A stretch of DNA of 64,000 bases from a bacterium (GCA_050239825.1 JBFXGO010000004.1:4590-68589); one strand, 5' to 3'; shown: positions 1 to 64,000, counted from the first letter of the stretch. Numbers and translations are program-made. The notes: generated by a model from the letters alone, not told the origin.

Positions 1-691
1 AGTCAGAGAGCTGATTCTTCTTCTTTGATTTTTCTCTGCTTAAGAAATAAACGCCAAGATAGAGAGTCAACATAGAGTAATTATATAATATATCTTCTAC
101 AGGAATAGTCAGAAACCTTGCCCCCAGTATCGCAGATTCACCATATAGAACAACAGGAATTGATGTGAGTATATAGTTGAATATGAAGAAAAGAATCATT
201 GTTGCGGCAATGAAGAGCCAGTAGTAGATTGATGAGATAAGAGCATAGAAGCATCTGACTGACATGAAGAGAGTGAATGCCGTCACAAGAAGCACTGTTG
301 AAGTGTAGGATTTGTCTATAAGGATGAACCCCAAAAGGCACAGTATGCACGACAACACATACAAAAACAATTTCGGCACCTTAACCTTTCTCTCAAATAC
401 AAAATGTCTTATGACCTCGTAGGAGAACATTGTCGCATAGAGAACAACTACAAAAAACAGAATCTCCTCCAGAGGAAGGCTGAAGATCCTTAAACTTCCC
501 ACATAAAGTTCATTGAAACTCCAGTCGCCCCGGGACGCGGCAACAGAGTCCCACACTATGAAAGGAATTCCGACTGAGATGAAAGTTATAAGAAGAGACA
601 AATACTGCGTATAAAATTTTATCTGCTTCTCAAATGACAGAAGAAGAGGAAAAATAATAATAAGAGAGTCTATCAGAAGATATCTGCTCAT
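1..691 (-). CDS. Lycopene cyclase domain protein (CrtYcd-like), 3' end runs off window start
   Basis: Reverse-strand frame open from ATG at 689-691 to position 1, so it is missing from the ORF track. The translation MSRYLLIDSLIIIFPLL... is a polytopic membrane protein with two copies of the PxEE(I/D)LFF motif (LPLEEILFF, IPVEDILYN) typical of the lycopene cyclase domain. Its ATGA start/stop overlaps the next gene. Confidence 0.6.
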   Translation of the reverse strand, partial: MSRYLLIDSLIIIFPLLLSFEKQIKFYTQYLSLLITFISVGIPFIVWDSVAASRGDWSFNELYVGSLRIFSLPLEEILFFVVVLYATMFSYEVIRHFVFERKVKVPKLFLYVLSCILCLLGFILIDKSYTSTVLLVTAFTLFMSVRCFYALISSIYYWLFIAATMILFFIFNYILTSIPVVLYGESAILGARFLTIPVEDILYNYSMLTLYLGVYFLSREKSKKKNQLSD

Positions 692-1254
692 TCGGACGCC
701 TTTTTCAGCAATGCCTTTGTCTTTTTATCAATTCTATCCGTGGATACAATGAAACTTATCATATCTGTCTGTATCTTTTTAGGAACGAAAGAATAATCTT
801 TTTTCAACAGAAATTCAGAAACATACTCCGAGTCTTCTCTTCGTCTCTCTTTAACATTGAAAAAATCAGGAAGAAAATGGTAAAAAGAGAATCTGAGGAA
901 ACGAATTTCAAAACACTCCGGGAACAAAGATACGGCTGATTCAATTTTTGATATTCCCTGATTGACATATTTGACTTTGTTATATACATTTGCATCATAT
1001 TTTTCCTTCAACCCTATGAGGCATGCATAGTAAGAAAGAATTATCGGATTGTATTTTTTTGTATCCGAAGAGTATCGGCTTTTTATATAATTCAAAAGAG
1101 ATTCAACGCTGTCGGGCGTTTCTACCGCAACATAATAACTCTCCCTGATGTGCGAAAGGGCTGTTGTATCAATATTTGTTTTATAGGGAGAAGATTCGCC
1201 TGCGGCTGTAAACAGAGACAGAAGAAATGAAATTAAAATGAAAATTCTTTTCAT
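688..1254 (-). CDS. Secreted hypothetical protein (signal peptide)
   Basis: 188 aa with an N-terminal hydrophobic signal-like segment MKRIFILISFLLSLFTAAG. No recognisable domain. Embedded between crtB and the cyclase-domain gene. Confidence 0.45.
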   Translation of the reverse strand: MKRIFILISFLLSLFTAAGESSPYKTNIDTTALSHIRESYYVAVETPDSVESLLNYIKSRYSSDTKKYNPIILSYYACLIGLKEKYDANVYNKVKYVNQGISKIESAVSLFPECFEIRFLRFSFYHFLPDFFNVKERRREDSEYVSEFLLKKDYSFVPKKIQTDMISFIVSTDRIDKKTKALLKKASE

Positions 1255-2105
1255 CAGTAAATATCTATGACATTAAGAAATGTGCGGAACAGTATTCTGA
1301 ATATCGAAGGTTTTACCTTTTTTCTGTAAATGATAAAGGGGTCCTTGTAAATCTCTTCCGCTGTGTATTTGTACATATCAGAAGCGGTTCTTATAGGGAC
1401 CAGAAGAAACTTAGGAATATATGAGAATCCGGACTCTCCCATTCTCTGCCATTCAAAATACCTTTTGATTTCATCTCTCATCATCTCGATGAATTCCTTT
1501 TTCTTTGTCTTTGCCTCTGAAAGCTCAAGGGATTTTAAATTGTATCTGTTCAGTATCTCTTTTGGTATGTAATGTCTTCCTAGAGCGAGGTCTTCCTTGA
1601 TGTCCCTGAGGAAATTGATATACTGCATCGCTCTTCCGAGCATTTTTGCAGATTTTTCATGTCCCTCTTTCAAACACAGAAGCCTGCCCATCATCAGACC
1701 GATTACTTCAGCGGATCCGTACATATAAAGAATTGCTTCATCCATACTGTCGTATGAATGTTTATTTATATCAGATTCCATTGACTCAAGAAACGAATCA
1801 ACCCACTCCTTCTTTATGTCTATTCTTTTCATCATCAAAACAAATGATTCAATCACAACATCATCAACAGTTTTTCCGGAATACCTCTCCTCGTATTTTC
1901 TCTTGAATGAATAGAAGCCTTCTTTGTCCTGAGGCACGGCATCCACAAGATTATCCGCTTTTCTGACAAACGAATAGAGAATGAAGACATTATTCCTTAT
2001 TTTTGAAGGAAAAAATATTGATGAGTAGAAATAGGTGCGCGACCCCTTTTTGAACAAATCGTAAATCTGGGAATCAACCATATATCCTCGCGATGTAATC
2101 GACAA
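1254..2105 (-). CDS. crtB: Phytoene/squalene synthase family (CrtB-like)
   Basis: 283 aa with the trans-isoprenyl diphosphate synthase head-to-head fold: YxxGSAEVIGLMMGRLL and LGRAMQYINFLRDIKEDLALGRHYIP. The stop overlaps the next gene's start. Confidence 0.8.
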   Translation of the reverse strand: MSITSRGYMVDSQIYDLFKKGSRTYFYSSIFFPSKIRNNVFILYSFVRKADNLVDAVPQDKEGFYSFKRKYEERYSGKTVDDVVIESFVLMMKRIDIKKEWVDSFLESMESDINKHSYDSMDEAILYMYGSAEVIGLMMGRLLCLKEGHEKSAKMLGRAMQYINFLRDIKEDLALGRHYIPKEILNRYNLKSLELSEAKTKKKEFIEMMRDEIKRYFEWQRMGESGFSYIPKFLLVPIRTASDMYKYTAEEIYKDPFIIYRKKVKPSIFRILFRTFLNVIDIY

Positions 2106-2790
2106 GAACTTTGCTTGAAATTGTCACCATAGGTATTCCTATGCCGGGATGCGTGTAATGACCGGTATAGAAGTGGTTGTCAACCTTTTTGCTTTTGTAT
2201 GGCAAACGGAATATGGCGGTCTGCATAAGCGCGTGTGACAGACCGAGCGCTGTGCCTTTGTATGAATTGTATTCTCTCTTGAAATCGTTTATTGAAAAAA
2301 TCTCTTTTATCCTGATATGTTTCTCAAAATCAAATTTCATGGTCTTTGACATGTGTTTTATGATTTTTTCTGAGTACTCCTTCCGTATTGAATCATTATC
2401 CTCTATTCCAGATGCTATCGGCACAAGTACAAATACATTTTCACAACCTTCCGGCGCAGTGCTGTCTGTTTTGGAAGTTGCTGAAACATAGTATGATGGA
2501 TTCTCAGGCATTGAAGGATTTCTGAAAATAGTATCAAAATAATCCTTCCAGTTCTCTGCAAGATAAAGATTATGATGTAATATCGTATCGACTTTCTTGT
2601 CGGTGCCTATGTAAAGCAGAAAAGCAGAGGGTCCCATATCAAATGTAAATCCGTCTTTTTTTAAAAGCTGGGAGCGGCCTCCGGTTTGGCTGTTCTTATC
2701 TATAACCTTGACAGAGTATCCTCTCTTTGCGGCAAGTGCGGCGGCTGAAAGCCCTCCATAATCTGCTCCGATTATTATTCTTTTTTTCAT
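2074..2790 (-). CDS. Phytoene desaturase (CrtI)-like, internally truncated (238 aa vs ~490 aa)
   Basis: The N-terminal FAD-binding motif MKKRIIIGADYGGLSAAALAAKRGYSVKVIDKNSQTGGR...GFTFDMGP joins directly to the CrtI C-terminal region (NPSYYVSATSKTDSTAPEGC...YTGHYTHPGIGIPMV). The roughly 250-aa central substrate-binding domain is absent, yet the frame stays open. Confidence 0.6.
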   Translation of the reverse strand: MKKRIIIGADYGGLSAAALAAKRGYSVKVIDKNSQTGGRSQLLKKDGFTFDMGPSAFLLYIGTDKKVDTILHHNLYLAENWKDYFDTIFRNPSMPENPSYYVSATSKTDSTAPEGCENVFVLVPIASGIEDNDSIRKEYSEKIIKHMSKTMKFDFEKHIRIKEIFSINDFKREYNSYKGTALGLSHALMQTAIFRLPYKSKKVDNHFYTGHYTHPGIGIPMVTISSKVLVDYIARIYG

Positions 2791-2810
2791 GTCTCATCTC
2801 CCTTATGCAG

Positions 2811-3266
2811 TCATTTTTTTCCGAGTTGTATAAGCTCAACATTTGCCTGTCTGAGTATCTCTTCTGCATTCTTATCCGGATAACCATCTTTGATGTATAT
2901 TCTCTTAATTCCTGAATTTATTATCATCTTGGCGCATATGAAGCATGGCTGGTTTGTCACATACATGTCCGCTCCTTCAATATTTATTCCCAGCTTTGCC
3001 GCCTGAATTATTGCATTTTGCTCCGCATGCACCGCTCTTGACAGCTCCATTCTCTCTCCGGAAGGAACATTAAGCTTCTCCCTCATGCATCCTCCAATCT
3101 CATCGCAGTGAGGAGTCCCTTTGGGAGGCCCATTGTATCCCGTCGAAAGAATATGTCTGTCCTTTACAATTATGGCTCCAACCTTTCGTCTGAGACATGT
3201 GGCTCTTGTCGAAACAAGCAATGCTATCTCCATGAAGTATTCTTCCCAAGAGGGTCTAGTCGCCAT
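2811..3266 (-). CDS. dCMP deaminase (cytidine/deoxycytidylate deaminase family)
   Basis: 151 aa with zinc-binding motifs HAEQNAI and PCFICAKMI. Confidence 0.85.
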
Positions 3267-4146
3267 TTCTCTCTCCTTGTACTTTTAAAATTAACTCATA
3301 AATATCAATCAAACCGCTGTTTTTACAGGCGTCTTCCAATGCTGAATCGGAGAATATTTCAAGATACTTCTCTGTTTCATAATTTAGCATCAGTCTATGG
3401 TTCGTAGAAAAACCGCTGTGGAATGAACCTACACGCATCAGTTTTGAGGTATCGGCTGAAATAGTATAATACCTGACAAGATTTATTTTATCTCTCTCAT
3501 CTGCTTTTTCAGAGAGTACTGAATCCGGAGAAAAGGCAATTTTTGCCATTAGATTTACAATCTTTTCATCCACAGATGCATTATTCCTTTTTAAAAGCTG
3601 TGTGAAAAATCTTTTGCCGAGCTTGGTTTGATTGAAATTATCCTTATCTGCCATTTCAGTTAAAGCAGTTAGAGCCTGTACTATAACATAATCTGAAGCA
3701 TCCTTTGATTCCGTTATCCTCACTATTTCATCAAAGTCGTATTCCCAGCCTCGGTTTGACGCCATTCTTATGAATGAAACATACTGACTGCTCTTAAGAG
3801 GTTTTTCATAGTCAGTGAAAAAGCACAAAGATTCCTTTTCGAAAATTCTGAATCCATAGTATGCATCAATATTTTTTTCTTTAAGAACTTGCTTAAGAAT
3901 TTGTTTATCATGAATTTTTGAAAGAACTCTGATTCCGACTGCCCTCTTGACCCAATCATCAGATTTCAGCCAATCGGTTAAAAGGTTTGTTGTTTCAATT
4001 TTGTATTCATTTACAAGAATAGAATCAGAGTAAATTTGAATTGAATCTTCATATATACCAAGCTTGCCTACAAGTTCGGTGAAACTCTCCGCGGAGATTA
4101 AGGCGAAGATTGCAATAAATATCGCAGATAAATTAATCTTTGTCAA
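3256..4146 (-). CDS. Secreted hypothetical protein
   Basis: 296 aa with an N-terminal signal-like segment and no recognisable catalytic motif. Confidence 0.45.
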
Positions 4147-5707
4147 TCAGAACCCCCATCTTTGTCTTTACTTCAGATTTTGCCTCAGCTCTGTTGAATG
4201 AATCAATACCCCTCATGTCGAAGAGCATTCCGTAGGAAAAGGTTCCCCTGTCCGGATTTGCCCACCCCTGACAATCTTCCTTATCGGTCCTGTATATATC
4301 ATCTCCGGCAAAATCAATCAAAACCCCAGCGCCGTTTGCATTGCCCGCACCCTGAGAGAGCCAATTGCTGTAATAGAGGTCATCACCCGAATAATCTGAG
4401 AGCATGCCGAATGAGAAATCATGTCCGCATCCCTGTGATACACCCCATGAATGGTAGAGGTCTCTGCCTTCCCTGTCGAAGAGAAGACCCACTGTAAAGT
4501 GCGTTCCGGCTCCCTGCGAATACCTTCTGCTCCTGTAAATGTCATTGCCGCGCGTGTCGTAAAGTATTCCAAGTCCATGCCAGTACGACGAACCCTGCAC
4601 AAAATATTCTCCGGAGTAGATATCATCACCGCAGTCGTCAACTATCATTCCAACTCCGCCGGATGCAATGTCCCTCACTCCATAGCCGAAGCCCTGCGAA
4701 AGATGACTGTGGTACCCCTCTTCTCTATGGTCATTCATGCCGAGAACTGAAAGATATGAATCATTTCCTTTGATGTCATAAATTATACCCGCTCCTTTTG
4801 TGAAGCCAAAGCCCTGCGATAATCCATTTGAAATGTACTCGTCATTACCTCCCCTGTCAAGAACAAATCCCAATCCATTGAAACCGGCCCCGATTGAGCA
4901 GTAAGATGAAGAGTATCTGTCATTGCCATCCCTGTCATCTATAAACCCTGCTCCATTTATTCCGCACCCGATGTCATATCCCTTTCCCTGATACTCGTCA
5001 TTGCCGGACAGATCGACAATCCCTGACAATCCGCCGTTTCCGCCTGCAAGAGAGTGCTCTTCAAAAGCCATGTAAACATCATCGCCCCCCAAATCAATTA
5101 TCAGTTTATTTCCTTTGTACAGATGATATGTATCGGCATCTGACGACCCGATTATGATATCAAAATAATCTTTGTATTCATCTTTAAGTTTCATGCAAAG
5201 AGATAATATGGAGGAATCATCAAGAGATATTATATAATCAATTGCTTCAAGCATCGAATAGAAGAGTTTTTCTTCGGCGCTCTCTCTTGACGCGGCGTTT
5301 AGAAAGAATCTAACCTGAGAATAGTAGGCGGAATCCGAAATCAAAGTATCCGAGAGGAAATTCATGCTGTTAAATGCTTCTTTTGTCTTTAAAAAGCTGA
5401 AATCAGGTTTTGAAATCTTCTTCTTTGAAGTTTCTCTCTTATCTGCATACTTATAGAATCTGCCGGAATGCAATTCTCTTATTTTTGATAACAAAATTTC
5501 GGTTTCAAATTCCGACTTCTCCGGATTCGCCAACAGAAAACTGCAAAGAGCCATAGAGTATGCATCCTGTTCAAAACTTCTCATATCCACCCCAATGTCA
5601 TTTGTTTTCAGACACATGTACGAAAATCCCTCTATCAATGCTTTTTCATTGGCATAAGAGAAGAGAAATGCCAGAAACAGAAAGATAAAACTAATTTTCC
5701 TCATCAA
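4133..5707 (-). CDS. Secreted beta-solenoid-like repeat protein (about 10 degenerate 23-24-aa GNDxY...SQGxG repeats)
   Basis: 524 aa with a signal peptide. The C-terminal 300 aa is built from tandem units such as DLSGNDEYQGKGYDIGCGINGAGFIDDRDGNDRYSSSYCSIGAGFNGLGFVLDRGGNDEY. Confidence 0.55.
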   Translation of the reverse strand: MMRKISFIFLFLAFLFSYANEKALIEGFSYMCLKTNDIGVDMRSFEQDAYSMALCSFLLANPEKSEFETEILLSKIRELHSGRFYKYADKRETSKKKISKPDFSFLKTKEAFNSMNFLSDTLISDSAYYSQVRFFLNAASRESAEEKLFYSMLEAIDYIISLDDSSILSLCMKLKDEYKDYFDIIIGSSDADTYHLYKGNKLIIDLGGDDVYMAFEEHSLAGGNGGLSGIVDLSGNDEYQGKGYDIGCGINGAGFIDDRDGNDRYSSSYCSIGAGFNGLGFVLDRGGNDEYISNGLSQGFGFTKGAGIIYDIKGNDSYLSVLGMNDHREEGYHSHLSQGFGYGVRDIASGGVGMIVDDCGDDIYSGEYFVQGSSYWHGLGILYDTRGNDIYRSRRYSQGAGTHFTVGLLFDREGRDLYHSWGVSQGCGHDFSFGMLSDYSGDDLYYSNWLSQGAGNANGAGVLIDFAGDDIYRTDKEDCQGWANPDRGTFSYGMLFDMRGIDSFNRAEAKSEVKTKMGVLIDKD

Positions 5708-5942
5708 GCAACTCCTCCACCCTCTTGATATCAGGCATCCCTATGAAGGCTACTTCATCGTTTATAATAGTCACAGGCACCGAGGAGACTTCAAACTCAT
5801 CCATAAGGTTCATCCCTTTGTCGCTGTCGACATCTATTATTTCAAGCTCCACAGGAATCTTTCTGACCGTATATTTCCAGAATTTTTCGACCTCTTTGCA
5901 TTCATGAGACCATCTGCCGACAAGAACTATTATTTTCATCAA
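5691..5942 (-). CDS. Small thioredoxin/glutaredoxin-fold protein (monothiol SxxC)
   Basis: 83 aa. IIVLVGRWSHECKEV carries the redox motif in the usual thioredoxin-fold position, but the first Cys is replaced by Ser. Confidence 0.45.
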   Translation of the reverse strand: MMKIIVLVGRWSHECKEVEKFWKYTVRKIPVELEIIDVDSDKGMNLMDEFEVSSVPVTIINDEVAFIGMPDIKRVEELLDEEN

Positions 5943-5945
5943 GTA

Positions 5946-6962
5946 TTACTCCAGTTCGATAGTATTCATTACTGTTTTTGTCTCCATGAGCTTGAAATAT
6001 TTTCTCTCTCCCGGGAGAAAAATATGTCCGTCGAGAAAGTAAAGCTTTCCGTTGGCTTTAATCAGATACATGATGAACGGACCGCCATACTGATTTTTAT
6101 CGTTCGCATAGGTTCCTTTTATTTCCAGAGCGGGATATCCCTTGAATGATGTCTCGCTCTTTTCAAGTTTGACAAACTGCGTATCTATTCTGTCTCCTTC
6201 AAAATGTTTCTTTCCTATCAAATCGCGCATCTCTGTCATCCACTGAAATCTGAAATTGGATGTGTCGTTAAAAGTCATCATTGTGACTATTCTGTCGGGG
6301 TATCGGGCTATTATGGAATAACAGTTGAGGTTCTTGTCGAAAAATGCCGTTTGATAATCGGACGGGGCTTTTATCCTGATACCTGTTTTTTCATAAATCT
6401 CTGTGCTAAGTCTCTTGTTTTCTCCCGCAAAATAAACCATCATGTCAAGAGAACGGGCGGTGTTATCCATGAAGAATTTGCTTATAAGCTCTTTGCGTTT
6501 TTTTATTGCATTATTCAGCTCATCCTCTGAGACACCTGCAATTATGAAAATATTCTGCCCTTTTGCAAATCCGTCAAAGATTGTGAAGAAGAGAGCTCCC
6601 TCCTCTTTTATCTGTTTCAGATCCTCCTGTGAAAGAAATGAATTGATTATCTGCGAATACTCATCGTTTCTGTTGATGTTTGTGATAAAGATTATGTTTT
6701 TCTCCCTCTTGTAAATATAAAGTTTATCAAGAGAGACAAAGACAGTGTAAAAGACCGATTCCCTTGCAGGCATCGTCACTTCCATGGTAAGTGCATCAAG
6801 AAGATTTTTTTCAACAGATGAATAGACAGTGTTTGATGCGCATATTGCTATCTCCTCGATTTTGCCTATGGCAGACTCCTTCATCTTTGATTTTGTGCAT
6901 GAGGAAAATACAAAAGGAATAAGAAATATCAAAACAAAAAAAGCATCAATCGATCTCTTCAC
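5946..6962 (-). CDS. Lipoprotein, hypothetical (downstream of recG)
   Basis: 338 aa. The signal peptide ends in a lipobox-like FSSC. No enzymatic motifs. Confidence 0.5.
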   Translation of the reverse strand: MKRSIDAFFVLIFLIPFVFSSCTKSKMKESAIGKIEEIAICASNTVYSSVEKNLLDALTMEVTMPARESVFYTVFVSLDKLYIYKREKNIIFITNINRNDEYSQIINSFLSQEDLKQIKEEGALFFTIFDGFAKGQNIFIIAGVSEDELNNAIKKRKELISKFFMDNTARSLDMMVYFAGENKRLSTEIYEKTGIRIKAPSDYQTAFFDKNLNCYSIIARYPDRIVTMMTFNDTSNFRFQWMTEMRDLIGKKHFEGDRIDTQFVKLEKSETSFKGYPALEIKGTYANDKNQYGGPFIMYLIKANGKLYFLDGHIFLPGERKYFKLMETKTVMNTIELE

Positions 6963-8994
6963 TGTTTCTCCTTGTTAAATTGATTTTAACACATCTGTTA
7001 TCCTCTTTCAACAGGTTTTTATCTGAGGACATCAAAGAAGACGCGTCTGAAAATGCAACTTTCATAAGCTGGAAATCATCAAACCAATCTGCATACTTGA
7101 ATCTGGGTATTCCGCTCTGCATGCTCCCCCATGCCTCTCCCATGCCCCTCATCCTCAAATCCATCTCAGCAATTTCAAATCCGTCATTTGTTTTGGCTAT
7201 TGTTTTAAGTCTCACTATTCCGTCTTCGCTCACCTTGTCGCCTGATACAAGGAAACAATATGATTGCTTCTCTCCTCTGCCCACTCTTCCCCGTAGCTGA
7301 TGAAGCTGTGAGAGTCCAAACCTTTCCGCAGACAAAATAACCATAACAGTCGCGTTTGTGACATCTATGCCGACTTCAATGACGGTTGTTCCTACAAGCA
7401 CATCAATTTCACCCCTGTTTAGCATCTCCATAACATCAGTCTTCTCTTCCTGAGAGAGTCGCGAGTGTATTTTTCCGACTCTTGCCCTTAAAAGGTATTT
7501 CTTCTTGACCTCTTCATACACTCTCTCTACGGATTTCATATCAGCCTCTCCGCCGATGTCAATAGCCGGACAAACAATGAAACAGCTCTCTTTGGCGTCA
7601 ATTCTCTTTTCTATAAACTGGTACATCTTCATCTGGGCTTTATTGGAGACCCATTTTGTCTTAATGGTTTTTTGCTGTTTCGGTTTCTCTTTTATCTCCG
7701 TAATATCCATCTCTCCGTAAACTGCAAGAGAGAGTGAGCGTGGAATCGGCGTGGCTGTCATCACAAGATAGTCCGCAACAATGCCCTTGTTTCTCAGTTT
7801 CGACCTGTGAACCACTCCGAATCTGTGCTGTTCGTCTATTATTACCAGTTTTAAATCTTTGAAGCGCACTTCATCCTCTATCAGAGCATGAGTTCCAATA
7901 ACTACATCGACATCCCCTCTCTCGATATCCAAGAGCCCTCTGTCTCTCTCTTTAACGGATGATGTGACAAGTCTGATTCTGACTTTCAATTGTGAAAAAA
8001 GTTTTGAAAGAACTGAAAAATGCTGCTGCGCAAGTATCTCGGTCGGAGCCATGAGGACAGACTGATATCCGCTCTCAACTGCAGTCAGCATAGCCATTGC
8101 CGCAATAAGAGTCTTTCCTGATCCCACATCTCCCATTAAAAGCCTATTCATAGGCACTCTGCTTTGCATGTCTCTCTTAATCATTTGAAATGCGTTCTTC
8201 TGGTCATCGGTCAATGTAAAACTCAAGCCCTCAAGAAGTTTTTTCACAAGGAGAGATTCGGCGACATAGTTGAAATCTCCGATGATATTGTTTTTTTCCT
8301 TCCTTACTGCCACCTTCATTCCTGCGTAGAAGAGCTCCGAGTACTTCATTCTTTCAAGAGCTTTCTCCACTTCTTCGCTCTTAGAAGGATAGTGCATTGC
8401 TCTGACTGCATCAGAAATTTTCATCAATCCTCTTTTTAAAATAAGTTCGGAAGGAATATCCTCTTCTATATTTGCGGAATATGAATCAACAGACCACTTG
8501 ATAACTTTCCTCAGCCATCTCTGCGACATATCTTTTGTCAAATGGTAAACAGGCACAATTCTGCCTGTATGAATGAGTTCAACATCCTCTTCGGGAAATT
8601 TCTCATACTCAGGATGCAGCATCTCCATCAGCGCCCGTCTGATGGAGACCTTTCCGCTGAGAACGATAATATCTCCCTGCTTTATTGCTCCGTTGAGATA
8701 CGGATTGTTGAACCACTTTGCAGTCACATATCCGCTCTCAGTCTTGATTACGGCAGTAAAGAGCGTTTTTCTGCTTCTAAGAAAAGTCATGCCTGATTGC
8801 AGAACCTCTCCCACCAATGTCAGGTATTCCCCGTCTCTGACCTCCCTCTTTTTAGTCAGTTCTCTGTTAACATACTTGAACGGGGGATAGGTCATAAGGT
8901 CATATATCGTGCTTATGCCAATCTTTGAAAGCAGTTCTGCCATTTTTGGACCTACGCCTTTGGCAAACTGCACTGAATCAAACATTGATGTCAT
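6946..8994 (-). CDS. recG: ATP-dependent DNA helicase RecG
   Basis: 682 aa with Walker A LMGDVGSGKT and DEQH box IIDEQHRFGV, plus the wedge-domain N-terminus typical of RecG. Confidence 0.9.
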   Translation of the reverse strand: MTSMFDSVQFAKGVGPKMAELLSKIGISTIYDLMTYPPFKYVNRELTKKREVRDGEYLTLVGEVLQSGMTFLRSRKTLFTAVIKTESGYVTAKWFNNPYLNGAIKQGDIIVLSGKVSIRRALMEMLHPEYEKFPEEDVELIHTGRIVPVYHLTKDMSQRWLRKVIKWSVDSYSANIEEDIPSELILKRGLMKISDAVRAMHYPSKSEEVEKALERMKYSELFYAGMKVAVRKEKNNIIGDFNYVAESLLVKKLLEGLSFTLTDDQKNAFQMIKRDMQSRVPMNRLLMGDVGSGKTLIAAMAMLTAVESGYQSVLMAPTEILAQQHFSVLSKLFSQLKVRIRLVTSSVKERDRGLLDIERGDVDVVIGTHALIEDEVRFKDLKLVIIDEQHRFGVVHRSKLRNKGIVADYLVMTATPIPRSLSLAVYGEMDITEIKEKPKQQKTIKTKWVSNKAQMKMYQFIEKRIDAKESCFIVCPAIDIGGEADMKSVERVYEEVKKKYLLRARVGKIHSRLSQEEKTDVMEMLNRGEIDVLVGTTVIEVGIDVTNATVMVILSAERFGLSQLHQLRGRVGRGEKQSYCFLVSGDKVSEDGIVRLKTIAKTNDGFEIAEMDLRMRGMGEAWGSMQSGIPRFKYADWFDDFQLMKVAFSDASSLMSSDKNLLKEDNRCVKINLTRRNSEEID

Positions 8995-9554
8995 TTTGTC
9001 TCTCTCATGAGAAGAATGTTCTGTGACTTGAAGCCGAGAATCCTGTAAATCCCAAATATGTCGGGAATCTGAATTGTTATCTTATAAAGATTGTAATCTT
9101 TGTCAAATGCCACCATTGATGTATCCTCTCTTCCATCCCTGATGCTCACATTATAAATGAAGATTGTCTCCTCAACCATATTCATATAACCCTTTGATTC
9201 TATTCTTCTTTTGTACCCTAGTCCCGTCTCAGTTCCGCTGTAAAACCAGGAGGTCTTCTCTGCAAAGGGAAGAACCATCCTTATTCTGCGCGGTGAGTAT
9301 GTCAGGTTGGCGCTTATGAGTCCGATTTTAATGAACCGCTTTCTAAGATAGAATGTGTCATTTATGATGGTGAAATCCTCAGAGTATGTGAGATTCTTAT
9401 CCTGCGCCTTTATTGAAAACTCAGATGGTCTGCTCAGCACAACAATATCAAACACCTTTCCGCTTTCCGCCTCTTTCATTTTGAAACTATCAATCCCCAT
9501 GGGAAGACTTCCGATATTCGTGAGATAAAATGAAAGAATTAATAGTTGCAACAT
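8991..9554 (-). CDS. Hypothetical protein (possible LolA-like/lipoprotein)
   Basis: 187 aa, N-terminal hydrophobic segment. Stop/start overlap with recG. Confidence 0.4.
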   Translation of the reverse strand: MLQLLILSFYLTNIGSLPMGIDSFKMKEAESGKVFDIVVLSRPSEFSIKAQDKNLTYSEDFTIINDTFYLRKRFIKIGLISANLTYSPRRIRMVLPFAEKTSWFYSGTETGLGYKRRIESKGYMNMVEETIFIYNVSIRDGREDTSMVAFDKDYNLYKITIQIPDIFGIYRILGFKSQNILLMRETK

Positions 9555-9659
9555 ATAAATATTTTACAAGACAACAGGCAAATGTCAAGCATGTAACAGC
9601 GACCTTTTGAAAACAATAAATCTGTCATGATGCAAATTGAAATGCGCAACTCCCTGCTA

Positions 9660-9688
9660 TTGACTTTTTTGCGATTATCCATATAATA
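9660..9688 (+). promoter_or_regulatory. Sigma-70-like promoter (TTGACT-17-ATAATA) for the lipoprotein gene
   Basis: TTGACT at 9660-9665, a 17-nt spacer, ATAATA at 9683-9688, about 30 nt upstream of AGGAGG plus the GTG start. Confidence 0.35.
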
Positions 9689-9717
9689 CGCTGAAAAATA
9701 AAAATAGGAGGTTTTTA

Positions 9718-10401
9718 GTGAAAAGGTTTCTATTAACATTGACTGTCTTTTTGGTCATATTCTCATTCGGATGCTCCAAGAAAGCCGCATCCATTGACGG
9801 AGATTATACTTACAAGGCAGATTTTTCAACAAAGAGGATGTTCAAGGATGTTCTCAATGTTAACGACGGAGACACAACATTTGTTTCAGGAAATGTAAAT
9901 CTCGTTTGGAAGACAAAGGACGAGGTCAAAGGCAACATGATTACAATTGAAAGCTCATTTGGCGATGACACTACATGGTCGGATGCAAAGGGACTTGAGG
10001 TTCAGACCTCAGGCAGTTATTCAGAGGAGCTTAAAGAGGCAGGAGTATATTCATACAAACTCTCTCTTGACAACACTTTGATGCACACATACAAAATAAG
10101 TGTTCCTGCAATAACAATACTCTCTCCAGTTCCTTCGGATACTACTCTTAATGGAAAAGAGACAAACATTGAGTTTAACAGAGTTGACAAGGCAGAGAAG
10201 TATCTTGTATTTGTAAGAGGTTACAAGGGAGATTCCATCTGGGCAGTTGAGACATCCGATTCACAGATAAAATATGCAGGCGCGCCTCTTGAATACGGAA
10301 TGGTCTATTCGGTGACAGTATCAACCACCATTCTCTGTGATTCATTGAACAGCGTCGGCGTTTCATCCACAAATCAGTTTGTTATAAAGAAAGCTGAATA
10401 A
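9718..10401 (+). CDS. Lipoprotein, hypothetical (GTG start)
   Basis: 227 aa. The signal peptide has lipobox FSFGC. AGGAGG lies 7 nt upstream of the GTG. Confidence 0.55.
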   Translation: MKRFLLTLTVFLVIFSFGCSKKAASIDGDYTYKADFSTKRMFKDVLNVNDGDTTFVSGNVNLVWKTKDEVKGNMITIESSFGDDTTWSDAKGLEVQTSGSYSEELKEAGVYSYKLSLDNTLMHTYKISVPAITILSPVPSDTTLNGKETNIEFNRVDKAEKYLVFVRGYKGDSIWAVETSDSQIKYAGAPLEYGMVYSVTVSTTILCDSLNSVGVSSTNQFVIKKAE

Positions 10402-10422
10402 ATTACCGAAATTTTCCGGATA

Positions 10423-10457
10423 AAAAGAGAGGGGCATAAAGCCCCTCTCTTTTATTA
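10423..10457. terminator. Bidirectional rho-independent terminator between convergent genes
   Basis: aaaaagagaggggc-ataaa-gcccctctctttt forms a perfect 10-bp GC-rich stem flanked by A/T runs on both sides. Confidence 0.6.
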
Positions 10458-11378
10458 TATACCTCCGTTAATTTCATCAACAGTTTCACACGGCTCGATA
10501 TGCACTATTATGTCAGTCTTATCTCCATACTTCATTCTTAACTGATTTTCCACATTATTGGCAATCTCATGAGACCTTTTTACTGTCATGTCTGGCTCAA
10601 CCTCTATATGAATATCTATTGAATAGTCGTTTCCAATTCGTCTTGTGCGTATCTCATGAGGGTTCTTTACTCCGCTTGTGCTTCTTATTAGTTCAAGTAT
10701 CTCTGCCTCCACCTCTTTTGAGAGAGCTTGGTCGAGAAGGTCCCCTGCGCTTGCCTTTGTTATGTTAACAGCCACTTTAATAATGAAAAAACTCACAATA
10801 ACGGCGGCTATCGGGTCGCACACCAGCCATTTTTCACCGAGAAACACGGCGCATCCGATTCCCACGAGAGTGCCTACTGACGAGAGAGCATCCGACCTGT
10901 GATGCCATGCATTGGCAATCACAGCCTGACTGTTTATCTTTTTTCCGACATGCGCTGTGTATCTGTAAAGCAGTTCTTTGAAAATTATCGATATGAGAGC
11001 GGCCAAAAAAGCTATGATGCTCGGTTTGTCAAACTCCCCGCCTGAGGCGATTTTTATTATGTTCTTAAATCCGGAAAACATAATAAAGAATCCGACAAGA
11101 AGAAGCAGAATGCCGATTATGACAGCGGACAGGGTCTCATACTTTGCATGACCGTATTCGTGGTCTTCATCGGCGGGTTTTTTGACAAAGCTGAATCCGA
11201 ACAAGACAACTATATCTGTCGCAAAATCAGATAAAGAATGTATGGCATCAGCCACCATTGCTCCGCTTCGGCCGAAAATTCCAGCCGCAAACTTAAATCC
11301 GGTTAGAATCAAATTGACAAAAAATCCTATCCATGTCACTCTGATTGCATAATCCTCTCGTTTCATTATACTCTCCAT
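10455..11378 (-). CDS. Cation diffusion facilitator (CDF) family metal efflux transporter
   Basis: 307 aa. The TM region carries HSLSDFATD and HxxSD motifs, and a C-terminal cytoplasmic domain is present. Confidence 0.85.
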   Translation of the reverse strand: MESIMKREDYAIRVTWIGFFVNLILTGFKFAAGIFGRSGAMVADAIHSLSDFATDIVVLFGFSFVKKPADEDHEYGHAKYETLSAVIIGILLLLVGFFIMFSGFKNIIKIASGGEFDKPSIIAFLAALISIIFKELLYRYTAHVGKKINSQAVIANAWHHRSDALSSVGTLVGIGCAVFLGEKWLVCDPIAAVIVSFFIIKVAVNITKASAGDLLDQALSKEVEAEILELIRSTSGVKNPHEIRTRRIGNDYSIDIHIEVEPDMTVKRSHEIANNVENQLRMKYGDKTDIIVHIEPCETVDEINGGI

Positions 11379-11470
11379 TATATTTAATGATTTCTCTTTT
11401 TTTCAAGATATATTTTGCACTATATGCCATTTTTTCATCTTGTCAAGATAAATATTAATTCGTTTTTATA

Positions 11471-11499
11471 TTGACATCTATCCATTATGATATTAAAAT
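11471..11499 (+). promoter_or_regulatory. Sigma-70-like promoter (TTGACA-17-TAAAAT) upstream of htrA
   Basis: TTGACA at 11471-11476, a 17-nt spacer, then TAAAAT. It lies about 30 nt upstream of GGAGG plus the GTG start at 11530. Confidence 0.35.
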
Positions 11500-11529
11500 A
11501 TAAGATTATAAAATCAACAAGGAGGTTTT

Positions 11530-12987
11530 GTGAAGCGTCTGTTGACTATAACTGTAATTGTCGCACTTTTATTTGCGTGCGGCATAATTTCTGCAACTCT
11601 TGTGCAGAAAGCCAACTGCCAGACAGAGACAGTTAAAATCAATGGCACTAATGGTGCGGCTCTGACCCTCCCTTCATTCAGGGAACTGGCAAAGAATGTG
11701 ACGCCCGCAGTGGTTCACATCACAGCCGAGAGCAGCGTGAAAGTGTCGCCGTTTTTCCCTTTTGATGACCCTTTCTTCCGCGACTTTTTCAAAGATATGC
11801 CTGAGTATGAGAATAAGAATACTTCAATGGGCACAGGATTCATCTTTGATAAAAACGGAAGCATAGTTACAAACTACCATGTCATAAAGAATGCCAAGAA
11901 AATAACCATAAGACTACTTGACGAGCGCGAATTCTCAGAAGATGAGATTGAGATAGTCGGAACTGACGAGAGAACCGACATTGCAGTCATAAAAATAAAA
12001 AAGGTATCGGATATGCCTTATCTGGAATTTGGAGATTCCGATGAGATGGAGGTGGGAGACTGGGTTATGGCTGTGGGCAATCCGTTCGGATTTGACGGCA
12101 CAGTCACAGTAGGAGTCATATCAGCTAAGAACCGCTCCAACATTGCGCTTTCAGGCGGACCAATGTATCAGGATTTTATACAGACAGATGCATCGATAAA
12201 TCCTGGCAACAGCGGCGGGCCTCTGGTTGATTTGAACGGCCATGTTATAGCTGTAAATTCCGCCATTGCATCACCCTCAGGCGGAAATGTGGGGATAGGA
12301 TTCGGTATTCCCTCCAACATGGTTGTCATGGTTATAAATCAGTTGAAAGAGAACGGAGTGGTATCGAGAGGATACCTTGGGATAGTTCCTCAGGAGCTGA
12401 CTAAAGATCTAAAAACAAAATTCGGCATGGACGCCAAAGAGACCGGGGTTCTTGTTGCGCAGGTGGAAGCAGAGACTCCTGCATCCAAAGCAGGATTAAA
12501 GGAGGGCGACATAATACTCCAGTTCAACGGAAAGAAGATTGAGAGTGTAAACAAATTCAGAATAGCCGTAGCCGAAACCCCGGCAGGAAAGAGGGTGGAG
12601 ATTCTCATTTTAAGAGACAAAGAAAAGAAGACTCTCACTGCAGAGATAGGGAAGCTTGAAGAGGAAACAGTTGCAAACAATGATGAAAAGAATGCGAAGC
12701 CGGGAGAATGGCTCGGAATGACAGTCGAGTCTTTAACGGATGAAAACATCTCAAAATATTCGGTTGCCGTAAAAGATGGAGTAGTCATTACCGCAATAGC
12801 CAAAGATTCTCCTCTTATTGACGCAGGCGTTAGAGTGGGAGATGTCATAACAAAGATTGAATCCTTTAAAATAAAAAATATGTCTGATTTTAGTAGCGCG
12901 AAGAAAAAATATGAAAAGAATAATGATGTACTTCTGACTGTCAAGAGAGGCAACACTTCAATCTGGGTGGTTGTAAAGGCAAAATAA
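11530..12987 (+). CDS. htrA: Periplasmic serine endoprotease DegP/HtrA family (protease + 2 PDZ)
   Basis: 485 aa. Catalytic triad context TNYHV...D...GNSGGPLVDLNGHVIAVNSAI, followed by two PDZ-like segments. Signal peptide present; GTG start. Confidence 0.9.
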   Translation: MKRLLTITVIVALLFACGIISATLVQKANCQTETVKINGTNGAALTLPSFRELAKNVTPAVVHITAESSVKVSPFFPFDDPFFRDFFKDMPEYENKNTSMGTGFIFDKNGSIVTNYHVIKNAKKITIRLLDEREFSEDEIEIVGTDERTDIAVIKIKKVSDMPYLEFGDSDEMEVGDWVMAVGNPFGFDGTVTVGVISAKNRSNIALSGGPMYQDFIQTDASINPGNSGGPLVDLNGHVIAVNSAIASPSGGNVGIGFGIPSNMVVMVINQLKENGVVSRGYLGIVPQELTKDLKTKFGMDAKETGVLVAQVEAETPASKAGLKEGDIILQFNGKKIESVNKFRIAVAETPAGKRVEILILRDKEKKTLTAEIGKLEEETVANNDEKNAKPGEWLGMTVESLTDENISKYSVAVKDGVVITAIAKDSPLIDAGVRVGDVITKIESFKIKNMSDFSSAKKKYEKNNDVLLTVKRGNTSIWVVVKAK

Positions 12988-12997
12988 GGAGAAAACA

Positions 12998-13837
12998 ATA
13001 AATTTCAGGGATTCAAGCGACAAATCGCTTCAAATTTATTTAAAAGAGATCAGGCGATTCCCTCTCCTCACACCGCAGGAGGAGAGGGAGTATGCCGTAA
13101 AAATACAAAAAGGTGACAGAAAAGCCCTTGAGAAACTTGTTCAGGGAAATCTGAGATTTGTGGTAAATGTCGCGAAGGAATATCAGGGAAAGGGCCTCTC
13201 CCTTTCAGAACTGATAAATGAGGGCAACTACGGGCTTATGAAGGCGGCGCAAAAATTTGAAGTCTCGAAAAATGTCAAGTTTATATCCTATGCAGTGTGG
13301 TGGATAAGACAATCCATTATGAAGGCCGTGCTTGAAAACAACAGCAATATAAGAGTCCCTCTCTCTCAGAGAGGCAAGATGAACCTTGTGGGACGCACGC
13401 GTCATGAGATGCTGAATACAAACGGCGAAATGCCCACATTCAAGGAAGTAGCAGACAGAATTGGATTATCCGAAAACGAGGTTCAGCAGATAGTAAACCT
13501 CACAAAGACAGAGGTCTCTCTAAATGAACCAATCTCGTCAGATGAAAGTCTCTACCTTTCCGATACTATATCTCAGAATTCGGAAGAGTCGCCGGAAGAG
13601 ACTCTCTTCAGAAAAAGATATAAGGAGACTCTCAAAGCACAGCTTGACAAGCTGTCAGAGCGTGAATCATTCATACTTAAAAAATACTTCGGACTTGATG
13701 ATTTCAGGCCGCACACGCTTGAAGAGCTCGGAGATGAGCTTCAAATATCAAGGGAGAGGGTTAGACAGATAAAAGACCGCGCTGTAAACAAATTGAAGGA
13801 CCTGACAAAAAATATACTGGAGCCGTACAATGAATAG
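12998..13837 (+). CDS. Short sigma-70 family factor (Bacteroidetes/FCB sigma-A type); start codon uncertain
   Basis: Regions 2-4 are clear: NLRFVVNVAKEYQGKGLSLSELINEGNYGLMKAAQKFE, YAVWWIRQSI, and a C-terminal HTH LEELGDELQISRERVRQI. The conserved region 1.2 (YLKEIRRFPLLTPQEEREYAVKIQKGD) is encoded in-frame upstream of the ORF-track start at 13160. The only in-frame start candidate is ATA at 12998, six nt after AAGGAG. Confidence 0.7.
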   Translation: MNFRDSSDKSLQIYLKEIRRFPLLTPQEEREYAVKIQKGDRKALEKLVQGNLRFVVNVAKEYQGKGLSLSELINEGNYGLMKAAQKFEVSKNVKFISYAVWWIRQSIMKAVLENNSNIRVPLSQRGKMNLVGRTRHEMLNTNGEMPTFKEVADRIGLSENEVQQIVNLTKTEVSLNEPISSDESLYLSDTISQNSEESPEETLFRKRYKETLKAQLDKLSERESFILKKYFGLDDFRPHTLEELGDELQISRERVRQIKDRAVNKLKDLTKNILEPYNE

Positions 13838-14714
13838 ATTCTTTTCAAGAAGGAAAGTAAGAGTATCTGTAATTCCACACTCATCAGAAGATACAAAAAA
13901 CTCTAAATTTTTCTTTGTTTTGATTCCCATACTCTTTCTGCTTCTCTTTTCTCTGGTGGTATACCTACTCTTGATGTCAGCTTTGAATTTTAAAAATATC
14001 AGCAAATATGCGGCTGTGAAAAAAACCAATGAAGAGGTCAAGCTGCTCTCTATAAAAGATGACGAACTCAAAGAGAAGATGGGTGAGATTGATTATGGCG
14101 TCAAGAACCTCAAATCGCGGATGACTGAAATAATACCAGTTTACAAATATCTATCCGGGATAGTCAAGACAGACAACGAAGATTTGAGATTGACATCGAA
14201 TCTTGATTCCCTTTTGATTATGACAGAGTACCTTAGCTCTGTGATGGACACTTCAGTTAAAAGACTGTCGGAAAACAAAAAATTTTCCACAGTTCCCTCC
14301 CTTGTGCCTGTCAATGGCTGGGTTCTTAGAGGATATGGCAGGGTCAGCGACCCTTACACTCAAACAATAAAAATGTCAACCGGAATTCTTTTCGTATCGG
14401 AGACTGAGGAGAAGGTCTTTGCTACTGCTGATGGAGAAGTTTCATTTGTTGGACAAAAAGATAAATTAGGAAGCACAATTTTCATAAATCATGCAGGGTA
14501 CCAGACTCAATACTCTCATCTTTCAAACATAATTGTTTCAATCGGATCAAAAGTCAAGAAGGGTCAGCATATAGGATTTGCGGGAAAGACTGGAAAGACT
14601 CTATCTTCATCGCTGTTTTATAAAATTATGAGAGATGATTCAGTGATAGACCCTGCATCATCATTTCAGATACCTGTTTATAACCTTTACGACACTTTGA
14701 TGATAAACTTATAG
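13830..14714 (+). CDS. Degenerate LytM/M23 domain protein (EnvC/NlpD-like, catalytic His residues missing)
   Basis: 294 aa with one TM segment and a coiled-coil region. The C-terminal M23 fold (GxxxFINHAGYQTQYSHLS...GFAGKTG) lacks the HxxxD and HxH zinc ligands. Confidence 0.65.
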   Translation: MNRFFSRRKVRVSVIPHSSEDTKNSKFFFVLIPILFLLLFSLVVYLLLMSALNFKNISKYAAVKKTNEEVKLLSIKDDELKEKMGEIDYGVKNLKSRMTEIIPVYKYLSGIVKTDNEDLRLTSNLDSLLIMTEYLSSVMDTSVKRLSENKKFSTVPSLVPVNGWVLRGYGRVSDPYTQTIKMSTGILFVSETEEKVFATADGEVSFVGQKDKLGSTIFINHAGYQTQYSHLSNIIVSIGSKVKKGQHIGFAGKTGKTLSSSLFYKIMRDDSVIDPASSFQIPVYNLYDTLMINL

Positions 14715-16381
14715 ACATAGTATGACCTTAGAACCCTTTTCACATAATTCTTTGTCTCAATGAACGGCACCGATTCAAGGTGAAGCTCCCAATCAGCATA
14801 TACTCTCTTCCATTTTTTGACATTTCCTTTTCCGGCGTTGTACGACATTATCCCTTCGGCCGGGTTGTTTGGAAAATCCTTCATATACACCGATAAATGG
14901 TGCGCTCCTGCGTCGATGTTTTTTTCTATATCAAAAAAATCATTGTCTTTATAATACTCGGAGTATGTGAAATCCATCAACTGCATTATCCCCTTTGCTC
15001 CCGCTGATGAAACTGCGGAAGGATTGAATGAGCTCTCCTCCCTTGCCATTGCAAGAAGAAGAGGAAGCTCGACATTGTACTTTTTTGACGCTCTTCTGAA
15101 CAGTTCTATATAAGGGACAGGGTACATAACTTCAATAAAGTTTAATGAAACATCAGATGCAGGAAGATTCTCTGCAAAATATATCGCAAGATTGTGTATT
15201 TTTAAAGAGTCTGTCAGAAGCGCGGCATCTCTTCTTGAGATTTTTTCTGAAGCTGTTATTCTGAATATAAATTTGCTGAAATACTCTTCTCTTCCGGTAT
15301 TCTTGAAACTTCCATATAGCTCGAGAATATCTGAATCAAAACTATCTTTGATCTCTTCAACTGCAAATGTTTTATTCAGATACAGGAATGAGCGGATCGC
15401 ATAAAGATTCTTCGGAAACTCTCTTGAGAGTCTTTGAAGAATTTCCTCGCCCTCCTCTGTTTTCTTCATCTGCAGAAGTAGTTTTGCCTTATGGTACATG
15501 AATGGGGCGCTTAAACCGGGATAGTTGAGAAGAATGGAATCAGACAGTTGGCTCACCTTGCTGTTGTTCTTCAGCAAAGCGGTTATTCGCAGTACCGCCT
15601 CCTCATCCTCCGCTTTTATATAGGATTTAAGAGCTTTTTCGAGTTCCCCTGAATCTTCATAGCTTCTTCCAAGATAGTATTCCAGTGATTTGTTTCTCAG
15701 AGAATCCGAGACAAATATTGAGTATTTTATTTTGTATTTTTTTTCTGTCCTGATAAAAAGATTTAAATTGTAATTTATAAGAGATTTTATTTTAACTGTG
15801 TCTCCTGTGACAACAGCGGCCATGAACCGGACTTCGGGAAAAGGAGATAAAGAGTCAAAATATTTTTCATTTTCCTTTCCCTTCATATTAGCTAGAAGGA
15901 ATTCAATCGTTTCTTCCTTGGACATGAAGTCTTTTGCTTTCGAGTATAGTTTTCTTGAATAATCGTCATTCGGATGTTTGTTTATGAATTCAATCATACT
16001 CCTCAAAGAGTTTGTGTTCACCCTCTTTCTGTCGTATGTTTTGCTTTCAATTTTATATCCCAGTCTTCTGAAGTGTGAGATGAAGAGTGTGTCGTTCGAA
16101 AATGAAATTGATCTTTTTACAGCTTGTTCAAAATCATTTTCATATTCCTTAAAAAGTATCTTTGCCTCTTTGATATTTTCGTTGTCTGCAAGTTCACTTA
16201 ACAGGATCTCCCTTAGAACAAGTCTTAGTTCTTTACTCTTGACAGAATCCGCCATATTTGCGGATTTGACAGGATTGTCAAGAAAAATCCTGGTGAATAA
16301 CACATCAGACTCCGATAGGGAGCTTGAATGCAGAGACATAGACAAAGAAATTATTATAAGAAGAATCAGATGCATAGGCAA
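14687..16381 (-). CDS. Soluble lytic murein transglycosylase (Slt family)
   Basis: 564 aa. The C-terminal SLT domain LLAMAREESSFNPSAVSSAGAKGIMQLM carries the catalytic Glu, and the N-terminal region is superhelical. Confidence 0.8.
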   Translation of the reverse strand: MPMHLILLIIISLSMSLHSSSLSESDVLFTRIFLDNPVKSANMADSVKSKELRLVLREILLSELADNENIKEAKILFKEYENDFEQAVKRSISFSNDTLFISHFRRLGYKIESKTYDRKRVNTNSLRSMIEFINKHPNDDYSRKLYSKAKDFMSKEETIEFLLANMKGKENEKYFDSLSPFPEVRFMAAVVTGDTVKIKSLINYNLNLFIRTEKKYKIKYSIFVSDSLRNKSLEYYLGRSYEDSGELEKALKSYIKAEDEEAVLRITALLKNNSKVSQLSDSILLNYPGLSAPFMYHKAKLLLQMKKTEEGEEILQRLSREFPKNLYAIRSFLYLNKTFAVEEIKDSFDSDILELYGSFKNTGREEYFSKFIFRITASEKISRRDAALLTDSLKIHNLAIYFAENLPASDVSLNFIEVMYPVPYIELFRRASKKYNVELPLLLAMAREESSFNPSAVSSAGAKGIMQLMDFTYSEYYKDNDFFDIEKNIDAGAHHLSVYMKDFPNNPAEGIMSYNAGKGNVKKWKRVYADWELHLESVPFIETKNYVKRVLRSYYVYKFIIKVS

Positions 16382-17169
16382 CCCTTGAACACAGGAGTCA
16401 CCTTCCCTTCCAGAAAAACATTGCTGTAATTATTATCATAATAAACTTTGAGAATCTCTTTTGAACGGGTTTTAAGTTTCACGGATTCTTTTCTGCCAAA
16501 GAGCATTCCGTATATCAAGGCAGACGCCACAGAACCTGTTCCGCAGGCGAGAGTCTCATTTTCCACGCCCCTCTCGTATGTGCGTATATAGAGAAGATCT
16601 CCTTTTTTACTTACAAAATCAATATTGGCGCCTTCCGGAGAGAATTCATCTGAATGCCTCAGCTCCCTGCCCAAATTGAAGACATCCGTATTTTCAATAT
16701 CTTTTACAAAAACCACAAAATGGGGGACTCCTGTATTTATGAATGAACCCTCGATAATACCTTTTTTTGTGCGCACCTTCATATTTTTCTTCAATGAGTG
16801 CGGTCTCTGCAGCTGTAACTTTACTACATTATTTTTTTTTATGACTGCCTTATGAAAAGCTTTTCTGGATTCAAAGGTAACTGTATTCTTTTTTACCGCG
16901 CCGATCAGCTTCGCAAAGAGAACTATTGACCTTCCGCCGTTTCCGCACATATCCGCCTCTCTGCCGTCGCTGTTGAAATAGACCATTTTAAAATCAAGGT
17001 TTTTTTTAGACTCTTCAAGAAGAATAAGTCCGTCAGCCCCCACCCCGGTGCCTCTTCGGCATATCATTTCAATGTACATTCGAGGCGGCCTCTTAAGGCC
17101 GCCTCTGTTATCAACCATTATGAAATCATTGCCGCTGCCTGAAATCTTGTAGAATTCCTTAATCTTCAT
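16366..17169 (-). CDS. dapF: Diaminopimelate epimerase
   Basis: 267 aa with motifs GSGNDF, NSDGREADMCGNG and ETLACGTG. Confidence 0.85.
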   Translation of the reverse strand: MKIKEFYKISGSGNDFIMVDNRGGLKRPPRMYIEMICRRGTGVGADGLILLEESKKNLDFKMVYFNSDGREADMCGNGGRSIVLFAKLIGAVKKNTVTFESRKAFHKAVIKKNNVVKLQLQRPHSLKKNMKVRTKKGIIEGSFINTGVPHFVVFVKDIENTDVFNLGRELRHSDEFSPEGANIDFVSKKGDLLYIRTYERGVENETLACGTGSVASALIYGMLFGRKESVKLKTRSKEILKVYYDNNYSNVFLEGKVTPVFKGCLCI

Positions 17170-17542
17170 AAGAAGCTATTGCCTCCATCTCAATCTCCGC
17201 ATTTTTAGGAAGAGCGGAGACTCCCACAGCGCTTCTGGCAGGCGGATTTTCATCAAAATACTCTTTATACACCGAATTGACTCTTGAGAATAATGACATA
17301 TCCTTTAGAAAAATGTTCACCTTCACAAGATGATTCATGCTCAAATGCTCTTCACTCAGCAGAGCTTTGATGTTTTCCATGACTCTCTTGGTCATCTCCT
17401 CAATTTCTCCGCTTATGATATCTCCTGAAGAAGGGTCAATCGGAAGCGTCCCTGATATAAAAAGCAGATTGCCCGACCTTATAGCCTGAGAGTATGGTCC
17501 TGCGGGCTTGCCTGCATTTTTTGTCTGAATGACTCTCTTCAT
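17159..17542 (-). CDS. ridA: RidA/YjgF family reactive-intermediate deaminase
   Basis: 127 aa with the typical GPYSQAI...NIFL...ARSAVGVSALP signature. Confidence 0.85.
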   Translation of the reverse strand: MKRVIQTKNAGKPAGPYSQAIRSGNLLFISGTLPIDPSSGDIISGEIEEMTKRVMENIKALLSEEHLSMNHLVKVNIFLKDMSLFSRVNSVYKEYFDENPPARSAVGVSALPKNAEIEMEAIASYED

Positions 17543-18465
17543 TCGGCACCAAGCAGACGGAGCATGACTGCCTTCTGTGCATGAAGGCGATTCTCCGCTT
17601 CGTCGAATACAACAGAATTTTTTGAATCTATCACATCATCAGTCACCTCTTCTCCTCTGTGAGCAGGAAGACAATGCATGAAGAGAGAATCTTTTTTTGC
17701 GGTTTTAAAGAGTTTCATATTTACCTGATACGGTTTGAATGCCTTTGCTCTCGCCTCTTTTTCGGTTTCTTCTCCCATTGATGCCCACACATCCGTATAA
17801 ATTACATCCGCATTTTTTGCAGCTTCAAACGGATCATTTGTTATCACTATCTTTGCTCCGCTCTTCCTGGCAAGCTCTCTGCTCTTCTGGACATAGTATT
17901 CATCCGGTTCATAACCCTTTGCCACCCCTATATAGAAGTCGGCTCCCATAAGAGATGAGATGAGCATCAGAGAGTGGCTCATGTTGTTTCCTGCTCCGAG
18001 AAAGGCAAATTTAAGTTTGCTTGTTCTTCCTATATGCTCATCGATTGTGAGAAAATCCGCAAGAACCTGGCACGGATGTTCGGCATCCGACAGAGCATTT
18101 ATTACAGGCACTTTTGAATATTTCGCCAGATCAACTATGGACTTATGCGAAAAAGTGCGCGCCATTATTATATTTACCATCCTGTCAAGATTTCTTGCTA
18201 TATCCGGCACACTCTCCCTTGATCCCAAGGAGATGTCCTTCGGTCCGAGGTATATGGCATGCCCTCCAAGCTGCGTGAATCCTGTCTCAAAGCTTACCCT
18301 TGTCCTGAGTGAGGGCTTCTCAAATATCATCGCCAAAGTCATCTGATTAAAGCAATCTCTGTATTTTCCCTTTTTAACTTCTTTCTTGACCTTCTTTGCT
18401 ATTTTAAAGAGATCTAAAACCTCTTTCTGCGATAGATCAAGAATCGACACCAAATCCTTTTTCAA
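17539..18465 (-). CDS. argF: Ornithine carbamoyltransferase
   Basis: 308 aa with the carbamoyl-phosphate site SLRTR, HPCQ, ornithine site DVWASMG and HCLP. Confidence 0.85.
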   Translation of the reverse strand: MKKDLVSILDLSQKEVLDLFKIAKKVKKEVKKGKYRDCFNQMTLAMIFEKPSLRTRVSFETGFTQLGGHAIYLGPKDISLGSRESVPDIARNLDRMVNIIMARTFSHKSIVDLAKYSKVPVINALSDAEHPCQVLADFLTIDEHIGRTSKLKFAFLGAGNNMSHSLMLISSLMGADFYIGVAKGYEPDEYYVQKSRELARKSGAKIVITNDPFEAAKNADVIYTDVWASMGEETEKEARAKAFKPYQVNMKLFKTAKKDSLFMHCLPAHRGEEVTDDVIDSKNSVVFDEAENRLHAQKAVMLRLLGAE

Positions 18466-18477
18466 AAGTACCTCCTT

Positions 18478-18963
18478 TTACTGTATTTCGAATTTTACCG
18501 CCTTAAAATCTTCTATGAGTTTTTCTGAAATGTCCAATGAAAGTTTGGCTGTCTGCTCAACTATCTTTTTTGCCTCCTCCAATTTCACCTCTTCGATTCT
18601 CTTAATCCTCAGGAGTAGCGCCAGGTTTTTCTCAATGCCTAAAGTAAAACCGTTCAAATACATATTGCTCTCAAGGAGAGCCCTGTAAAATGGCAGAATA
18701 TTCTTCTCGGGAAGAAATACAATGGGGGAAATTACTTTAAGATAGATTTTTTCGTCCTCGCTTTTGAAAACATATATGTAAACATAGACAGTTCCAATAT
18801 TGACCATCCATCCGAGAGTATCCTTGCCCTCCATCTCGATTTTCGATTCGTCATGCGATGTCCCTAGGGCTGAGAGAAGCTCTCCGATAAGCATCGATGC
18901 TTCGTCAATCGTGTCGATTTTATCCGATGCAAAGAATGTCTTAAAAAGATTGTTCAATGTCAT
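18478..18963 (-). CDS. YbjN-like hypothetical protein
   Basis: 161 aa. Size and pattern resemble YbjN-domain proteins. Weak call. Confidence 0.35.
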   Translation of the reverse strand: MTLNNLFKTFFASDKIDTIDEASMLIGELLSALGTSHDESKIEMEGKDTLGWMVNIGTVYVYIYVFKSEDEKIYLKVISPIVFLPEKNILPFYRALLESNMYLNGFTLGIEKNLALLLRIKRIEEVKLEEAKKIVEQTAKLSLDISEKLIEDFKAVKFEIQ

Positions 18964-19739
18964 CTGTTCTCCGTAAGCTTATGGCCGCAGAAGGCGCACC
19001 ATCTGCTCTTTTTTAGATTTGTTTTTCCGCATGCCTCGCACTTGTTTGTCTTCTTCTTGTGTTTGTGTTCAATTTCCGGAAGAATTGTTCCGCACTTTAA
19101 GCACCATTTTTCATCCGATTCGGTGTAAGCTCCGCAGTTGGAGCAGTATCTGCTGTTTTCAATCGCTTTGAATTTAAGAAGAGACTCTTTTACAAGAGGC
19201 ATTATGTCAGAAACTGGAATGGCGAATCCTATTCCCGAAGCGTCGGCTATTTTAAGAGTGTTTATGCCTATAACATTACCCTTCATGTCCAACAAAGGAC
19301 CGCCGCTGTTGCCCGGATTTATCGCCACATCCGTTTGAATGTATTTGATATCCTGAATCTCCCTGTCTACCGCCGAAATTATCCCTTTGGTGACCGTATT
19401 TTCATACCCGAAAGGATTCCCATATGCTATAACAGAGTCCCCAATCGCGTATGTCTTTGTCAAAGGCATCTTTGCCTGAACTATTTTTTTTTCTGTATCT
19501 ATCTTTATAAAAGCAATGTCCCTCGCAAAGTAGGAGAGAAGGACTTTTCCTTCTATGGTCTCCTTGTCAAACAAAGTAACCGTGCATGTCTTGAAGCTTC
19601 CAACCACATGAGAATTTGTTATAACTATTCCGCGTCTATCCGCTATAAATCCAGTTCCTATGCTCTCCTCAGTCTGTATTGTCACGATGAATCTGCGGAC
19701 TCTTCTTATGAGCGAAGAAACGGAATCAGATTTTGCCAT
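18960..19739 (-). CDS. Trypsin-like serine protease domain fused to a C-terminal double zinc ribbon
   Basis: 259 aa. An S1C-type protease core (GTGFIAD...TNSHVV, GNSGGPLLDMKGNVIGIN) is followed by CSNCG...CLKCG...CEACG...CAFCG with no PDZ domain. Confidence 0.7.
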   Translation of the reverse strand: MAKSDSVSSLIRRVRRFIVTIQTEESIGTGFIADRRGIVITNSHVVGSFKTCTVTLFDKETIEGKVLLSYFARDIAFIKIDTEKKIVQAKMPLTKTYAIGDSVIAYGNPFGYENTVTKGIISAVDREIQDIKYIQTDVAINPGNSGGPLLDMKGNVIGINTLKIADASGIGFAIPVSDIMPLVKESLLKFKAIENSRYCSNCGAYTESDEKWCLKCGTILPEIEHKHKKKTNKCEACGKTNLKKSRWCAFCGHKLTENR

Positions 19740-21000
19740 TCCTTTTCAGTTCCTTTTTGAATTCTTCCGCCGCTTCATTAAGAGCATCCTTCGGGCTTTT
19801 GCCTCCCTTGACTGCATACTCCAGAGCATTGCCGAGCAGTTTCCTTCCTATATACCATTCTTTGTCCTGTGGCTCCATATATGCGTATTCAAGCTGTTTA
19901 TAGACTTCCCTGAGTCCTTCATATTTTTCAAACTGTTCCCTCAAAACAAAAGATTCCATTGAACTTTTCCTCACAGGAAGGTATCCTGTCCTCTGCGACC
20001 AGAGGGCCTGCATTTCGGTTGAAGTGAAAAATTCTATAAAGGCGTAGGCGGCAGACTGCTTCTCCTTGGATGATTTGTTGAAGATTGCCACATTAGTGCC
20101 TGAAATAAGCACCGCGTCCTTATCTCCGCTCGGCAGAGGCGCCATTCCCAGTCTGAATGGCGGTTTTGCATCCATTATAAACGATAAAGAGACGCATGAA
20201 CCGTAAATTGTGCTCACCTTCTGTGAAAGAAAATCATCCTGATGCTGATAACCGGTGGTTGTGTATCCGCTCTTATCATCAATAACCATTTGCCTGTCTA
20301 TCTCAATAGCTTTTATCCCTGCATCCGAATTAAATAACGGCTTCAATGATGCATCTGTAAGCTCTCCTCCGAACTGGAGAAGCCTGCATTCGAACATCCA
20401 CACATTTATATTGAATGCGGTTCCGTGGAAATCAGTCTCTCCGTCTTTGTTTGTGTCAAAAGTCATTTTTTTCATAGCCTCAAGAAAAGCGTCCCAGGTA
20501 TCCGGAAACTTTTCGTATCCGTTTTTTTTGAAGACATCGGCATTATAGAAATAGGCGGGTACGGACTTATTGAATGGCATTGTCACAAGCTTGCCGTTAA
20601 ATGTGTTGTCCTTAATAAACACTTCATAGATATCCTTTTTTACATCCTCTATGCTCAGCGAATCCATCAGATCCTCTATGGGAGTGAGAATTCCAGAAGC
20701 GACAAATTCACTTGTCCATGATTCATAGACCTGTGACATCACCGGAGGATTAGAAATTGATGCCATTAGTTTTGTAGAAAGAGCCTCATATGTCCCGACT
20801 GATATCAGCTCAATTTTGATTTTTGGGTTCAGAGCATTGAATGAATCGGCAATCATATCAAGAGCCTCTCCCGAAGGTCCTCCCATGACATGCCAGAATG
20901 TCACGATTGTGACATCTTTGTCTTTTCCGGCATCGCACCCTGCGAAGAGAACCGCCATTATAATCAAAATCAATACAAGTCTTTTCATTTCACACTCCAT
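19726..21000 (-). CDS. ABC transporter substrate-binding lipoprotein (family 1, sugar-type)
   Basis: 424 aa. Lipobox LFAGC, the overall SBP_bac_1-like composition, and size support the call. Confidence 0.65.
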   Translation of the reverse strand: MECEMKRLVLILIIMAVLFAGCDAGKDKDVTIVTFWHVMGGPSGEALDMIADSFNALNPKIKIELISVGTYEALSTKLMASISNPPVMSQVYESWTSEFVASGILTPIEDLMDSLSIEDVKKDIYEVFIKDNTFNGKLVTMPFNKSVPAYFYNADVFKKNGYEKFPDTWDAFLEAMKKMTFDTNKDGETDFHGTAFNINVWMFECRLLQFGGELTDASLKPLFNSDAGIKAIEIDRQMVIDDKSGYTTTGYQHQDDFLSQKVSTIYGSCVSLSFIMDAKPPFRLGMAPLPSGDKDAVLISGTNVAIFNKSSKEKQSAAYAFIEFFTSTEMQALWSQRTGYLPVRKSSMESFVLREQFEKYEGLREVYKQLEYAYMEPQDKEWYIGRKLLGNALEYAVKGGKSPKDALNEAAEEFKKELKRNGKI

Positions 21001-21002
21001 TT

Positions 21003-22064
21003 TTATTCGTTCAGAGGTTTTAAAACATAACCGTTATCTGTGTTCAAATAAAAGTATTTTTCAGAAGTCTCCTTCTTCATCCAGTTCAATTCCACCAGTT
21101 TGTTCAAATTAGCGGGGAATTCCCTATATTTCAGAAAATAGACCCTGAGCATATAATCTATGTTTTCAAGTTCATAGGCTTCCGTCGCCTGATATCTGAC
21201 CTTTCCCATTGTCTCCATTCTCTTTATAACAGGCATCATGAGTATTCCGACTGCGGATATAAGCATTACCGCGAAAAGAAGTACGCTCCAGGAGAGTATC
21301 AACTTTCCGTTTATCTTCTTTTCGTCCCTGCTCTTGCTCTTTGTTTCAACAGCGGCGGTTTTTTTTGTTTTGACTATCAAATTCATCTTCAAAAGATTGT
21401 AGACCGCCTGGTAGGTGAGAAATTTTCCCAGACCGCTCGTTCTTATAAGTTCTTCAAGGGATTTATCCGGTGATATAATCTGAATGAGCCTCTCTTCTTC
21501 AGGTCCAAGATTGGCTGGTATCGCAGCATTATCGGCAGTTTTGAAATAAATGTCCGTATTCGGAAGGAGAAGCTGAATGTTGGGCCATTCGTCGATTCTT
21601 CTCATCCCCTCCATCATCAAAGCCTGAGTGTTTATCTTTATCTGTATGGTTGAATTGGGATACATTATTACATCTTCAATAAACTCATACTCTCCCTCGT
21701 ACCACGTAAAGAGTTCGTCAAAAATTTCCTGAATCTTGAATTGTATTATTTCAGACCATTGCTCCTGAGTGATATGCTTCTCTTCAAATAAAATCTTTTC
21801 AAGCGGAAGCCGTGTTTCTCTATTGATATCTAGAACTTTTCCGAATGATTCTTGAGATATCTTTCCGCTGTTTACAAGATACTCCTTTATCAACTCCTGC
21901 ATGCCTGCCCTATGATATACGGCCGCATTGACACTGCCTTTTATGAATCCCACTTCTATCTTGTCCGTTTTATTCGAAAGCGACAAAACGCCGTTCTTCT
22001 CGGTTTGAGCTATGAACCCGATAATATTCGGCAGGTCATCCTTTGAGCGAATTTCACCTTTCAT
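21003..22064 (-). CDS. DUF4388-like N-terminal domain protein with C-terminal TM anchor
   Basis: 353 aa. The N-terminus (LPNIIGFIAQTEKNGVLSL...GFIKGSVNAAVY...AGMQELI) matches the DUF4388 PilZ-like pattern. A single C-terminal TM helix follows. Confidence 0.45.
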   Translation of the reverse strand: MKGEIRSKDDLPNIIGFIAQTEKNGVLSLSNKTDKIEVGFIKGSVNAAVYHRAGMQELIKEYLVNSGKISQESFGKVLDINRETRLPLEKILFEEKHITQEQWSEIIQFKIQEIFDELFTWYEGEYEFIEDVIMYPNSTIQIKINTQALMMEGMRRIDEWPNIQLLLPNTDIYFKTADNAAIPANLGPEEERLIQIISPDKSLEELIRTSGLGKFLTYQAVYNLLKMNLIVKTKKTAAVETKSKSRDEKKINGKLILSWSVLLFAVMLISAVGILMMPVIKRMETMGKVRYQATEAYELENIDYMLRVYFLKYREFPANLNKLVELNWMKKETSEKYFYLNTDNGYVLKPLNE

Positions 22065-24136
22065 TTTTCTTCCTTTGTTATTATGAAACTTATAAAATAA
22101 AATATAATTATGATACCCAGAAAAATATATCCGTATTCGAAATGGATACCTTTCAACAGATTGGGATTTTTGCTTATGAATATTTTGTCTGAAAAAATAA
22201 GAAGAGCCAAAGCAGATGTTAGAGTCACAAGAACATGCCCCTTGAAAGTGCTTCCCTCAAGAACTTTGCTAAAGCCGGGAAATACGAGAGAGGCGAACCT
22301 GCGCTTTTTGAAGAAAGCTTTTTTCCTGAGTCTTATCAGACTTTCAAATTTTCTTGCTTTGAATACATCCGAAAGGGTCTCTGAAAGCGAGAGATAATCC
22401 TCTTCACATATATACGATTCGCTGTACCTCTTTCTGTCTCCATCTGAGATGGGTTTTCCGCAGGTGTGGCATCTCTCTATCTTTAATTTCTTTTTGAAGA
22501 CAAACGATAAAATAAGTCCGAGAAGAGCGGTCAGAAGAGCAATAAAAGATATCAGATTTATACCGACACCCATCATAACCGGAGAATCCAAGACCTTCTT
22601 TGTTTTTAAAAATTCATCCCACACGAACCTTTCCGGAATATTACAGTCTATTATTTCTGTGTTGTAGTACTTATCTTCGGAATTCTCTATATAAGGGGTT
22701 ATCAAATCATAATTAAGCTCCTTTGCCTTTCTCACATAATCATCGGATACTGTAAGCTCCATCTTCTTAAGGTATATCTGCCCGAGATTGTAATAGGGGT
22801 GCGCAAGCTTGGGAGAGGCCTCAATCGCCTTTTCATAGTTTTCAATGGCTTTTTCATAGTATCCTTTCAGATACATTATATTGCCGATGTTATTATAAAG
22901 TTCGGCGAAGCCGTCCTTCTTAAGCAGAATTTTATTATACTCCTCTTCAGCCTTTTCAAAATATCCACCCTTCTTGTACAATTTCGCTTTTGCATACAAA
23001 AGAGGAGTATTGAAAGGCTGCTCTTCTATGAGAGAGTTTATCTTGTTTAGAAGTTTGATATCCCAATAGGTATTGTCTGCTTTTATCATCACGCTCACAT
23101 TGTCATTAGGATTCATCATGGATAAAACTTTGTTCTCCACATTGAAGAATTGAGGCGTCAATGAAACAATGAGCATCATGAACAACAGGGTTGATTTTTC
23201 TTTTTTATCTGCAAAAAGAAATGTCAGGAGAGAAACAAAAAACAGCCATATCACGGGATTGAATTGCAGCAGTATCGGAAATATCAGAACGGCAAGACCG
23301 AGAAATAACTTCTGTCTTTCATCAAGAGGAAGTTTTACATGTCTTTTGAAGAAATAAAAATATTTGTCAGCCACTCTGAAAAACATCATAATTGTCATAA
23401 CAAAAAACACAGTGAGAATAAGGTATCTGAAGAATTTGACTATATTATATATAAAGACAAATTTATTGAAGCTTTCCGACAATTGTTCCTTCATCATTTT
23501 AAATGAATATCCGATATACTCAAACCTTCGTTCGCGAAGAACAAGATTGAACAGATTTTCTATAATCTGGGGATTATACGGGTCAAGTTTGTTTGCCAGT
23601 ATCAGATATTCAGCCGCTCTGTCTATATTCTTGGCTGAGTATTCGTCGAGAGCCGACAGATTGAGGTATAGAGCTACTTCGGGTAGAGCGACAGCTCCTA
23701 TTTTGTACTTGATGTTTTCGAACTGCTCTATCTCTCTCTCCATTGCATATTTAATGAGATGTTTGGAATATATCTGATAAAGCCTCAGGTGAACCGTATA
23801 GTCGATGCCTGCAAGGTCGCTTGCTTTGTTGAAATAGTATGAAGCTGAATCGGTATTTTTAGAATAATGAAAGGTGAATCCATATGCGACAAAGTAAAAC
23901 GGATTGGTATTGGAATCGCTGATTAATTCTTTGTATTTGGCATTCATCAGCGAAAAGTCAGCATCAGGAATGTATCCTTCGCCGCGTAGTATCTTTCCGT
24001 ACTCGGGATAAAAGTCAAACGCGTCATTCTCAAGGAGTATAACCTGCTTGAAAATATCGCTCACCTCCTGCCCTGCTGATGGAATGAAGCTGAACACCGA
24101 CAGCAGGAGTAAAAGAATAATGCCCGATCTTTTCAT
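22061..24136 (-). CDS. TPR-repeat membrane protein
   Basis: 691 aa with multiple TPR-like motifs (YYNLGQIYLKK, AELYNNIGNIMYLKGYYEKAIENYEKAIE) and several internal TM segments. Confidence 0.6.
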   Translation of the reverse strand: MKRSGIILLLLLSVFSFIPSAGQEVSDIFKQVILLENDAFDFYPEYGKILRGEGYIPDADFSLMNAKYKELISDSNTNPFYFVAYGFTFHYSKNTDSASYYFNKASDLAGIDYTVHLRLYQIYSKHLIKYAMEREIEQFENIKYKIGAVALPEVALYLNLSALDEYSAKNIDRAAEYLILANKLDPYNPQIIENLFNLVLRERRFEYIGYSFKMMKEQLSESFNKFVFIYNIVKFFRYLILTVFFVMTIMMFFRVADKYFYFFKRHVKLPLDERQKLFLGLAVLIFPILLQFNPVIWLFFVSLLTFLFADKKEKSTLLFMMLIVSLTPQFFNVENKVLSMMNPNDNVSVMIKADNTYWDIKLLNKINSLIEEQPFNTPLLYAKAKLYKKGGYFEKAEEEYNKILLKKDGFAELYNNIGNIMYLKGYYEKAIENYEKAIEASPKLAHPYYNLGQIYLKKMELTVSDDYVRKAKELNYDLITPYIENSEDKYYNTEIIDCNIPERFVWDEFLKTKKVLDSPVMMGVGINLISFIALLTALLGLILSFVFKKKLKIERCHTCGKPISDGDRKRYSESYICEEDYLSLSETLSDVFKARKFESLIRLRKKAFFKKRRFASLVFPGFSKVLEGSTFKGHVLVTLTSALALLIFSDKIFISKNPNLLKGIHFEYGYIFLGIIIIFYFISFIITKEEK

Positions 24137-24327
24137 TTTTTAAGAATCGCCGCCGGTATTAAAATGACATATCCCAGCACCAGAAGAACAGGAGAAATCG
24201 TTATGTCGCCTCCGGCCATCAGCACATAACCGAGAAGGATTGATACAAATGCGGCGGCGAAAATCACAAGACTCGTTCTGGAAAATGAGAGTTTCTCTCC
24301 GGATGTGTCTGTTTTTTTGTTTTTCAT
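24133..24327 (-). CDS. Small two-TM membrane protein
   Basis: 64 aa, hydrophobic, with 4-bp overlaps to both neighbours that suggest translational coupling. Confidence 0.4.
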   Translation of the reverse strand: MKNKKTDTSGEKLSFSRTSLVIFAAAFVSILLGYVLMAGGDITISPVLLVLGYVILIPAAILKK

Positions 24328-25973
24328 TATTTCTCCTTTTTAATAAATTCATTGTTTTTTATTTCAAAGACATCAAAATCCATCCTGTTTTTTCTGAAGG
24401 ATATTTTTCCTGAAGCTCCTTCATACGACTCCATTGAATTGAGATAGTTCTGAATTGACTTTCTGTCCGAATATCCATTCTTTATGAGCATTGCAAGAAG
24501 TTTGTATGTGTCATACGCTAATGCGGCGAATCTGTCCGGATCGGTGGAATATTTCCTGAAAAATTTAAGCCTGAAGCTGTTATAGGAATCAGATATGCCG
24601 CTTAATGATTGGGGGGCGACTATTATTGTATTTTTAAGGTAATCCTTCGCAAGTCGTATGAGATTCTCGTTATACATTGCGGAACCGCCCACCAGAAGAG
24701 CGCTTATGTCTTTGAATGCGAGCTGTGTGGAGAGAAGTATTGCATCCTCTGAGGATACGGGAAGGTAAATTGCATCAATTTTCATTTTTTCTATGAGTTC
24801 GATTTTATCAAGAAAATCCTGCGTTCCCGCAGGGTATCCTATTTCAAAAATCACATTGAGTCCCAGCCTCTTTGCCTCCTTCTTGAAAGCTCCCGAGAGC
24901 GTTTTCCCGTAGGAATCATCTGAAAAGAATATCCCGATGTTTTGAAGTGATGAATCCTGGCTCAGATAGTTCGCCGTGAATATCGCCTCTTCGACAAGAG
25001 TCTTATTCACAAGAAAAATGTTTGTATCAAAGCGCAGAATCTCGCCATCAGAGGCGGTCGGCGACAAGACCGGAAGATTTTTCTGTTTGTAAAGATAGGC
25101 TCCGGCAACGATTGTTTCCTGACTAGTCATCGGACCTATAACTGCCACGAATGTATTATCTGCATATATTGAATCAATAAGCTCCATTGTTCTGACAGAA
25201 CTTCCGTCAGTATCAAACATCACTAAGTCAATGCTCTCCTCCTCATTTCCGATAACGCACCCTCTCTTCACCTGTTCGCCTATATAGGCGTTTCCTCCTG
25301 TAAGTTGAAGGAGAAGCGCTATCTTGCATTTTGAGTTTTTATTGTTGTTTATCTCAAATATATATTTTTTTGTGTAATCATTTTCCGGATAGTCTTTTAT
25401 AAGCCTCTGCCTGAAAATATCGCTTTTTTGAACCTCTTCTGATTTTAAAGAGAGCTGATAGAGCCTGAAGAGAATTAATGGATTGAATATGTCAGAATTG
25501 TAATTGTACAGCAGATACTCCAATTCGGAAGAAGAAAGATGTTTTTCAATAACCTTGTTCAGGTTGTCAATCGCCTTTGTCCTTGTTTCGCTATCCTCAT
25601 CAGTAAACATGACTATCTGCATGAGCCAGCCAGCTGCTTCAAAATACGCCTTCTTTTTTATAAAAGTGTTTGATAGCTCGACTCTTATATTATGAGTCTG
25701 GTTGTCTTCGGGATAGAGTTCGGAGAGTTTCTCGGAATACGCGACCTTTTCATCAAATTCCTGCTGGGTGCAGGTCCTTATCAGAGTCAAAAGCGCTGTG
25801 TATGAATTTGAATCTTCGGGAAATTCTTCTACGAACCGGCTTAAAAGCTCTCTGCCTGCATTTATATCTTTCTTTTCCATCAAATTCATTCCGTCTTCAA
25901 AAAGCTGTTTTGAAGACTGACAGAAGAGCAATAGAGAAAAAAACGCAACAACGCTAAATATTTTCAATTTCAT
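24327..25973 (-). CDS. TPR N-domain + type-I periplasmic-binding-fold (LivK-like) protein, LpoA-like architecture
   Basis: 548 aa with a signal peptide and N-terminal TPR-like helices. The C-terminal half matches the Leu/Ile/Val-binding protein fold (KIALLLQLTGGNAYIGEQVKRG...VAVIGPMTSQE...). Confidence 0.5.
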   Translation of the reverse strand: MKLKIFSVVAFFSLLLFCQSSKQLFEDGMNLMEKKDINAGRELLSRFVEEFPEDSNSYTALLTLIRTCTQQEFDEKVAYSEKLSELYPEDNQTHNIRVELSNTFIKKKAYFEAAGWLMQIVMFTDEDSETRTKAIDNLNKVIEKHLSSSELEYLLYNYNSDIFNPLILFRLYQLSLKSEEVQKSDIFRQRLIKDYPENDYTKKYIFEINNNKNSKCKIALLLQLTGGNAYIGEQVKRGCVIGNEEESIDLVMFDTDGSSVRTMELIDSIYADNTFVAVIGPMTSQETIVAGAYLYKQKNLPVLSPTASDGEILRFDTNIFLVNKTLVEEAIFTANYLSQDSSLQNIGIFFSDDSYGKTLSGAFKKEAKRLGLNVIFEIGYPAGTQDFLDKIELIEKMKIDAIYLPVSSEDAILLSTQLAFKDISALLVGGSAMYNENLIRLAKDYLKNTIIVAPQSLSGISDSYNSFRLKFFRKYSTDPDRFAALAYDTYKLLAMLIKNGYSDRKSIQNYLNSMESYEGASGKISFRKNRMDFDVFEIKNNEFIKKEK

Positions 25974-26370
25974 AGGTAAACTTGACCTCCGCGCTCTGCT
26001 TAAGCATTGCTGAAACTGAGCAGTATTTTTCCTGGGAAAGATTTATCGCCTTCTTTACCTTATCTTCATCAAGGTTCACTCCCTTCAGATGATAATGAAG
26101 GGTTATGTTTGTGAATATTTTGGGATGTTCTCCGCGTCTTGTTCCGTCAACTGTTATTTTGAATTCCTTCAATTGCTCCCGCATCTTCACGAGAATAGAG
26201 ACAGTATCCATTGCGGTGCATCCCGCAAGTGAGAGAAGAAGCATCTCCATTGGCTTGAATGAACCTGCCTCCGCCTCAATTGTTTCAGAAGTGGTGTCAA
26301 ATATAAACTTGGATCCGCTGTCGGAGACAGCCGTAAACTTCATTCCCTCAACCCATTTAACTTCTGCCAT
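25954..26370 (-). CDS. OsmC/Ohr family peroxiredoxin-like protein
   Basis: 138 aa with the OsmC signature SLAGCTAMD and a second conserved Cys context. Confidence 0.8.
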   Translation of the reverse strand: MAEVKWVEGMKFTAVSDSGSKFIFDTTSETIEAEAGSFKPMEMLLLSLAGCTAMDTVSILVKMREQLKEFKITVDGTRRGEHPKIFTNITLHYHLKGVNLDEDKVKKAINLSQEKYCSVSAMLKQSAEVKFTYEIENI

Positions 26371-26851
26371 AATCTTCCTTCTCCTTGGTTATGTAAATGT
26401 TGTAATTGAACCTTTCTTCCGGCGAAGCATAGTCAATAATCAAAACTCCGTTTAGATGGTCAAGTTCGTGTTGAAACGCCCGTGCATGAATTCCCTCGAG
26501 ATGCATCGCCTGATATGCACCTGAAGAATCCGTAAATTCAACATCAACCTCTTTCGACCTTTCAACAGGCACATTCAAATTTGGAAATGAGAGACAGCCT
26601 TCAAACTGAGATTCGGTCTCTTTCGATTTGAATTTCAATTCAGGATTTATAAGCACTGTCGGCCTCTCTCCGATGTCGAGCACCATAATTCTTTGTGTAA
26701 TGCCCACCTGATTTGCCGCAAGACCTACTCCATCTTCAAGCTTCATTCCGTTTATCATCTGCTTTATGATGTTCTTGAGTGATTTGTTATTCTTAGCCAC
26801 CTCGTCGGATTTTATCCTCAGAACAGGGTCTGGATACCTTCTGATTTTCAT
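26357..26851 (-). CDS. def: Peptide deformylase
   Basis: 164 aa with motifs GVGLAANQVG, EGCLSFP and HELDHLNG. Confidence 0.9.
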   Translation of the reverse strand: MKIRRYPDPVLRIKSDEVAKNNKSLKNIIKQMINGMKLEDGVGLAANQVGITQRIMVLDIGERPTVLINPELKFKSKETESQFEGCLSFPNLNVPVERSKEVDVEFTDSSGAYQAMHLEGIHARAFQHELDHLNGVLIIDYASPEERFNYNIYITKEKEDYGRS

Positions 26852-26852
26852 T

Positions 26853-28592
26853 TCATTTCTCCGTTTTCAGATGCAATTCCTTAAGCTGTTTATCAGAGAC
26901 AAAATCGGGTGATTCCTCCATCAGCCCCAATCCGTTAAGCGTCTTTGGAAAAGCAATTACATCCTTTATATTATCTCTTTTGAGCATTAGAGAGACCAAT
27001 CTGTCTATTCCGGGAGCAATTCCACCGTGAGGCGGAGCTCCGTATTTAAATGCTTCAAGCAAAAATCCGAACCTGCTCTGAAGTTCTTCATCTGTCATTC
27101 CAACTATCTTCATAATCTCTTTTTGAATTTTCGGATCATGTATCCTTATTGAACCGGAGGCAAGCTCGACGCCGTTTAACACAAGGTCATACAAATCGCC
27201 CCTTGCTTTCAGAGGCTCTGTTGACATAGTGCTTAAGTGTTCTTTTTTGGGCATTGTGAACATATGGTGGCAGGCGACATACCTCTGCTCATTCTCATCA
27301 TACTCAAAGAGGGGAAATTCCACAACCCACACAAAATTAAATTCATCCTTTGTATCGAATTTCTTGATTGAAGCTATCTTGCGTCTAAGCATTCCGAGAT
27401 ATTCAAGGGTTCTCTTCTTTTTTCCGCTCATTGCGAAAAGTATCTTTTCATTGTTCAAAATCTCCTTAGGCAGATACTTCGATAGCGGCCCGGAAACTCC
27501 AGTCTCCGACAATTTCATGTATCCGAGTCCGGTAGCTCCGATTGATTTAACAAACTCAGTGAGTTCGTCAATCTCTTTTCTCGTGAAATCCTGGTCGGAG
27601 AGGATAGCGCCTGTAAACTCTTGCTCTCTGAACACCTGAAATTCACTACTGTGGGCGCTCTCTGTTATATCATTTATTTCAAGTTTGTATCTGAGGTCAG
27701 GTTTATCTGACCCGTACTTTTCCATAGATTCATCATAGGTCATTCTTCTGAAAGGTATTTTAAGCTCTATGCCGAGAGTCTCTTTAAAAATATGCGCCAT
27801 CATCTCTTCAATCACCTGAAGCACATCATCGCTGGACACGAATGACATCTCCATATCCAACTGCGTGAATTCAGGCTGTCTGTCTGCCCTCTGGTCTTCG
27901 TCCCTGAAACATCTCGCTATCTGGAAATACCTGTCAAAACCGGACACCATGAGAATCTGCTTGTATAACTGCGGAGACTGCACAAGAGAATAAAATTTTC
28001 CCGCATGCATCCTCGAAGGCACAAGATAGTCTCTTGCTCCTTCAGGCGTTGATTTTGACATAACCGGGGTCTCTATCTCTATGAAACCGCAGTCTGTGAG
28101 AAAATCCCGTATCGATTTGATAACTTTGGAACGCATTATTAGAGCTGAAGTCATATATTTTCTTCTCAGGTCGAGATACCTGTATTTCAGCCTGAGCTCC
28201 TCTGACGCCTTCACATCCTCTTCTATGACAAATGGCGTGACAGCAGACCTTGATATTACTTCTGTGAAGTGACATTCGACCTCCACCTCTCCGGTTTTCA
28301 TATCTTTGTTTACTACATTTTCCGGTCTGCGTTTTACAATGCCTTTTACTCTAATCACATCTTCGCTTCTCAGAGATTTCATTGTTTCGGAGGAATCTTC
28401 ATTATCGGGGAAGAGCTGCACTATTCCGGAGCGGTCCCTAAGATCGATGAATATGAGATTTCCATGGTCTCTCTTTCTGTTGACCCAACCGCAGAGAGTT
28501 ACTTCACTTCCTTCAAGCCCTGCATCCACTTCTCCGCAAAGGCATGTTCGCATTGCTGTTTTAAGCATCTTTACACCTCTTGATGTATTCAT
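26853..28592 (-). CDS. aspS: Aspartyl-tRNA synthetase
   Basis: 579 aa. An N-terminal OB anticodon-binding domain precedes the class II core (FRDEDQRADRQPEFTQLD, GGIAPGIDR). Confidence 0.9.
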   Translation of the reverse strand: MNTSRGVKMLKTAMRTCLCGEVDAGLEGSEVTLCGWVNRKRDHGNLIFIDLRDRSGIVQLFPDNEDSSETMKSLRSEDVIRVKGIVKRRPENVVNKDMKTGEVEVECHFTEVISRSAVTPFVIEEDVKASEELRLKYRYLDLRRKYMTSALIMRSKVIKSIRDFLTDCGFIEIETPVMSKSTPEGARDYLVPSRMHAGKFYSLVQSPQLYKQILMVSGFDRYFQIARCFRDEDQRADRQPEFTQLDMEMSFVSSDDVLQVIEEMMAHIFKETLGIELKIPFRRMTYDESMEKYGSDKPDLRYKLEINDITESAHSSEFQVFREQEFTGAILSDQDFTRKEIDELTEFVKSIGATGLGYMKLSETGVSGPLSKYLPKEILNNEKILFAMSGKKKRTLEYLGMLRRKIASIKKFDTKDEFNFVWVVEFPLFEYDENEQRYVACHHMFTMPKKEHLSTMSTEPLKARGDLYDLVLNGVELASGSIRIHDPKIQKEIMKIVGMTDEELQSRFGFLLEAFKYGAPPHGGIAPGIDRLVSLMLKRDNIKDVIAFPKTLNGLGLMEESPDFVSDKQLKELHLKTEK

Positions 28593-29838
28593 ATATTTTT
28601 GCCGAATTCAAATCAATTTTTATCTGACTCTGGTCTGATAGATTCTTAATCACCGCCTTATTCTCCCTCATCTCCTCTTCTCCAATTATCACGGCGAATT
28701 TTGCCCTGCCGGATGAGACGGAAAGCTGTCTTTTTATTTTATCCGTTTCAAAAAGCATATCTGCTTTCATTGACATGCGTCTCAGAGACTCCATCACCTC
28801 AAAAGCTTTGTCCGCAGTCTCGCCTCCGAAATGAACTATGAATGCATCGATAATTTCATCTGCTTCAAAATTCTTTTTTATACTTTCAGGTATCGAAAGC
28901 ATAAGCCTTTCAATACCGCCTGCAAAACCGCATGAAGGCATCTCCTGACCGCCCAGTTCTTTGGAAAGCATGTCATACCTTCCGCCTCCGATAAGAGTGG
29001 ACTGAGACCCGAGGGATTCTCCAGTTTCAATAAATTCAAAGACAGTCTTGGTATAATAATCGAGCCCGCGCACTATCATGGGATTTACCGAATACTCTAT
29101 TTTGAAATCATCAAGGCACTGTTTTACATTCTCGAAATCGCTTTTGCATTCTTTGCACAGATGTTCAGTAATTTTCGGGGAATCGAGAGCAACCGCCCTG
29201 CATCCGCTCTCTTTGCAGTCAAGCACCCTCAGAGGATTTGTATTTATTCTCACCCTGCATTGTTCGCAGACATCCGCAGACCTTTCCGAAAAATATTTTT
29301 TTAAAAGAAGAGTGTAGCCGGGTCTGCAATTCCCGCATCCTATTGAGTTAATCTCTATTTTGTAATCCTTTATTTCAAATGCTTTCAATATTTCCTTACC
29401 GAGCATTATAAGTTCGCAGTCGCGCCTGAAATCGGATGAGTTTAGAGTCTCCACTCCGTATTGATAAAACTCCCTGTACCTTCCCTTCTGGGGTCTTTCA
29501 TATCTGAACAGAGGTGTTATGTAGTATAGTTTTTTGACTTCCGCGCCCTGAACATAATTGCTCTCTAGCACCGATCTCATCATTGGCGCAGTCTCTTCGG
29601 GTTTGAGAACATACTCTTTGCCACTCTTCGATGTGATTGTGAACATCTCTTTGTTGACAATGTCTGTCTCATTTCCGACAGCCCTTTTGAACATCTCCAA
29701 AGGCTGAAGTATGGATGTCTGTCCGTAAGAAAATCCGTAAGAGGAGATGACCTGCCTCAGAGTCTCAACCGTATTTCTGAAAAGGTTGGATTGACTGCCA
29801 AGCATATCGTAAGTGCCCTTTACTCTCTCAAACCGCAT
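28561..29838 (-). CDS. hisS: Histidyl-tRNA synthetase
   Basis: 425 aa with class IIa motifs and a C-terminal anticodon-binding domain. The HisS N-terminus is MRFERVKGTYDML. Confidence 0.9.
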   Translation of the reverse strand: MRFERVKGTYDMLGSQSNLFRNTVETLRQVISSYGFSYGQTSILQPLEMFKRAVGNETDIVNKEMFTITSKSGKEYVLKPEETAPMMRSVLESNYVQGAEVKKLYYITPLFRYERPQKGRYREFYQYGVETLNSSDFRRDCELIMLGKEILKAFEIKDYKIEINSIGCGNCRPGYTLLLKKYFSERSADVCEQCRVRINTNPLRVLDCKESGCRAVALDSPKITEHLCKECKSDFENVKQCLDDFKIEYSVNPMIVRGLDYYTKTVFEFIETGESLGSQSTLIGGGRYDMLSKELGGQEMPSCGFAGGIERLMLSIPESIKKNFEADEIIDAFIVHFGGETADKAFEVMESLRRMSMKADMLFETDKIKRQLSVSSGRAKFAVIIGEEEMRENKAVIKNLSDQSQIKIDLNSAKIYEYIKRCKDA

Positions 29839-30343
29839 TTCGCCTCCCCAATTTTAGTTCATATAAAATTAAAAACATCGTCATCAGAGCCATTCCGAAA
29901 CCGTCGGCGAGGAGATCGAAGAATGAGCAGAATCTTGTAGGTGTTAATATCTGATGAAGCTCATCGAAGATTCCTATCAGAATAACAATCATTCCGGCAA
30001 GAATATAGTTCTCCTTGGAATCTCTTTTGCCTCTTGTCTTTTTCAGAGCGTAATAAACCAAAAAAGTAAAGACAAAGTATTCAAACACATGGTAGATTCT
30101 GTCCAGATTTTCAGAAACAAAAACGCAGAGCGAACAACCTCCGCCTCTTCTGTTCAGAAAACTCTTTATCATCAGAAGCACTCTCGACACTATGTTGATG
30201 TTGTCTCCCTTGAAATCAACTTTTACGGAACCCATCACAAAAATTACGACCATCCAAAGAAGTGCCGGAAGCCAATAGATGATTTTTTTTGCCTTAGAGC
30301 TCAATTTCATGCAATCCTTTTGCCAACTGTTTTCCGGCTTCAT
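29828..30343 (-). CDS. VanZ-like membrane protein
   Basis: 171 aa with 4 TM segments and the conserved DELHQ motif. Confidence 0.55.
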   Translation of the reverse strand: MKPENSWQKDCMKLSSKAKKIIYWLPALLWMVVIFVMGSVKVDFKGDNINIVSRVLLMIKSFLNRRGGGCSLCVFVSENLDRIYHVFEYFVFTFLVYYALKKTRGKRDSKENYILAGMIVILIGIFDELHQILTPTRFCSFFDLLADGFGMALMTMFLILYELKLGRRNAV

Positions 30344-30743
30344 CCTCTGTCGTCGAAGAGAGAAGTCTCTGCTTGAACTGTTTGGAAGCGAGAGCCCTGT
30401 ATAGACTTGAAAGGAGGGAGAGATAATCGGATTTCATTTCTTTTGAATAGAGGATAAGAAATATTATTCTTATATTTTCATCTCCCATGGAAAATGACTC
30501 TTTAAGAAGACCGGCGCACAGACACAGGGTTTTTCTTGATGTTTCAGCCCTCGGTACAATAACTTCGTCTGTATAGTATGTGCTGAACATTTTTTCCCTT
30601 GCAGTTATGCTTTTTTCTATTTCTGCGGACTCTTGCTGAGAGTATCCGCGCTTTTCAAGCATCTCTGCAAGAGAAGCAGTCAAATCCGTCGCGGAAAGGA
30701 ATGAGACAGACACAATTGAACTGTAATCCTTCGAATATTGCAT
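30294..30743 (-). CDS. PTS EIIA-Ntr (PtsN)-like domain protein with active-site His replaced by Arg
   Basis: 149 aa. It aligns to PtsN around ITAREKMFSTYY...VIVPRAET, where the canonical sequence is IAIPHGK, and the downstream LLL-type motif is IIFLILYS. Confidence 0.5.
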   Translation of the reverse strand: MQYSKDYSSIVSVSFLSATDLTASLAEMLEKRGYSQQESAEIEKSITAREKMFSTYYTDEVIVPRAETSRKTLCLCAGLLKESFSMGDENIRIIFLILYSKEMKSDYLSLLSSLYRALASKQFKQRLLSSTTEDEAGKQLAKGLHEIEL

Positions 30744-30777
30744 TTTTAATCTGCCTTTTTTGCATCGTTTGTCAGAT

Positions 30778-33240
30778 TCATCTGTTCTCCATATACTGTT
30801 TAAGCATATTGTCCCTCAATTCGAGATTTAGAGAGAGAAAGACCTTTGATGCGCTTTGAAGAAGTAATGATTTCAACTCCTTGTTTTTTCTGTAAATATA
30901 AGTCATATATGCCAATAACTCCGCTTTATACAGCATCTCCTCATTCTTTTCGATTCCAAGAAGCTCATGGGCAAAATCCCTGACTTTGCTCTGTTCCGGC
31001 TCCTTGTTGGCTCTTATAAAATCAAGAACCATTAAATCAAGATTATTGATTATATCATCTTTATTAAAATAATCAAGTTTCAACCACTTAGTGGAGTTTT
31101 TCGCCATTTTAATCTTCCTGTTTTGAAGTACGGCAAAATCGGGAACCGACCTCTTGTCCCTGTAAAAATCAAGAACAAGCTTGTTGTAATATTCGGCATT
31201 ATCCCATTCATACATTCTTATGAAGGCATCTGAAAGATTGTTATAGACAACCATCCTGTAAAAATCATTATCCTTCTCCCTCTCCATCGATAGGAGAGAT
31301 GTGAACATATCAAGAGATTTTGAAAATTCCCCCAGTTTTAGATGTGTGACTGCGAGATTGAGATTGATGCTCCACACTATTGAATTCATACTTGTGAATG
31401 GGAAGATGTCCATAGCTTTGTTGAAGTATTCAAGGGCTTTGAAGAGCTGGTCCTTCTGGTCAAACATATTTCCCATCATCATGTATACCTTTCCAAGGTC
31501 GGCCAAAAAGAGTTCTTTCGCGCATATCTCCTCGCATTTCAAAAAACAATCGACGGCTTCCTTCTCTCTCTGCCTGAACATGTAGTAGTTTGCCAGATTG
31601 GACAGATGCGACACATACTCCTTTTGAGTGAGAACCGTCTGGTCAATATTTTTTACAAACTCCTCAACCATCTCAAATAACTGTTTTCTAATACAGTAAC
31701 TTGTATAGAGTATGTTTGTGTAGGGGTCATCCAGTTTTTCAAGGTCAAGTTCTCCTGCAGTTGAAACAGTCTTCAGAACTTTTGTCTGAGCGCTTATCAC
31801 TGGGTCAGTTATCTTTGCAATCTCCTTTTCCGCAAGCTCGAAATTGGATTCAGCTATCAGTATTCTGGCCTTCAATGAGTGCAGTTCATCACCATCCTCT
31901 CCGGCATTTTTGAGAATTTCCATGGCTTCTTCCATATCTCCGTAATTGTACATGTCGAGAGATGCGGATAATGAGAGCTGTCTGTCTTTGCTCAAAGAGC
32001 ATATTCTCTTTTTTCTTGCAAGTTCAAACATCTTCTTTTGGCATGGCGAATATTTTTTATCATCAGAGAGTGAAAAGAAAATAGGCGGGTAGGAGTAGGT
32101 CAGACAAGAATCTCTTTCAATGAGAATCCCCAAAGAGAGAAGATGCATGACATCTTTGTATAGAGAGGGATTGTCTGCAACCGCAGACATGGATATTTCG
32201 AGTCCGAGTCTGTTCACCCGTTGGAGTGCTTTAACCGTAGAATCGCTTAGAGCAGAGATCTCCTCCTTTGCCGAAAAATCAGTAAGGGTCTCAAATTTGG
32301 CCATTGCCTCCTTTTTGACCGCCATTGAAACCAAAAACGGATTACCCTTGGTTGTCAGCTCCAGATAGTTCAGTGTGAAGAGATTAGCTTTCCTTCCGGC
32401 AAGTTCAAGAAATCTCACAATGTCGTTCTTTGAAAGATTCGACAATGTGTATTCATCGTGCTCTCTCTGTTTGAAAAAGTAAAGGAATTTGTTAAGTTTT
32501 TTATTCCCTTCAATGGTGGCGGGATTGTAAAAAAGTACTGTGACAGAGAATGCGTCATCCTCCCTGAAATTGTCAAGCTCAAGGAATTTTATTCTCTGAA
32601 ATTCACTCTGCAGTTTGTTGAGAAGAGATGTCTTCCCAGATTTAAATCCGCCCTTTATTATCACAGACCTCTCTCCGGCAAGCGACTTCTTTATCTCTCT
32701 CTCCTCCTTGAAAGGCATGTATATTCCGCCGCTCTCTCTCTTTGTATAGAGAGTGGAGCAGTTTTTGCCCCTCTCTTTTGAACAGTACAGAGCAAAATCG
32801 GCATTCTGCATTATGTTTTCAATCTCCTCTATTCCGCCCTCGGCTATTCCGAAGGAGAGTGTCACTGCAACCGACTTATTGACTATAATGAAAGGCCTGG
32901 AAGAAATATACTTTCTAAAATTCTCCATTGCCTCCTTCAATTCAGCGGCGCTTTTGTCAGAGGAGATGAATATAAATTCATCGCCTCCGAATCTTAGCGG
33001 ATAGTCATGTTTTTTGCTGTAGCTTTTGAGAAGACTGCCTATTTCCGTTATTATCTTGTCGCCTGTATAGTGACCGTGCACATCATTTATGTACTTAAAA
33101 TTGTCAATGTCAAAAAAGGCAAGAGAGATTGGCCCGTCAAGTATTGCCTGAGCGTTGAGCATAAATCTTTTGTTGAGTATTCCGGTAAGTTCGTCATAAT
33201 AGACAGGCTCAAATTCCATCCACTGTTTTTCCTGTCCCAT
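30778..33240 (-). CDS. GGDEF (diguanylate cyclase-like) domain fused to P-loop NTPase and TPR-like C-terminal region
   Basis: 820 aa. The N-terminal 170 aa is a GGDEF domain with an intact RFGGDEF and DIDNFKYINDVHGH. Walker A IIKGGFKSGKTSLL follows, then about 450 aa of helical TPR-like repeats. Confidence 0.7.
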   Translation of the reverse strand: MGQEKQWMEFEPVYYDELTGILNKRFMLNAQAILDGPISLAFFDIDNFKYINDVHGHYTGDKIITEIGSLLKSYSKKHDYPLRFGGDEFIFISSDKSAAELKEAMENFRKYISSRPFIIVNKSVAVTLSFGIAEGGIEEIENIMQNADFALYCSKERGKNCSTLYTKRESGGIYMPFKEEREIKKSLAGERSVIIKGGFKSGKTSLLNKLQSEFQRIKFLELDNFREDDAFSVTVLFYNPATIEGNKKLNKFLYFFKQREHDEYTLSNLSKNDIVRFLELAGRKANLFTLNYLELTTKGNPFLVSMAVKKEAMAKFETLTDFSAKEEISALSDSTVKALQRVNRLGLEISMSAVADNPSLYKDVMHLLSLGILIERDSCLTYSYPPIFFSLSDDKKYSPCQKKMFELARKKRICSLSKDRQLSLSASLDMYNYGDMEEAMEILKNAGEDGDELHSLKARILIAESNFELAEKEIAKITDPVISAQTKVLKTVSTAGELDLEKLDDPYTNILYTSYCIRKQLFEMVEEFVKNIDQTVLTQKEYVSHLSNLANYYMFRQREKEAVDCFLKCEEICAKELFLADLGKVYMMMGNMFDQKDQLFKALEYFNKAMDIFPFTSMNSIVWSINLNLAVTHLKLGEFSKSLDMFTSLLSMEREKDNDFYRMVVYNNLSDAFIRMYEWDNAEYYNKLVLDFYRDKRSVPDFAVLQNRKIKMAKNSTKWLKLDYFNKDDIINNLDLMVLDFIRANKEPEQSKVRDFAHELLGIEKNEEMLYKAELLAYMTYIYRKNKELKSLLLQSASKVFLSLNLELRDNMLKQYMENR

Positions 33241-33296
33241 AAAAACATTATAGAGGGTATAGGCAAAAAATCAATATACTCTTTCAGAAGGCGGCG

Positions 33297-33595
33297 GGGG
33301 GTGAAATTTGTGAAAATCAAATGGATGGAAGAAATAGTTTATCTCGATTGGCAACAATTCCACTGTTTCATCAGGACACATAATAGAAGCATCATAGAGA
33401 TGAAATTTTGGGATCTTGTTTTCAAAAAGAACCATATTAATCACATAAAACAGACACTGTTAAAGAATTGAAGAACTAAGAAAAAACATTGGAAATTTGA
33501 CTTTTAATACACAGTTAAAAGCAAAACTAAAGAATCATAACGATAAAATTCGGAACTTCAAAACATTTTCACAAATTTCACCCCCCGCCGCCTTT
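33297..33595. repeat. 28-30-bp perfect inverted repeat pair flanking ~240 bp (MITE-like/large stem-loop)
   Basis: aaggcggcggggggtgaaatttgtgaaaat at 33299-33328 is exactly complementary to attttcacaaatttcaccccccgccgcctt at 33566-33595. The pair sits in a 360-bp intergenic gap between two minus-strand genes. Confidence 0.7.
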
Positions 33596-33599
33596 TTTG

Positions 33600-35276
33600 T
33601 TATTTTATCTGGTTAAGATAAAAGAAAAGTGCGTTTTTTGATGAGAAAATATCATCTGCTCTAAGAGAGACATTGCCGGTGGATGAGTAAAATTCCAGAG
33701 AGAGAAGGTCTCCCTTCTTCAGAGAAAGCACTCCCGCGCAGTTGAGGGTAGAGTATCCTTCAAAATTTTCCTGCAGAGTCACAACCGAATTGAGTTTTTC
33801 CTCCTCTTTTTTGTTTTTAACAAGACGCAATGCCGCTTTGCATGAGGAATCAGGCGTTCCGATTTTCTTTACGGATGCCGTGTATCCTGCATAGTAAATG
33901 CCGTCATAATTGACGGTAATCACTCCTGTCTTTTTATCCCAAGAAAAGAGTGAGTCTCCTCTGAATGTCTTTCTTTCAGAAAATACAATTGATGTGAATT
34001 TGCCGTTTGAAAAAACATCCGAAGCTGTCCATTCGGCCGCTCCGGCAAAAGTGCTGATGCTACCCATCATAGAGAGAGTGTCCGGCTTCATTGACTTCCT
34101 CACTATGATGGAATTGGCGCTGTCTTCAAAAATCGAAAAATCGCTTATTTTATCTCCATCCGCAATTCCCCATCTGACAGGAGAGTTTGTACCTATATTG
34201 TACTTCATAAGAAGCGGAGACCCGGGAAAATTGAGGAATGATTTCATGAAGATATTCCCCTCTCCCATGATGTCATTCTTTGACATTGACAGCCGCCCTC
34301 CGCTGAACTGAATTGAATCTCCGTTCTTCTCCCTTATAAATAGAGCGCCGTCTTTTGATATTTTTGCGTAACCCTCTCCTTCGACAGTCAAATCCCCTTC
34401 AATGCGCCATGGAGTAGTTATTCCGCTGTTTTTCGCACTGCCTGAAAAATATATGGAATCTGTTTTGGTGCGCGTCTTGAAATCACCAGCGAGAACCGTC
34501 TCGTCAGCTCTGAGAACCGAAACAGCCCTACCGTTCATAATGCTTATCTGATTCTGAACATTCAGGTATCCCGTGATATGAAGGTATCTGATGAATGTAA
34601 AGTTATCCGCAAAGTACAATTCCCTTTTCTGTTCATTGCCGTAAATGATGAGCGTGTCTCCCCTCTTATTGTAGCAATTGGATATTATGCCGTAAAAATT
34701 CTTGCCCACTCCCTTTCCCTGCGTCCAAACAAGATATCCTGTTGAAGGCCAGTTGAAATCCTCCGTAATCTCTGAAGCAAATATATCGGAGAATGCGACA
34801 TCCTTTGTCGATCTCATGCTCTCTATCATATTGTGAAAGAAACCCATGTATGCCATGTATCCGGTGTTTTCGAGCGACTTGAACGAGAGATTTTGCAGGG
34901 TAAGATAAATACTGTCGGCTTTGTTTATAAAGACTGTGTTTGAAAGGCTTGCATTGCAGGCGCTGTTGACTCCGCAAATGGAAATAAACCTGAACGGAGT
35001 ATCTATGTATACGGATTCTGCTTCAAGATTTCCGTAAATCAAAATGCTGATTGTGTCCAGCTTATTCTTTCTGCAATGGTCAAGAACCTGATTTATAGAT
35101 GAAAACTCGGCTCCCTGATAAGAGACATTGAATGATTTATAGTATCTGAAATCAATGCTGTCTTTAAGAAGTTCATAAAATTTCGGCATGTATGACTGCA
35201 GGTCCGGCTGAAACGATTGTGAAAACAAGAACAGCGAAACGACTGTTAAAATAATTACTAAAGCGCTTTTTTTCAT
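33600..35276 (-). CDS. Secreted hypothetical protein
   Basis: 558 aa with a signal peptide, a beta-rich composition and no recognisable catalytic motif. Confidence 0.45.
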   Translation of the reverse strand: MKKSALVIILTVVSLFLFSQSFQPDLQSYMPKFYELLKDSIDFRYYKSFNVSYQGAEFSSINQVLDHCRKNKLDTISILIYGNLEAESVYIDTPFRFISICGVNSACNASLSNTVFINKADSIYLTLQNLSFKSLENTGYMAYMGFFHNMIESMRSTKDVAFSDIFASEITEDFNWPSTGYLVWTQGKGVGKNFYGIISNCYNKRGDTLIIYGNEQKRELYFADNFTFIRYLHITGYLNVQNQISIMNGRAVSVLRADETVLAGDFKTRTKTDSIYFSGSAKNSGITTPWRIEGDLTVEGEGYAKISKDGALFIREKNGDSIQFSGGRLSMSKNDIMGEGNIFMKSFLNFPGSPLLMKYNIGTNSPVRWGIADGDKISDFSIFEDSANSIIVRKSMKPDTLSMMGSISTFAGAAEWTASDVFSNGKFTSIVFSERKTFRGDSLFSWDKKTGVITVNYDGIYYAGYTASVKKIGTPDSSCKAALRLVKNKKEEEKLNSVVTLQENFEGYSTLNCAGVLSLKKGDLLSLEFYSSTGNVSLRADDIFSSKNALFFYLNQIK

Positions 35277-36370
35277 TTCTGCTCCATTTTGGTTTGAATC
35301 CCGACTCTTAAAATAAATCCGATGGTGTCTATTGAAATTTCGTTTTCGGGAAAATCCGATTCACTTAGATTCTTCATTAAAAGAGCGGCGGAGTTCAATG
35401 TATCAATTTCTATACCGCTATTTCTAACCTGCTTGAATGAGTAGACTCTGCCGGTTTTAAATGAACCGTCGGAATTCAGCTCTATACTTAGAAGCGGAGC
35501 CAAACCGGTTACTCCGCTTATGTTTATTCCCGCGTATGTCAGAAAGTTACCCAGAGAGTATGCTATTATCCTGTCTTTATAAAGCTCTATTCCGCGCGGC
35601 ACATGGGGTCCGTGTCCTATCACCGCATCAGCGCCGGCATCGATTGCTTCCCGGCAGAACCTGTATATATTGCCCCTCAGCTCTCCGTACATATACTCAA
35701 CCTCGTCTTTTACATGACACGAATTTTTTCCCTCGCTGCCCCCGTGAAAAGTCACTATCACTATGTAATTTGAGTCGCTCAACTGCCTTATCATCTGCAT
35801 GGGCTTCCCGGCATCAAGGATGCTGTTCATGCCTGAATAGGATGAAAATCCGATTACGGCAATCTTCATTGAGTCTTTTTCAAAGAAAGCGTTCTGTCCT
35901 GACAATCCGGTGTATTTGATGCCCAGAGAGTCAAGCACCCTCATTGTGGATTTCACTCCGCCTTCTCCAAAATCCCTAATATGATTGTTTGCAATGTTCA
36001 GAACATTGAATCCCGCATTTTTAAGGTTGATTCCGAGTTTTTCAGGAGTCTTGAAAGCGTAGGTCTTGCCCTCAACTATTTTTTTTACGAGAACCCCTTC
36101 ATCGCAGAGAGCGCATTCAAGATTGCCCATGACAATATCTCCCTCTTTTAAAAGACTCTCAGCCGGAGAGAAGAGGAATCTGCCATTATCCTGCGGCAGG
36201 TTATCTGAAGGATATGTGTTTCCCATAACAATATCTCCCACTGCTGTGATAAGTATTGTTTTGGGTACTATCTCATTTTTTGCGGCTTCGGGGGTTTTTG
36301 ACTGGGCCAAAATAATGGCCGCAGATGCAAGAGCCAGAAGAAACGCACAGATTAATATGATTCTTTTCAT
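35273..36370 (-). CDS. CapA/PgsA-family metallophosphatase-fold protein
   Basis: 365 aa with a signal peptide and motifs GDIVMGNLE, ANNHIRDFG, HGGSEG and GHGPHVPRG. Confidence 0.75.
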   Translation of the reverse strand: MKRIILICAFLLALASAAIILAQSKTPEAAKNEIVPKTILITAVGDIVMGNTYPSDNLPQDNGRFLFSPAESLLKEGDIVMGNLECALCDEGVLVKKIVEGKTYAFKTPEKLGINLKNAGFNVLNIANNHIRDFGEGGVKSTMRVLDSLGIKYTGLSGQNAFFEKDSMKIAVIGFSSYSGMNSILDAGKPMQMIRQLSDSNYIVIVTFHGGSEGKNSCHVKDEVEYMYGELRGNIYRFCREAIDAGADAVIGHGPHVPRGIELYKDRIIAYSLGNFLTYAGINISGVTGLAPLLSIELNSDGSFKTGRVYSFKQVRNSGIEIDTLNSAALLMKNLSESDFPENEISIDTIGFILRVGIQTKMEQK

Positions 36371-36373
36371 GGC

Positions 36374-36856
36374 TTAAAGAGTCTTGAATTCCACTTCATC
36401 TTTCTTTACAAGGGCATATGACATCCTGAAATTCATAACAGATGACAAAGCTCCGGGATTGACTATCCGTTTGTTGTTTTTCTTTTTGTTCTCTCTCACA
36501 TGGGTGTGGCCGTAAAAAATATATTTTGTCTTCGAATCCTCAATATACTCTTCAGTAAAGAAAGGTTCGTGCATTATCGCAATATGGCCGAAATCTTCTA
36601 CGAATATTTCATAGGGAGGATTTGAAAAATCAAAATCAATTGATTTCAGGAACGATGCTGAAGAAAGGTCTAAGACATCATTGTTTCCCTTCACCACATA
36701 CTTTTCGCATTTTAATATTTTAAGAGGCTCCAGTATAGTAAAATCAGTCACATCTCCAAGGTGTATCAAAGCCAAAAGCTTGACATTTTCATATTCTTTT
36801 GCAAGTCTTTTGATGCAATTCTCATTGTTATGCGTATCTGAAATGAGAAGTATCAA
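36374..36856 (-). CDS. YfcE/MJ0936-type metallophosphoesterase
   Basis: 160 aa with motifs LISDTHN, GDV, GNND and GHTH. Confidence 0.75.
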   Translation of the reverse strand: MILLISDTHNNENCIKRLAKEYENVKLLALIHLGDVTDFTILEPLKILKCEKYVVKGNNDVLDLSSASFLKSIDFDFSNPPYEIFVEDFGHIAIMHEPFFTEEYIEDSKTKYIFYGHTHVRENKKKNNKRIVNPGALSSVMNFRMSYALVKKDEVEFKTL

Positions 36857-37635
36857 AGCAAACTCCTTGCAATAGTGAATATGCCCAGTGCGGCGAGATA
36901 GTACGAAAAATAGTGAAATTTGTTTGATTTGAGAACTCTGTAGAGAAAGAGAACCGAAAAATATCCGAAAACAAATGCGCTCAAGAATCCGATGAGAATC
37001 GCAAAGTCGAATAGAGGCTTTGTGTCAAGAAGCTCTTTTAGAAATGCGCCGAGTATCAGCGGCATAGCCATAAAAAATGAAAAGTCGCATGCATCCTCCC
37101 TGTCAATTCCCAGCATTATCCCCGAGGAGATGGTAGTGCCTGAGCGTGAAATACCGGGAAATAGAGCAATAATCTGCGCTATTCCTATAAAAAGAGCAGA
37201 CTTGAACTCTATTTTTTTGCTCTTATTGAAAAACTTCGTTGCAAAGAGCATGACTGCCGTAATCAAAAAAAATATTCCGACAAACCTCATATCGGAAAAT
37301 GTTTTTTCTATCAGCTCGTCAAAGATAAGTGCAAAAACAACTGCGGGAATGATGCCCGCAATGATATATCCTCCGTATCTGAGATTCTTCTTCGGATTCT
37401 CTGATTTGTCTGAAATTTCGCGTATCATGCCTTTAATAAGAGAAATTATTTTTTTCCTCATGAAGAGCATAACTGCAAAAAGAGTTCCCAGATGCAGCAC
37501 AACTTCAAAAAAGAGATTATCCGAAGGTATCTTCAAAATGCTGTTTGCCAGTGCAAGATGACCTGAAGAGGAGACAGGGAGAAACTCTGTCAAACCCTGA
37601 ATCGCTCCGAGGAATGCTGCTGTCAATGAATTCAT
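36853..37635 (-). CDS. uppP: Undecaprenyl-diphosphate phosphatase
   Basis: 260 aa. The BacA/UppP signatures LPVSSSGH and SRSGTTIS are present within an 8-TM topology. Confidence 0.9.
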   Translation of the reverse strand: MNSLTAAFLGAIQGLTEFLPVSSSGHLALANSILKIPSDNLFFEVVLHLGTLFAVMLFMRKKIISLIKGMIREISDKSENPKKNLRYGGYIIAGIIPAVVFALIFDELIEKTFSDMRFVGIFFLITAVMLFATKFFNKSKKIEFKSALFIGIAQIIALFPGISRSGTTISSGIMLGIDREDACDFSFFMAMPLILGAFLKELLDTKPLFDFAILIGFLSAFVFGYFSVLFLYRVLKSNKFHYFSYYLAALGIFTIARSLL

Positions 37636-38483
37636 GCGGCTCCCATCATGATGGCGGTAAGACCGACAATCATGTCGTATTTTATATAATTGTTGACGAA
37701 CCTCTTTGTTTTAATGTCGTCAAAGATGTAAAAAATTATAAGAAGCACTATAAGCACAATGTCCACTCCGAAAAAAGTTATGAAGAAGTACCATTTGTTG
37801 TATGTTCCGTTAAAGTAAGGTATGAATGTTATAACAATGAGAGAGAGAAAAACCACTGCGGCTATGAAGAATGATTTTGTCTTTCCGATTATTATAGGCA
37901 TTGTCTTCATTCCCGCATACTCGTCTCCATCAACATCCTCAATGTCCTTCGTTATCTCTCTTCCGAGATTCATTAAGAAGGAGAATATTGCCGGGAATAT
38001 TCCCTTTGTAAAATCCCCGCCTGCCTCGGCTCCGAAAATGAAGAGTATCCCTGTAAGGAGAGATATGGTAAGGTTTCCTATGAATGGAAGGCGTTTGAAT
38101 GACCAAGAGTAAAGAAAGAGCAGCACTGCGGATATAAGGGCGATTACAAATCCGATTTTTGATATGAATGCGGAGATTACTATGCCTGAAATTAAAAAGA
38201 CAAATACAAGGACGAACATGTGCCTGAGGTTGAAATCCATTGCTATAAGCGGACGGGATGGCTTGTTGATCTTGTCAGTCTCTATGTCAAACAGGTCATT
38301 CACAATGTTGCCTCCGGCAAAGACCAAAAAAACTGTCACTACCGAGAGTGTGAGTTTGATATAATCAGGATCCCTCGTTGCTATGAACGCGGAAATTATA
38401 ACCGAAAGCACCCCCATCAGGCAGTTGTTGAGCCTGATGAGGTACATAAAACCTATGAATTTACTGTTTTGGCTTTGCTTCAT
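37632..38483 (-). CDS. UbiA-family prenyltransferase
   Basis: 283 aa polytopic protein with NDLFDIETDKINKPSRP (first Asp-rich motif) and a second D-rich motif. It is translationally coupled to uppP. Confidence 0.75.
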   Translation of the reverse strand: MKQSQNSKFIGFMYLIRLNNCLMGVLSVIISAFIATRDPDYIKLTLSVVTVFLVFAGGNIVNDLFDIETDKINKPSRPLIAMDFNLRHMFVLVFVFLISGIVISAFISKIGFVIALISAVLLFLYSWSFKRLPFIGNLTISLLTGILFIFGAEAGGDFTKGIFPAIFSFLMNLGREITKDIEDVDGDEYAGMKTMPIIIGKTKSFFIAAVVFLSLIVITFIPYFNGTYNKWYFFITFFGVDIVLIVLLIIFYIFDDIKTKRFVNNYIKYDMIVGLTAIMMGAA

Positions 38484-39375
38484 CCTTGAAAATCTCTTTG
38501 ATTGATCCTAATGACGAAAGTATTCCTGTTGCTTCAAAGGGAAGGAAAATCTTTGTCGCATTTCCATTGGCCATCTTCTCAAGAGCTTCAAGATACTTTA
38601 TAGCAATGACATCCTCTGTCGCCTTTCCCTGATGAATTGCTTCAAAGACAGTCTTTATGGCGCGCGCCTGGCCATCAGCTATCAGGATAGCCGACTGCTG
38701 TTCACCCTCCGCTTTCCTTATTGCATACTCCTTCTCTCCTTCGGCTTTCAGTATATTTGATTGTTTGTCTCCCTCTGCAAGAAGTATGACCGAACGCTTC
38801 TCTCTCTCTGCTTTCATCTGTTTTGTCATCGCTTCCTGAATTTCGTCGGGAGGATTTATGTTCTTTAGTTCAACTCTGTTGACCTTGACTCCCCACTTGT
38901 CTGTGGCTTCATCAAGTATCTTCTGAAGTTCGCTGTTTATCTTTGTTCTTGATACGAGTGTTTCGTCAAGAGTCAAATCTCCTATCACATTTCTGAGAGT
39001 CGTTATGGTAAGCTTCTCTATCGCCATGACAAGATTGCTAATCTCATAGACTGCCTTATAAGGGTCGTTTATCTGATAGTAGATAACTGAATCGATGAGC
39101 ATTGTGACATTGTCCTTTGTTATCACCGGCTGGGGATTAAAATCAAGCACCTGCTCTCTCAAATCTATTCTTACCACATATTTGTGTCCGAATATCACAG
39201 CCCTCAAGGAATCAATTATCGGCCATACTATGTGAATGCCTGATGAAATTGTTTTGTGATATTTTCCCAGTCTTTCAACTATAGCCACCTCTGCCTGTCT
39301 GATTATTATTATGCCCTTTAAGGCAAAGATCAGAACGGCAACAACTACGAGAATTAAAAATATCGACATATTCAC
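38461..39375 (-). CDS. SPFH/band-7 (stomatin/HflKC-like) protein
   Basis: 304 aa with an N-terminal TM anchor and an SPFH core followed by a coiled coil (AEREKRSVILLAEGDKQSNILKAEGEKEYAI). Confidence 0.8.
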   Translation of the reverse strand: MNMSIFLILVVVAVLIFALKGIIIIRQAEVAIVERLGKYHKTISSGIHIVWPIIDSLRAVIFGHKYVVRIDLREQVLDFNPQPVITKDNVTMLIDSVIYYQINDPYKAVYEISNLVMAIEKLTITTLRNVIGDLTLDETLVSRTKINSELQKILDEATDKWGVKVNRVELKNINPPDEIQEAMTKQMKAEREKRSVILLAEGDKQSNILKAEGEKEYAIRKAEGEQQSAILIADGQARAIKTVFEAIHQGKATEDVIAIKYLEALEKMANGNATKIFLPFEATGILSSLGSIKEIFKDEAKPKQ

Positions 39376-40799
39376 TCCTTTGTGAAGACTTTTTTTCCTC
39401 TTTTGAATGTCATGACTATCCGGGGATTCTTAGCTGGAATTTTTTCAATCGGAGAGTCAAAGACTGTCATATCCGCAAAGTATCCTTTTTCAAGCTTTCC
39501 AAAATTTTTCCCTTCATTCATTATTTCTGCGCTTCCCTCAGTATAGCACTTAAGAGATATGGAAGGTTTCATTCTCTGATTTTCAAATTGAGCCTTTGCG
39601 AGAGATTCAATGCCGTATACAGGCGAAGGGGGCATGCAATCGGAGCCGAATCCGAGAGGAATTGATTTTTCATATATTTCAGAGACGACATTGTTGAATT
39701 CATAATATTTCTTATCCAGCCTCTCTTCATACATCTGTCCCTTCATAGCCCAGTTGCCTATAAAATTGGGTTGCATAGAGAGCATCAGGGATTGTTTTCT
39801 GACTCTGTCAATCTGTTCTCGCGCCGCAAGTTCAAAATGCTCTATCCTGTCATTCTTTCTACCTACAAGATTTTTCAAAGAATACTCTATCGCCTCATCC
39901 CCTATCGCGTGAACTGCAAGCTGGTAGCTGTTCTTTTCCGCAGTTGCAAAAGCTTTTCTGAAATCTGTTCTTTTGAGAACGATCTCTCCCTTCTCTTTTG
40001 TATTTTTGTAAGGAATAGTCAAGGCGGCCGTGCGTCCGCCGATTGACCCGTCAGTGAAAAGTTTGAGCCCTTTCAGTTTGACATTTTTTCTATCTTTCCA
40101 CCCCTGAAGATTCTCCGCCAACATTGCGGGATAGTAGAAGAAAACATCAAGCTTTAGGTTTCGGGAATCGTAAATATCAAAAGAATCATATGTCGCCATA
40201 TCTCCTATTGAAGTTATGCCGAGAGAGAAAAACATGTTCTGAGCTTCCGACAGAGCTCTTTGCATATCCGCCTTTGCCGGTTTGAGCACAGTGTTCAGAG
40301 AGAGAACAATCCCCTCCCGAGCTATTCCGCTCCTATTGTCAAAATTGCCATTAAGCTGATTTTTAAGGAGTCTGACTGCCTCTTCATTGAGCACCGCAAT
40401 ATGACCACAGACTCTTCTTACAATTACCGGTTTTTTCAAATTCATTGCATCAAGCATCGCCTTTGAAGGAAATTTGTTTTTTTTGAATTTTGTTTCGTCA
40501 AACCCCTCTGCAATAATATACTCTGAGTTTAAATTTTCACGCGCATACTTCTCAATTCGCAGATATATTTCCTCTTCGGATTTCACTCCTGAGAGATTGC
40601 ACCGTATAAGATTCAGTCCGTACCAGAGAAGATGAGTATGCGCATCAATAAACCCGGGGTAAATATATTTGTCTGAAAGGTCTATTGTCTCGATATTCTT
40701 TTCCGAAGAATCTTTGATAAAAGCGATTCTCTCCCTCTCTATTCCTATGAAGCGGAAAAATCTGCCGCCTGAGAGAACATTTGCTTTTATCTGATACAT
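39372..40799 (-). CDS. Amidohydrolase family (YtcJ-like metal-dependent hydrolase)
   Basis: 475 aa. YPGFIDAHTHL metal-binding motif at the N-terminus, and HAIGD and GSDCMP motifs C-terminally. Confidence 0.75.
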   Translation of the reverse strand: MYQIKANVLSGGRFFRFIGIERERIAFIKDSSEKNIETIDLSDKYIYPGFIDAHTHLLWYGLNLIRCNLSGVKSEEEIYLRIEKYARENLNSEYIIAEGFDETKFKKNKFPSKAMLDAMNLKKPVIVRRVCGHIAVLNEEAVRLLKNQLNGNFDNRSGIAREGIVLSLNTVLKPAKADMQRALSEAQNMFFSLGITSIGDMATYDSFDIYDSRNLKLDVFFYYPAMLAENLQGWKDRKNVKLKGLKLFTDGSIGGRTAALTIPYKNTKEKGEIVLKRTDFRKAFATAEKNSYQLAVHAIGDEAIEYSLKNLVGRKNDRIEHFELAAREQIDRVRKQSLMLSMQPNFIGNWAMKGQMYEERLDKKYYEFNNVVSEIYEKSIPLGFGSDCMPPSPVYGIESLAKAQFENQRMKPSISLKCYTEGSAEIMNEGKNFGKLEKGYFADMTVFDSPIEKIPAKNPRIVMTFKRGKKVFTKE

Positions 40800-42538
40800 C
40801 AGCTTCCAATATCCAAGAACGGCTTCAGAATCTCCGCCCTGTTCTTGTGACCCAGTTTTTCAAGAGCCTTTGCCTCTATCTGCCTGACTCTTTCTCTTGT
40901 GACATCCAGTATTTCGCCCACCTCTTCAAGGGTGCGCGGATAGCCGTCCTGCAGGCCGAACCTGAGCTTTAGAACAGTCTGCTGTCTCGGAGTCAGATCG
41001 GACAGAACCATATCAAGCCTCTCCCTGAGCATGGAAAGCATCGCATGGTACTGCGGAGATTTTTGATCCACATCTTCTATGAAGTCGCAGAATATTGATT
41101 CATCGCTGTCACCTATGGGTTTGTCGAGTGATATGGTTTCCTGAGCAATTTTGTAAACGCTCTTTATTTTATCAAGTGGTATATTGAGCCTCTCTGCGAC
41201 ATCCTCTTCTGTCGGTTCTCTTCCAAATTCCTGCATGAGAGCCCTGGTGGCTTTAACCACCTTATGCATCACCTCTATCATGTGGACAGGCACTCTTATT
41301 GTGCGCGCCTGGTCGGCTATTGCTCTTGTTATTGACTGTCTTATCCACCATGTCGCGTAAGTTGAAAATTTGTAGCCCTTCTGATAATCGAATTTTTCCA
41401 CTGCCTTCATCAGACCGGCATTTCCCTCCTGTATAAGGTCCATGAATTCAAGGCCCCTGTTTGTATATCTCTTCGCTATTGAAATCACAAGCCTCACATT
41501 TGCGCGAATCATCTTTTGTTTTGCGTCATTTAAAGTGACCTCGAATTTTGTGAGGTTCTTTATTATTTCATCGAATTTCTCATTGTCACAACCTATCTCA
41601 GATTCCATCTTTTTTATGCATGATTGAATGTACTCTATCTCTCTTTTTACATTTATGAAATCCTCTCTCTTGATGTTTCTCTTCTTGTATTTGATAGGCA
41701 CATTTCCCTTTGCATCGCAAATACGCATTATATCATTTATAGATGTGTCGAATCTTTTTTCTATGAGTTTGAATTTTTGGTTTTGCATGCACAGATCTTT
41801 GTGCAGAATTTTGTAGGATTTTATCATGTCATTGAGCTGCACCGAATTCACCTGCATCTCTTGAACCTTATCAATAAGATTGGAGTAGATTTTTTCCATC
41901 TTTTTGTCGCGTTTTTCTCTTTCGGATTTCTTCAGTCGTGAGTAGCCCACCTTTTCTTCCTTTATTTTCTGAATGTCTTTCTTAATGTCGTCAAAGAGTT
42001 TTTTTAGCTTCTGATATTTTTTCTTCTGCGAAAGTTCGTTTGATATATTCGGATCCTCTATGTGAAAGTACTGGTCAATCGACTCCTCTTCATCTATGAC
42101 TTTGTCGTAGAATTCCTGCACTCTGTCAAATGTCTTGTCAATCATGAACAGATTTGAGATTATGCCTCTTCGTCCCTCTTCCATAACTCTCGATATAGTC
42201 ACTTCCATATCCTTTGAGAGCAGTTCAATGGATTTCATCTCTTGCAGATACATTCTGACGGGGTCATCATACTTTATCCTTTCATAGAGGTCGGATTTCT
42301 TTTCCGCCTCTATTCTGTGAGTGGGCTCAGGCATCTGCTTCTCATTGTCATCTTCTATCAGCGCTATGCCCATCGTCTGCAGACGCGTTATGAGGCTGTC
42401 AATTTCATCAACCTCAAAATCTTCTGGCAGGAGGCTGTTGAGCTTGTGATACGGCAATTCTCCATTCACCACAGCTTTTTTAATGATAGTGTTGATTATA
42501 TTTTCAATATCGCCTGTCTTCTTGGCATCAAGAGCCAT
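40799..42538 (-). CDS. rpoD: RNA polymerase primary sigma factor RpoD (full length, with region 1.1 and a non-conserved acidic insert)
   Basis: 579 aa with [52 protein letters not shown] and a C-terminal 4.2 HTH. Confidence 0.9.
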
Positions 42539-42539
42539 T

Positions 42540-44246
42540 TTACCTCCCTCCTTTTATTTTCTTGACCATCAGAACTCTCATGTGCATCAGTCTGTCCTTT
42601 TCCTCTTCATCAGAGGCATTCTTTATTTTTATGTCAATCTCTTCAATGCGCTTCAAAATTCTTTTCTCTTTTACTATTCCGAGAATCTCGTTTATTTTCT
42701 TCTCATCCGGTTTATGCTCAAGATAATAGGTCATCCTTTTGATTATATAATCTTTCAAATATTTTATTTTATCATTTTTAATGAATAAGTCAATATTCTC
42801 ATCCCTTGTGTCCAAGGAATTGCAGATAGAGATGAATGTTCCTTTCAGTGGCAAATCCAAAAAATCAGTCTCCTCAACTTCAAAACAGAGCTTTTTACAA
42901 AGCCCCCTATCAGAGAGCATTATTGCTATGATTTCATGATATATATTTGGTTTTTCCGCATCTTTTTCCTCTTTGACTGACTGCTCGGATTTCACTCCGG
43001 GTTTCAGAAATTTTTCTGAAATCCTGAGTCGCTCCACGACTCCCTTTGTATAGAGATTCCTTGTAACATCATCTTCAATATTTTTAACCGCATCAATTAC
43101 AAAATTTACAAAGTGCTTCTTTGAGAGCATCTCATCCTCTTCCTTCTCCTTAAAATACTCCTCTGCGAACCAAATAAAATCTTTTCTTCCACTCTCAATA
43201 TGCGCGAAATCGATTTTATCGCCCAGCTTTTTTACAAGCTCATCCGGGTCCTTCACGGTTTTGTCCGAGAAGACGCTCACAATCAGACCCTCCTTAAGCA
43301 GTATTGGAATAGACCTCATTGTTGCATTCCTTCCGGCTTCGTCCGTGTCATACATTAAAATGACCTTTTCGCACGCTTTTTTGATGATCTTTGCCTGTTC
43401 AGCAGTGCAAGCAGTTCCAAGCTGAGCCGCCGCATTCCTCACTCCTGCTCTGAAGAGAGAGATAAAATCCATGTATCCTTCAACAAGAATCATTGAATTT
43501 TTCTGCGATACCGCCTGTCTGCTCAGATGGAGCCCATACAAAAAATTACCTTTTTTAAAGACCGGAGTCTCCTGAGTATTGAGATATTTCGGATTATCAT
43601 CTTTGAGAACCCTGCCGCCGAATCCTATGACATTTCCGGAGTTTGAGAAAATTGGAAACATGATTCTGTTGAAGAAGACATCCCTCATGTTTCCATACTG
43701 GTCTTTGTGGATGAGGCCGGCTTTGACAAAATCATCGTACTTAAATCTTTTTTCTTTAAGGTGGTTTATAAGAGAATTTGAACTGTCGGAGAAGCCAAGC
43801 TTGAATGTTTCTATTTCCGGAAGGTCAAGCATCCTCTGCTTCAGGTAATCTCTTGCCTGTGAATTATCCATGAGTGATTTTTTATAATGATTCATCGCTA
43901 TCTCATTCGCCTCATATATTGTGCTTGTCACACCCCTCTCGCCCGACCTTTTATACTGGGAAAGGTCTATGCCTGATTTTTTTGCCAATATCTCGATTGC
44001 GTCATTGAAATCTACATGTTCAATCTCCATGATGAATGAGATTACATCTCCGCTCTTCGAACAGCCGAAGCAGTGATAGAAACCCTTTGTTGAGTTGACT
44101 ATGAAAGAGGGCGTCTTCTCCGAATGGAATGGACATAACCCTTTGAGCGAACTTCCCGACCTCTTAAGAGAAACATATTCAGATACAATGTTCTCTATCG
44201 GATTGGATTCTTTTATTTTGAATACGAGGTCTTCAAGATTGAACAT
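42540..44246 (-). CDS. dnaG: DNA primase
   Basis: 568 aa. Zinc ribbon [11 protein letters not shown]...CFGC, then the TOPRIM core (EGYMD, D..D). Directly upstream of rpoD as in the classical rpsU-dnaG-rpoD arrangement. Confidence 0.9.
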
Positions 44247-44294
44247 TGGTATAATATAATATATATAAAGTTTTTTTCAAGTCTTTTGTTTGAA

Positions 44295-45830
44295 TCAGTA
44301 TTTGAAAGAGGAATTTCCTATAAATTCCCTCAACACCGAGGTGGGTGGAATGAACTCCATGGATATCGGCTTGAAGAACGAAAGTATGAATTGAAGCCTC
44401 TTTGCATCAAGGTAATGCGGCTTCTCCTCGGTAATCCCGCCAAGCAGGGGTTCGGCAAAGTTTTTTAGCACGGAGAGCTCGTACAACAGAGATGAATTGA
44501 ACATGAAATCGGCAGTCTCCTGAAATGGGAATATATTCTTCTCTTCTCCGCGTCTGACCGAACGCCACATTTCAAGGGTCTGGTCAGCAGAATGGTTTCT
44601 GAACAGATAATCCCTCACGAGCCTCCTGATAAGACGGTTGTCGGTAGTTGATATCCTGTGCGTGCTGTCAATGTTTATCTGAGTTAAAGCGGAAACATAT
44701 ATTTTTGCCTTCTTCTCCTTTGGAACAGATTTTGTCAGTTTATCATTCAAGCCGTGGATTCCTTCGATTATCAAAATCGTGTTTTTTTCAAGTTTAGCTC
44801 TCTTTGTCTCCTTTTTTCTCACTCCCAGAGTGAAATCAAATACCGGAAGCTCCACTTCTCTGTTCTCAATGAGTTCAATCAGATTTTTGTTGAAGAGTTC
44901 AAGGTCGATTGCGTCTATCGATTCATAGTCGAATTCATTGTTTTCATCTTTGGGTGTCTTCTCTCTGTTTACGAAGTAATTGTCAAGCGAGATTCCCGAA
45001 ACGGAAATGCCAAGCACGCGAAGTTGAACCGACAATCTTTTCAGAAATGTAGTCTTTCCGGAAGACGAGGGTCCTGCAATTGAAATGAGTCGTAGGCGGT
45101 TTCTCATTGAATCTATCTGATGGGCTATGTCAACTATCCTTTTCTCATGAAGCGCCTCTGACACCTGAATGAGTTCGGCTATCTCCTGCCTTTCAATTGA
45201 ATCCTGCAGATTTTCGACAGACCTCCAGTTTAGGATCTTAGCCCAGTTTTCGGATTCGTTGAATACATTAAAAAGCTTCTTCTGATCGTTTTTTTCAAAT
45301 GCCCTTCCGCTGAAAATTATTATTCCCGGAGGATAATATTTAATATATGCACCTTCAAGAAGAGAGGTCTTCGGCACAACCGGAGTGAAGAAAAAATCTT
45401 TTGTCCAGTTGAACTGTGCGAAGAATGCTCCATTCACGGATGAATTCTCCAATAGATACTTTTTTTTGCTGTCATCTTCAAATAGGGTGATAAGCTCATC
45501 CCTCTTTTTAAACTTCGCTGTAATCATCTCATCGGATTTTATTATCTCCTGAAGCTTCTCATTCATTTCATCTATAGTTTTTTCACTGATGAGCACCGGT
45601 GAGAATATTTCGCAGTAGAGCCCCCCATTGATAGTGTGTTCGACATTAAGTTCACTATCCGGGAACATCGAATTCATTATTGATTTAACAACCAATATCA
45701 GGGAGTTTTGAAGAACAAGCTTGCCGTACATTGAATCGGAATAAACCGAAGACAAATCCGAATAATCACTCTCGCATGAGAGCGGTATTAGTCTGTCGTT
45801 TTTTCTGTAACATACTGTTTTTCCGTTCAT
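44295..45830 (-). CDS. Long-form uridine kinase/phosphoribulokinase-family P-loop kinase with N-terminal TGS-like extension
   Basis: Walker A IAGPSSSGKTT followed by the uridine kinase fold. The ORF-track start at 45896 would translate through the tRNA (the RVGGSNPPTS artefact), so the start is moved to the ATG at 45828-45830 (MNGKTV...). Confidence 0.65.
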   Translation of the reverse strand: MNGKTVCYRKNDRLIPLSCESDYSDLSSVYSDSMYGKLVLQNSLILVVKSIMNSMFPDSELNVEHTINGGLYCEIFSPVLISEKTIDEMNEKLQEIIKSDEMITAKFKKRDELITLFEDDSKKKYLLENSSVNGAFFAQFNWTKDFFFTPVVPKTSLLEGAYIKYYPPGIIIFSGRAFEKNDQKKLFNVFNESENWAKILNWRSVENLQDSIERQEIAELIQVSEALHEKRIVDIAHQIDSMRNRLRLISIAGPSSSGKTTFLKRLSVQLRVLGISVSGISLDNYFVNREKTPKDENNEFDYESIDAIDLELFNKNLIELIENREVELPVFDFTLGVRKKETKRAKLEKNTILIIEGIHGLNDKLTKSVPKEKKAKIYVSALTQINIDSTHRISTTDNRLIRRLVRDYLFRNHSADQTLEMWRSVRRGEEKNIFPFQETADFMFNSSLLYELSVLKNFAEPLLGGITEEKPHYLDAKRLQFILSFFKPISMEFIPPTSVLREFIGNSSFKY

Positions 45831-45838
45831 AAAATTTA

Positions 45839-45910
45839 AGCTGGTGGGCGGATTTGAACCGCCGACCCGCGCTTTACGAAAGCGCTGCTCTACCACTGAG
45901 CCACACCAGC
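45839..45910 (-). tRNA. tRNA-Thr (anticodon CGU)
   Basis: The reverse complement folds as a cloverleaf: acceptor GCTGGTG/CACCAGC, D-arm GGCTCAGTGGTAGAGC, anticodon stem GCGCT/AGCGC with loop TTCGTAA (anticodon CGT), T-arm GGCGG-TTCAAAT-CCGCC. CCA is not encoded. Confidence 0.8.
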
Positions 45911-46039
45911 AGAGTAGTATATTGTATGAAAAATCCGGGCTGAGTCAAGAGCTCATAGATATTTAATCAATTGCTCTGTTCCCTCTCTCCGCCTCTAAGA
46001 TTAAAATGCTTGTTGGTGAAATGCGGACGGCGCAGTGAG

Positions 46040-46072
46040 GCAAAAAAAAGGCGGCTATAAGCCGCCTTTTTT
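46040..46072 (-). terminator. Rho-independent terminator downstream of the 46086..47144 gene
   Basis: aaaaaaaaggcggc-tata-agccgccttttttga gives a GC stem with a flanking T-run on the minus strand. Confidence 0.55.
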
Positions 46073-46085
46073 GAGAGATATGTTC

Positions 46086-47144
46086 CTATTCCGTCTTTGC
46101 TTCCTCTTTTATTATCTCTATTTTCTTCTCTGCGCTGTTCTTCTGAAAGACGGTTGAGCCGAACCTTGACATCAGAACTCCGCCGAAGGCAAATGTTATT
46201 ATTATATAGTTCTGCATGTATTTCAGAAATCCGAAAAGAGTGTTCAGATAGTTTACATCAGCCCAATTGAGTATGTTGTGAATCAGTGGAATTATGCTGA
46301 AAGCCGCTATTCCGACGAATACGCTCATTATGGGGTTAAGCTCTCTCTTCCACAGTTTTTCTCCAATCCATTTTCCCGTGTAATTAACAACCGTAGCCCA
46401 GCCAAAGAGAAGTCCTGCAAGAAGGGCAAGCACAAAAAGAGGAATGAATGGTATTCCAACAATGCTTATTGCAAGAAGTATTATCGCCGGAATTATGAGA
46501 ACCTCTGTAAGCAAACCCATCAAAAATATGAAGAGGGGGCTCTCAAGTATTGATGATTCAACTCTCTTGTGCTGTTTTACAATCATTATCACAGCCGCGG
46601 CAATGGCGAACATTACTATAAATGCGGCAAGCATGTTGAAAATATCGGTTATGTCAAATCTGTCCCTCTCCATCGTGAACTTGCCTTCTGAATTGTGAGA
46701 GGCCAAAAGCCTGACGATGGCTCCAATGCCGTTTATTTGAATGTTTGTCTTTTCTCCTTTGAAGACTGCCGCCGTGTCAATGTCAGCTCTGCTTCCGAGC
46801 ATGACAAATTCCTGTTCAACCACTGTCAAAGGTCCGATTTTGCCGGTAGAGCCTATAAGAACAAGCTCTCCCTTGATCTGCGCATTCACATCAAATGTGC
46901 CGCCTATGCAAACGACATCACCTTCGACAATTCCATCTACATTTATGTGGCCGCCTATGGTGACAACATCATCATTGAGGGAATCAGCCTCCTCCGGATC
47001 AAAGTCATCAGCTTCCTCGGCTAGAACTGGCTTCTGCTCCATCTGAGGCTTTGCTTCCACCGGACTTTCGGCGACCTGCGCAAATGCTGCAAGCGCGGTG
47101 GAAAGAATAATAACCAGCGCAAGTGTTTTCAAAAATGTCTTCAT
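46086..47144 (-). CDS. Membrane protein with N-terminal bactofilin-like (polymer-forming cytoskeletal) domain; third gene of ECF-sigma module
   Basis: 352 aa with a signal peptide. GGHINVDGIVEGDVVCIGGTFDVNAQIKGELVLIGSTGKIG is a left-handed beta-helix bactofilin-type repeat. The C-terminal 170 aa is polytopic membrane. Confidence 0.5.
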   Translation of the reverse strand: MKTFLKTLALVIILSTALAAFAQVAESPVEAKPQMEQKPVLAEEADDFDPEEADSLNDDVVTIGGHINVDGIVEGDVVCIGGTFDVNAQIKGELVLIGSTGKIGPLTVVEQEFVMLGSRADIDTAAVFKGEKTNIQINGIGAIVRLLASHNSEGKFTMERDRFDITDIFNMLAAFIVMFAIAAAVIMIVKQHKRVESSILESPLFIFLMGLLTEVLIIPAIILLAISIVGIPFIPLFVLALLAGLLFGWATVVNYTGKWIGEKLWKRELNPIMSVFVGIAAFSIIPLIHNILNWADVNYLNTLFGFLKYMQNYIIITFAFGGVLMSRFGSTVFQKNSAEKKIEIIKEEAKTE

Positions 47145-47551
47145 CTATTTCCTCCTTTTTTCTTGTTTTTCTTATGCATTGCAAGGGCGCCTACTGAAAT
47201 TATCAGCATTCCTGCAAGAGGCACGTAAAGATACTCTCCCCTGTAATGTGGAAGTATCTGCGACAGTATATTTAAAGCTCTCGCCAAACCCTGCAAAAAT
47301 GAAATTATCCTGTCGCCCGTAAAATCCCATGTAAATGAGAATATGGCGTTTCTTGAATAGACGATTGTAAAGAGCACGGATGATACAAGATATCCTATTA
47401 TCGGAGCTATCAGAATTCTTGCAGGCCTTTGTTTTATTTTCTTTGCTGCAATCGCCTTCATAACATTCTCTTCGGTGGAATCTATCGCGGGAGTTTCATA
47501 ATCCCTGAATAAATCTTCTATTCCTATCAGTTTTTCATTTTTATCTTTCAT
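47141..47551 (-). CDS. Putative anti-sigma factor (single-pass membrane protein)
   Basis: 136 aa immediately downstream of the ECF sigma gene, translationally coupled, with a cytoplasmic N-terminus plus TM segments. The call rests on position alone. Confidence 0.4.
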   Translation of the reverse strand: MKDKNEKLIGIEDLFRDYETPAIDSTEENVMKAIAAKKIKQRPARILIAPIIGYLVSSVLFTIVYSRNAIFSFTWDFTGDRIISFLQGLARALNILSQILPHYRGEYLYVPLAGMLIISVGALAMHKKNKKKGGNR

Positions 47552-47555
47552 ATTT

Positions 47556-48092
47556 TCACCTCTCGCATTTTTTCATTTCCAGCAGTTCCCGCATCTTTTC
47601 CTTTGCCCTGAACAGCTTAACATTAACTCTGTTTTCAGGAATCTCCATTGCTTCGGCTATTTCTTTATTTGAGAATCCCTCTTTATACTTCATTATAAGG
47701 AGAGTGCGGTCATCCTCTTTCAGCCTCGCCATCGCCTTTTCTAGCGCCTTTTGCTGCTGCATTTCATCCAAACCGTGTAGATTTTTGTTGTCCGGTATTT
47801 CATAATCAAGCTCTTCAATGCTTATTGTTTTCTTTTTTTTCCTTATGTAATCTATCGTGTGGTTTCTCGCAATCTTTATAACCCAAGGCTTGAATTCATG
47901 CTCTTCACTGTATGAGTTCAGATTTTCAAACGCCTTTATGAATGTTTCCTGAGTGAGATCCTTGGTTGTTTCTATGTCAAAGACCATTGAATAGATTATG
48001 CTGTTGACTATTCTTTCGTACTTTCTCAGGAGAAGCGCAAAGAGTTCTTTGTCTCCCGACCTGATTCTTTTGACTGTTGTTTTTTCATCCAT
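47556..48092 (-). CDS. ECF-type RNA polymerase sigma factor (sigma-24 family)
   Basis: 178 aa. Region 2 (LTQETFIKAFENL, ARNHTIDYIR) and a region 4 HTH are present. Confidence 0.85.
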   Translation of the reverse strand: MDEKTTVKRIRSGDKELFALLLRKYERIVNSIIYSMVFDIETTKDLTQETFIKAFENLNSYSEEHEFKPWVIKIARNHTIDYIRKKKKTISIEELDYEIPDNKNLHGLDEMQQQKALEKAMARLKEDDRTLLIMKYKEGFSNKEIAEAMEIPENRVNVKLFRAKEKMRELLEMKKCER

Positions 48093-48247
48093 AATTTGCT
48101 TTCATCTATCCCTACGGGTTAAAAGTTTAAAAATTACATAAATCTTAAGTCATTCTTTGTTTCAGTCAACAACAAAAAAAACATTTTTGTGTTGCATTTT
48201 TACGAAAATTATATATACTTTTATTTATTATAAAAAAAGGAGTTTGG

Positions 48248-49510
48248 ATGAGAATTGAGTGTCCAAAATGTCACAAAAAATATGAAGTTGAGGATATGTA
48301 TATTCCTATAGGCGGAGGACCTGTAAGATGCCCCAATTGCAAAAATATTTTTGGGATCTATGTTGAGCCGATGGATATTCCCATGACAGAGATAATTGAA
48401 GATGACGAACAGCCGGCCGCTTCAGCAGGAACCCCTTTTACCACACCTGAGATAGGAGAGACATCCTTCTCACCGGAATATGCGCCTCAGGAGGAGCAGG
48501 CGAATTCACCTGCAGACAGTGATAACCTCTCCGAGCAGTTGAATGACCTCGGCAGTTTCTCAAGCTCCGTTCCTGAAACAGAGACTGCATTCGCACAGCC
48601 GACGGAAGAGACTCAGAATTTCGGCAATATATCATTTGACCCTGCCAAATCAGCTCCTGTGGAGGAGGCAAAACCCTCATTTTCTCAAAGCATGGATGAT
48701 TTTGGAGTTCCTCCAGCATTTGCTCAGCCTGCTCAACCTAAAACAGCAGAGCCTGCAATGCCTGATTTCGGAGCAAGTCCATTTGCACAGCCAAAACCTG
48801 CCGCTCCTCAAACACAGGACTTTGGAGTCCCTCCAGCATTTGCTCAGCCGACTCAGCCTAAAACAGCAGAGCCTGCAATGCCTGATTTCGGAGCAAGCCC
48901 ATTTGCGCAGCCAAAACCTGCCGCTCCTCAAACACAGGACTTTGGAGTCCCTCCCGCATTTGCTCAGCCGACTCAACCTAAAACAGCAGAGCCTGCAATG
49001 CCTGATTTCGGAGCAAGTCCATTTGCGCAGCCAAAACCTGCCGCTCCTCAAACACAGGACTTTGGAGCAGTGCCTCCAGCATTTGCTCAACAAAAGCCGG
49101 TAGAGCCTGTGACACATGAACCTATGCCTTTTCCTGCTGCAAAACCAGCACCTCAACCCCAGCAATCGGCTCCTGTCGGACATATAAAGCCGGGCGGAGC
49201 AATGTTTGATGTTCTTCTCGCAGGATTCAATCTTCCGCCGAATTTCAGCTCTATGCCTGAAAACATGCAGAAGGTTCATAAAGATGCCGTCAAGCTTGCA
49301 CGACAACTTGCAAAGGACATTCTCCTATACCATAAAGATGAGGTGGAGAAGGGTATGGCAAATGGAAATATCAAAGAGTCTATGAAGGATGAAATTGAAA
49401 AATCTTATAAATTCTATACACAGAGAATTCAACCTGAAATAATTTCAAGCAGCAATTACTTCAATGAAGCATTGAATAAAATTGTAGCAAAAGGACAGAA
49501 GATTTTTTAG
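48248..49510 (+). CDS. MJ0042-type zinc-ribbon protein with Pro/Ala/Gln-rich tandem-repeat linker and helical C-terminal domain
   Basis: 420 aa. N-terminal CPKCHKKYEV...VRCPNCKNIF, then three identical 40-aa repeats, then a C-terminal helical domain of about 110 aa. GGAG lies 7 nt upstream of the ATG. Confidence 0.7.
   Translation: MRIECPKCHKKYEVEDMYIPIGGGPVRCPNCKNIFGIYVEPMDIPMTEIIEDDEQPAASAGTPFTTPEIGETSFSPEYAPQEEQANSPADSDNLSEQLNDLGSFSSSVPETETAFAQPTEETQNFGNISFDPAKSAPVEEAKPSFSQSMDDFGVPPAFAQPAQPKTAEPAMPDFGASPFAQPKPAAPQTQDFGVPPAFAQPTQPKTAEPAMPDFGASPFAQPKPAAPQTQDFGVPPAFAQPTQPKTAEPAMPDFGASPFAQPKPAAPQTQDFGAVPPAFAQQKPVEPVTHEPMPFPAAKPAPQPQQSAPVGHIKPGGAMFDVLLAGFNLPPNFSSMPENMQKVHKDAVKLARQLAKDILLYHKDEVEKGMANGNIKESMKDEIEKSYKFYTQRIQPEIISSSNYFNEALNKIVAKGQKIF
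48701..49060 (+). repeat. Perfect 120-bp tandem direct repeat x3 (in-frame, inside CDS)
   Basis: The unit tttggagt(t/c)cctcc(a/c)gcatttgctcagcc...cctcaaacacaggac occupies 48701-48820, 48821-48940 and 48941-49060 with 3 or fewer mismatches per copy. A degenerate fourth copy follows. Confidence 0.85.
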
Positions 49511-49532
49511 AATTATAGTCCTTAAAATATCG

Positions 49533-49567
49533 ATAAGAGAGGCGCATTAAGCGCCTCTCTTATTTTG
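49533..49567. terminator. Bidirectional rho-independent terminator between convergent genes
   Basis: agagaggcgc-attaa-gcgcctctct is a perfect 10-bp stem with A/T runs on both sides. Confidence 0.6.
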
Positions 49568-50840
49568 CAAGCTCATTCAGCCGCTTCACTGCACAAAAAT
49601 CACCGCACATGGTGCATTCTTTATTTTCTCCTATCTCAGACTCCGATCTGTATCTTGCCGCTTTTAATGGGTCGATTGAATTAATTATCTGTTTGTCCCA
49701 CTCAAGGTTTCTTCTTGCATCTGTCATCTTTCTGTTTTTTCTCAAAGCATACGGCCTCTCTCTTGCAAGGTCTGCGGAGAATGCCGCTATCAGAGACGCA
49801 ACAACTCCCTCCTTTACATCTGCCGGTGTCGGCAGTCGAAGATGCTCCGATGGAGTCACATAGCACAAAAAATCAGCTCCATTATAGGCGGCAATTGCTC
49901 CTCCTATGGCTCCTGCTATGTGGTCGTACCCTGCCGAAATGTCATTGACAAGAGGCCCGAGAACATAAAATGGAACATTGTGGCAGATCCTCTTCATAAG
50001 CTTCACATTCATTTCAATTTGATTCAAAGGAACATGACCCGGACCCTCAACCATAACCTGCACACCTTTGTCTAGAGCCATCTGCGTGAGTTCGCCGAGC
50101 ACTATAAGCTCCTCTATCTGTGCCCTGTCCGAGGCATCAGCGCATGCCCCGGGTCTCATTCCGTCTCCCAATGATATTGTCACATCATACTCGTGTAGTA
50201 TGTCAAGTATTTTATCAAAATGCTCAAAGAGAGGAGATTCTTTACAGTTGTGCTTCATCCAAGCAATTAGAAATGAACCTCCCCTTGATACTACATTCAT
50301 TATTCTTTTTTCATTGAACATCCTGTTCATAGTTGCGATATTAACTCCGGAGTGTATTGTCATGAAATCAACGCCGCTCTTTGCCTGCTCCTCAACCGTC
50401 TTAAGATAGTCGTCTATAGTCATGTCGACAATGTCCTTCTTTTCGTTAGAGAGGTTAAATCCCGTCTCATAGATCGGAACTGTGCCGACCATGACATCGG
50501 ATTCCTCAAGAACTCTCTTCCTTATTATCTTGATTTTACTGCCCAAAGAGAGGTCCATAACGGAGTGCGCTCCGGCATCAATTGCTGTTTTTAGTTTCAA
50601 AATCTCTTCATCAATGTCAATATGATACGGAGAGGAGCCGATATTTGCATTTACTTTTACAGAGAGGCCTTCTCCGATTCCATATATGAATTTTTTCTTT
50701 CTTTTGCTGTTGTTGGGAATAGCTATAATTCCTCTCTTCATTCCTTCAAGTATGAAATTCTCTGACACATTTTCAAAATTCGCCACCTCTTTCATCTCTT
50801 CCGTTATGATATTTTTCAGTGCTTTATCTCTCAGTGTCAT
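49560..50840 (-). CDS. thiC: Phosphomethylpyrimidine synthase
   Basis: 426 aa. The radical-SAM-like C-terminal cluster motif CTMCGDFC is present, and the core is conserved. Confidence 0.9.
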   Translation of the reverse strand: MTLRDKALKNIITEEMKEVANFENVSENFILEGMKRGIIAIPNNSKRKKKFIYGIGEGLSVKVNANIGSSPYHIDIDEEILKLKTAIDAGAHSVMDLSLGSKIKIIRKRVLEESDVMVGTVPIYETGFNLSNEKKDIVDMTIDDYLKTVEEQAKSGVDFMTIHSGVNIATMNRMFNEKRIMNVVSRGGSFLIAWMKHNCKESPLFEHFDKILDILHEYDVTISLGDGMRPGACADASDRAQIEELIVLGELTQMALDKGVQVMVEGPGHVPLNQIEMNVKLMKRICHNVPFYVLGPLVNDISAGYDHIAGAIGGAIAAYNGADFLCYVTPSEHLRLPTPADVKEGVVASLIAAFSADLARERPYALRKNRKMTDARRNLEWDKQIINSIDPLKAARYRSESEIGENKECTMCGDFCAVKRLNELAK

Positions 50841-51876
50841 TTTTTCTCCTTAATATTGATTGTATTTTTTTGATTTCCCTCTCCGGCGAGCCGCTCTCTG
50901 TTATGTAGGAGAGAATTGCGGCATTCATAAAACCTATCTTTAAAACTGCTTTCAGATTGTGCTCTTTTATTCCGCCTATGCATACTGCGGGTACCGAAGA
51001 TTCTTTCAGCATTTTTTCAGCTTCGGAGAGTCCAAGCACCCTGTCTTTTAGAATCTTTGAGTCAGTCGGGAATACGGGTCCTATGCCCACATAATCCGGC
51101 ATCTCTTTCAACGCGCATTTAAGTTGTTTCATATTATGAGTTGATTTTCCTATTATAAGGCCACTCGATTCCCTCCTCGCCGCAAAAACAGGTATGTCGG
51201 TCTGTCCAAGATGCACACCGTCGGCATCTGACAGCAAAGCTATGTCAAGTCTGTCATTAACAATAAAGAGAGTGTCGGAGTTCTTCGTGATTGAGCGTAT
51301 TGCTCTTGCTTTTTTCAGAAGCTCCCTGCCTTCCATAAATTTGTCGCGGAACTGTATGACTCTTATACCATTCTTGACCGCTATTTCGGAGAGTTTTTCG
51401 TATCCGACCTTTGGATTTGTCATGATTATGTAGAGACCCATTTTATCTGCAAACCTTTTTCTTTTCATTGAAATAAAGAGATTTCTTTCAATATCATAGA
51501 GAGAGTATCTCATCTCTTTGAAATTTCCTGTTTTCGAGCCTTCCAATTTTGAAAATTCTTCAAGCGACCTGCATGCCTCCTGGGCTCTGCCGAATGCGCT
51601 TCCAAGGATATCGTCGATTGATGTTCTCTTGTTCATATCAAATGACTGCTCTCGGCCTAAATCCTTTTCACTCTCTCTGAAAGGAAGAGCATACTTTTCA
51701 TAACTTTTCCTGTAATTATCAAACTGAGACCTGAGAAATTTAATTTTCTTTGTTTGTTTTTCATCACTAATATGAAATCTGCATATATCCTCAATCATTC
51801 TCAATGCCTCTGACAGCCGGTTGATATTTACATCAATTATTCTTGGGGACGGTGCTTGTATTTTTGTATTTTTCAT
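50824..51876 (-). CDS. thiE: Thiamine-phosphate synthase (ThiE) with ~140-aa N-terminal extension
   Basis: 350 aa. The C-terminal 210 aa is the ThiE TIM barrel (GLYIIMT..., VIQFRDK, GVHLGQTD, IGGI). The N-terminal 140 aa has no assigned domain. Confidence 0.8.
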   Translation of the reverse strand: MKNTKIQAPSPRIIDVNINRLSEALRMIEDICRFHISDEKQTKKIKFLRSQFDNYRKSYEKYALPFRESEKDLGREQSFDMNKRTSIDDILGSAFGRAQEACRSLEEFSKLEGSKTGNFKEMRYSLYDIERNLFISMKRKRFADKMGLYIIMTNPKVGYEKLSEIAVKNGIRVIQFRDKFMEGRELLKKARAIRSITKNSDTLFIVNDRLDIALLSDADGVHLGQTDIPVFAARRESSGLIIGKSTHNMKQLKCALKEMPDYVGIGPVFPTDSKILKDRVLGLSEAEKMLKESSVPAVCIGGIKEHNLKAVLKIGFMNAAILSYITESGSPEREIKKIQSILRRKNDTER

Positions 51877-51877
51877 A

Positions 51878-52669
51878 CTATCCCCTTCTTATACTCTCCT
51901 TTAAAAGTCCGTATGCTTTCTGCCCTGAAAGAAGCATTCCGCCAAATATAGGACCCATCCTGAATCCTCCGCACACTCCATTTGCGGCCATGCCTGAAAC
52001 AAAGAAATTTTTGTAAATTTCTTTTGTGTTTTCGACTGTCTGTTTCTCTCCTACTTCCGCATTCATCGGCTTCTCTCCTTCAAATTCTCCTGACGGGGTG
52101 TTAAGCCTGACTCCTGCCTTTTTAACCAGAGTATTCGCAAGCTCCGCGGGATGCCCTGTTGAATCCATCACAGTTTTTGAATAGACGGTTATAGGGTCGA
52201 CATGAAGCCCCATATGCTCAACCGGAGTCCAATTTATCACAATTCCGCACACTGAATCATTCTTAAAGACAGTGTCAACAACTTTTACAAGATTGAAGAG
52301 CTTCGCTCCTGAATTCACGGCAGAGTTTATAAGCGCGGAAGTGCACTCAACAGAATCGCATGTAAAGTAATCATCGTTATGCTCCTTCACTCTCACATTG
52401 AACATTTTGAGAACATTTAGAGCCTCTCTCTGCACTACTATTTCATTGAACATCATTCCGCCGCCCCACATGCCGCCTCCGGGAGCAAGTTTCGATTCAT
52501 AGACCGCAACATTAAATCCGTCTTTCGCCAAAAGAGCTGCCGCCACAAGACCTGACGGACCTGCGCCTACTATTGCGGCATCAAGATGCAATGAATCTTT
52601 CAGCTTCTTAAAGTAAGAGTCTATTATCAGTTCGCTCACCTTTGTGTCATCAAGCATTTTAACCTCCAT
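51878..52669 (-). CDS. thi4: Thi4-family thiazole synthase (archaeal/eukaryotic type)
   Basis: 263 aa with FAD/NAD-binding AIVGAGPSGLVAAALLAK and the conserved GMWGGGMMF motif of Thi4. Confidence 0.85.
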   Translation of the reverse strand: MEVKMLDDTKVSELIIDSYFKKLKDSLHLDAAIVGAGPSGLVAAALLAKDGFNVAVYESKLAPGGGMWGGGMMFNEIVVQREALNVLKMFNVRVKEHNDDYFTCDSVECTSALINSAVNSGAKLFNLVKVVDTVFKNDSVCGIVINWTPVEHMGLHVDPITVYSKTVMDSTGHPAELANTLVKKAGVRLNTPSGEFEGEKPMNAEVGEKQTVENTKEIYKNFFVSGMAANGVCGGFRMGPIFGGMLLSGQKAYGLLKESIRRG

Positions 52670-52699
52670 TAAGAATAAAAAAAATCAGGGGAACCTGAT

Positions 52700-52795
52700 T
52701 TTGTAATTTTCCTACGGCAGAATTACCTGCATCAGGTTCAAGGGTCAGCGGAAAAGACCGCTTTCTCAGCCACTTTTAGTAGCTCCCCAAATAGA
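52700..52795 (-). promoter_or_regulatory. TPP (thiamine pyrophosphate) riboswitch controlling thi4-thiE-thiC
   Basis: The minus-strand sequence reads GGGGAGC...GGCUGAGA...GACCCUUGAACCUGAUGCAGGUAAUUCUGCCGUAGGAA. This matches the THI-box consensus CUGAGA...ACCCUUUGAACCUGAUCUGGAUAAUGCCAGCGUAGGGAA. It is followed by the hairpin aaatcaggggaacctgattt before the RBS and start. Confidence 0.85.
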
Positions 52796-52839
52796 TTAAA
52801 CACCATATCAAACATAAAGTCAAGACCCGCATCTTAAAA

Positions 52840-54116
52840 ACGCAATCTGACAGGTAATTCAGTTACGAGTTTCGGGTTGCGGGTTACGAGTTTAAATACA
52901 ATAGGACAGATGATTAAATGACTTGTCTTTACATTTCCGAGGAAAAATTCCAGTACAGCCAGCAAAACAGCCGTGAGCCGTGTGCCATGTGCCTTGAGCT
53001 TAATACGGGGAGTTGAGTAAGATTTTGCCTTTACATTTCCGAATGAGAAGCCTGTCCACAGCGCTCGTCTTTTCAATGCTTCTCATGAGGACAATCAATT
53101 AAATAACTTATTGATACACGAAAGCTACAAGTCGGCGAGGACGCTTCGCGCAGACGCCCATCAAGTGGTTCTCTCCTCGCTCCGCTAACCCATCTTGATA
53201 TAGCGGCGAAGCGGAGTGTGCGAGCCGACGCTATGCCCGCGTGCAGCCAGCAAAACAGCCCTGAGCCGTGTGCCATGTGCCATGAGCTTAATACGGGGAG
53301 TTGAGTAAGATTTTGCCTTTACATTTCCGAATGAGAAGCCTGTCCACAGCGCTCGTCTTTTCAATGCTTCTCATGAGGACAATCAATTAGATAACTTATT
53401 GATACACGAAAGCTACAAGTCGGCGAGGACGCTTCGCGCAGACGCCCATCAAGTGGTTCTCTCCTTGCTCCGCTAACCCATCTTGATATAGCGGCGAAGC
53501 GGAGTGTGCGAGCCGACGCTATGCCCGCGTGCAGCCCCAGTTCAATCTTCAATTATCAATCAACAATAAAATGATAGACCCTTCACGATAGTCATAACCA
53601 CAGAGGCGTTCAGGGTGACACGGTTGAGTAAGATTTTGTCTTTACAATAATCTTCACAAAGTTCTGGTGCAACCCGAGGCGTCTATCATGTGCGTTCGCG
53701 CACATTACACCCTCGCCAATGTGGGGACATTCCTTCGGTGTGTCCCCACTGCAACATTCAATTAATTAACTTATTGATACACGAAAGCTACAAGTCGGCG
53801 AGGACGCTCCGCGAAGACGCCCATCAAGTGGTTCTCTCCTTGCTCCGCTAACCCATCTTGATATAGCGGCGAAGCGGAGTGTGCGAGCCGACGCTATGCC
53901 CGCGTGCAGCCCCAGTTCAATCTTCAATTATCAATCAACAATAAAATGATAGACCCTTCACGATAGTCATAACCATAGAGGCGTTCAGGGTGACACGGTT
54001 GAGTCATAACCATAGAGGCGTTCAGGGTGACACTATTGAGTCATAACCACAGAGGCGTTCAGGGTGACACGGTTGAGTAAGATTTTGTCTTTACAGACTG
54101 GTGTTCAAGCTGACGC
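52840..54116. repeat. Repeat-dense GC-rich non-coding region: nested direct repeats and hairpins
   Basis: A 288-bp unit at 52955-53247 recurs nearly identically at 53243-53535. A third copy of its 142-bp sub-unit lies at 53769-53910. The 37-mer tcataaccayagaggcgttcagggtgacacggttgag occurs once at 53591-53627 and as three tandem copies at 53966-54076. The motif ttgagtaagattttgyctttaca recurs five times. The module ttcagttacgagtttcgggttgcgggttacgagtttaaatacaat lies at 52858-52905. Confidence 0.85.
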
Positions 54117-54869
54117 TTACTCTTCTAACAACCTCAAAATTCCGTTTATAACTGTCAAAGGGTGCACAGGACAACCGGGTATGTATAAATCAATTTTATG
54201 ATTTTTCATAAATTCTCTATTCAATGCATCTGACCCTGAAAAGATTCCACCGCTAATTGCGCATGCTCCTGCCAGTATGATGATTTTAGGTTCAGGCACT
54301 GCTTTGTATGTCTCCTCAAGCGCCTCTGCCATATTCTCACTCACCGGTCCCGTTATTATTATGCCGTCTGCATGGCGCGGGCTTGCCACAATATCCACTC
54401 CGAATCTTCCCATATCAAAATTGACATTTGAACACGCATTAAGTTCCATCTCACATCCATTGCATCCTCCGGCTGAGACTGAGCGAAGTTTCAATGATTT
54501 TTTGAAGATTTTTTTTATGTCGGCTCTTGTTTTAATGGCGTCTCTGAACCTAATCTTATATTCAGTATTTGCCGTCACTATAAGCTTCTCCCTCGAATCG
54601 CATGAAATTCTGTGCTCATCAGTAAATTTCACAATATTCTCCCCGAGCTTTCTTTCGCACTTCCCGCAGAAAGTGCATTTGCCGAGGTCTATCGAGAATG
54701 GCGCATTTAAAATTGCATCGGCAGGGCAGAGACCCTCTATTTCGCTTTTGATTAGATTCTCTTTCTTAATTTCAGGGAATCCCCTGAACATCTCATTGAC
54801 TTTTGCATTTTTAACATCAGGTATAAACTGACGCCCCTGTCTTAATGATATTTTTATGTTTTCAAACAT
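54117..54869 (-). CDS. Complex-I/hydrogenase small-subunit homologue (NuoB/HyfI-like) with N-terminal degenerate ferredoxin segment
   Basis: 250 aa. Proximal [4Fe-4S] ligand motifs GGCNGCEMEL, GACAISGG and PGCPVHP. The N-terminus (CP...CTFCGKC) is a half-degenerate 4Fe-4S ferredoxin motif. Confidence 0.8.
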   Translation of the reverse strand: MFENIKISLRQGRQFIPDVKNAKVNEMFRGFPEIKKENLIKSEIEGLCPADAILNAPFSIDLGKCTFCGKCERKLGENIVKFTDEHRISCDSREKLIVTANTEYKIRFRDAIKTRADIKKIFKKSLKLRSVSAGGCNGCEMELNACSNVNFDMGRFGVDIVASPRHADGIIITGPVSENMAEALEETYKAVPEPKIIILAGACAISGGIFSGSDALNREFMKNHKIDLYIPGCPVHPLTVINGILRLLEE

Positions 54870-54875
54870 AGCACC

Positions 54876-56387
54876 TCACAGATCATTTCCGCAGTATGAA
54901 AGGTTAAAACTCTTGTTGCACAGAGGGAAATCCGATATGCCGTTTCCTCTGACAGAGAGAGCAAGCGCGAACCAGTTGTTGAATGAAGGGTCCTTTATCT
55001 TATATCTTGCCCTGTTCTTTTCATCTGTCACAACTGCATGCACGACCTCTCCCCTCCACCCTTCAATAAGAGATATCAGGAATGTGTTTGATGGAATTTC
55101 CATTTTCTCGGGAACCGACACAGATGGAGAATCACCCAGTACCATAAGAAGTTCATTTATATAATTCATTGACTGCTGCATTTCAAGATACCTCAGATAT
55201 GCCCTCGCAAAAACATCGCCAGTGTCGAGAGAAAGAGGATGAATCGGATACTTCCTGTATGCTCCGAAAGGATGATCGCTCCTTGAATCAATCTTCACTC
55301 CTGATGCGCGCGCCGCCATGCCGACGAAGCCGCATTCTCGCGCCTGCTTTGCCGTTACTGCCCCAGTATTTTCAAGTCTCGAAAGAACCGAGGGCGAATC
55401 AAACATCTCTTCACACAACTGCTCCATATTTTCCCTGACAATATGAAGATTTTTCTTTATCAGATTTCTCTTTTTTTCTGTTATCCTGTAATTATTCTTT
55501 CCAATTCCTATGAATCCCCTTCCGAACCTGCTTCCGCAGATTGCAAGCATTGTGTTTATCACATAAGTCCTATTTGCTCCTGAGACTGCACTCCCTATCA
55601 TGTATGCCACATCATTGGCTATAGCTCCAATATCTCCTATATGAACTGCGATTCTTTCCATCTCAAGAGCTATCGCTCTCTCAAGAAGTTCATCTTCCGT
55701 CGGTTTAATATCGAGAGTTCCTTCAATTATACTGCTGTACGCATAGGCATTTCCAATCACAGTGTCACCCGTAATCGATTCAGCCAATTCCATTTTGTCT
55801 GTAATATTTCCCTTCAAAAAGAGATTTTCAACCCCTCTGTGCTGGTAACCGAGCTGTATTTCGAGATGAATTATCTTTTCTCCTTCGCATAAGAATCTGA
55901 AATGACCGGGTTCAATAACTCCTGCATGAACAGGACCGACTGCGACCTGATGGATTTCATCGCTTGAAATTGTATAAAAGGGGTAATCATAGGTTTTCGC
56001 TTTATTATCAAATTTACAGTGCGGATATCTGACCGGCTTTAGGAAAGGATGCCCCTCCGGGACAATCCCCCACTCTTCAAACAATTCTCTTTCAAACAAA
56101 TTGAATGAAGGATGATAATTCGTAAGTGATTCATACTTCATTCTCTGTTTTTCAAAGAGTGTTGAGACGATGTACATCAAAGAGTTGTTGTCATCGCTCA
56201 TCACTGCATAAACTCTCACGCTTTCTCCCTCTTTCTTTCCGAACAGAAGTATGCACCTCTTTGATTCATCTACAGATTTTTTTAAAAATGAGATAAATTC
56301 GTTTATGTTAAGATCCGGTATTTCTTTTGTGCTTATTTTTAATCCGTTTTTGATTTTGGTTGATTCCATCATTTTCTCCCAATCCAA
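54876..56387 (-). CDS. Fused NuoC-NuoD / hydrogenase large-subunit homologue lacking NiFe-ligating cysteines (Ehr-type)
   Basis: 503 aa. The NuoC-like N-terminus (NLFERELFEEWGIVPEGHPFL) precedes a NuoD/HycE-like core (GPVHAGVIEPGHFRF...LGYQHRGVENL). The L1 position reads SITGDTVIGNAY (no CxxC) and the C-terminus NLSYCGNDL carries one Cys instead of DPCxxC. Confidence 0.8.
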   Translation of the reverse strand: MDWEKMMESTKIKNGLKISTKEIPDLNINEFISFLKKSVDESKRCILLFGKKEGESVRVYAVMSDDNNSLMYIVSTLFEKQRMKYESLTNYHPSFNLFERELFEEWGIVPEGHPFLKPVRYPHCKFDNKAKTYDYPFYTISSDEIHQVAVGPVHAGVIEPGHFRFLCEGEKIIHLEIQLGYQHRGVENLFLKGNITDKMELAESITGDTVIGNAYAYSSIIEGTLDIKPTEDELLERAIALEMERIAVHIGDIGAIANDVAYMIGSAVSGANRTYVINTMLAICGSRFGRGFIGIGKNNYRITEKKRNLIKKNLHIVRENMEQLCEEMFDSPSVLSRLENTGAVTAKQARECGFVGMAARASGVKIDSRSDHPFGAYRKYPIHPLSLDTGDVFARAYLRYLEMQQSMNYINELLMVLGDSPSVSVPEKMEIPSNTFLISLIEGWRGEVVHAVVTDEKNRARYKIKDPSFNNWFALALSVRGNGISDFPLCNKSFNLSYCGNDL

Positions 56388-57772
56388 TGAGCCGCATTTT
56401 CCAGCATCTCCTTAACCGGTTCAGGCATGTAAAATCCAAGCAGGAAACAGACCAGTATAAGAATAATCTGAGGAATATAGCCCGGCAAACTTTCATCTGA
56501 CTTCCCGCTCTTTTCTCCTGAAAAGAGCATGGTTATAACCATCTTCATGAAGCCATAGAATAGTGCCGTCAGAAGAACAAGAATAACTGCGAGTTCCAGA
56601 TACATGCTTTTTTCCAGAAGATTCTTCACAAGCAGAAATTCGCTTAGGAACGAGAGAGAGGATGGTATTCCAAGTATTCCGAGAGCAGATAACAGGAAAA
56701 TGATTCCCGTTTTCTTCATATCATTGAACACATTTCCCGTCTCATCATAATGTTTTGTTTTGTATTTTTCAAGAATATTTCCTGTTGTAAGAAATAAGGA
56801 TGCCTTCATCATTGAATGTCCGAGAAGATGAATCATACCCGCAAGAAGACCCAATCCGCCGCTGCCTAATGACAGGGCTATTATTCCCATATTCTCCACA
56901 GAAGAGTAAGCGAGCATTCTCTTATAGTTCTTAATCCTTAATATGAATACTGTCGAAACGAATATCGAAAGAATGCCCATCACAACAAGCATGGTGCCGG
57001 CAAAATGCTCTGCATTGAATATGTACATCACCTTCAAAACTCTTATGATTCCTATTAGGGCTGTATTTAGAAGAGTCGCCGACAGCATCGCGGAAACGGG
57101 AGACGGGGCTTCAGAGTGCGCGTCGGGAAGCCAGAAATGCAGAGGAGCAAGACCCATTTTTGTTCCAAATCCTATGAGAATGAACAGAAATGATATTTTT
57201 AAAAACAGAGGGGTCACTCCGTCGGTGTAATTGTAAAAATCCGCGAAAAAGAGCGAGTCGGCATGCTTGAATGTTATTGATAAAAATATTATTCCTAAAA
57301 AACCGATAGCTATGCCGATGGAGCATATAAAGACATATTTCCATGCGGCTTCAAGAGAGTGCTTTGTTTTGCTGAAATAAATGAGAGGCGCAGTGAGTAT
57401 TGTCGTCGCTTCAAGAAGAACCCAATAAAGTCCGATGTGCTGAGCCATAAGAGATAGCATCATCAGCAAATCAAATAAAATGAAACACACTGTATATACA
57501 GAGTGCCATGTGTTGTCAGGATTATTTTTCTTTAAAAATTCAACAGAGTAAATTGATGACGCGAAAAAGACAAGCGATAAAACAAATAAAAAGGGTTTGT
57601 TAAGAGAATCAACAGCAATGAACTTTGTCGAAATCTGATTTACAAACAGAATGTAGAGTGTGAATATCAGATTAATCACGCCGTTGACAGCGAGCAGTAC
57701 ATAATCAGCGGACCTTCTCCTTAGAAGAGCCGATGCCGATGCAAACAATAAAGGCAAAATAAAATAGTACAT
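56369..57772 (-). CDS. NuoM/NuoN/HyfF-like antiporter-type membrane subunit
   Basis: 467 aa, about 14 TM segments, with the Mrp/NuoLMN-family conserved core (GLAPLHFWLPDAHSEAPSPVSA). Confidence 0.75.
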   Translation of the reverse strand: MYYFILPLLFASASALLRRRSADYVLLAVNGVINLIFTLYILFVNQISTKFIAVDSLNKPFLFVLSLVFFASSIYSVEFLKKNNPDNTWHSVYTVCFILFDLLMMLSLMAQHIGLYWVLLEATTILTAPLIYFSKTKHSLEAAWKYVFICSIGIAIGFLGIIFLSITFKHADSLFFADFYNYTDGVTPLFLKISFLFILIGFGTKMGLAPLHFWLPDAHSEAPSPVSAMLSATLLNTALIGIIRVLKVMYIFNAEHFAGTMLVVMGILSIFVSTVFILRIKNYKRMLAYSSVENMGIIALSLGSGGLGLLAGMIHLLGHSMMKASLFLTTGNILEKYKTKHYDETGNVFNDMKKTGIIFLLSALGILGIPSSLSFLSEFLLVKNLLEKSMYLELAVILVLLTALFYGFMKMVITMLFSGEKSGKSDESLPGYIPQIILILVCFLLGFYMPEPVKEMLENAAHWIGRK

Positions 57773-58407
57773 CAGTCCCTCAGGTCCGTCAGATTGTCTA
57801 TGTTGTCGTCATTATAACTCTCCTTTATCCTCGAAATAAAAAAGCCTGAAATGAAGACAATCATGAAGAGTTCGAGCAAAACTCCAAGATTCACGATGAG
57901 AGGCATCTCCTTTAAAAGAGAGAGTGAAAACAGAAAGATTCCGTTTTCAAACACCATGTAACCCATTATATGCGTTATCAGCCGTTTCTTTGTAAGTATA
58001 ATGTACATTCCGGCGATTATTGAAGAGAATGCCACACCAAAATGAAATGGATTGGAGTAGCTTAAAAGATCTTTTGTATAAAACGAGAGCAAAAATCCGA
58101 ATGAAAATATAAGTATCATCGCGAGTATTGAGAAGAAACTTGATATAGAAACATCAACATCCCTTGATGCTTCATTCTGATAAACAATTCTTCCGAGTAT
58201 ATATGGAATCAGAATTGTCTTGAAACCGATTGTCTCCAAAAGAATAAATATCAGATTCGGCAGATTTGTCTCTTTCATATTTATAAGCACAATCAGAAAA
58301 AGAATCACACCCTGAGCCGATAGAGCGCCTATATATGCTTTAAGGCGGCTCGTCACCGAAAAGTATATGACTGTTCCCGCGAACAATACAAGCAGGGCAA
58401 AGTACAT
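57772..58407 (-). CDS. HyfE-like small membrane subunit
   Basis: 211 aa with about 6-7 TM segments. Its size and position between the NuoH-like and NuoN-like genes match hydrogenase-4 subunit E. Confidence 0.5.
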   Translation of the reverse strand: MYFALLVLFAGTVIYFSVTSRLKAYIGALSAQGVILFLIVLINMKETNLPNLIFILLETIGFKTILIPYILGRIVYQNEASRDVDVSISSFFSILAMILIFSFGFLLSFYTKDLLSYSNPFHFGVAFSSIIAGMYIILTKKRLITHIMGYMVFENGIFLFSLSLLKEMPLIVNLGVLLELFMIVFISGFFISRIKESYNDDNIDNLTDLRD

Positions 58408-59324
58408 TACACGCCACCTCCGCGCCCCATAAGGACAGATGCTATTATGAAGAGGGCAATTCCAAAGACAAGAAGCAAAAATTGAGAAACATAAATCATT
58501 TTCAATCTTGCCATTATGGATTCAATCGTTCCTACTATAATTGCGGATACTATGCTTACCGCTATAAATCCTCCAAGAGCAAAGAGTACCCCTGACTCCA
58601 TAAATATGACAGAAGAAATCAGAGCTGTGAATATTGTCATTTTGAGATATGTCGCATAATTTATCAGCGCCAAGGAAGGACCCGAGTGGTCGAGAACCAT
58701 AACCTCATGGATCATTGTCAATTCAAGGTGCGTATTCGGATCATCAACAGGCACTCTCTTCCCTTCGGACAGTATCATGACAAAGAATGCCGCAATAGAA
58801 AGCAGAGAGGCCACAATCGTATACGAATTTGTAAAATTGAGAGTCGAAATCATCTTCGAAATTGAAGTGTTTCCAGAGAGGTATATGAATGATGATAGTA
58901 TAATGAATAGGGAAGGTTCAATAAATAGAGCAAATGACGCCTCCCTGCTTGCTCCCATTCCTTCAAAACTCGAACCGGTGTCAAGCGCCGAAAGCAGCAT
59001 GAAAAAATTGCCGATAGTCATTATATATGCAAAGAATAGGAAATCTCCTTCAAATGAAAGAATGGATTTGTTGAACCCATAAGGAACGAACAAAACCGCA
59101 GTGAGCACTGAAGAGACATAAAACACTGGACCTACAGAGAACATAAATGAAACAGTCTCTGAAATCATCTCTCTCTTCTTAAAAAGCTTGATGCAGTCTA
59201 ACATCGGCTGAAAAACCGATGGACCTTTTCTACCAGCCCACAATGACTTGACCCTATTTATAATTCCCGCAAAGAGAAAAGGCATAACGAGAATCATGAT
59301 TAAAGTGGTAAAAATATTCATCAT
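58407..59324 (-). CDS. NuoH/HyfC/HycD-like membrane subunit
   Basis: 305 aa. The N-terminal signature INRVKSLWAGRKGPSVFQPMLDCIKLFKKRE matches the NuoH-family consensus RxxxARxQxRxGPxxxGxxQPxADxxKLxxKE. Confidence 0.75.
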   Translation of the reverse strand: MMNIFTTLIMILVMPFLFAGIINRVKSLWAGRKGPSVFQPMLDCIKLFKKREMISETVSFMFSVGPVFYVSSVLTAVLFVPYGFNKSILSFEGDFLFFAYIMTIGNFFMLLSALDTGSSFEGMGASREASFALFIEPSLFIILSSFIYLSGNTSISKMISTLNFTNSYTIVASLLSIAAFFVMILSEGKRVPVDDPNTHLELTMIHEVMVLDHSGPSLALINYATYLKMTIFTALISSVIFMESGVLFALGGFIAVSIVSAIIVGTIESIMARLKMIYVSQFLLLVFGIALFIIASVLMGRGGGV

Positions 59325-61300
59325 TGCTTAATTATTAATATTAGAAGTGAAATCAACAGAAACAGCAATCCCATAAGAAGATACTGCTGAGTGGAGCCCT
59401 TTTGAATTCCGGAAAATCTGTCAAAGAATCTTTTAAGAAATCCCATTGAGGGTGCTATCAGATACTTTTCAAATACATCCTGCTTCTCTTTTTCCACACT
59501 CATTTTCTTTGGAAAGTACTCCTCTATCTCAGTTTTTGTCCCTCTCTCATTTAAAAGCATTGATGATATATTCCTAAGCGGCTCAGTATAGGATGATGAT
59601 TTGTACTGCACTTCCGGTGTTCCTCTGACATAACCGCAATCCCACACCCTCTCGGCTCTTCCAATTCTGCCCTTAAGCATTAGCCTCCTCAGCATAAAAA
59701 CAACGGAGAAGATCAGAAGAAACAAAAGAGAACTAAAAGAGATATTCGTAAGAATTCTCTTGAAATAGATTAAAACAAGAGAGTGCTCTTCCGGAAATGA
59801 AGAGTGAATAACTTGGCTTAACAGATTAAATGCCAGTTGAGGAAAAAGACCTGTCAGAAGTATCAACGTCGACATAAGAATCATAGAAACAAGAGATACC
59901 TTCATGTCATCTTTTATGTCATGTGCGAACGAACTCCTTGCGGAGCCGAGAAGCATTATGCCAGATGCTTTCGTGAAACAGACGACTGCCATTACTCCGA
60001 CAAAAGCAATCACTGTCATTGCGCATACTGATATCACCGCAAGGGGCATCACGGATGTTCTTACTCCCTCTACTGCCCCAAAATAAATCATGAATTCAGA
60101 TATGAAGCCGCTTAAGAGAGGAAGGCCTGAAATGGCAGCGCTTCCTATTATGAACATGTATGAAGAGTAGGGCATAAGCTTTAACAAACCGCCGAGTCTG
60201 TTGATGTTTCTCGTATGTGTCTTCAAGTATATGTTGCCTGATGAAAAGAAAAGCAGAGGTTTAAAGATAGAATGGTTTAATGAGTGAAGCAAAGCTCCGG
60301 AAAATCCCAATACTGTCATCATCGGATTTTTATAAGCATTTCCCGCAAGCATCAGTCCTATTCCTATGCCAATTATTCCCATGTTTTCAATTGAAGAGTA
60401 AGCAAGAAGTTTCTTTATGTCATTTTCAAACATCGCATACAGTATACCAATAAGAGCTGTCACCGAAGATATTGATAATACCGCAAATATAATAACTTTT
60501 GACGGAGTTTCAAGCATCAGCGAGAATCTGAGTATGCCGAATATTCCCATCTTCAGCATTATTCCCGACATAAACCCGGATATATTTGACACAGATGCAG
60601 GATGAGCTTTCGGAAGCCAATTGTGAAACGGGGCAAACCCCGCCTTAATGCCAAATCCGAAAAACAAAAGAAGAAATGCAACCATCGCTTTCATCGATTT
60701 GTTATTGAGAGAATCTCTGAAAGAGAGCATATTCAAATCACCTGCCATATTAGAAAGAAGCAAAAAACCTGTGAGTATGAAAAGAAAACCTATGTGCATA
60801 TAGACAAAATACTCAAGCCCGGCTCTCCTGACATCCTCTTTGCCTCCCTCAAACATAATTGCCAGAAATGATGTGAGAGACATGACCTCCCACACCATCA
60901 AAAAAGCAAAGATGTTTTGCATAGTCAGAAGCAATACCATGGATAGTATAAGAAAATTGAATGAAAGGTACAAAAGAACAAATTGATTTTTGTTCTGATA
61001 CTCTTTAAGATAATCAATAGAGTAAAGCGATGTGAAAATAGCGCCAAGATAAGTTATTAAAAGGAAGAATGCTGAAAGAGGGTCTATTCTTACAATTATG
61101 TCGCCGACAGGGCTAAATGAGAATAAGAGAGTCTCAGTGGTGCATCCTCTGATGACAGATTCAAGCGCAGGAATCATTCCGATTGTTGAAGAGACAAGAA
61201 TCAGCGCAAACGAATAGAGAGGTTTTTTATTGTTGCTCACTTTCAAGCCGCAGATAGTTCCCACAAAAAGTATGACAGAGGAAATGATATACAACTTCAA
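59321..61300 (-). CDS. NuoL/HyfB-like antiporter-type membrane subunit
   Basis: 659 aa, about 16 TM segments, with the NuoL-family core (GFAPFHNWLPKAHPASVSNISGFMSG). Confidence 0.8.
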   Translation of the reverse strand: MKLYIISSVILFVGTICGLKVSNNKKPLYSFALILVSSTIGMIPALESVIRGCTTETLLFSFSPVGDIIVRIDPLSAFFLLITYLGAIFTSLYSIDYLKEYQNKNQFVLLYLSFNFLILSMVLLLTMQNIFAFLMVWEVMSLTSFLAIMFEGGKEDVRRAGLEYFVYMHIGFLFILTGFLLLSNMAGDLNMLSFRDSLNNKSMKAMVAFLLLFFGFGIKAGFAPFHNWLPKAHPASVSNISGFMSGIMLKMGIFGILRFSLMLETPSKVIIFAVLSISSVTALIGILYAMFENDIKKLLAYSSIENMGIIGIGIGLMLAGNAYKNPMMTVLGFSGALLHSLNHSIFKPLLFFSSGNIYLKTHTRNINRLGGLLKLMPYSSYMFIIGSAAISGLPLLSGFISEFMIYFGAVEGVRTSVMPLAVISVCAMTVIAFVGVMAVVCFTKASGIMLLGSARSSFAHDIKDDMKVSLVSMILMSTLILLTGLFPQLAFNLLSQVIHSSFPEEHSLVLIYFKRILTNISFSSLLFLLIFSVVFMLRRLMLKGRIGRAERVWDCGYVRGTPEVQYKSSSYTEPLRNISSMLLNERGTKTEIEEYFPKKMSVEKEKQDVFEKYLIAPSMGFLKRFFDRFSGIQKGSTQQYLLMGLLFLLISLLILIIKQ

Positions 61301-61998
61301 AATTTCTCCTGCATCAATTGCTTTTCAATTTCAAAGAGAAGTTCGTCTTTGTTCGGTTTTTTGCTGAGAAGTTCCGCAAATTCGCTTCTCTGTATAATGT
61401 AAGAGAGCAAAGAGAGGGTTTTCAAATGGTTTTTATGATTTGATGTTATTATAATAAACAGAGTATGCAGATACTCTTTTTTTTCGCCGTAGACGAAGGG
61501 TGTCTTTAAAAAGCAGACTGCCACAAGAGAATTTTCGGCATCGGTGATTATGGGTTTCTTCGGATGCGGCACAGCAACGCCCTGTCCTATGTAGGTGGGA
61601 ATCATCTCCTCTCTCTCTAATAAAAATGAAAGGAGAAGATTCTTATCCACAGAGTTTGAAAGAGGCAAAAGTGAAATGGCATTCGAGAGGACACTCTTTA
61701 TGTCACTTCCTTCAATATTATAGTAAATTCCGCCGTTTTTTATTAGCTCGGCAAGAAATGCAGGTTTTTCAATATTTTGTAATTTTATGAATTCACTTGT
61801 CAGAGATGCCCTTCTGTTAAGAATCCACTCGCTTATCTCTCCCTTATTAAATCTGTACTGCTTATTTATCATATAGAAAGGAATCTCATTCCTCTTTATG
61901 AGGCCTATGATATCCTTTTCGGATAGTTTGAGTAACAATGATATATCTTTAACTCTTAAATCCATCTTTTTCCTTCTTGGAATTGAAATTATAGACAA
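61297..61998 (-). CDS. HTH (MerR/excisionase-type) + PTS EIIA-Ntr domain regulator, first gene of the Ehr-like operon
   Basis: 233 aa. An N-terminal HTH (LRVKDISLLLKLSEKDIIGLIKRNEIPF) precedes an EIIA type-2 domain with the active-site His intact (GQGVAVPHPKK). An ATGA overlap joins it to the NuoL-like gene. Confidence 0.65.
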   Translation of the reverse strand: MSIISIPRRKKMDLRVKDISLLLKLSEKDIIGLIKRNEIPFYMINKQYRFNKGEISEWILNRRASLTSEFIKLQNIEKPAFLAELIKNGGIYYNIEGSDIKSVLSNAISLLPLSNSVDKNLLLSFLLEREEMIPTYIGQGVAVPHPKKPIITDAENSLVAVCFLKTPFVYGEKKEYLHTLFIIITSNHKNHLKTLSLLSYIIQRSEFAELLSKKPNKDELLFEIEKQLMQEKF

Positions 61999-62029
61999 TT
62001 ATCTATAAATGTCAAGCGACATTGTTTAC

Positions 62030-62165
62030 CAAAAGTGATGTGCGAGACGGCGCTACACCCGAGTGCAGCCACCAAAGCAGCCTTCAATAATAAAAGATAA
62101 TTCAGTTACGAGTTTCGGGTTACGGGTTACGAGTTATGAGTTTAAATACAATATGTATCGAGACT
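62030..62165. repeat. Second copy of the repeat family seen at 52.8-54.1 kb
   Basis: gtgcgagacggcgctacacccgagtgcagcc...ccttcaataataaaagata...taattcagttacgagtttcgggttacgggttacgagttatgagtttaaatacaat is a near-identical set of modules to 53215-53247, 53536-53575 and 52855-52905. Confidence 0.7.
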
Positions 62166-62508
62166 TGTCAAGGAAGTTGTGTAAAGAGGGATTAGTATTC
62201 ATAAGGGAGTTCTCCAAAGAGATTAACGAAGGATTGGCGGAGGTAATATAATTTAGCAATGATTTTAGGATAACCGTTTTTCCATTTAGGTAACGGATAT
62301 AAATATTAATGAAGAGGATGTCTTCGGATTGGAAGAATCCGCCCTTTTGCTATCGCAAAGTACGGTGTGAAATATAATCGTGACCATTACAATACTATTA
62401 TGCAAACTTCTTGACAAAGTGGGCGCAATACAATATGATTAAAATGATTAATAAAAAGGAGATGGTTTTGAAAAAGAAATTAGAAGGAGTATTTAAACAG
62501 GAGGAATT

Positions 62509-64000
62509 GTGAAAAAAGTTATTTTTATTATCATTATTATTGCTTCAGCATTGTTTGTTTTTGCTTCAAATGAGAGACCATTCAGAGAAGAGGATATGCT
62601 TCTTGCTAACTTTGAACAACCGGAAGATTACAATCAACCCAACTGGGCGACAGATAGTTTGAATGTAAGGGGAGTAGGAATTTATCCTTTCTTTGGAGAT
62701 GCATATGATGTTTTCATCGTAGATACATTAGCGTATTCTTGCATGAATAATTATCTAGTAGTGTTAAATGTTAAGAACAAAGCAAATCCTTTTTTGGTAG
62801 GTTATTTTAGTTTACCGGGTTATGCTTATGGTGTCTATGTTTCAGGAGATTATGCGTATGTTGCTGATGAGGATTATGGTTTACAGATAATAGATATCTC
62901 AAATCCTTCAAGCCCAACCCTTGCAGGGAGCTATGATACACCGAGTTATGCTTATAGTGTCTATGTTTCAGGCAGTTATGCCTATGTTGCTGATGAGGGT
63001 TATGGTTTACAGATAATAGATATCTCAAATCCTTCAAGCCCAACCCTAACAGGAAGCTATGATACACCGGATTATGCAAGGGGTGTCTATGTCTCAGGAG
63101 ATTATGCCTATGTTGCTGATGATAGTTCTGGTTTACAGATAATAGATATCTCAAATCCCATAAGCCCAACCCTTGCAGGGAACTATGATACACCGGATCA
63201 TGCATGGGGTGTCTATGTTTCAGGCAGTTATGCCTATGTTGCTGATGGTTATTCTGGTTTACAGATAATAGATATCTCAAATCCTTCAAGCCCAACACTT
63301 GCAGGGAGCTATGATACACCGGGTTATGCATTGGGTGTCTATGTTTCAGGCAGTTATGCCTATGTTGCTGATGCTGATTATGGTTTACAGATAATAGATA
63401 TCTCAAATCCTTCAAGCCCAACCCTTACAGGGAGCTATGAAACACAGGGTTATGCTTATGGTGTCTATGTATCAGGCAGTTATGCCTATGTTGCTGATTA
63501 TGATTATGGTTTACAGGTAATAGATATCTCAAATCCTTCAAGCCCAACCCTTACAGGGAGCTATGATACACCGGGTTATGCATGGGGTGTCTATGTTTCA
63601 GGCAGTTATGCCTATGTTACTGATCGTAATTCAGGTCTACAGATAATCAACATCTCTGACCCCACAAGCCCAACACTTGCAGAGAGCTATGATACACCGG
63701 GGTGGGCTTATGGTGTCTATGTTTCCGGCAGTTATGCCTATGTTGCTGATGATGATTATGGTTTACAGATAATAGATATCTCAAATCCTTCAAGCCCAAC
63801 TCTTGCAGGAAGCTATGATACACCGGGGAATGCTATAGGTGTCTATGTATCAGGCAGTTATGCCTATGTTACTGATCGTAATTCAGGTCTACAGATAATC
63901 AACATCTCTGACCCCACAAGCCCAACACTTACAGGAAACTATGATACACCGGGGATTGCAAGGGGTGTCTATGTTTCAGGAGATTATGCCTATGTTGCTG
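62509..64000 (+). CDS. LVIVD-repeat surface protein (signal peptide; runs off window end)
   Basis: GGAGG lies 7 nt upstream of the GTG. After the signal peptide VKKVIFIIIIIASALFVFA come 13 or more consecutive 40-aa LVIVD units (GVYVSGSYAYVADxDYGLQIIDISNPSSPTLxGSYDTPGxA), nearly identical at the DNA level. Confidence 0.8.
   Translation, partial: MKKVIFIIIIIASALFVFASNERPFREEDMLLANFEQPEDYNQPNWATDSLNVRGVGIYPFFGDAYDVFIVDTLAYSCMNNYLVVLNVKNKANPFLVGYFSLPGYAYGVYVSGDYAYVADEDYGLQIIDISNPSSPTLAGSYDTPSYAYSVYVSGSYAYVADEGYGLQIIDISNPSSPTLTGSYDTPDYARGVYVSGDYAYVADDSSGLQIIDISNPISPTLAGNYDTPDHAWGVYVSGSYAYVADGYSGLQIIDISNPSSPTLAGSYDTPGYALGVYVSGSYAYVADADYGLQIIDISNPSSPTLTGSYETQGYAYGVYVSGSYAYVADYDYGLQVIDISNPSSPTLTGSYDTPGYAWGVYVSGSYAYVTDRNSGLQIINISDPTSPTLAESYDTPGWAYGVYVSGSYAYVADDDYGLQIIDISNPSSPTLAGSYDTPGNAIGVYVSGSYAYVTDRNSGLQIINISDPTSPTLTGNYDTPGIARGVYVSGDYAYVA

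Follow-up and report, generated by a model that had tools for sequence, protein, structure and literature searches.

An operon for a complete Ehr complex headed by an HTH-EIIA regulator gene: a candidate ferredoxin-linked, ion-translocating oxidoreductase

The seven-gene operon at 61965-54117, on the minus strand of the 64-kb stretch of bacterial DNA analysed here (the window), is, in our moderately confident reading, a complete and selectively maintained Ehr complex (Ech/Hyf-hydrogenase-related) with its own regulator, which would work as a ferredoxin-linked, ion-translocating oxidoreductase under PTS control and whose acceptor we do not name. ORF calls and Pfam/NCBIfam family matches gave seven co-directional minus-strand genes in the order originally predicted: an HTH_17/PTS-EIIA regulator, followed by NuoL/HyfB-like, NuoH/HyfC-like, HyfE-like and NuoN/HyfF-like genes, a NuoC-NuoD fusion and a small subunit. 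Since five junctions overlap (TTGA, ATGA, TAATG, TGATG and TGATG) and the last is a gap of 6 nt, the genes are translationally coupled, as had also been claimed.

In its set of subunits the complex corresponds to a group-4 hydrogenase of the Hyf/FHL type. All six structural genes have Pfam/NCBIfam matches, and in the PDB subunits of FHL and MBH come out as their best relatives, while every match to a Hyf equivalog model falls below the curated NCBIfam cut-off. The composition agrees exactly with the published Ehr set (PMC6349859, PMC7894505), which in Margulisbacteria comprises a NuoC-NuoD fusion, a NuoI-NuoB fusion, HyfB, HyfF, NuoH and HyfE (PMC6349859 supplementary note 4). Motifs, gene order and published composition thus support the original prediction of an Ehr-type, Hyf-like complex of six subunits rather than a real hydrogenase. 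Ehr is already named and widespread, being encoded in at least 592 species genomes, and the instance described here is an ordinary member.

Subunits, iron-sulfur clusters and membrane residues

The large subunit (EhrL type, 54876..56369; like all features below, on the minus strand) is a NuoC-NuoD fusion according to Pfam (Complex1_30kDa and Complex1_49kDa) and NCBIfam. The predicted length of 503 aa is obtained from TTG 56387, but the most likely start is ATG 56369, as in an identical database protein, giving 497 aa. In residue-level alignments to MbhL (6cfw_L) and HycE (7z0s_E), SITGDT stands opposite MCGIC/VCGIC and NLSYCGNDL opposite DPCYSCTDR; all four NiFe cysteines are missing from this protein and family-wide. 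The loss of both cysteine pairs, for which such an alignment had been proposed as the check, is thereby confirmed, and the large subunit has no CxxC pairs. Judged from its sequence, a large subunit devoid of NiFe ligands excludes hydrogen chemistry, so that the complex would neither make nor use hydrogen.

The motifs that stand in their place, E203-x3-G207-D208-T209 and the C-terminus NKSFNLSYCGNDL (503-aa numbering), were defined by sequence comparison and are near-invariant both among 120 database proteins and among 83 loci, which span many phyla. Within the former active-site region, Cys499 is nearly invariant in Ehr, with Ser or Ala in a minority. An AlphaFold model (pTM 0.89) has HycE 7z0s_E as its best fold match (TM 0.83), and the HycE fold is predicted to be retained. 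At the sequence level the best PDB match is MbhL (1.7e-37), compared with about 1e-20 for NuoD and 7e-11 for MbsL (6u8y_L). When the protein was aligned to Thermus thermophilus Nqo4, I158 and G207 were found at the positions of the quinone-site residues His38 and Tyr87. The pocket has neither this His/Tyr pair of complex I nor an obvious set of redox cofactor ligands, which counts against the explanation we prefer.

The small subunit (EhrS type, 250 aa, 54117..54869), assigned from Pfam Oxidored_q6, NCBIfam and alignments, had been described as NuoB-like with its proximal [4Fe-4S] ligands kept. Both statements hold for residues 115-250, which are NuoB/HycG/MbhJ-like, carry the motifs GGCNGCE, GACAISGG and PGCP, and keep all four proximal-cluster cysteines (C136, C139, C203 and C233) in alignment with MbhJ and HycG. 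What had been overlooked is a NuoI/HycF-like ferredoxin domain in residues 1-110, which makes the protein a fusion. This domain keeps only C48-P, from the first ferredoxin motif, and C65xxC68xxC71, the CxxCxxC of the second. Together these ligands would suffice for a single [4Fe-4S] site, placed like cluster N6b of complex I, and only one of the two NuoI-type clusters is thus kept. The window complex is therefore predicted to retain two [4Fe-4S] sites, one in the NuoI-like domain and the proximal cluster, and with this additional site in the fusion it is not short of an electron-entry cluster.

Across the family the first (distal) ferredoxin-type cluster has been lost repeatedly, in the window protein among others, a point against the explanation we prefer, and the N6b-like cluster is the only one universally kept (97%). 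About 70% of the family, the window protein included, retain a complete wire of two or three clusters, ligated by CxxC motifs of the hydrogenase type. In a Bacteroidia clade three of the four proximal-cluster ligands are replaced (C to D, D and N) while the large-subunit motifs are unchanged, which also counts against our explanation because it hardly agrees with electron delivery to the large-subunit pocket as the universal function of the family.

Two of the membrane subunits are antiporter-like. EhrA (659 aa, 59321..61300; NuoL/HyfB/HycC-like) matches Pfam PF00361 (Proton_antipo_M) at 5e-53, with HyfB as its best NCBIfam model (514 bits, below the cut-off of 667) and HycC 7z0s_C and MbhH 6cfw_H as best solved relatives; it carries a HycC-type C-terminal extension (WxCGY), and its E138, K219, H339/H343/K347 and E402 are at least 93% conserved (n=59 sequences). 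EhrD (467 aa, 56369..57772; NuoN/HyfF-like) matches the same Pfam family at 3.9e-46 and HyfF best in NCBIfam (320 bits, below cut-off), with E121, K205, K323 and E378 conserved (n=73 sequences). EhrB (305 aa, 58407..59324; NuoH/HycD/MbhM-like, PF00146 (NADHdh) 2.7e-31), whose best solved relatives are HycD 7z0s_D and MbhM, has 51 positions conserved at 93% or more, among them the acidic loop P192-D212; its counterparts in relatives link the peripheral arm with the membrane arm. EhrC (211 aa, 57772..58407) is HyfE-like with a NuoK/MrpC-like C-terminal half (NCBIfam hydrogenase-4 membrane subunit 1.3e-12; PF00420 weak) and has a conserved E154. The TM5 Glu, TM7 Lys, TM8 His/Lys and TM12 Glu are retained together with the acidic NuoH loop; by these alignments, EhrA, EhrD and the NuoH-like subunit are shown to keep the charged residues that serve ion translocation in complex I, MBH and FHL.

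The regulator gene and its putative promoter

The first gene (61297..61965, 222 aa) encodes an N-terminal HTH_17 domain (PF12728, 7e-10) and a C-terminal PTS EIIA domain of the fructose/mannitol/Ntr type (PF00359, PTS_EIIA_2, 1.2e-21), and its stop codon overlaps the start of the NuoL-like gene in TTGA. R118, H134 and H180 align with R49, H65 and H111 of E. coli IIA-Mtl (1a3a) and are invariant across 22 family members; the EIIA phosphorylation site thus appears intact, with a predicted phosphorylatable His accompanied by an Arg and a second His. Upstream lies a putative operon promoter (61988..62015) that agrees with the sigma-70 consensus at 12 of 12 positions (TTGACA, a 16-nt spacer and TATAAT), the sole such match within 52.6-64 kb. 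Because the TTG at 61998, taken in the original prediction as the start of the gene, falls inside this promoter, the predicted start is ATG 61965, 33 nt further in, and a ribosome-binding site (AAGGA, 61975-61971) is found in the sequence between the promoter and this codon.

Overlapping the -10 box is a 20-nt near-palindrome (61989..62008; 18/20), TTATAGATAATTGTCTATAA, a candidate operator that the HTH-EIIA protein would bind. Its half-site contains TGTCTA, and a direct repeat, TGTC[CT]A-N4-TGTC[CT]A, occurs about 50 nt upstream of the regulator ORF in Verrucomicrobiota, Planctomycetota and Desulfuromonadota loci; nine of the 15 matches to this pattern in 2.9 Mb are at that site. The arrangement differs, however, being a palindrome in the window and direct repeats in the other phyla, which counts against the operator and the proposed regulation.

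The pairing of an HTH-EIIA gene with such an operon had been called unusual, a view that the comparison with other genomes overturns. Of 58 informative genome loci, which come from several phyla, about 31 have the gene immediately upstream of the Ehr operon, and 61 of 72 close relatives of the regulator are encoded directly upstream of the NuoL-like gene, with one clear exception only. The gene is thus regularly present in about half of Ehr operons and nearly dedicated to them. The 64-kb window contains no HPr/NPr or enzyme I gene, and the phosphoryl donor considered below is for this reason assumed, which counts against the proposed regulation.

Electron partner and competing explanations

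No NuoE/F/G, formate dehydrogenase or ferredoxin gene was found in the window when 43 further ORFs of at least 160 aa were searched against Pfam/NCBIfam, and none of its six frames contains a CxxCxxCxxxC motif. The original prediction that no such module is encoded alongside is therefore borne out over these 64 kb, which also hold no NuoEFG-like genes that would make the operon a fragment of an ordinary complex I. Neither NuoE/F/G-type genes nor any conserved electron-input partner adjoin the operon in about 80 related loci, a pattern that fits a generic soluble donor. We propose that the donor would be a soluble carrier of low potential, most probably reduced ferredoxin, docking at the NuoI-like domain. 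From there electrons would cross both clusters and reach the large subunit where it borders the NuoH-like subunit, in a strongly conserved pocket that holds no metal, and would there reduce an acceptor of unnamed identity. The resulting charge and conformational change could drive H+ or Na+ translocation via EhrA and EhrD, and the reaction may also run backwards and yield reduced ferredoxin. That the function of Ehr is given as unknown in PMC10284858 and PMC7894505 counts against this explanation.

Other explanations have to be weighed against it. The hydrogenase scaffold could have been turned into an Mrp-like cation/proton translocator, redox-independent or only redox-gated, in which the Fe-S clusters would be relics or sensors, the pocket would serve gating or a non-redox reaction, and the EIIA protein would connect the complex to ion or nutrient homeostasis, like PtsN, which acts on K+ transport in enterobacteria. 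The Bacteroidia clade speaks for such a transporter, as it lacks proximal-cluster ligands while large-subunit motifs and membrane residues stay invariant, and so do the repeated loss of the distal cluster, the absence of a conserved redox partner nearby and the fact that the N6b-like cluster alone is universally kept. We nevertheless consider it unlikely, given that the window protein and most of the family keep the complete wire, that clusters under selection suggest that electrons matter, and that NuoH-like subunits are, to our knowledge, found only in redox-coupled members of the superfamily. A reading as ferredoxin:quinone oxidoreductase is somewhat less probable still; the operon would then encode a minimal complex I, after the fashion of cyanobacterial NDH-1 or the Methanothrix Fpo-like complex, that reduces a membrane quinone in the cavity between large subunit and NuoH. 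The architecture and the conserved NuoH loop resemble those of quinone-reducing relatives, and many hosts (Geobacteraceae, Bacteroidota, Planctomycetota) make menaquinone. However, the large subunit is nearer to HycE/MbhL than to NuoD (1e-37 against 1e-20), has Ile and Gly at the Nqo4 His38/Tyr87 positions, and comes without NuoA or NuoJ homologues encoded as separate genes; a single UbiA-family gene lies in the window, and it fits models of archaeal-type lipid prenyltransferases and not MenA. Ehr is moreover common in Margulisbacteria and in the Gastranaerophilales, which are fermenters. A quinone is discussed as a possible acceptor in PMC6349859. The same study did not identify complete pathways of quinone biosynthesis in Riflemargulisbacteria genomes.

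Another proposal, made for Margulisbacteria and Saganbacteria (PMC6349859), sees in Ehr the membrane part of a complex that oxidises formate and, as in formate hydrogenlyase, takes its electrons from a molybdenum formate dehydrogenase, whose genes would lie elsewhere. The greater abundance of the G. sulfurreducens Ehr subunits on formate (PMC7894505) is in line with this, as are the molybdenum-cofactor biosynthesis genes that follow the operon in a Melainabacteria locus and have homologues in one Verrucomicrobia locus. We regard this as improbable here, since neither a formate dehydrogenase nor a HycB/HyfA-type connector occurs beside any of the roughly 80 operons or in the window, and the distal cluster that would receive electrons from the connector is missing in the window protein. 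A sulfane-sulfur or polysulfide reductase resembling Pyrococcus Mbs (formerly Mbx), a group-4 relative that has lost its NiFe ligands and oxidises ferredoxin, has in its favour the nearly invariant Cys499 of Ehr in the former active-site region. The distance to MbsL compared with MbhL, a different subunit set in which the Mrp-type MbsA-G are absent, and the replacement of Cys499 by Ser or Ala in a minority make this very improbable. The last possibility, that the operon codes for a genuine [NiFe] hydrogenase of group 4 (Hyf/FHL-2) or for a non-functional, decaying relic of such an enzyme, can point to Hyf subunits as the best family matches and to one paper in which Geobacter Ehr is labelled 'nonfunctional' (PMC13194489). 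The alignments have already refuted it, however, and we give it hardly any credence. The four NiFe cysteines are absent and the Hyf matches are all under the cut-off. Decay is contradicted by seven intact, coupled ORFs, by the conservation of the replacement motifs and of dozens of membrane residues across phyla, in at least 592 species, and by the detection of Ehr proteins in Geobacter (PMC7894505).

Relation to known systems

Ehr was named in Geobacter, where the G. sulfurreducens list comprises EhrA-1/A-2, B, C, D, L and S and the proteins are expressed (PMC7894505). From this list and from the Geomonas sequences that we compared, GSU0739-0745 has the same subunit types and order as the window, including a large subunit without NiFe ligands and a NuoI-NuoB fusion as small subunit. 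The gene order recurs in Geobacteraceae in a seven- or eight-gene layout, for example in Geomonas limicola, and the Geobacteraceae loci (Geomonas limicola L066, L063 and L084) share the signature motifs and also carry the HTH-EIIA gene; the identity is 40-41% (Geomonas limicola, L063), the large subunit being about 40% identical. In contrast to the window, Geobacter Ehr has two NuoL-like genes instead of one, and Geobacteraceae small subunits keep the distal ferredoxin-type cluster. Proteins of Melainabacteria and Margulisiibacteriota are among the closest database relatives (50-53% identity), and the Ehr complexes reported in Riflemargulisbacteria, Saganbacteria and Melainabacteria (PMC6349859) and in comammox Nitrospira (PMC10284858) have the identical six-subunit composition. 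The Melainabacteria loci that we examined lack the HTH-EIIA gene present in the window, where the formate dehydrogenase partner proposed for Margulisbacteria and Saganbacteria is in turn not seen.

The best relatives in sequence and fold, for every subunit, are E. coli Hyf (HyfABCDEFGHIJ) and FHL-1 (HycBCDEFG; PDB 7Z0S), through HycE, HycC, HycD, HycG and HyfE. They have in common with the window the NuoC-NuoD fusion and the CxxC-type ligation of the proximal cluster, whereas the window lacks the NiFe site, the C-terminal maturation extension and equivalents of HyfA/HycB, HyfD, HyfJ and FdhF, has HyfH and HyfI fused with the HyfH part down to one cluster, and carries an HTH-EIIA protein in place of the sigma-54 activators HyfR/FhlA. 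Neither hydrogenase motif, L1 (RxCGxC) or L2 (DPCxxCxxH/R), is present, and assignment to group 4 [NiFe] hydrogenases was rejected. The ferredoxin-dependent, ion-translocating MBH (6CFW) and MBS (6U8Y) of P. furiosus have the same peripheral-arm core; MBH differs by its NiFe site and Mrp-type sodium module, and MBS is only distantly similar, with an unlike membrane arm. With four membrane subunits only and a weak MbsL match, the window complex was not placed in Mbs/Mbx. Complex I/NDH-1 (NuoA-N) shares ancestry, NuoB, C, D, H, I, L and N-type modules and ion-translocation residues, but ligates its proximal cluster through a tandem CC in NuoB instead of CxxC. Respiratory complex I was likewise rejected: in the 64-kb window (elsewhere in the genome they may exist) there is no NuoE/F/G input module and no full NuoA,H,J,K,L,M,N set, NuoA, J and K being absent as separate genes, and I158/G207 replace the quinone-site His/Tyr of NuoD.

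The product of the regulator gene would bind the promoter region of its own operon, and its activity may be set by an HPr/NPr-type protein that phosphorylates His134 of the EIIA domain. In this way ehr expression would follow the cell's PEP/pyruvate or carbon/nitrogen state. What the comparison with relatives adds is that the odd-looking regulator gene is a regular component of the Ehr system.

The ehr operon and the redox centres of its complex

The operon reads as seven head-to-tail ORFs on the minus strand, from 61998 to 54117. In Pfam and NCBIfam searches the first ORF, the regulator, matched HTH_17 and PTS_EIIA_2, and it is followed by an antiporter-like ORF with a Proton_antipo_M domain (EhrA; closest to HyfB, at 514 bits below the 667-bit cut-off), a NuoH-like ORF (EhrB), a HyfE-like ORF (EhrC), a second antiporter-like ORF (EhrD; Proton_antipo_M, closest to HyfF), a large subunit that fuses Complex1_30kDa and Complex1_49kDa (EhrL), and a small subunit (EhrS), whose first 100 residues weakly match NuoI and HycF models and which carries a NuoB-like Oxidored_q6 domain. 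The genes overlap at their junctions (TTGA, ATGA, TAATG, TGATG and TGATG, then a single 6-nt gap), and the claim that they are translationally coupled therefore holds. The original prediction had the regulator start at the TTG at 61998. That codon is spanned by a sigma-70 consensus matched at 12 of 12 positions (TTGACA, 16 nt, TATAAT; 62015-61988), downstream of which come AAGGA and an ATG at 61965, the position at which homologues start; the regulator therefore begins at ATG 61965 and has 222 aa. For the large subunit, ATG 56369 is the most probable start, as in a database protein of 100% identity, which would give it 497 aa.

When the large subunit was aligned residue by residue with MbhL (6cfw_L, 1.7e-37) and HycE (7z0s_E, 1.5e-35), SITGDT faced M/VCGIC and the C-terminal NLSYCGNDL faced DPCYSCTDR. 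All four NiFe cysteines are missing in these alignments, as had been proposed, and a real hydrogenase is ruled out by them. The protein ends at the residue at which hydrogenase precursors are cleaved. In the small subunit, comparison of the NuoB-like domain with MbhJ and HycG bore out the retention of the proximal [4Fe-4S] ligands (GGCNGCE, GACAISGG and PGCP, four of four). Its N-terminal domain is a pared-down two-cluster ferredoxin. Where relatives have both motifs, the sequence is C-x2-C-x2-C-x3-CP ... C-x2-C-x2-C-x3-CP; in the window protein the first motif is down to CP and the second to CxxCxxC. In a ferredoxin fold CP plus CxxCxxC presumably makes up one cluster, which we take to be, in complex I (Nqo9/NuoI), the neighbour of the NuoB cluster. 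This site and the NuoB-like cluster, as read from their ligands, would thus form a two-cluster wire in the window's complex. An AlphaFold model of the large subunit, of good overall confidence (pTM 0.89), had HycE as its best match (TM 0.83). Confidence is low only at residues 150-161 and 488-503, which are the two most conserved motifs, as would be expected for elements packing on partner subunits.

The family and the variation in its Fe-S sites

The large subunit has thousands of relatives, and the best 120 (49-100% identity) come from WOR-3, Melainabacteria/Gastranaerophilales, Margulisiibacteriota, Spirochaetota, Chrysiogenales and others. All 120 carry E-x3-G-D-[TS] and ...KSF[NDS]LSY[CSA]GxDL at the two former NiFe positions. 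When one genome was scanned per species, at least 592 species proved to encode the Ehr large subunit, including the cultured Geomonas limicola and Geothrix paludis as well as Bacteroidota, Verrucomicrobiota, Planctomycetota, Ignavibacteriota and others. Nearly all of the 80 loci fetched have the order NuoL-like, NuoH-like, HyfE-like, NuoN-like, NuoCD, NuoIB, some of them with an additional NuoL-like gene. The window operon encodes an Ehr complex, an ordinary member of a known, widespread and functionally unexplained family; its original reading as a Hyf/Ehr-type complex without NiFe ligands was a correct observation and is essentially right. Exactly the same subunit types (EhrA-1/A-2, B, C, D, L, S) are encoded by GSU0739-0745 of G. 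sulfurreducens, where the role of Ehr "has never been investigated" (PMC7894505), and the Margulisbacteria complex has the same six-subunit make-up, including the NuoC-NuoD and NuoI-NuoB fusions (PMC6349859). In comammox Nitrospira the function of Ehr "remains unknown" (PMC10284858). Comparison of the large subunit with the PDB found no solved structure among Ehr members, and a homologue search started from Geomonas returned no protein named EhrL. The nearest named Ehr large subunit is from WOR-3 (62% identity) and the AspRS of the window is 65% identical to proteins of candidate divisions TA06 and WOR-3, affinities that are consistent with vertical inheritance within a lineage of the TA06/WOR-3 type.

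In L001, the fetched locus of a WOR-3 relative, a second complex-I-like cluster lies in convergent orientation to the ehr operon (6570-12770). It has the 20, 30 and 49 kDa subunits on separate genes, NuoH-like and antiporter-like genes, and a gene for a 619-aa GltD/SudA-like Fe-S flavoprotein. The Geobacteraceae locus L063 and locus L074 likewise have another Ehr-like cluster of more divergent sequence.

With 54-73 sequences compared for each subunit, the TM5 Glu, TM7 Lys, TM8 His/Lys and TM12 Glu proved to be conserved in the antiporter-like subunits (E138/K219/H339-K347/E402 in EhrA and E121/K205/K323/E378 in EhrD), as did 21 charged residues of the NuoH-like subunit, among them an acidic loop at 192-212. 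That these residues are kept is a strong argument against Ehr being a decaying relic. The Fe-S ligand sets differ among the 66 small subunits compared, about half of which have both ferredoxin-type clusters and the proximal cluster. The window and WOR-3 proteins, most of those from Gastranaerophilales/Melainabacteria and a few more have lost the distal cluster, the first of the ferredoxin-type pair. Proximal ligands are replaced in 19 Bacteroidia-type proteins and one from Opitutae (loci L019-L026, L029-L031, L034, L039-L041, L043, L045, L048, L071 and L078 represent the Bacteroidia clade). In every one of the 19, Asp stands at the first and third proximal positions and Asn at the fourth, typically as GGDNSCE, GTDAISGG and PGNP, and five have also replaced the second Cys; the large-subunit motifs of the clade are unchanged. 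Its operons often have two NuoL-like genes and sometimes a divergent Crp-type regulator, and they are without the HTH-EIIA gene. It is possible that these variants bind another ligand at the proximal site, or that the family is not selected for electron delivery to the pocket.

The HTH-EIIA regulator and the surrounding DNA

The pairing with an HTH-EIIA gene, which had been thought unusual, turned out to be common. Such a gene directly precedes the first NuoL-like gene, often overlapping it by 4 nt, in about 31 of the 58 genome loci with enough upstream DNA (Spirochaetota, Ignavibacteriota, Desulfuromonadota, Verrucomicrobiota, Planctomycetota and some Bacteroidota); among the fetched genome loci, none was found before ehr in Melainabacteria, Holophagae or the large Bacteroidia clade. 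Conversely, a NuoL-like gene directly follows 61 of the 80 best metagenomic relatives of the regulator, a sample that was drawn from a narrow alignment and is biased to Verrucomicrobiota/Planctomycetota-type regulators. Eight of the 80 have too little downstream DNA, the other 11 are mostly short contigs or ORF-calling artefacts, and there is one clear exception. Judged by these neighbourhoods, the regulator appears to be a dedicated part of the Ehr system. The catalytic Arg, phosphorylatable His and second His of its EIIA domain, invariant in 22 homologues, align to R49/H65/H111 of E. coli IIA-Mtl. The 2.9 Mb of DNA fetched contain 15 copies of the direct repeat TGTC[CT]A-N4-TGTC[CT]A, nine of them just upstream of regulator genes, and in the window a 20-nt near-palindrome with TGTCTA, a candidate operator, overlaps the -10 box. 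The literature that we searched mentions neither GSU0738 nor an association of HTH_17-EIIA and Ehr genes.

A 41-nt direct repeat (39/41 identical, extending to about 58 nt with a 5-nt indel) lies at 52852-52892 and 62095-62135. These are its only two copies in the 64 kb, 9243 nt apart, and they exactly bracket the ehr operon, its promoter and a downstream repeat-rich stretch. They may be the scar left by a cassette that inserted between the LVIVD-repeat gene and the thi operon; the interval between the copies contains no integrase, and integrase genes flank ehr operons in four to five other loci. The right-hand copy contains about 5.6 repeats of the heptamer AGTTACG (62104-62142), roughly 100 nt upstream of the promoter of ehr. 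The stretch from the operon stop codon to the TPP riboswitch (52953-54095) is made of repeats and is GC-richer than its surroundings, with two 288-nt copies (98% identical), a diverged third, and a 37-nt unit in three tandem copies at 53965-54078 and once more at 53590. An Rfam search of this region returned only the known TPP riboswitch, the repeats matching no family, and no convincing terminator was found after the ehr operon. The riboswitch (52692-52799) heads the thiamine operon (49560-52799, minus strand; thi4 for a sulfide-dependent thiazole synthase, a long thiE, and thiC), which lies immediately downstream of the ehr region. On the other side, a divergent plus-strand gene (about 62500-64000) runs off the window end and encodes a signal-peptide protein with at least ten 42-residue repeats (...GVYVSGSYAYVAD..GLQIIDISNPSSPTL...) that resemble LVIVD-type beta-propeller repeats; a 204-aa ORF at 62807-63421 on the minus strand is an artefact of the 126-nt tandem repeat of this gene.

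The rest of the window holds, among others, housekeeping and carotenoid genes. A 238-aa CrtI/CrtD-like ORF (2074-2790, minus strand; neighbours 1254-2105 and 2811-3266) adjoins a squalene/phytoene synthase gene; its match to phytoene desaturase is confined to the N-terminal 60 and the C-terminal 180 positions of that enzyme, and the gene may have been split or have suffered an internal deletion. Three tandem 120-nt units (48698-49067, 95% identical) lie within a 420-aa MJ0042-type zinc-ribbon gene (48248-49510). The longest ORF of the PRK/uridine-kinase family (44295-45910, GTG at 45896) overlaps tRNA-Thr(CGT) at 45839-45910, and its real start is therefore further in.

Partner genes and the function of Ehr

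No conserved neighbour family occurred in more than seven loci when 735 flanking ORFs from about 80 genome loci were clustered, an outcome that favours a generic soluble donor over a fixed formate dehydrogenase partner. The commonest ehr neighbours are a histidine kinase, a SulP/STAS transporter, an integrase and a Crp-type regulator; SulP was rejected as a general partner, being present in 7 of 83 genome loci but in none of 80 metagenome loci. Among individual loci, a 2-oxoacid:ferredoxin oxidoreductase with NuoE/F-like genes lies downstream of ehr in Spirochaetota, and molybdenum-cofactor genes lie beside it in Melainabacteria, neither arrangement being general. The expected lack of an electron-input module alongside was confirmed for the 64-kb window, in which no NuoEFG, formate dehydrogenase or ferredoxin motif was found, nor an HPr/NPr gene. 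NuoEFG or HydABC, hinted at by ORF sizes at 26-30 kb, proved to be peptide deformylase, AspRS, HisRS and VanZ genes. Quinone biosynthesis was likewise rejected for the window, where the UbiA-family prenyltransferase gene (37632-38483, minus strand), placed between bacA and an SPFH-domain gene, is not MenA- or UbiA-like and best matched archaeal-type geranylgeranylglycerol-phosphate geranylgeranyltransferase models (203/193 bits, below their cut-offs).

In the window's complex, a two-cluster wire, a hydrogenase-like peripheral arm and intact ion-translocation residues are best fitted by a ferredoxin-linked, ion-translocating oxidoreductase that reduces an acceptor in a metal-free pocket and is expressed under PTS control, a reading that we consider somewhat probable. 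Electrons from ferredoxin would pass along the two-cluster wire to an acceptor in the pocket, turnover there would be linked to ion translocation in a perhaps reversible reaction, and ehr expression would follow the PTS. It is from the anatomy and its conservation, which were observed directly, that we infer donor, acceptor, direction, ion and regulatory logic. A ferredoxin:quinone version of this chemistry seems rather improbable, a formate-linked one more so, and a sulfur-reducing one is very improbable; a pseudogene cluster and a true hydrogenase are both ruled out.

The main rival to the ferredoxin-linked oxidoreductase is a redox-independent or merely redox-gated transporter, which we regard as unlikely. 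To about the same small degree, we entertain the idea that the universal function of Ehr is not electron delivery to the former hydrogenase active site, selection acting instead on the pocket and the ion-translocation residues. Its favourable points are that the Fe-S wire is eroding in several lineages and is broken in Bacteroidia, and that selection keeps those residues and the pocket, whose invariants are E-x3-G-D-[TS], the beta1-beta2 loop VGPxHAGxIEPGHFRF and the C-terminal NKSFNLSYCGxDL. If true, Ehr would represent a novel type of ion-translocating machine, built from a hydrogenase scaffold and controlled by the PTS, or else an enzyme with novel non-redox chemistry in its pocket, and the HTH-EIIA protein would be the dedicated regulator of such a machine or enzyme.

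The window locus adds no new kind of system and its value is comparative. Ehr stands evolutionarily between membrane hydrogenases and respiratory complex I, and it is found in hundreds of species, among them Geobacteraceae, Planctomycetota, Verrucomicrobiota, Spirochaetota and, from the gut, Melainabacteria and Bacteroidia. The dedicated regulator and its candidate operator point to the physiological signal for making the complex, the PTS phosphorylation state, and natural variants with three, two or one Fe-S sites, together with the ligand-replaced clade, offer ready tests of the role of electron transfer in Ehr function.

Follow-up and report, generated by a model that had tools for sequence, protein, structure and literature searches.

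Background

According to PMC4679880, which cites Mrazek (2007), heptanucleotide repeats make up the most frequent class of long simple sequence repeats (SSRs). Arrays of the heptamer TAACTGA, together with mixed heptamer arrays, have been found in intergenic regions of Beggiatoaceae, Cyanobacteria and Bacteroidetes; where close relatives share the gene neighbourhood, their corresponding spacers are shorter and free of repeats (MacGregor 2015, PMC4679880). In Nostoc, heptamer repeats close to promoters are reported to affect expression (preprint 10.1101/2022.06.06.494920). Long SSRs of this kind, including the cyanobacterial STRR and the TAACTGA repeats, consist of at least three head-to-tail 7-nt units in intergenic DNA; several heptamer families stand side by side, indels come in steps of 7 nt, and contigs tend to end within the arrays. 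The TAACTGA repeats lie mostly just upstream of start codons.

ERIC/IRU, REP-BIME and BOX elements, the modular intergenic repeats of enterobacteria and pneumococci, form another group. ERIC elements are imperfect palindromes of ~127 nt, highly conserved across species and patchy in their presence, and the hairpins that REP and ERIC sequences form in transcripts act as barriers or stabilisers. The defining property of these families is their dispersal to many sites of the genome. Composite transposons and cassettes, finally, carry direct repeats on either side of functional genes, the repeats of composite transposons being IS elements.

Here we analyse a window of 64,000 nt, the whole of a stretch taken from a metagenome-assembled contig, whose nearest named relatives belong to candidate division WOR-3. 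A preliminary description had noticed members of one repeat family on both sides of an operon for an Ehr-like (energy-converting hydrogenase-related) complex, and had seen in this either a recombination-prone or mobilisable cassette or shared cis-regulatory or small RNA elements.

Results and discussion

The operon and the two regions that flank it

The window is ~95% coding and has about 11 intergenic regions of at least 40 nt. The two that bear repeats are the largest, and they are consecutive because the operon between them has no internal gaps. This operon, of about 8 kb on the minus strand (54117-61965), comprises an HTH_17-EIIA regulator and six Ehr/Mbh-like genes, with the following Pfam content: two Proton_antipo_M proteins, an NADHdh protein, a 4L-like protein, a fused Complex1_30kDa and 49kDa protein, and a 20K/ferredoxin-like subunit (Oxidored_q6). 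Ehr complexes resemble Group-4 hydrogenases and complex I and have a large subunit without the NiFe-binding CxxC; the large subunit encoded here (503 aa) has no such motif, and the label Ehr-like fits the operon.

The upstream repeats lie inside a 498-nt region separating two divergent genes, the regulator gene on the minus strand and a gene for an LVIVD-repeat protein on the plus strand. It is a divergent promoter region, as had been stated: a sigma-70-type promoter matching the consensus at 12 of 12 positions, TTGACA-16-TATAAT (minus strand, 61988-62015), faces the operon, and TTGACA-17-TATGAT (plus strand, 62411-62439) faces the LVIVD gene. Since the TTG start proposed for the regulator by the ORF finder overlaps the minus-strand promoter, the start codon should be the ATG at 61965, giving a protein of 222 aa; this is the length of all homologues and also that of an independent gene call. 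The deposited annotation (MGE3062322.1, 233 aa; additional part 61965-61998) begins at the TTG that overlaps the -10 box of this perfect promoter.

At the other end of the operon, the stop codon of the last Ehr gene (minus strand, 54117-54119) forms the right-hand border of a repeat array, at the left of which lies a promoter for thiamine genes (thi; minus strand, 52795-52823, TTGACT-17-TTTAAT), read from the sequence and conserved in a related genome. It is followed by a TPP riboswitch (minus strand, 52692-52799), matched by an Rfam model, and by the genes for Thi4, ThiD2/ThiE and ThiC. This riboswitch and a tRNA are the only features in the window to reach threshold with the Rfam 15 covariance models, and nothing credible was found in either repeat region at E<=10.

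Some other elements of the window were noted in passing. Between the upstream repeats and the LVIVD promoter, the plus strand carries a site that resembles a promoter (TTAACG-18-TATAAT, 62223-62252) and, beyond it, a hairpin of terminator type with its run of T (62325-62341, CCCTTTTGC), so that 62223-62350 may encode a small RNA of ~90 nt; it has no Rfam match. The LVIVD gene contains an in-frame coding tandem repeat (62814-64000, a 126-nt unit in more than nine copies) that runs past the end of the window, and the gene of a zinc-ribbon protein contains another (48701-49089, a 120-nt unit x 3.2). The intergenic region that ranks third in size, bounded by a GGDEF-TPR gene and the gene of a 558-aa protein without Pfam match, contains a perfect 30-nt inverted repeat (AAGGCGGCGGGGGGTGAAATTTGTGAAAAT, 33288-33317 and 33565-33594) that flanks 247 nt; an invertible switch, a MITE and a very long hairpin are all conceivable.

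Repeats shared by the two regions

Two pieces of the downstream array recur at 62039-62153, namely a heptamer module (M1) and a remnant of the junction between two further modules (M2 and M3). Both pairs are direct repeats, which bears out the statement that one family occupies the two intergenic regions flanking the operon. The segment originally singled out (62030-62165) is shared only in part: about 100 of its 136 bases are common to the array and the remainder is not.

The upstream copy of M1 (copy B, plus strand, 62095-62153) lies 79-138 nt upstream of the Ehr -35 box and consists of a left flank (AGATAATTCA), the heptamers CAGTTAC, GAGTTTC, GGGTTAC, GGGTTAC, GAGTTAT and the incomplete GAGTT, and a right flank (TAAATACAATA). 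TRF reports a period of 7 with 5.6 copies at 62104-62142. The other copy (copy A, plus strand, 52852-52903) is the leftmost module of the array, placed upstream of the thi -35 box at a distance of 28 nt, and has the same flanks with one heptamer fewer. Positions 62098-62135 and 52855-52892 agree at 37 of 38 bases (97%; blastn-short E 1e-13); copy B then has its extra heptamer, ATGAGTT, beyond which 16 bases are again identical (62138-62153 and 52888-52903, TTTAAATACAATA...). The 56-bp module of the preliminary description (62098-62153) thus does recur, at 52855-52903. The M1 pattern matches twice in the window against none expected (100 shuffles), and the copies, 9243 nt apart and both on the plus strand, constitute a direct repeat (pair D15 of our repeat search). 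As the unique flanks (AGRTAATTCA and TAAATACAATA) match as well as the heptamers, the two copies of M1 are to be regarded as true paralogues.

The second shared piece (plus strand, 62039-62082) begins 23 nt upstream of the Ehr -35 box and is 84% identical to 53217-53260 over 44 nt. It covers the 3' tail of M2 and the first 17 nt of M3 (CAGCCASCAAARCAGCC; M2 tail GTGCGAGACGGCGCTACACCCGAGTGCAGCC, M3 head ACCAAAGCAGCC). This match is borderline on its own (E 0.006-0.02 with blastn, 0.018 with an nhmmer profile); it is supported by joining the same two modules as the array does and by lying 15 nt from M1. The tail of the large repeat unit does therefore reappear upstream of the operon, as had been proposed; the unit itself, given there as 142 bp, measures 154 nt and is present in three copies.

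Module order differs between the two sites: M1 lies to the left of M2 and M3 at 52.8 kb and to their right at 62 kb. Because its pieces are arranged differently, the 62-kb segment is a mosaic and does not reproduce any continuous part of the array. Repeat search, blastn and nhmmer revealed no further copy of any module in the 64-kb window. Within that span the modules are confined to 2 of the ~11 intergenic regions, and, as far as 64 kb can show, they lack the ubiquity that would have made the bracket a coincidence.

The downstream array

The composite array spans 1.24 kb (plus-strand coordinates 52852-54095) and separates the Ehr stop codon from the thi promoter, its boundaries being set by comparison with the orthologous junction of the related locus L133. 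It begins with M1 and M4', followed by two copies of a 288-nt tandem unit, M3-M4-H0-H1-M2, that are 98.6% identical. The second part consists of TCAAT-type heptamers, M5, M4, a unique hairpin segment, H1-M2, TCAAT heptamers again, three copies of M5, and M4.

The three copies of the 154-nt M2 unit, identified by repeat search, blastn and nhmmer, lie at 53095-53248, 53383-53536 and 53758-53911 on the plus strand, as do all the modules that follow. M3 (52956-53011 and 53244-53299) is made up of CAGCCAGCAAAACAGCC, an array of GNGCCNT heptamers and TTAATACGGGGAG. The sequence of M4 is TTGAGTAAGATTTTGYCTTTACA; H0 is a hairpin (ATGAGAAGC...GCTTCTCAT) found at 53043-53086, before M2 copy 1, and at 53331-53374; and H1 is a small AT-rich palindrome, ATCAAT-N10-ATTGAT. 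A period scan placed the TCAAT-type heptamer arrays at 53540-53570 and 53915-53945. The 37-nt unit M5 (TRF; repeat pair D4) forms three tandem copies followed by M4 (53965-54078) and occurs once more, singly, at 53590-53626. In the unique segment before M2 copy 3, two perfect hairpins (53688-53705, ATGTGCG-TTCG-CGCACAT; 53719-53747, GTGGGGACA...TGTCCCCAC) occupy the place that H0 has in the other copies.

Copies within the array are 97-100% identical and hence recent. Translated repeat units and array ORFs have no homologue among 5.8 billion proteins and give no coding signal, and searches of plasmids and phages returned no match to the array region.

Since the window comes from a metagenome-assembled contig, repeats might have been misjoined, or tandem copies collapsed or expanded, during assembly. 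Logan contigs of SRR27751817 stop inside the modules, one at 62106 (L121) and another at 54075 (L132), so that they independently confirm neither the inner part of the array nor the greater part of M1 copy B. As far as they run, their ends within the modules and the whole M2-tail/M3-head remnant included, these contigs are 100% identical to the window; the M1 copies differ by one substitution and an extra heptamer and so are not one collapsed copy; and L121 and L132 also break against each other within a gene, which shows that such ends are not specific to repeats. An artefactual array or bracket is accordingly very improbable.

Contigs from two samples in the Logan collection end in M1 (L121), in M4 (L132) or in the M2 core (start of L130, which corresponds to L129 ~1534), in line with the tendency of contigs to end within heptamer SSRs. 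These ends may hint at further copies or length variants in the populations, and contigs break in genes too. We rejected them as evidence of additional genomic copies, given the break of L121 and L132 inside a gene.

Comparison with related genomes

The operon and its regulator are present in every relative examined. In each, a TTGACW-17-TATAAT promoter lies directly upstream of the operon, and none of these promoters is accompanied by M1. The upstream neighbourhood varies by lineage, the LVIVD gene of the window being replaced by other genes in the relatives.

GCA_028698175.1, with 72-73% protein identity to the window (loci L122 and L133), allows the downstream end to be compared. In L133, only 35 nt separate the last Ehr gene from the same thi promoter (TTGACT-17-TTTAAT), after which comes the TPP riboswitch (L133 836-942); the region of riboswitch and promoter is 85% identical to that of the window. 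Further downstream, Thi4, ThiD2/ThiE, ThiC and a convergent zinc-ribbon gene follow as in the window. Because this genome keeps the junction without the array, the adjacency of Ehr and thi genes is ancestral, and the 1.24-kb array is a lineage-specific expansion, its repeats having been added to a pre-existing junction. A short, repeat-free orthologous spacer is also what is described for heptamer long SSRs.

M1 and heptamer arrays in other genomes

M1 belongs to a known and widespread type of simple-sequence array, that with heptamer units. A period scan of the window recovered six arrays of period 7, of three sequence types, against 0-1 each for periods 5, 6, 8 and 9; none of the six lies outside the two repeat-bearing intergenic regions. 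The arrays thus share with heptamer long SSRs the intergenic runs of at least three head-to-tail 7-nt units, the presence of several heptamer families side by side, and the 7-nt indels, the M1 copies differing by one heptamer. They differ from them in forming part of a wider mosaic that also contains modules without heptamers.

On the minus strand, M1 reads TAACTCG, TAACCCG, YAACCCG, AAACTCG, TAACTGA. These units are of the TAAC type and the last is exactly TAACTGA; the others (TAACTCG, TAACCCG, AAACTCG) depart from that sequence, so the array is not one of the strict TAACTGA repeats of MacGregor (2015). Its position also differs, since the arrays of the window lie upstream of promoters and not in 5' UTRs just before start codons, and the host, apparently WOR-3-related, is outside the groups in which PMC4679880 found TAACTGA repeats.

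To place M1 among such arrays we scanned 185,579 species genomes with the pattern GTTACGAGTT...GTTACGAGTT. The matches listed comprise at least 120 loci, in Bacteroidota, Chloroflexota, Planctomycetota, Patescibacteria, Omnitrophota, Thermodesulfovibrionales and others. Among these matches there were 165 additional arrays of period 7, with other sequences, against 6-40 for other periods. Different heptamer arrays cluster in genomes of many phyla among the matches listed (loci L003, L013, L033 and L064, for example), and ~13% of the arrays there have an inverted partner array with which they could form a hairpin. One locus from Saprospiraceae (L064) has an exact 31-mer in common with positions 62105-62135 of the window, which looks like convergence.

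We had considered whether the heptamer GTTACGA might have a special status across phyla. This was rejected, a shuffled control heptamer being nearly as common in viral contigs (23 loci against 38 for the real heptamer, mostly at multiples of 7). Heptamer arrays are therefore generic, and likeness within the heptamers alone is no evidence of common descent.

A shared cis-regulatory role, one of the earlier proposals, would make M1 a module such as an array recognised by a heptad-binding protein, co-ordinating or insulating the minus-strand thi and Ehr promoters. Both copies do have the same orientation upstream of sigma-70-type minus-strand promoters (28 nt from that of thi, ~80 nt from that of Ehr), their 97% identity suggests recent copying or constraint, and the effect reported for promoter-near repeats of Nostoc (10.1101/2022.06.06.494920) offers a precedent. 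Against this, the distances to the two promoters differ by ~50 nt, arrays built on arbitrary heptamers are common, and the orthologous promoters, that of thi in L133 and those of Ehr in L122, L123, L129 and L137, are conserved without M1. As the relatives manage without the module, the case for a regulatory M1 is weakened and we judge it improbable.

Does the bracket mark a mobile cassette?

Direct repeats on either side of a functional operon are reminiscent of composite transposons and cassettes. The M1 copies are direct and 9.2 kb apart, and the upstream neighbourhood, with its LVIVD gene, is unlike that of the relatives, so that a rearrangement breakpoint coincides with the 62-kb intergenic region; one could accordingly suppose that the repeats delimit a mobilisable or deletion-prone unit carrying the Ehr operon. 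Most other observations argue against it. The operon is vertically conserved in every relative (~69% DNA identity), and the order Ehr-thi-zinc ribbon is kept in a relative devoid of the repeats; the operon and its downstream junction are therefore ancestral, and in this the locus differs from composite transposons and cassettes. A Pfam scan of the seven operon proteins and six other window ORFs (the LVIVD gene being left out) matched no recombinase, integrase or transposase family. The shared repeats amount to just 38+16 nt and 44 nt and are not collinear, being tens of bases long where composite transposons have IS elements, and neither terminal inverted repeats nor target duplications were seen.

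In the repeat search, the M1 pair is the only pair that flanks the operon, and the sole inverted pair in the interval (I6, 54996-55030/60235-60269, 71% complementary) lies inside genes. As to the adjacency of the two repeat-bearing regions, two random regions of 11 adjoin with a chance of 10/55 = 0.18, before allowing for the selection of the finding. This chance, the vertical conservation of the operon and the lack of a recombinase among the ORFs scanned together argue against a mobilisable cassette, and we consider one to be highly unlikely. Deletion between the 38-nt direct repeats would be physically possible.

Other classes of element were also tried. A MITE was rejected for want of terminal inverted repeats and, by inspection, of target duplications at the module ends; readings as a CRISPR, an integron attC site, a retron or IS200/IS605 ends were rejected in view of the absence of spacers, of an integrase and of an Rfam match.

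On balance, we take 62039-62153 to be a short mosaic remnant of a lineage-specific family of modular intergenic repeats, the main body of which is the array at 52852-54095, and the bracket to have arisen incidentally as repeats grew. This family combines building blocks of two kinds: heptamer arrays of three sequences, an instance of the long SSR phenomenon and thought to grow by slippage in steps of 7 nt; and unique modules, chiefly the M2 palindrome and its accessory hairpins, with an architecture like that of ERIC, REP-BIME and BOX. The ancestor would already have had an M2 unit at the 3' end of the Ehr operon. In the lineage of the window M2 would then have been duplicated by unequal recombination or slippage and heptamer arrays acquired, filling a spacer of ~35 nt that formerly set the Ehr stop codon apart from the thi promoter. 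The upstream region would hold a decayed piece of M2 and a young copy of M1, which probably arrived through duplication or ectopic gene conversion involving adjacent regions that bear repeats. If the bracket results from growth in the only two sizeable intergenic regions nearby, it is not the signature of a mobile cassette.

The M2 unit

The core of M2, ~125 nt long, is an imperfect palindrome for which a long hairpin is predicted. RNAalifold, applied to an alignment with few independent sequences, gives a hairpin of 34 pairs with conserved stems and a variable apical loop of 21 nt. Folding energy is unremarkable (z = -1.6 for the single M2 sequence), and single-sequence folding of every module on both strands gave no significant z-score. 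Wobble pairs provide conflicting hints as to the strand, the inner helix favouring the plus strand of the window and the outer helix the minus strand.

A profile search over ~1 Mb, made up of the window and related loci, matched only the three window copies, the 62-kb remnant, the locus L123 of a WOR-3 relative, and L129/L130. In L123, M2 is found 10-13 nt beyond the last Ehr gene, and its location and orientation are those seen in the window. L129/L130 have a 68-nt M2 core 45 nt upstream of the Ehr -35 box, again in the same orientation. M2 was absent from both sides of the operon in L122/L133 and from L134-L139. Two JGI metagenome scans for M2 yielded no match and one match (the L129 contig) respectively, and a viral scan none.

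When the window is compared with L123, identity is 84-88% over M2 and its upstream hairpins and 69% over the operon DNA (8 kb); the former level is comparable to that of the TPP riboswitch region between the window and L133 (85%). The unit kept beside the operon in distant relatives measures roughly 180-220 nt. At the position equivalent to H0, L123 has a different sequence that would still form a 9-bp stem (CAAAAACAT...ATGTTTTTG); relative to the window, 6 of 7 pairs of the H0 stem are changed on both sides with pairing kept. In a tree of the regulator, L123 is the outgroup to the window, L129 and L122, and the association of M2 with the operon is consequently old.

In several respects M2 resembles the ERIC/IRU, REP-BIME and BOX elements: it is an imperfect palindrome of ~125 nt with a possible long hairpin; it is intergenic or 3'-flanking, part of a modular mosaic with variable numbers of sub-elements and partial copies; and it combines high conservation between species with patchy presence at orthologous sites. 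It differs from them in having no sequence similarity to any of them and in being tandemly amplified and mixed with heptamer arrays. The dispersal that defines those families has no counterpart in the sequence searched, where the seven full or partial copies of M2 all lie at the ends of one operon.

Such conservation may reflect a selected, operon-linked element. The excess of M2 identity over that of the operon DNA points to selection or transfer, and repeat growth with the bracket as its by-product leaves it unexplained. One could therefore regard the whole unit, M4-H0-H1-M2, as a structured non-coding element that is under selection and functionally linked to the HTH-EIIA/Ehr operon. It might be a convergent small RNA, a platform to which proteins bind, or a structure in the 3' UTR. 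On this view the bracket would represent old copies at both ends, the downstream one kept and triplicated and the upstream one decaying. The copy directly after the last Ehr gene in L123, the core upstream of the operon in L129, the age of the association, the conserved stems with their variable loop, the compensated H0 stem, and the lack of M2 in the other intergenic regions of the related loci searched all speak for such an element. Its absence on both sides of the operon in GCA_028698175.1 and in L134-L139 shows, on the other hand, that it is dispensable. The case of the window suffers from ascertainment bias, having been chosen for its bracket, and the independent tests are weak (one of ~20 intergenic regions for L123, one of 2-3 for L129). 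There are just three independent sequences, with conflicting strand hints and the modest folding energy given above; no promoter or terminator for an independent small RNA is conserved; and three tandem copies would be unusual for a dedicated regulator. We hold selection on M2 to be possible, if unlikely.

The same idea can be put more specifically. M4-H0-H1-M2 (~220-250 nt) would be an undescribed structured non-coding element, selected at the ends of Ehr operons in a WOR-3-related clade, and, as a small RNA or a structure within the 3' UTR, would control the Ehr transcript or make it more stable; triplication and decayed upstream copies would be variations on an old arrangement in which the element brackets the operon. 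This is a minority reading, which we consider unlikely. A candidate cis-regulatory or RNA role, which the preliminary description had suggested for the family, is nevertheless somewhat strengthened in the case of M2 by its conservation beside the operon in other lineages. Under repeat growth in the two flanking regions, which we continue to prefer, any action of the elements would most likely be at the RNA level, the co-transcribed M2 hairpins in the 3' UTR of the operon serving as a barrier or stabiliser.

Conclusion

Taken as a repeat family, the elements described here are of little consequence: they are a further case, probably from a WOR-3 lineage, of heptamer arrays and modular intergenic repeats, a phenomenon already known though unexplained. 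The locus does show the birth of an array inside a 35-nt spacer of a very compact genome, and it illustrates that bracketing by short repeats is weak evidence of mobility where a genome has few intergenic regions. M2 deserves more attention: although non-coding, it is better conserved than the genes beside it, and three lineages have it at an end of this operon. If it is functional, it would provide a handle on the regulation of an Ehr-type energy-converting complex in an uncultured group.
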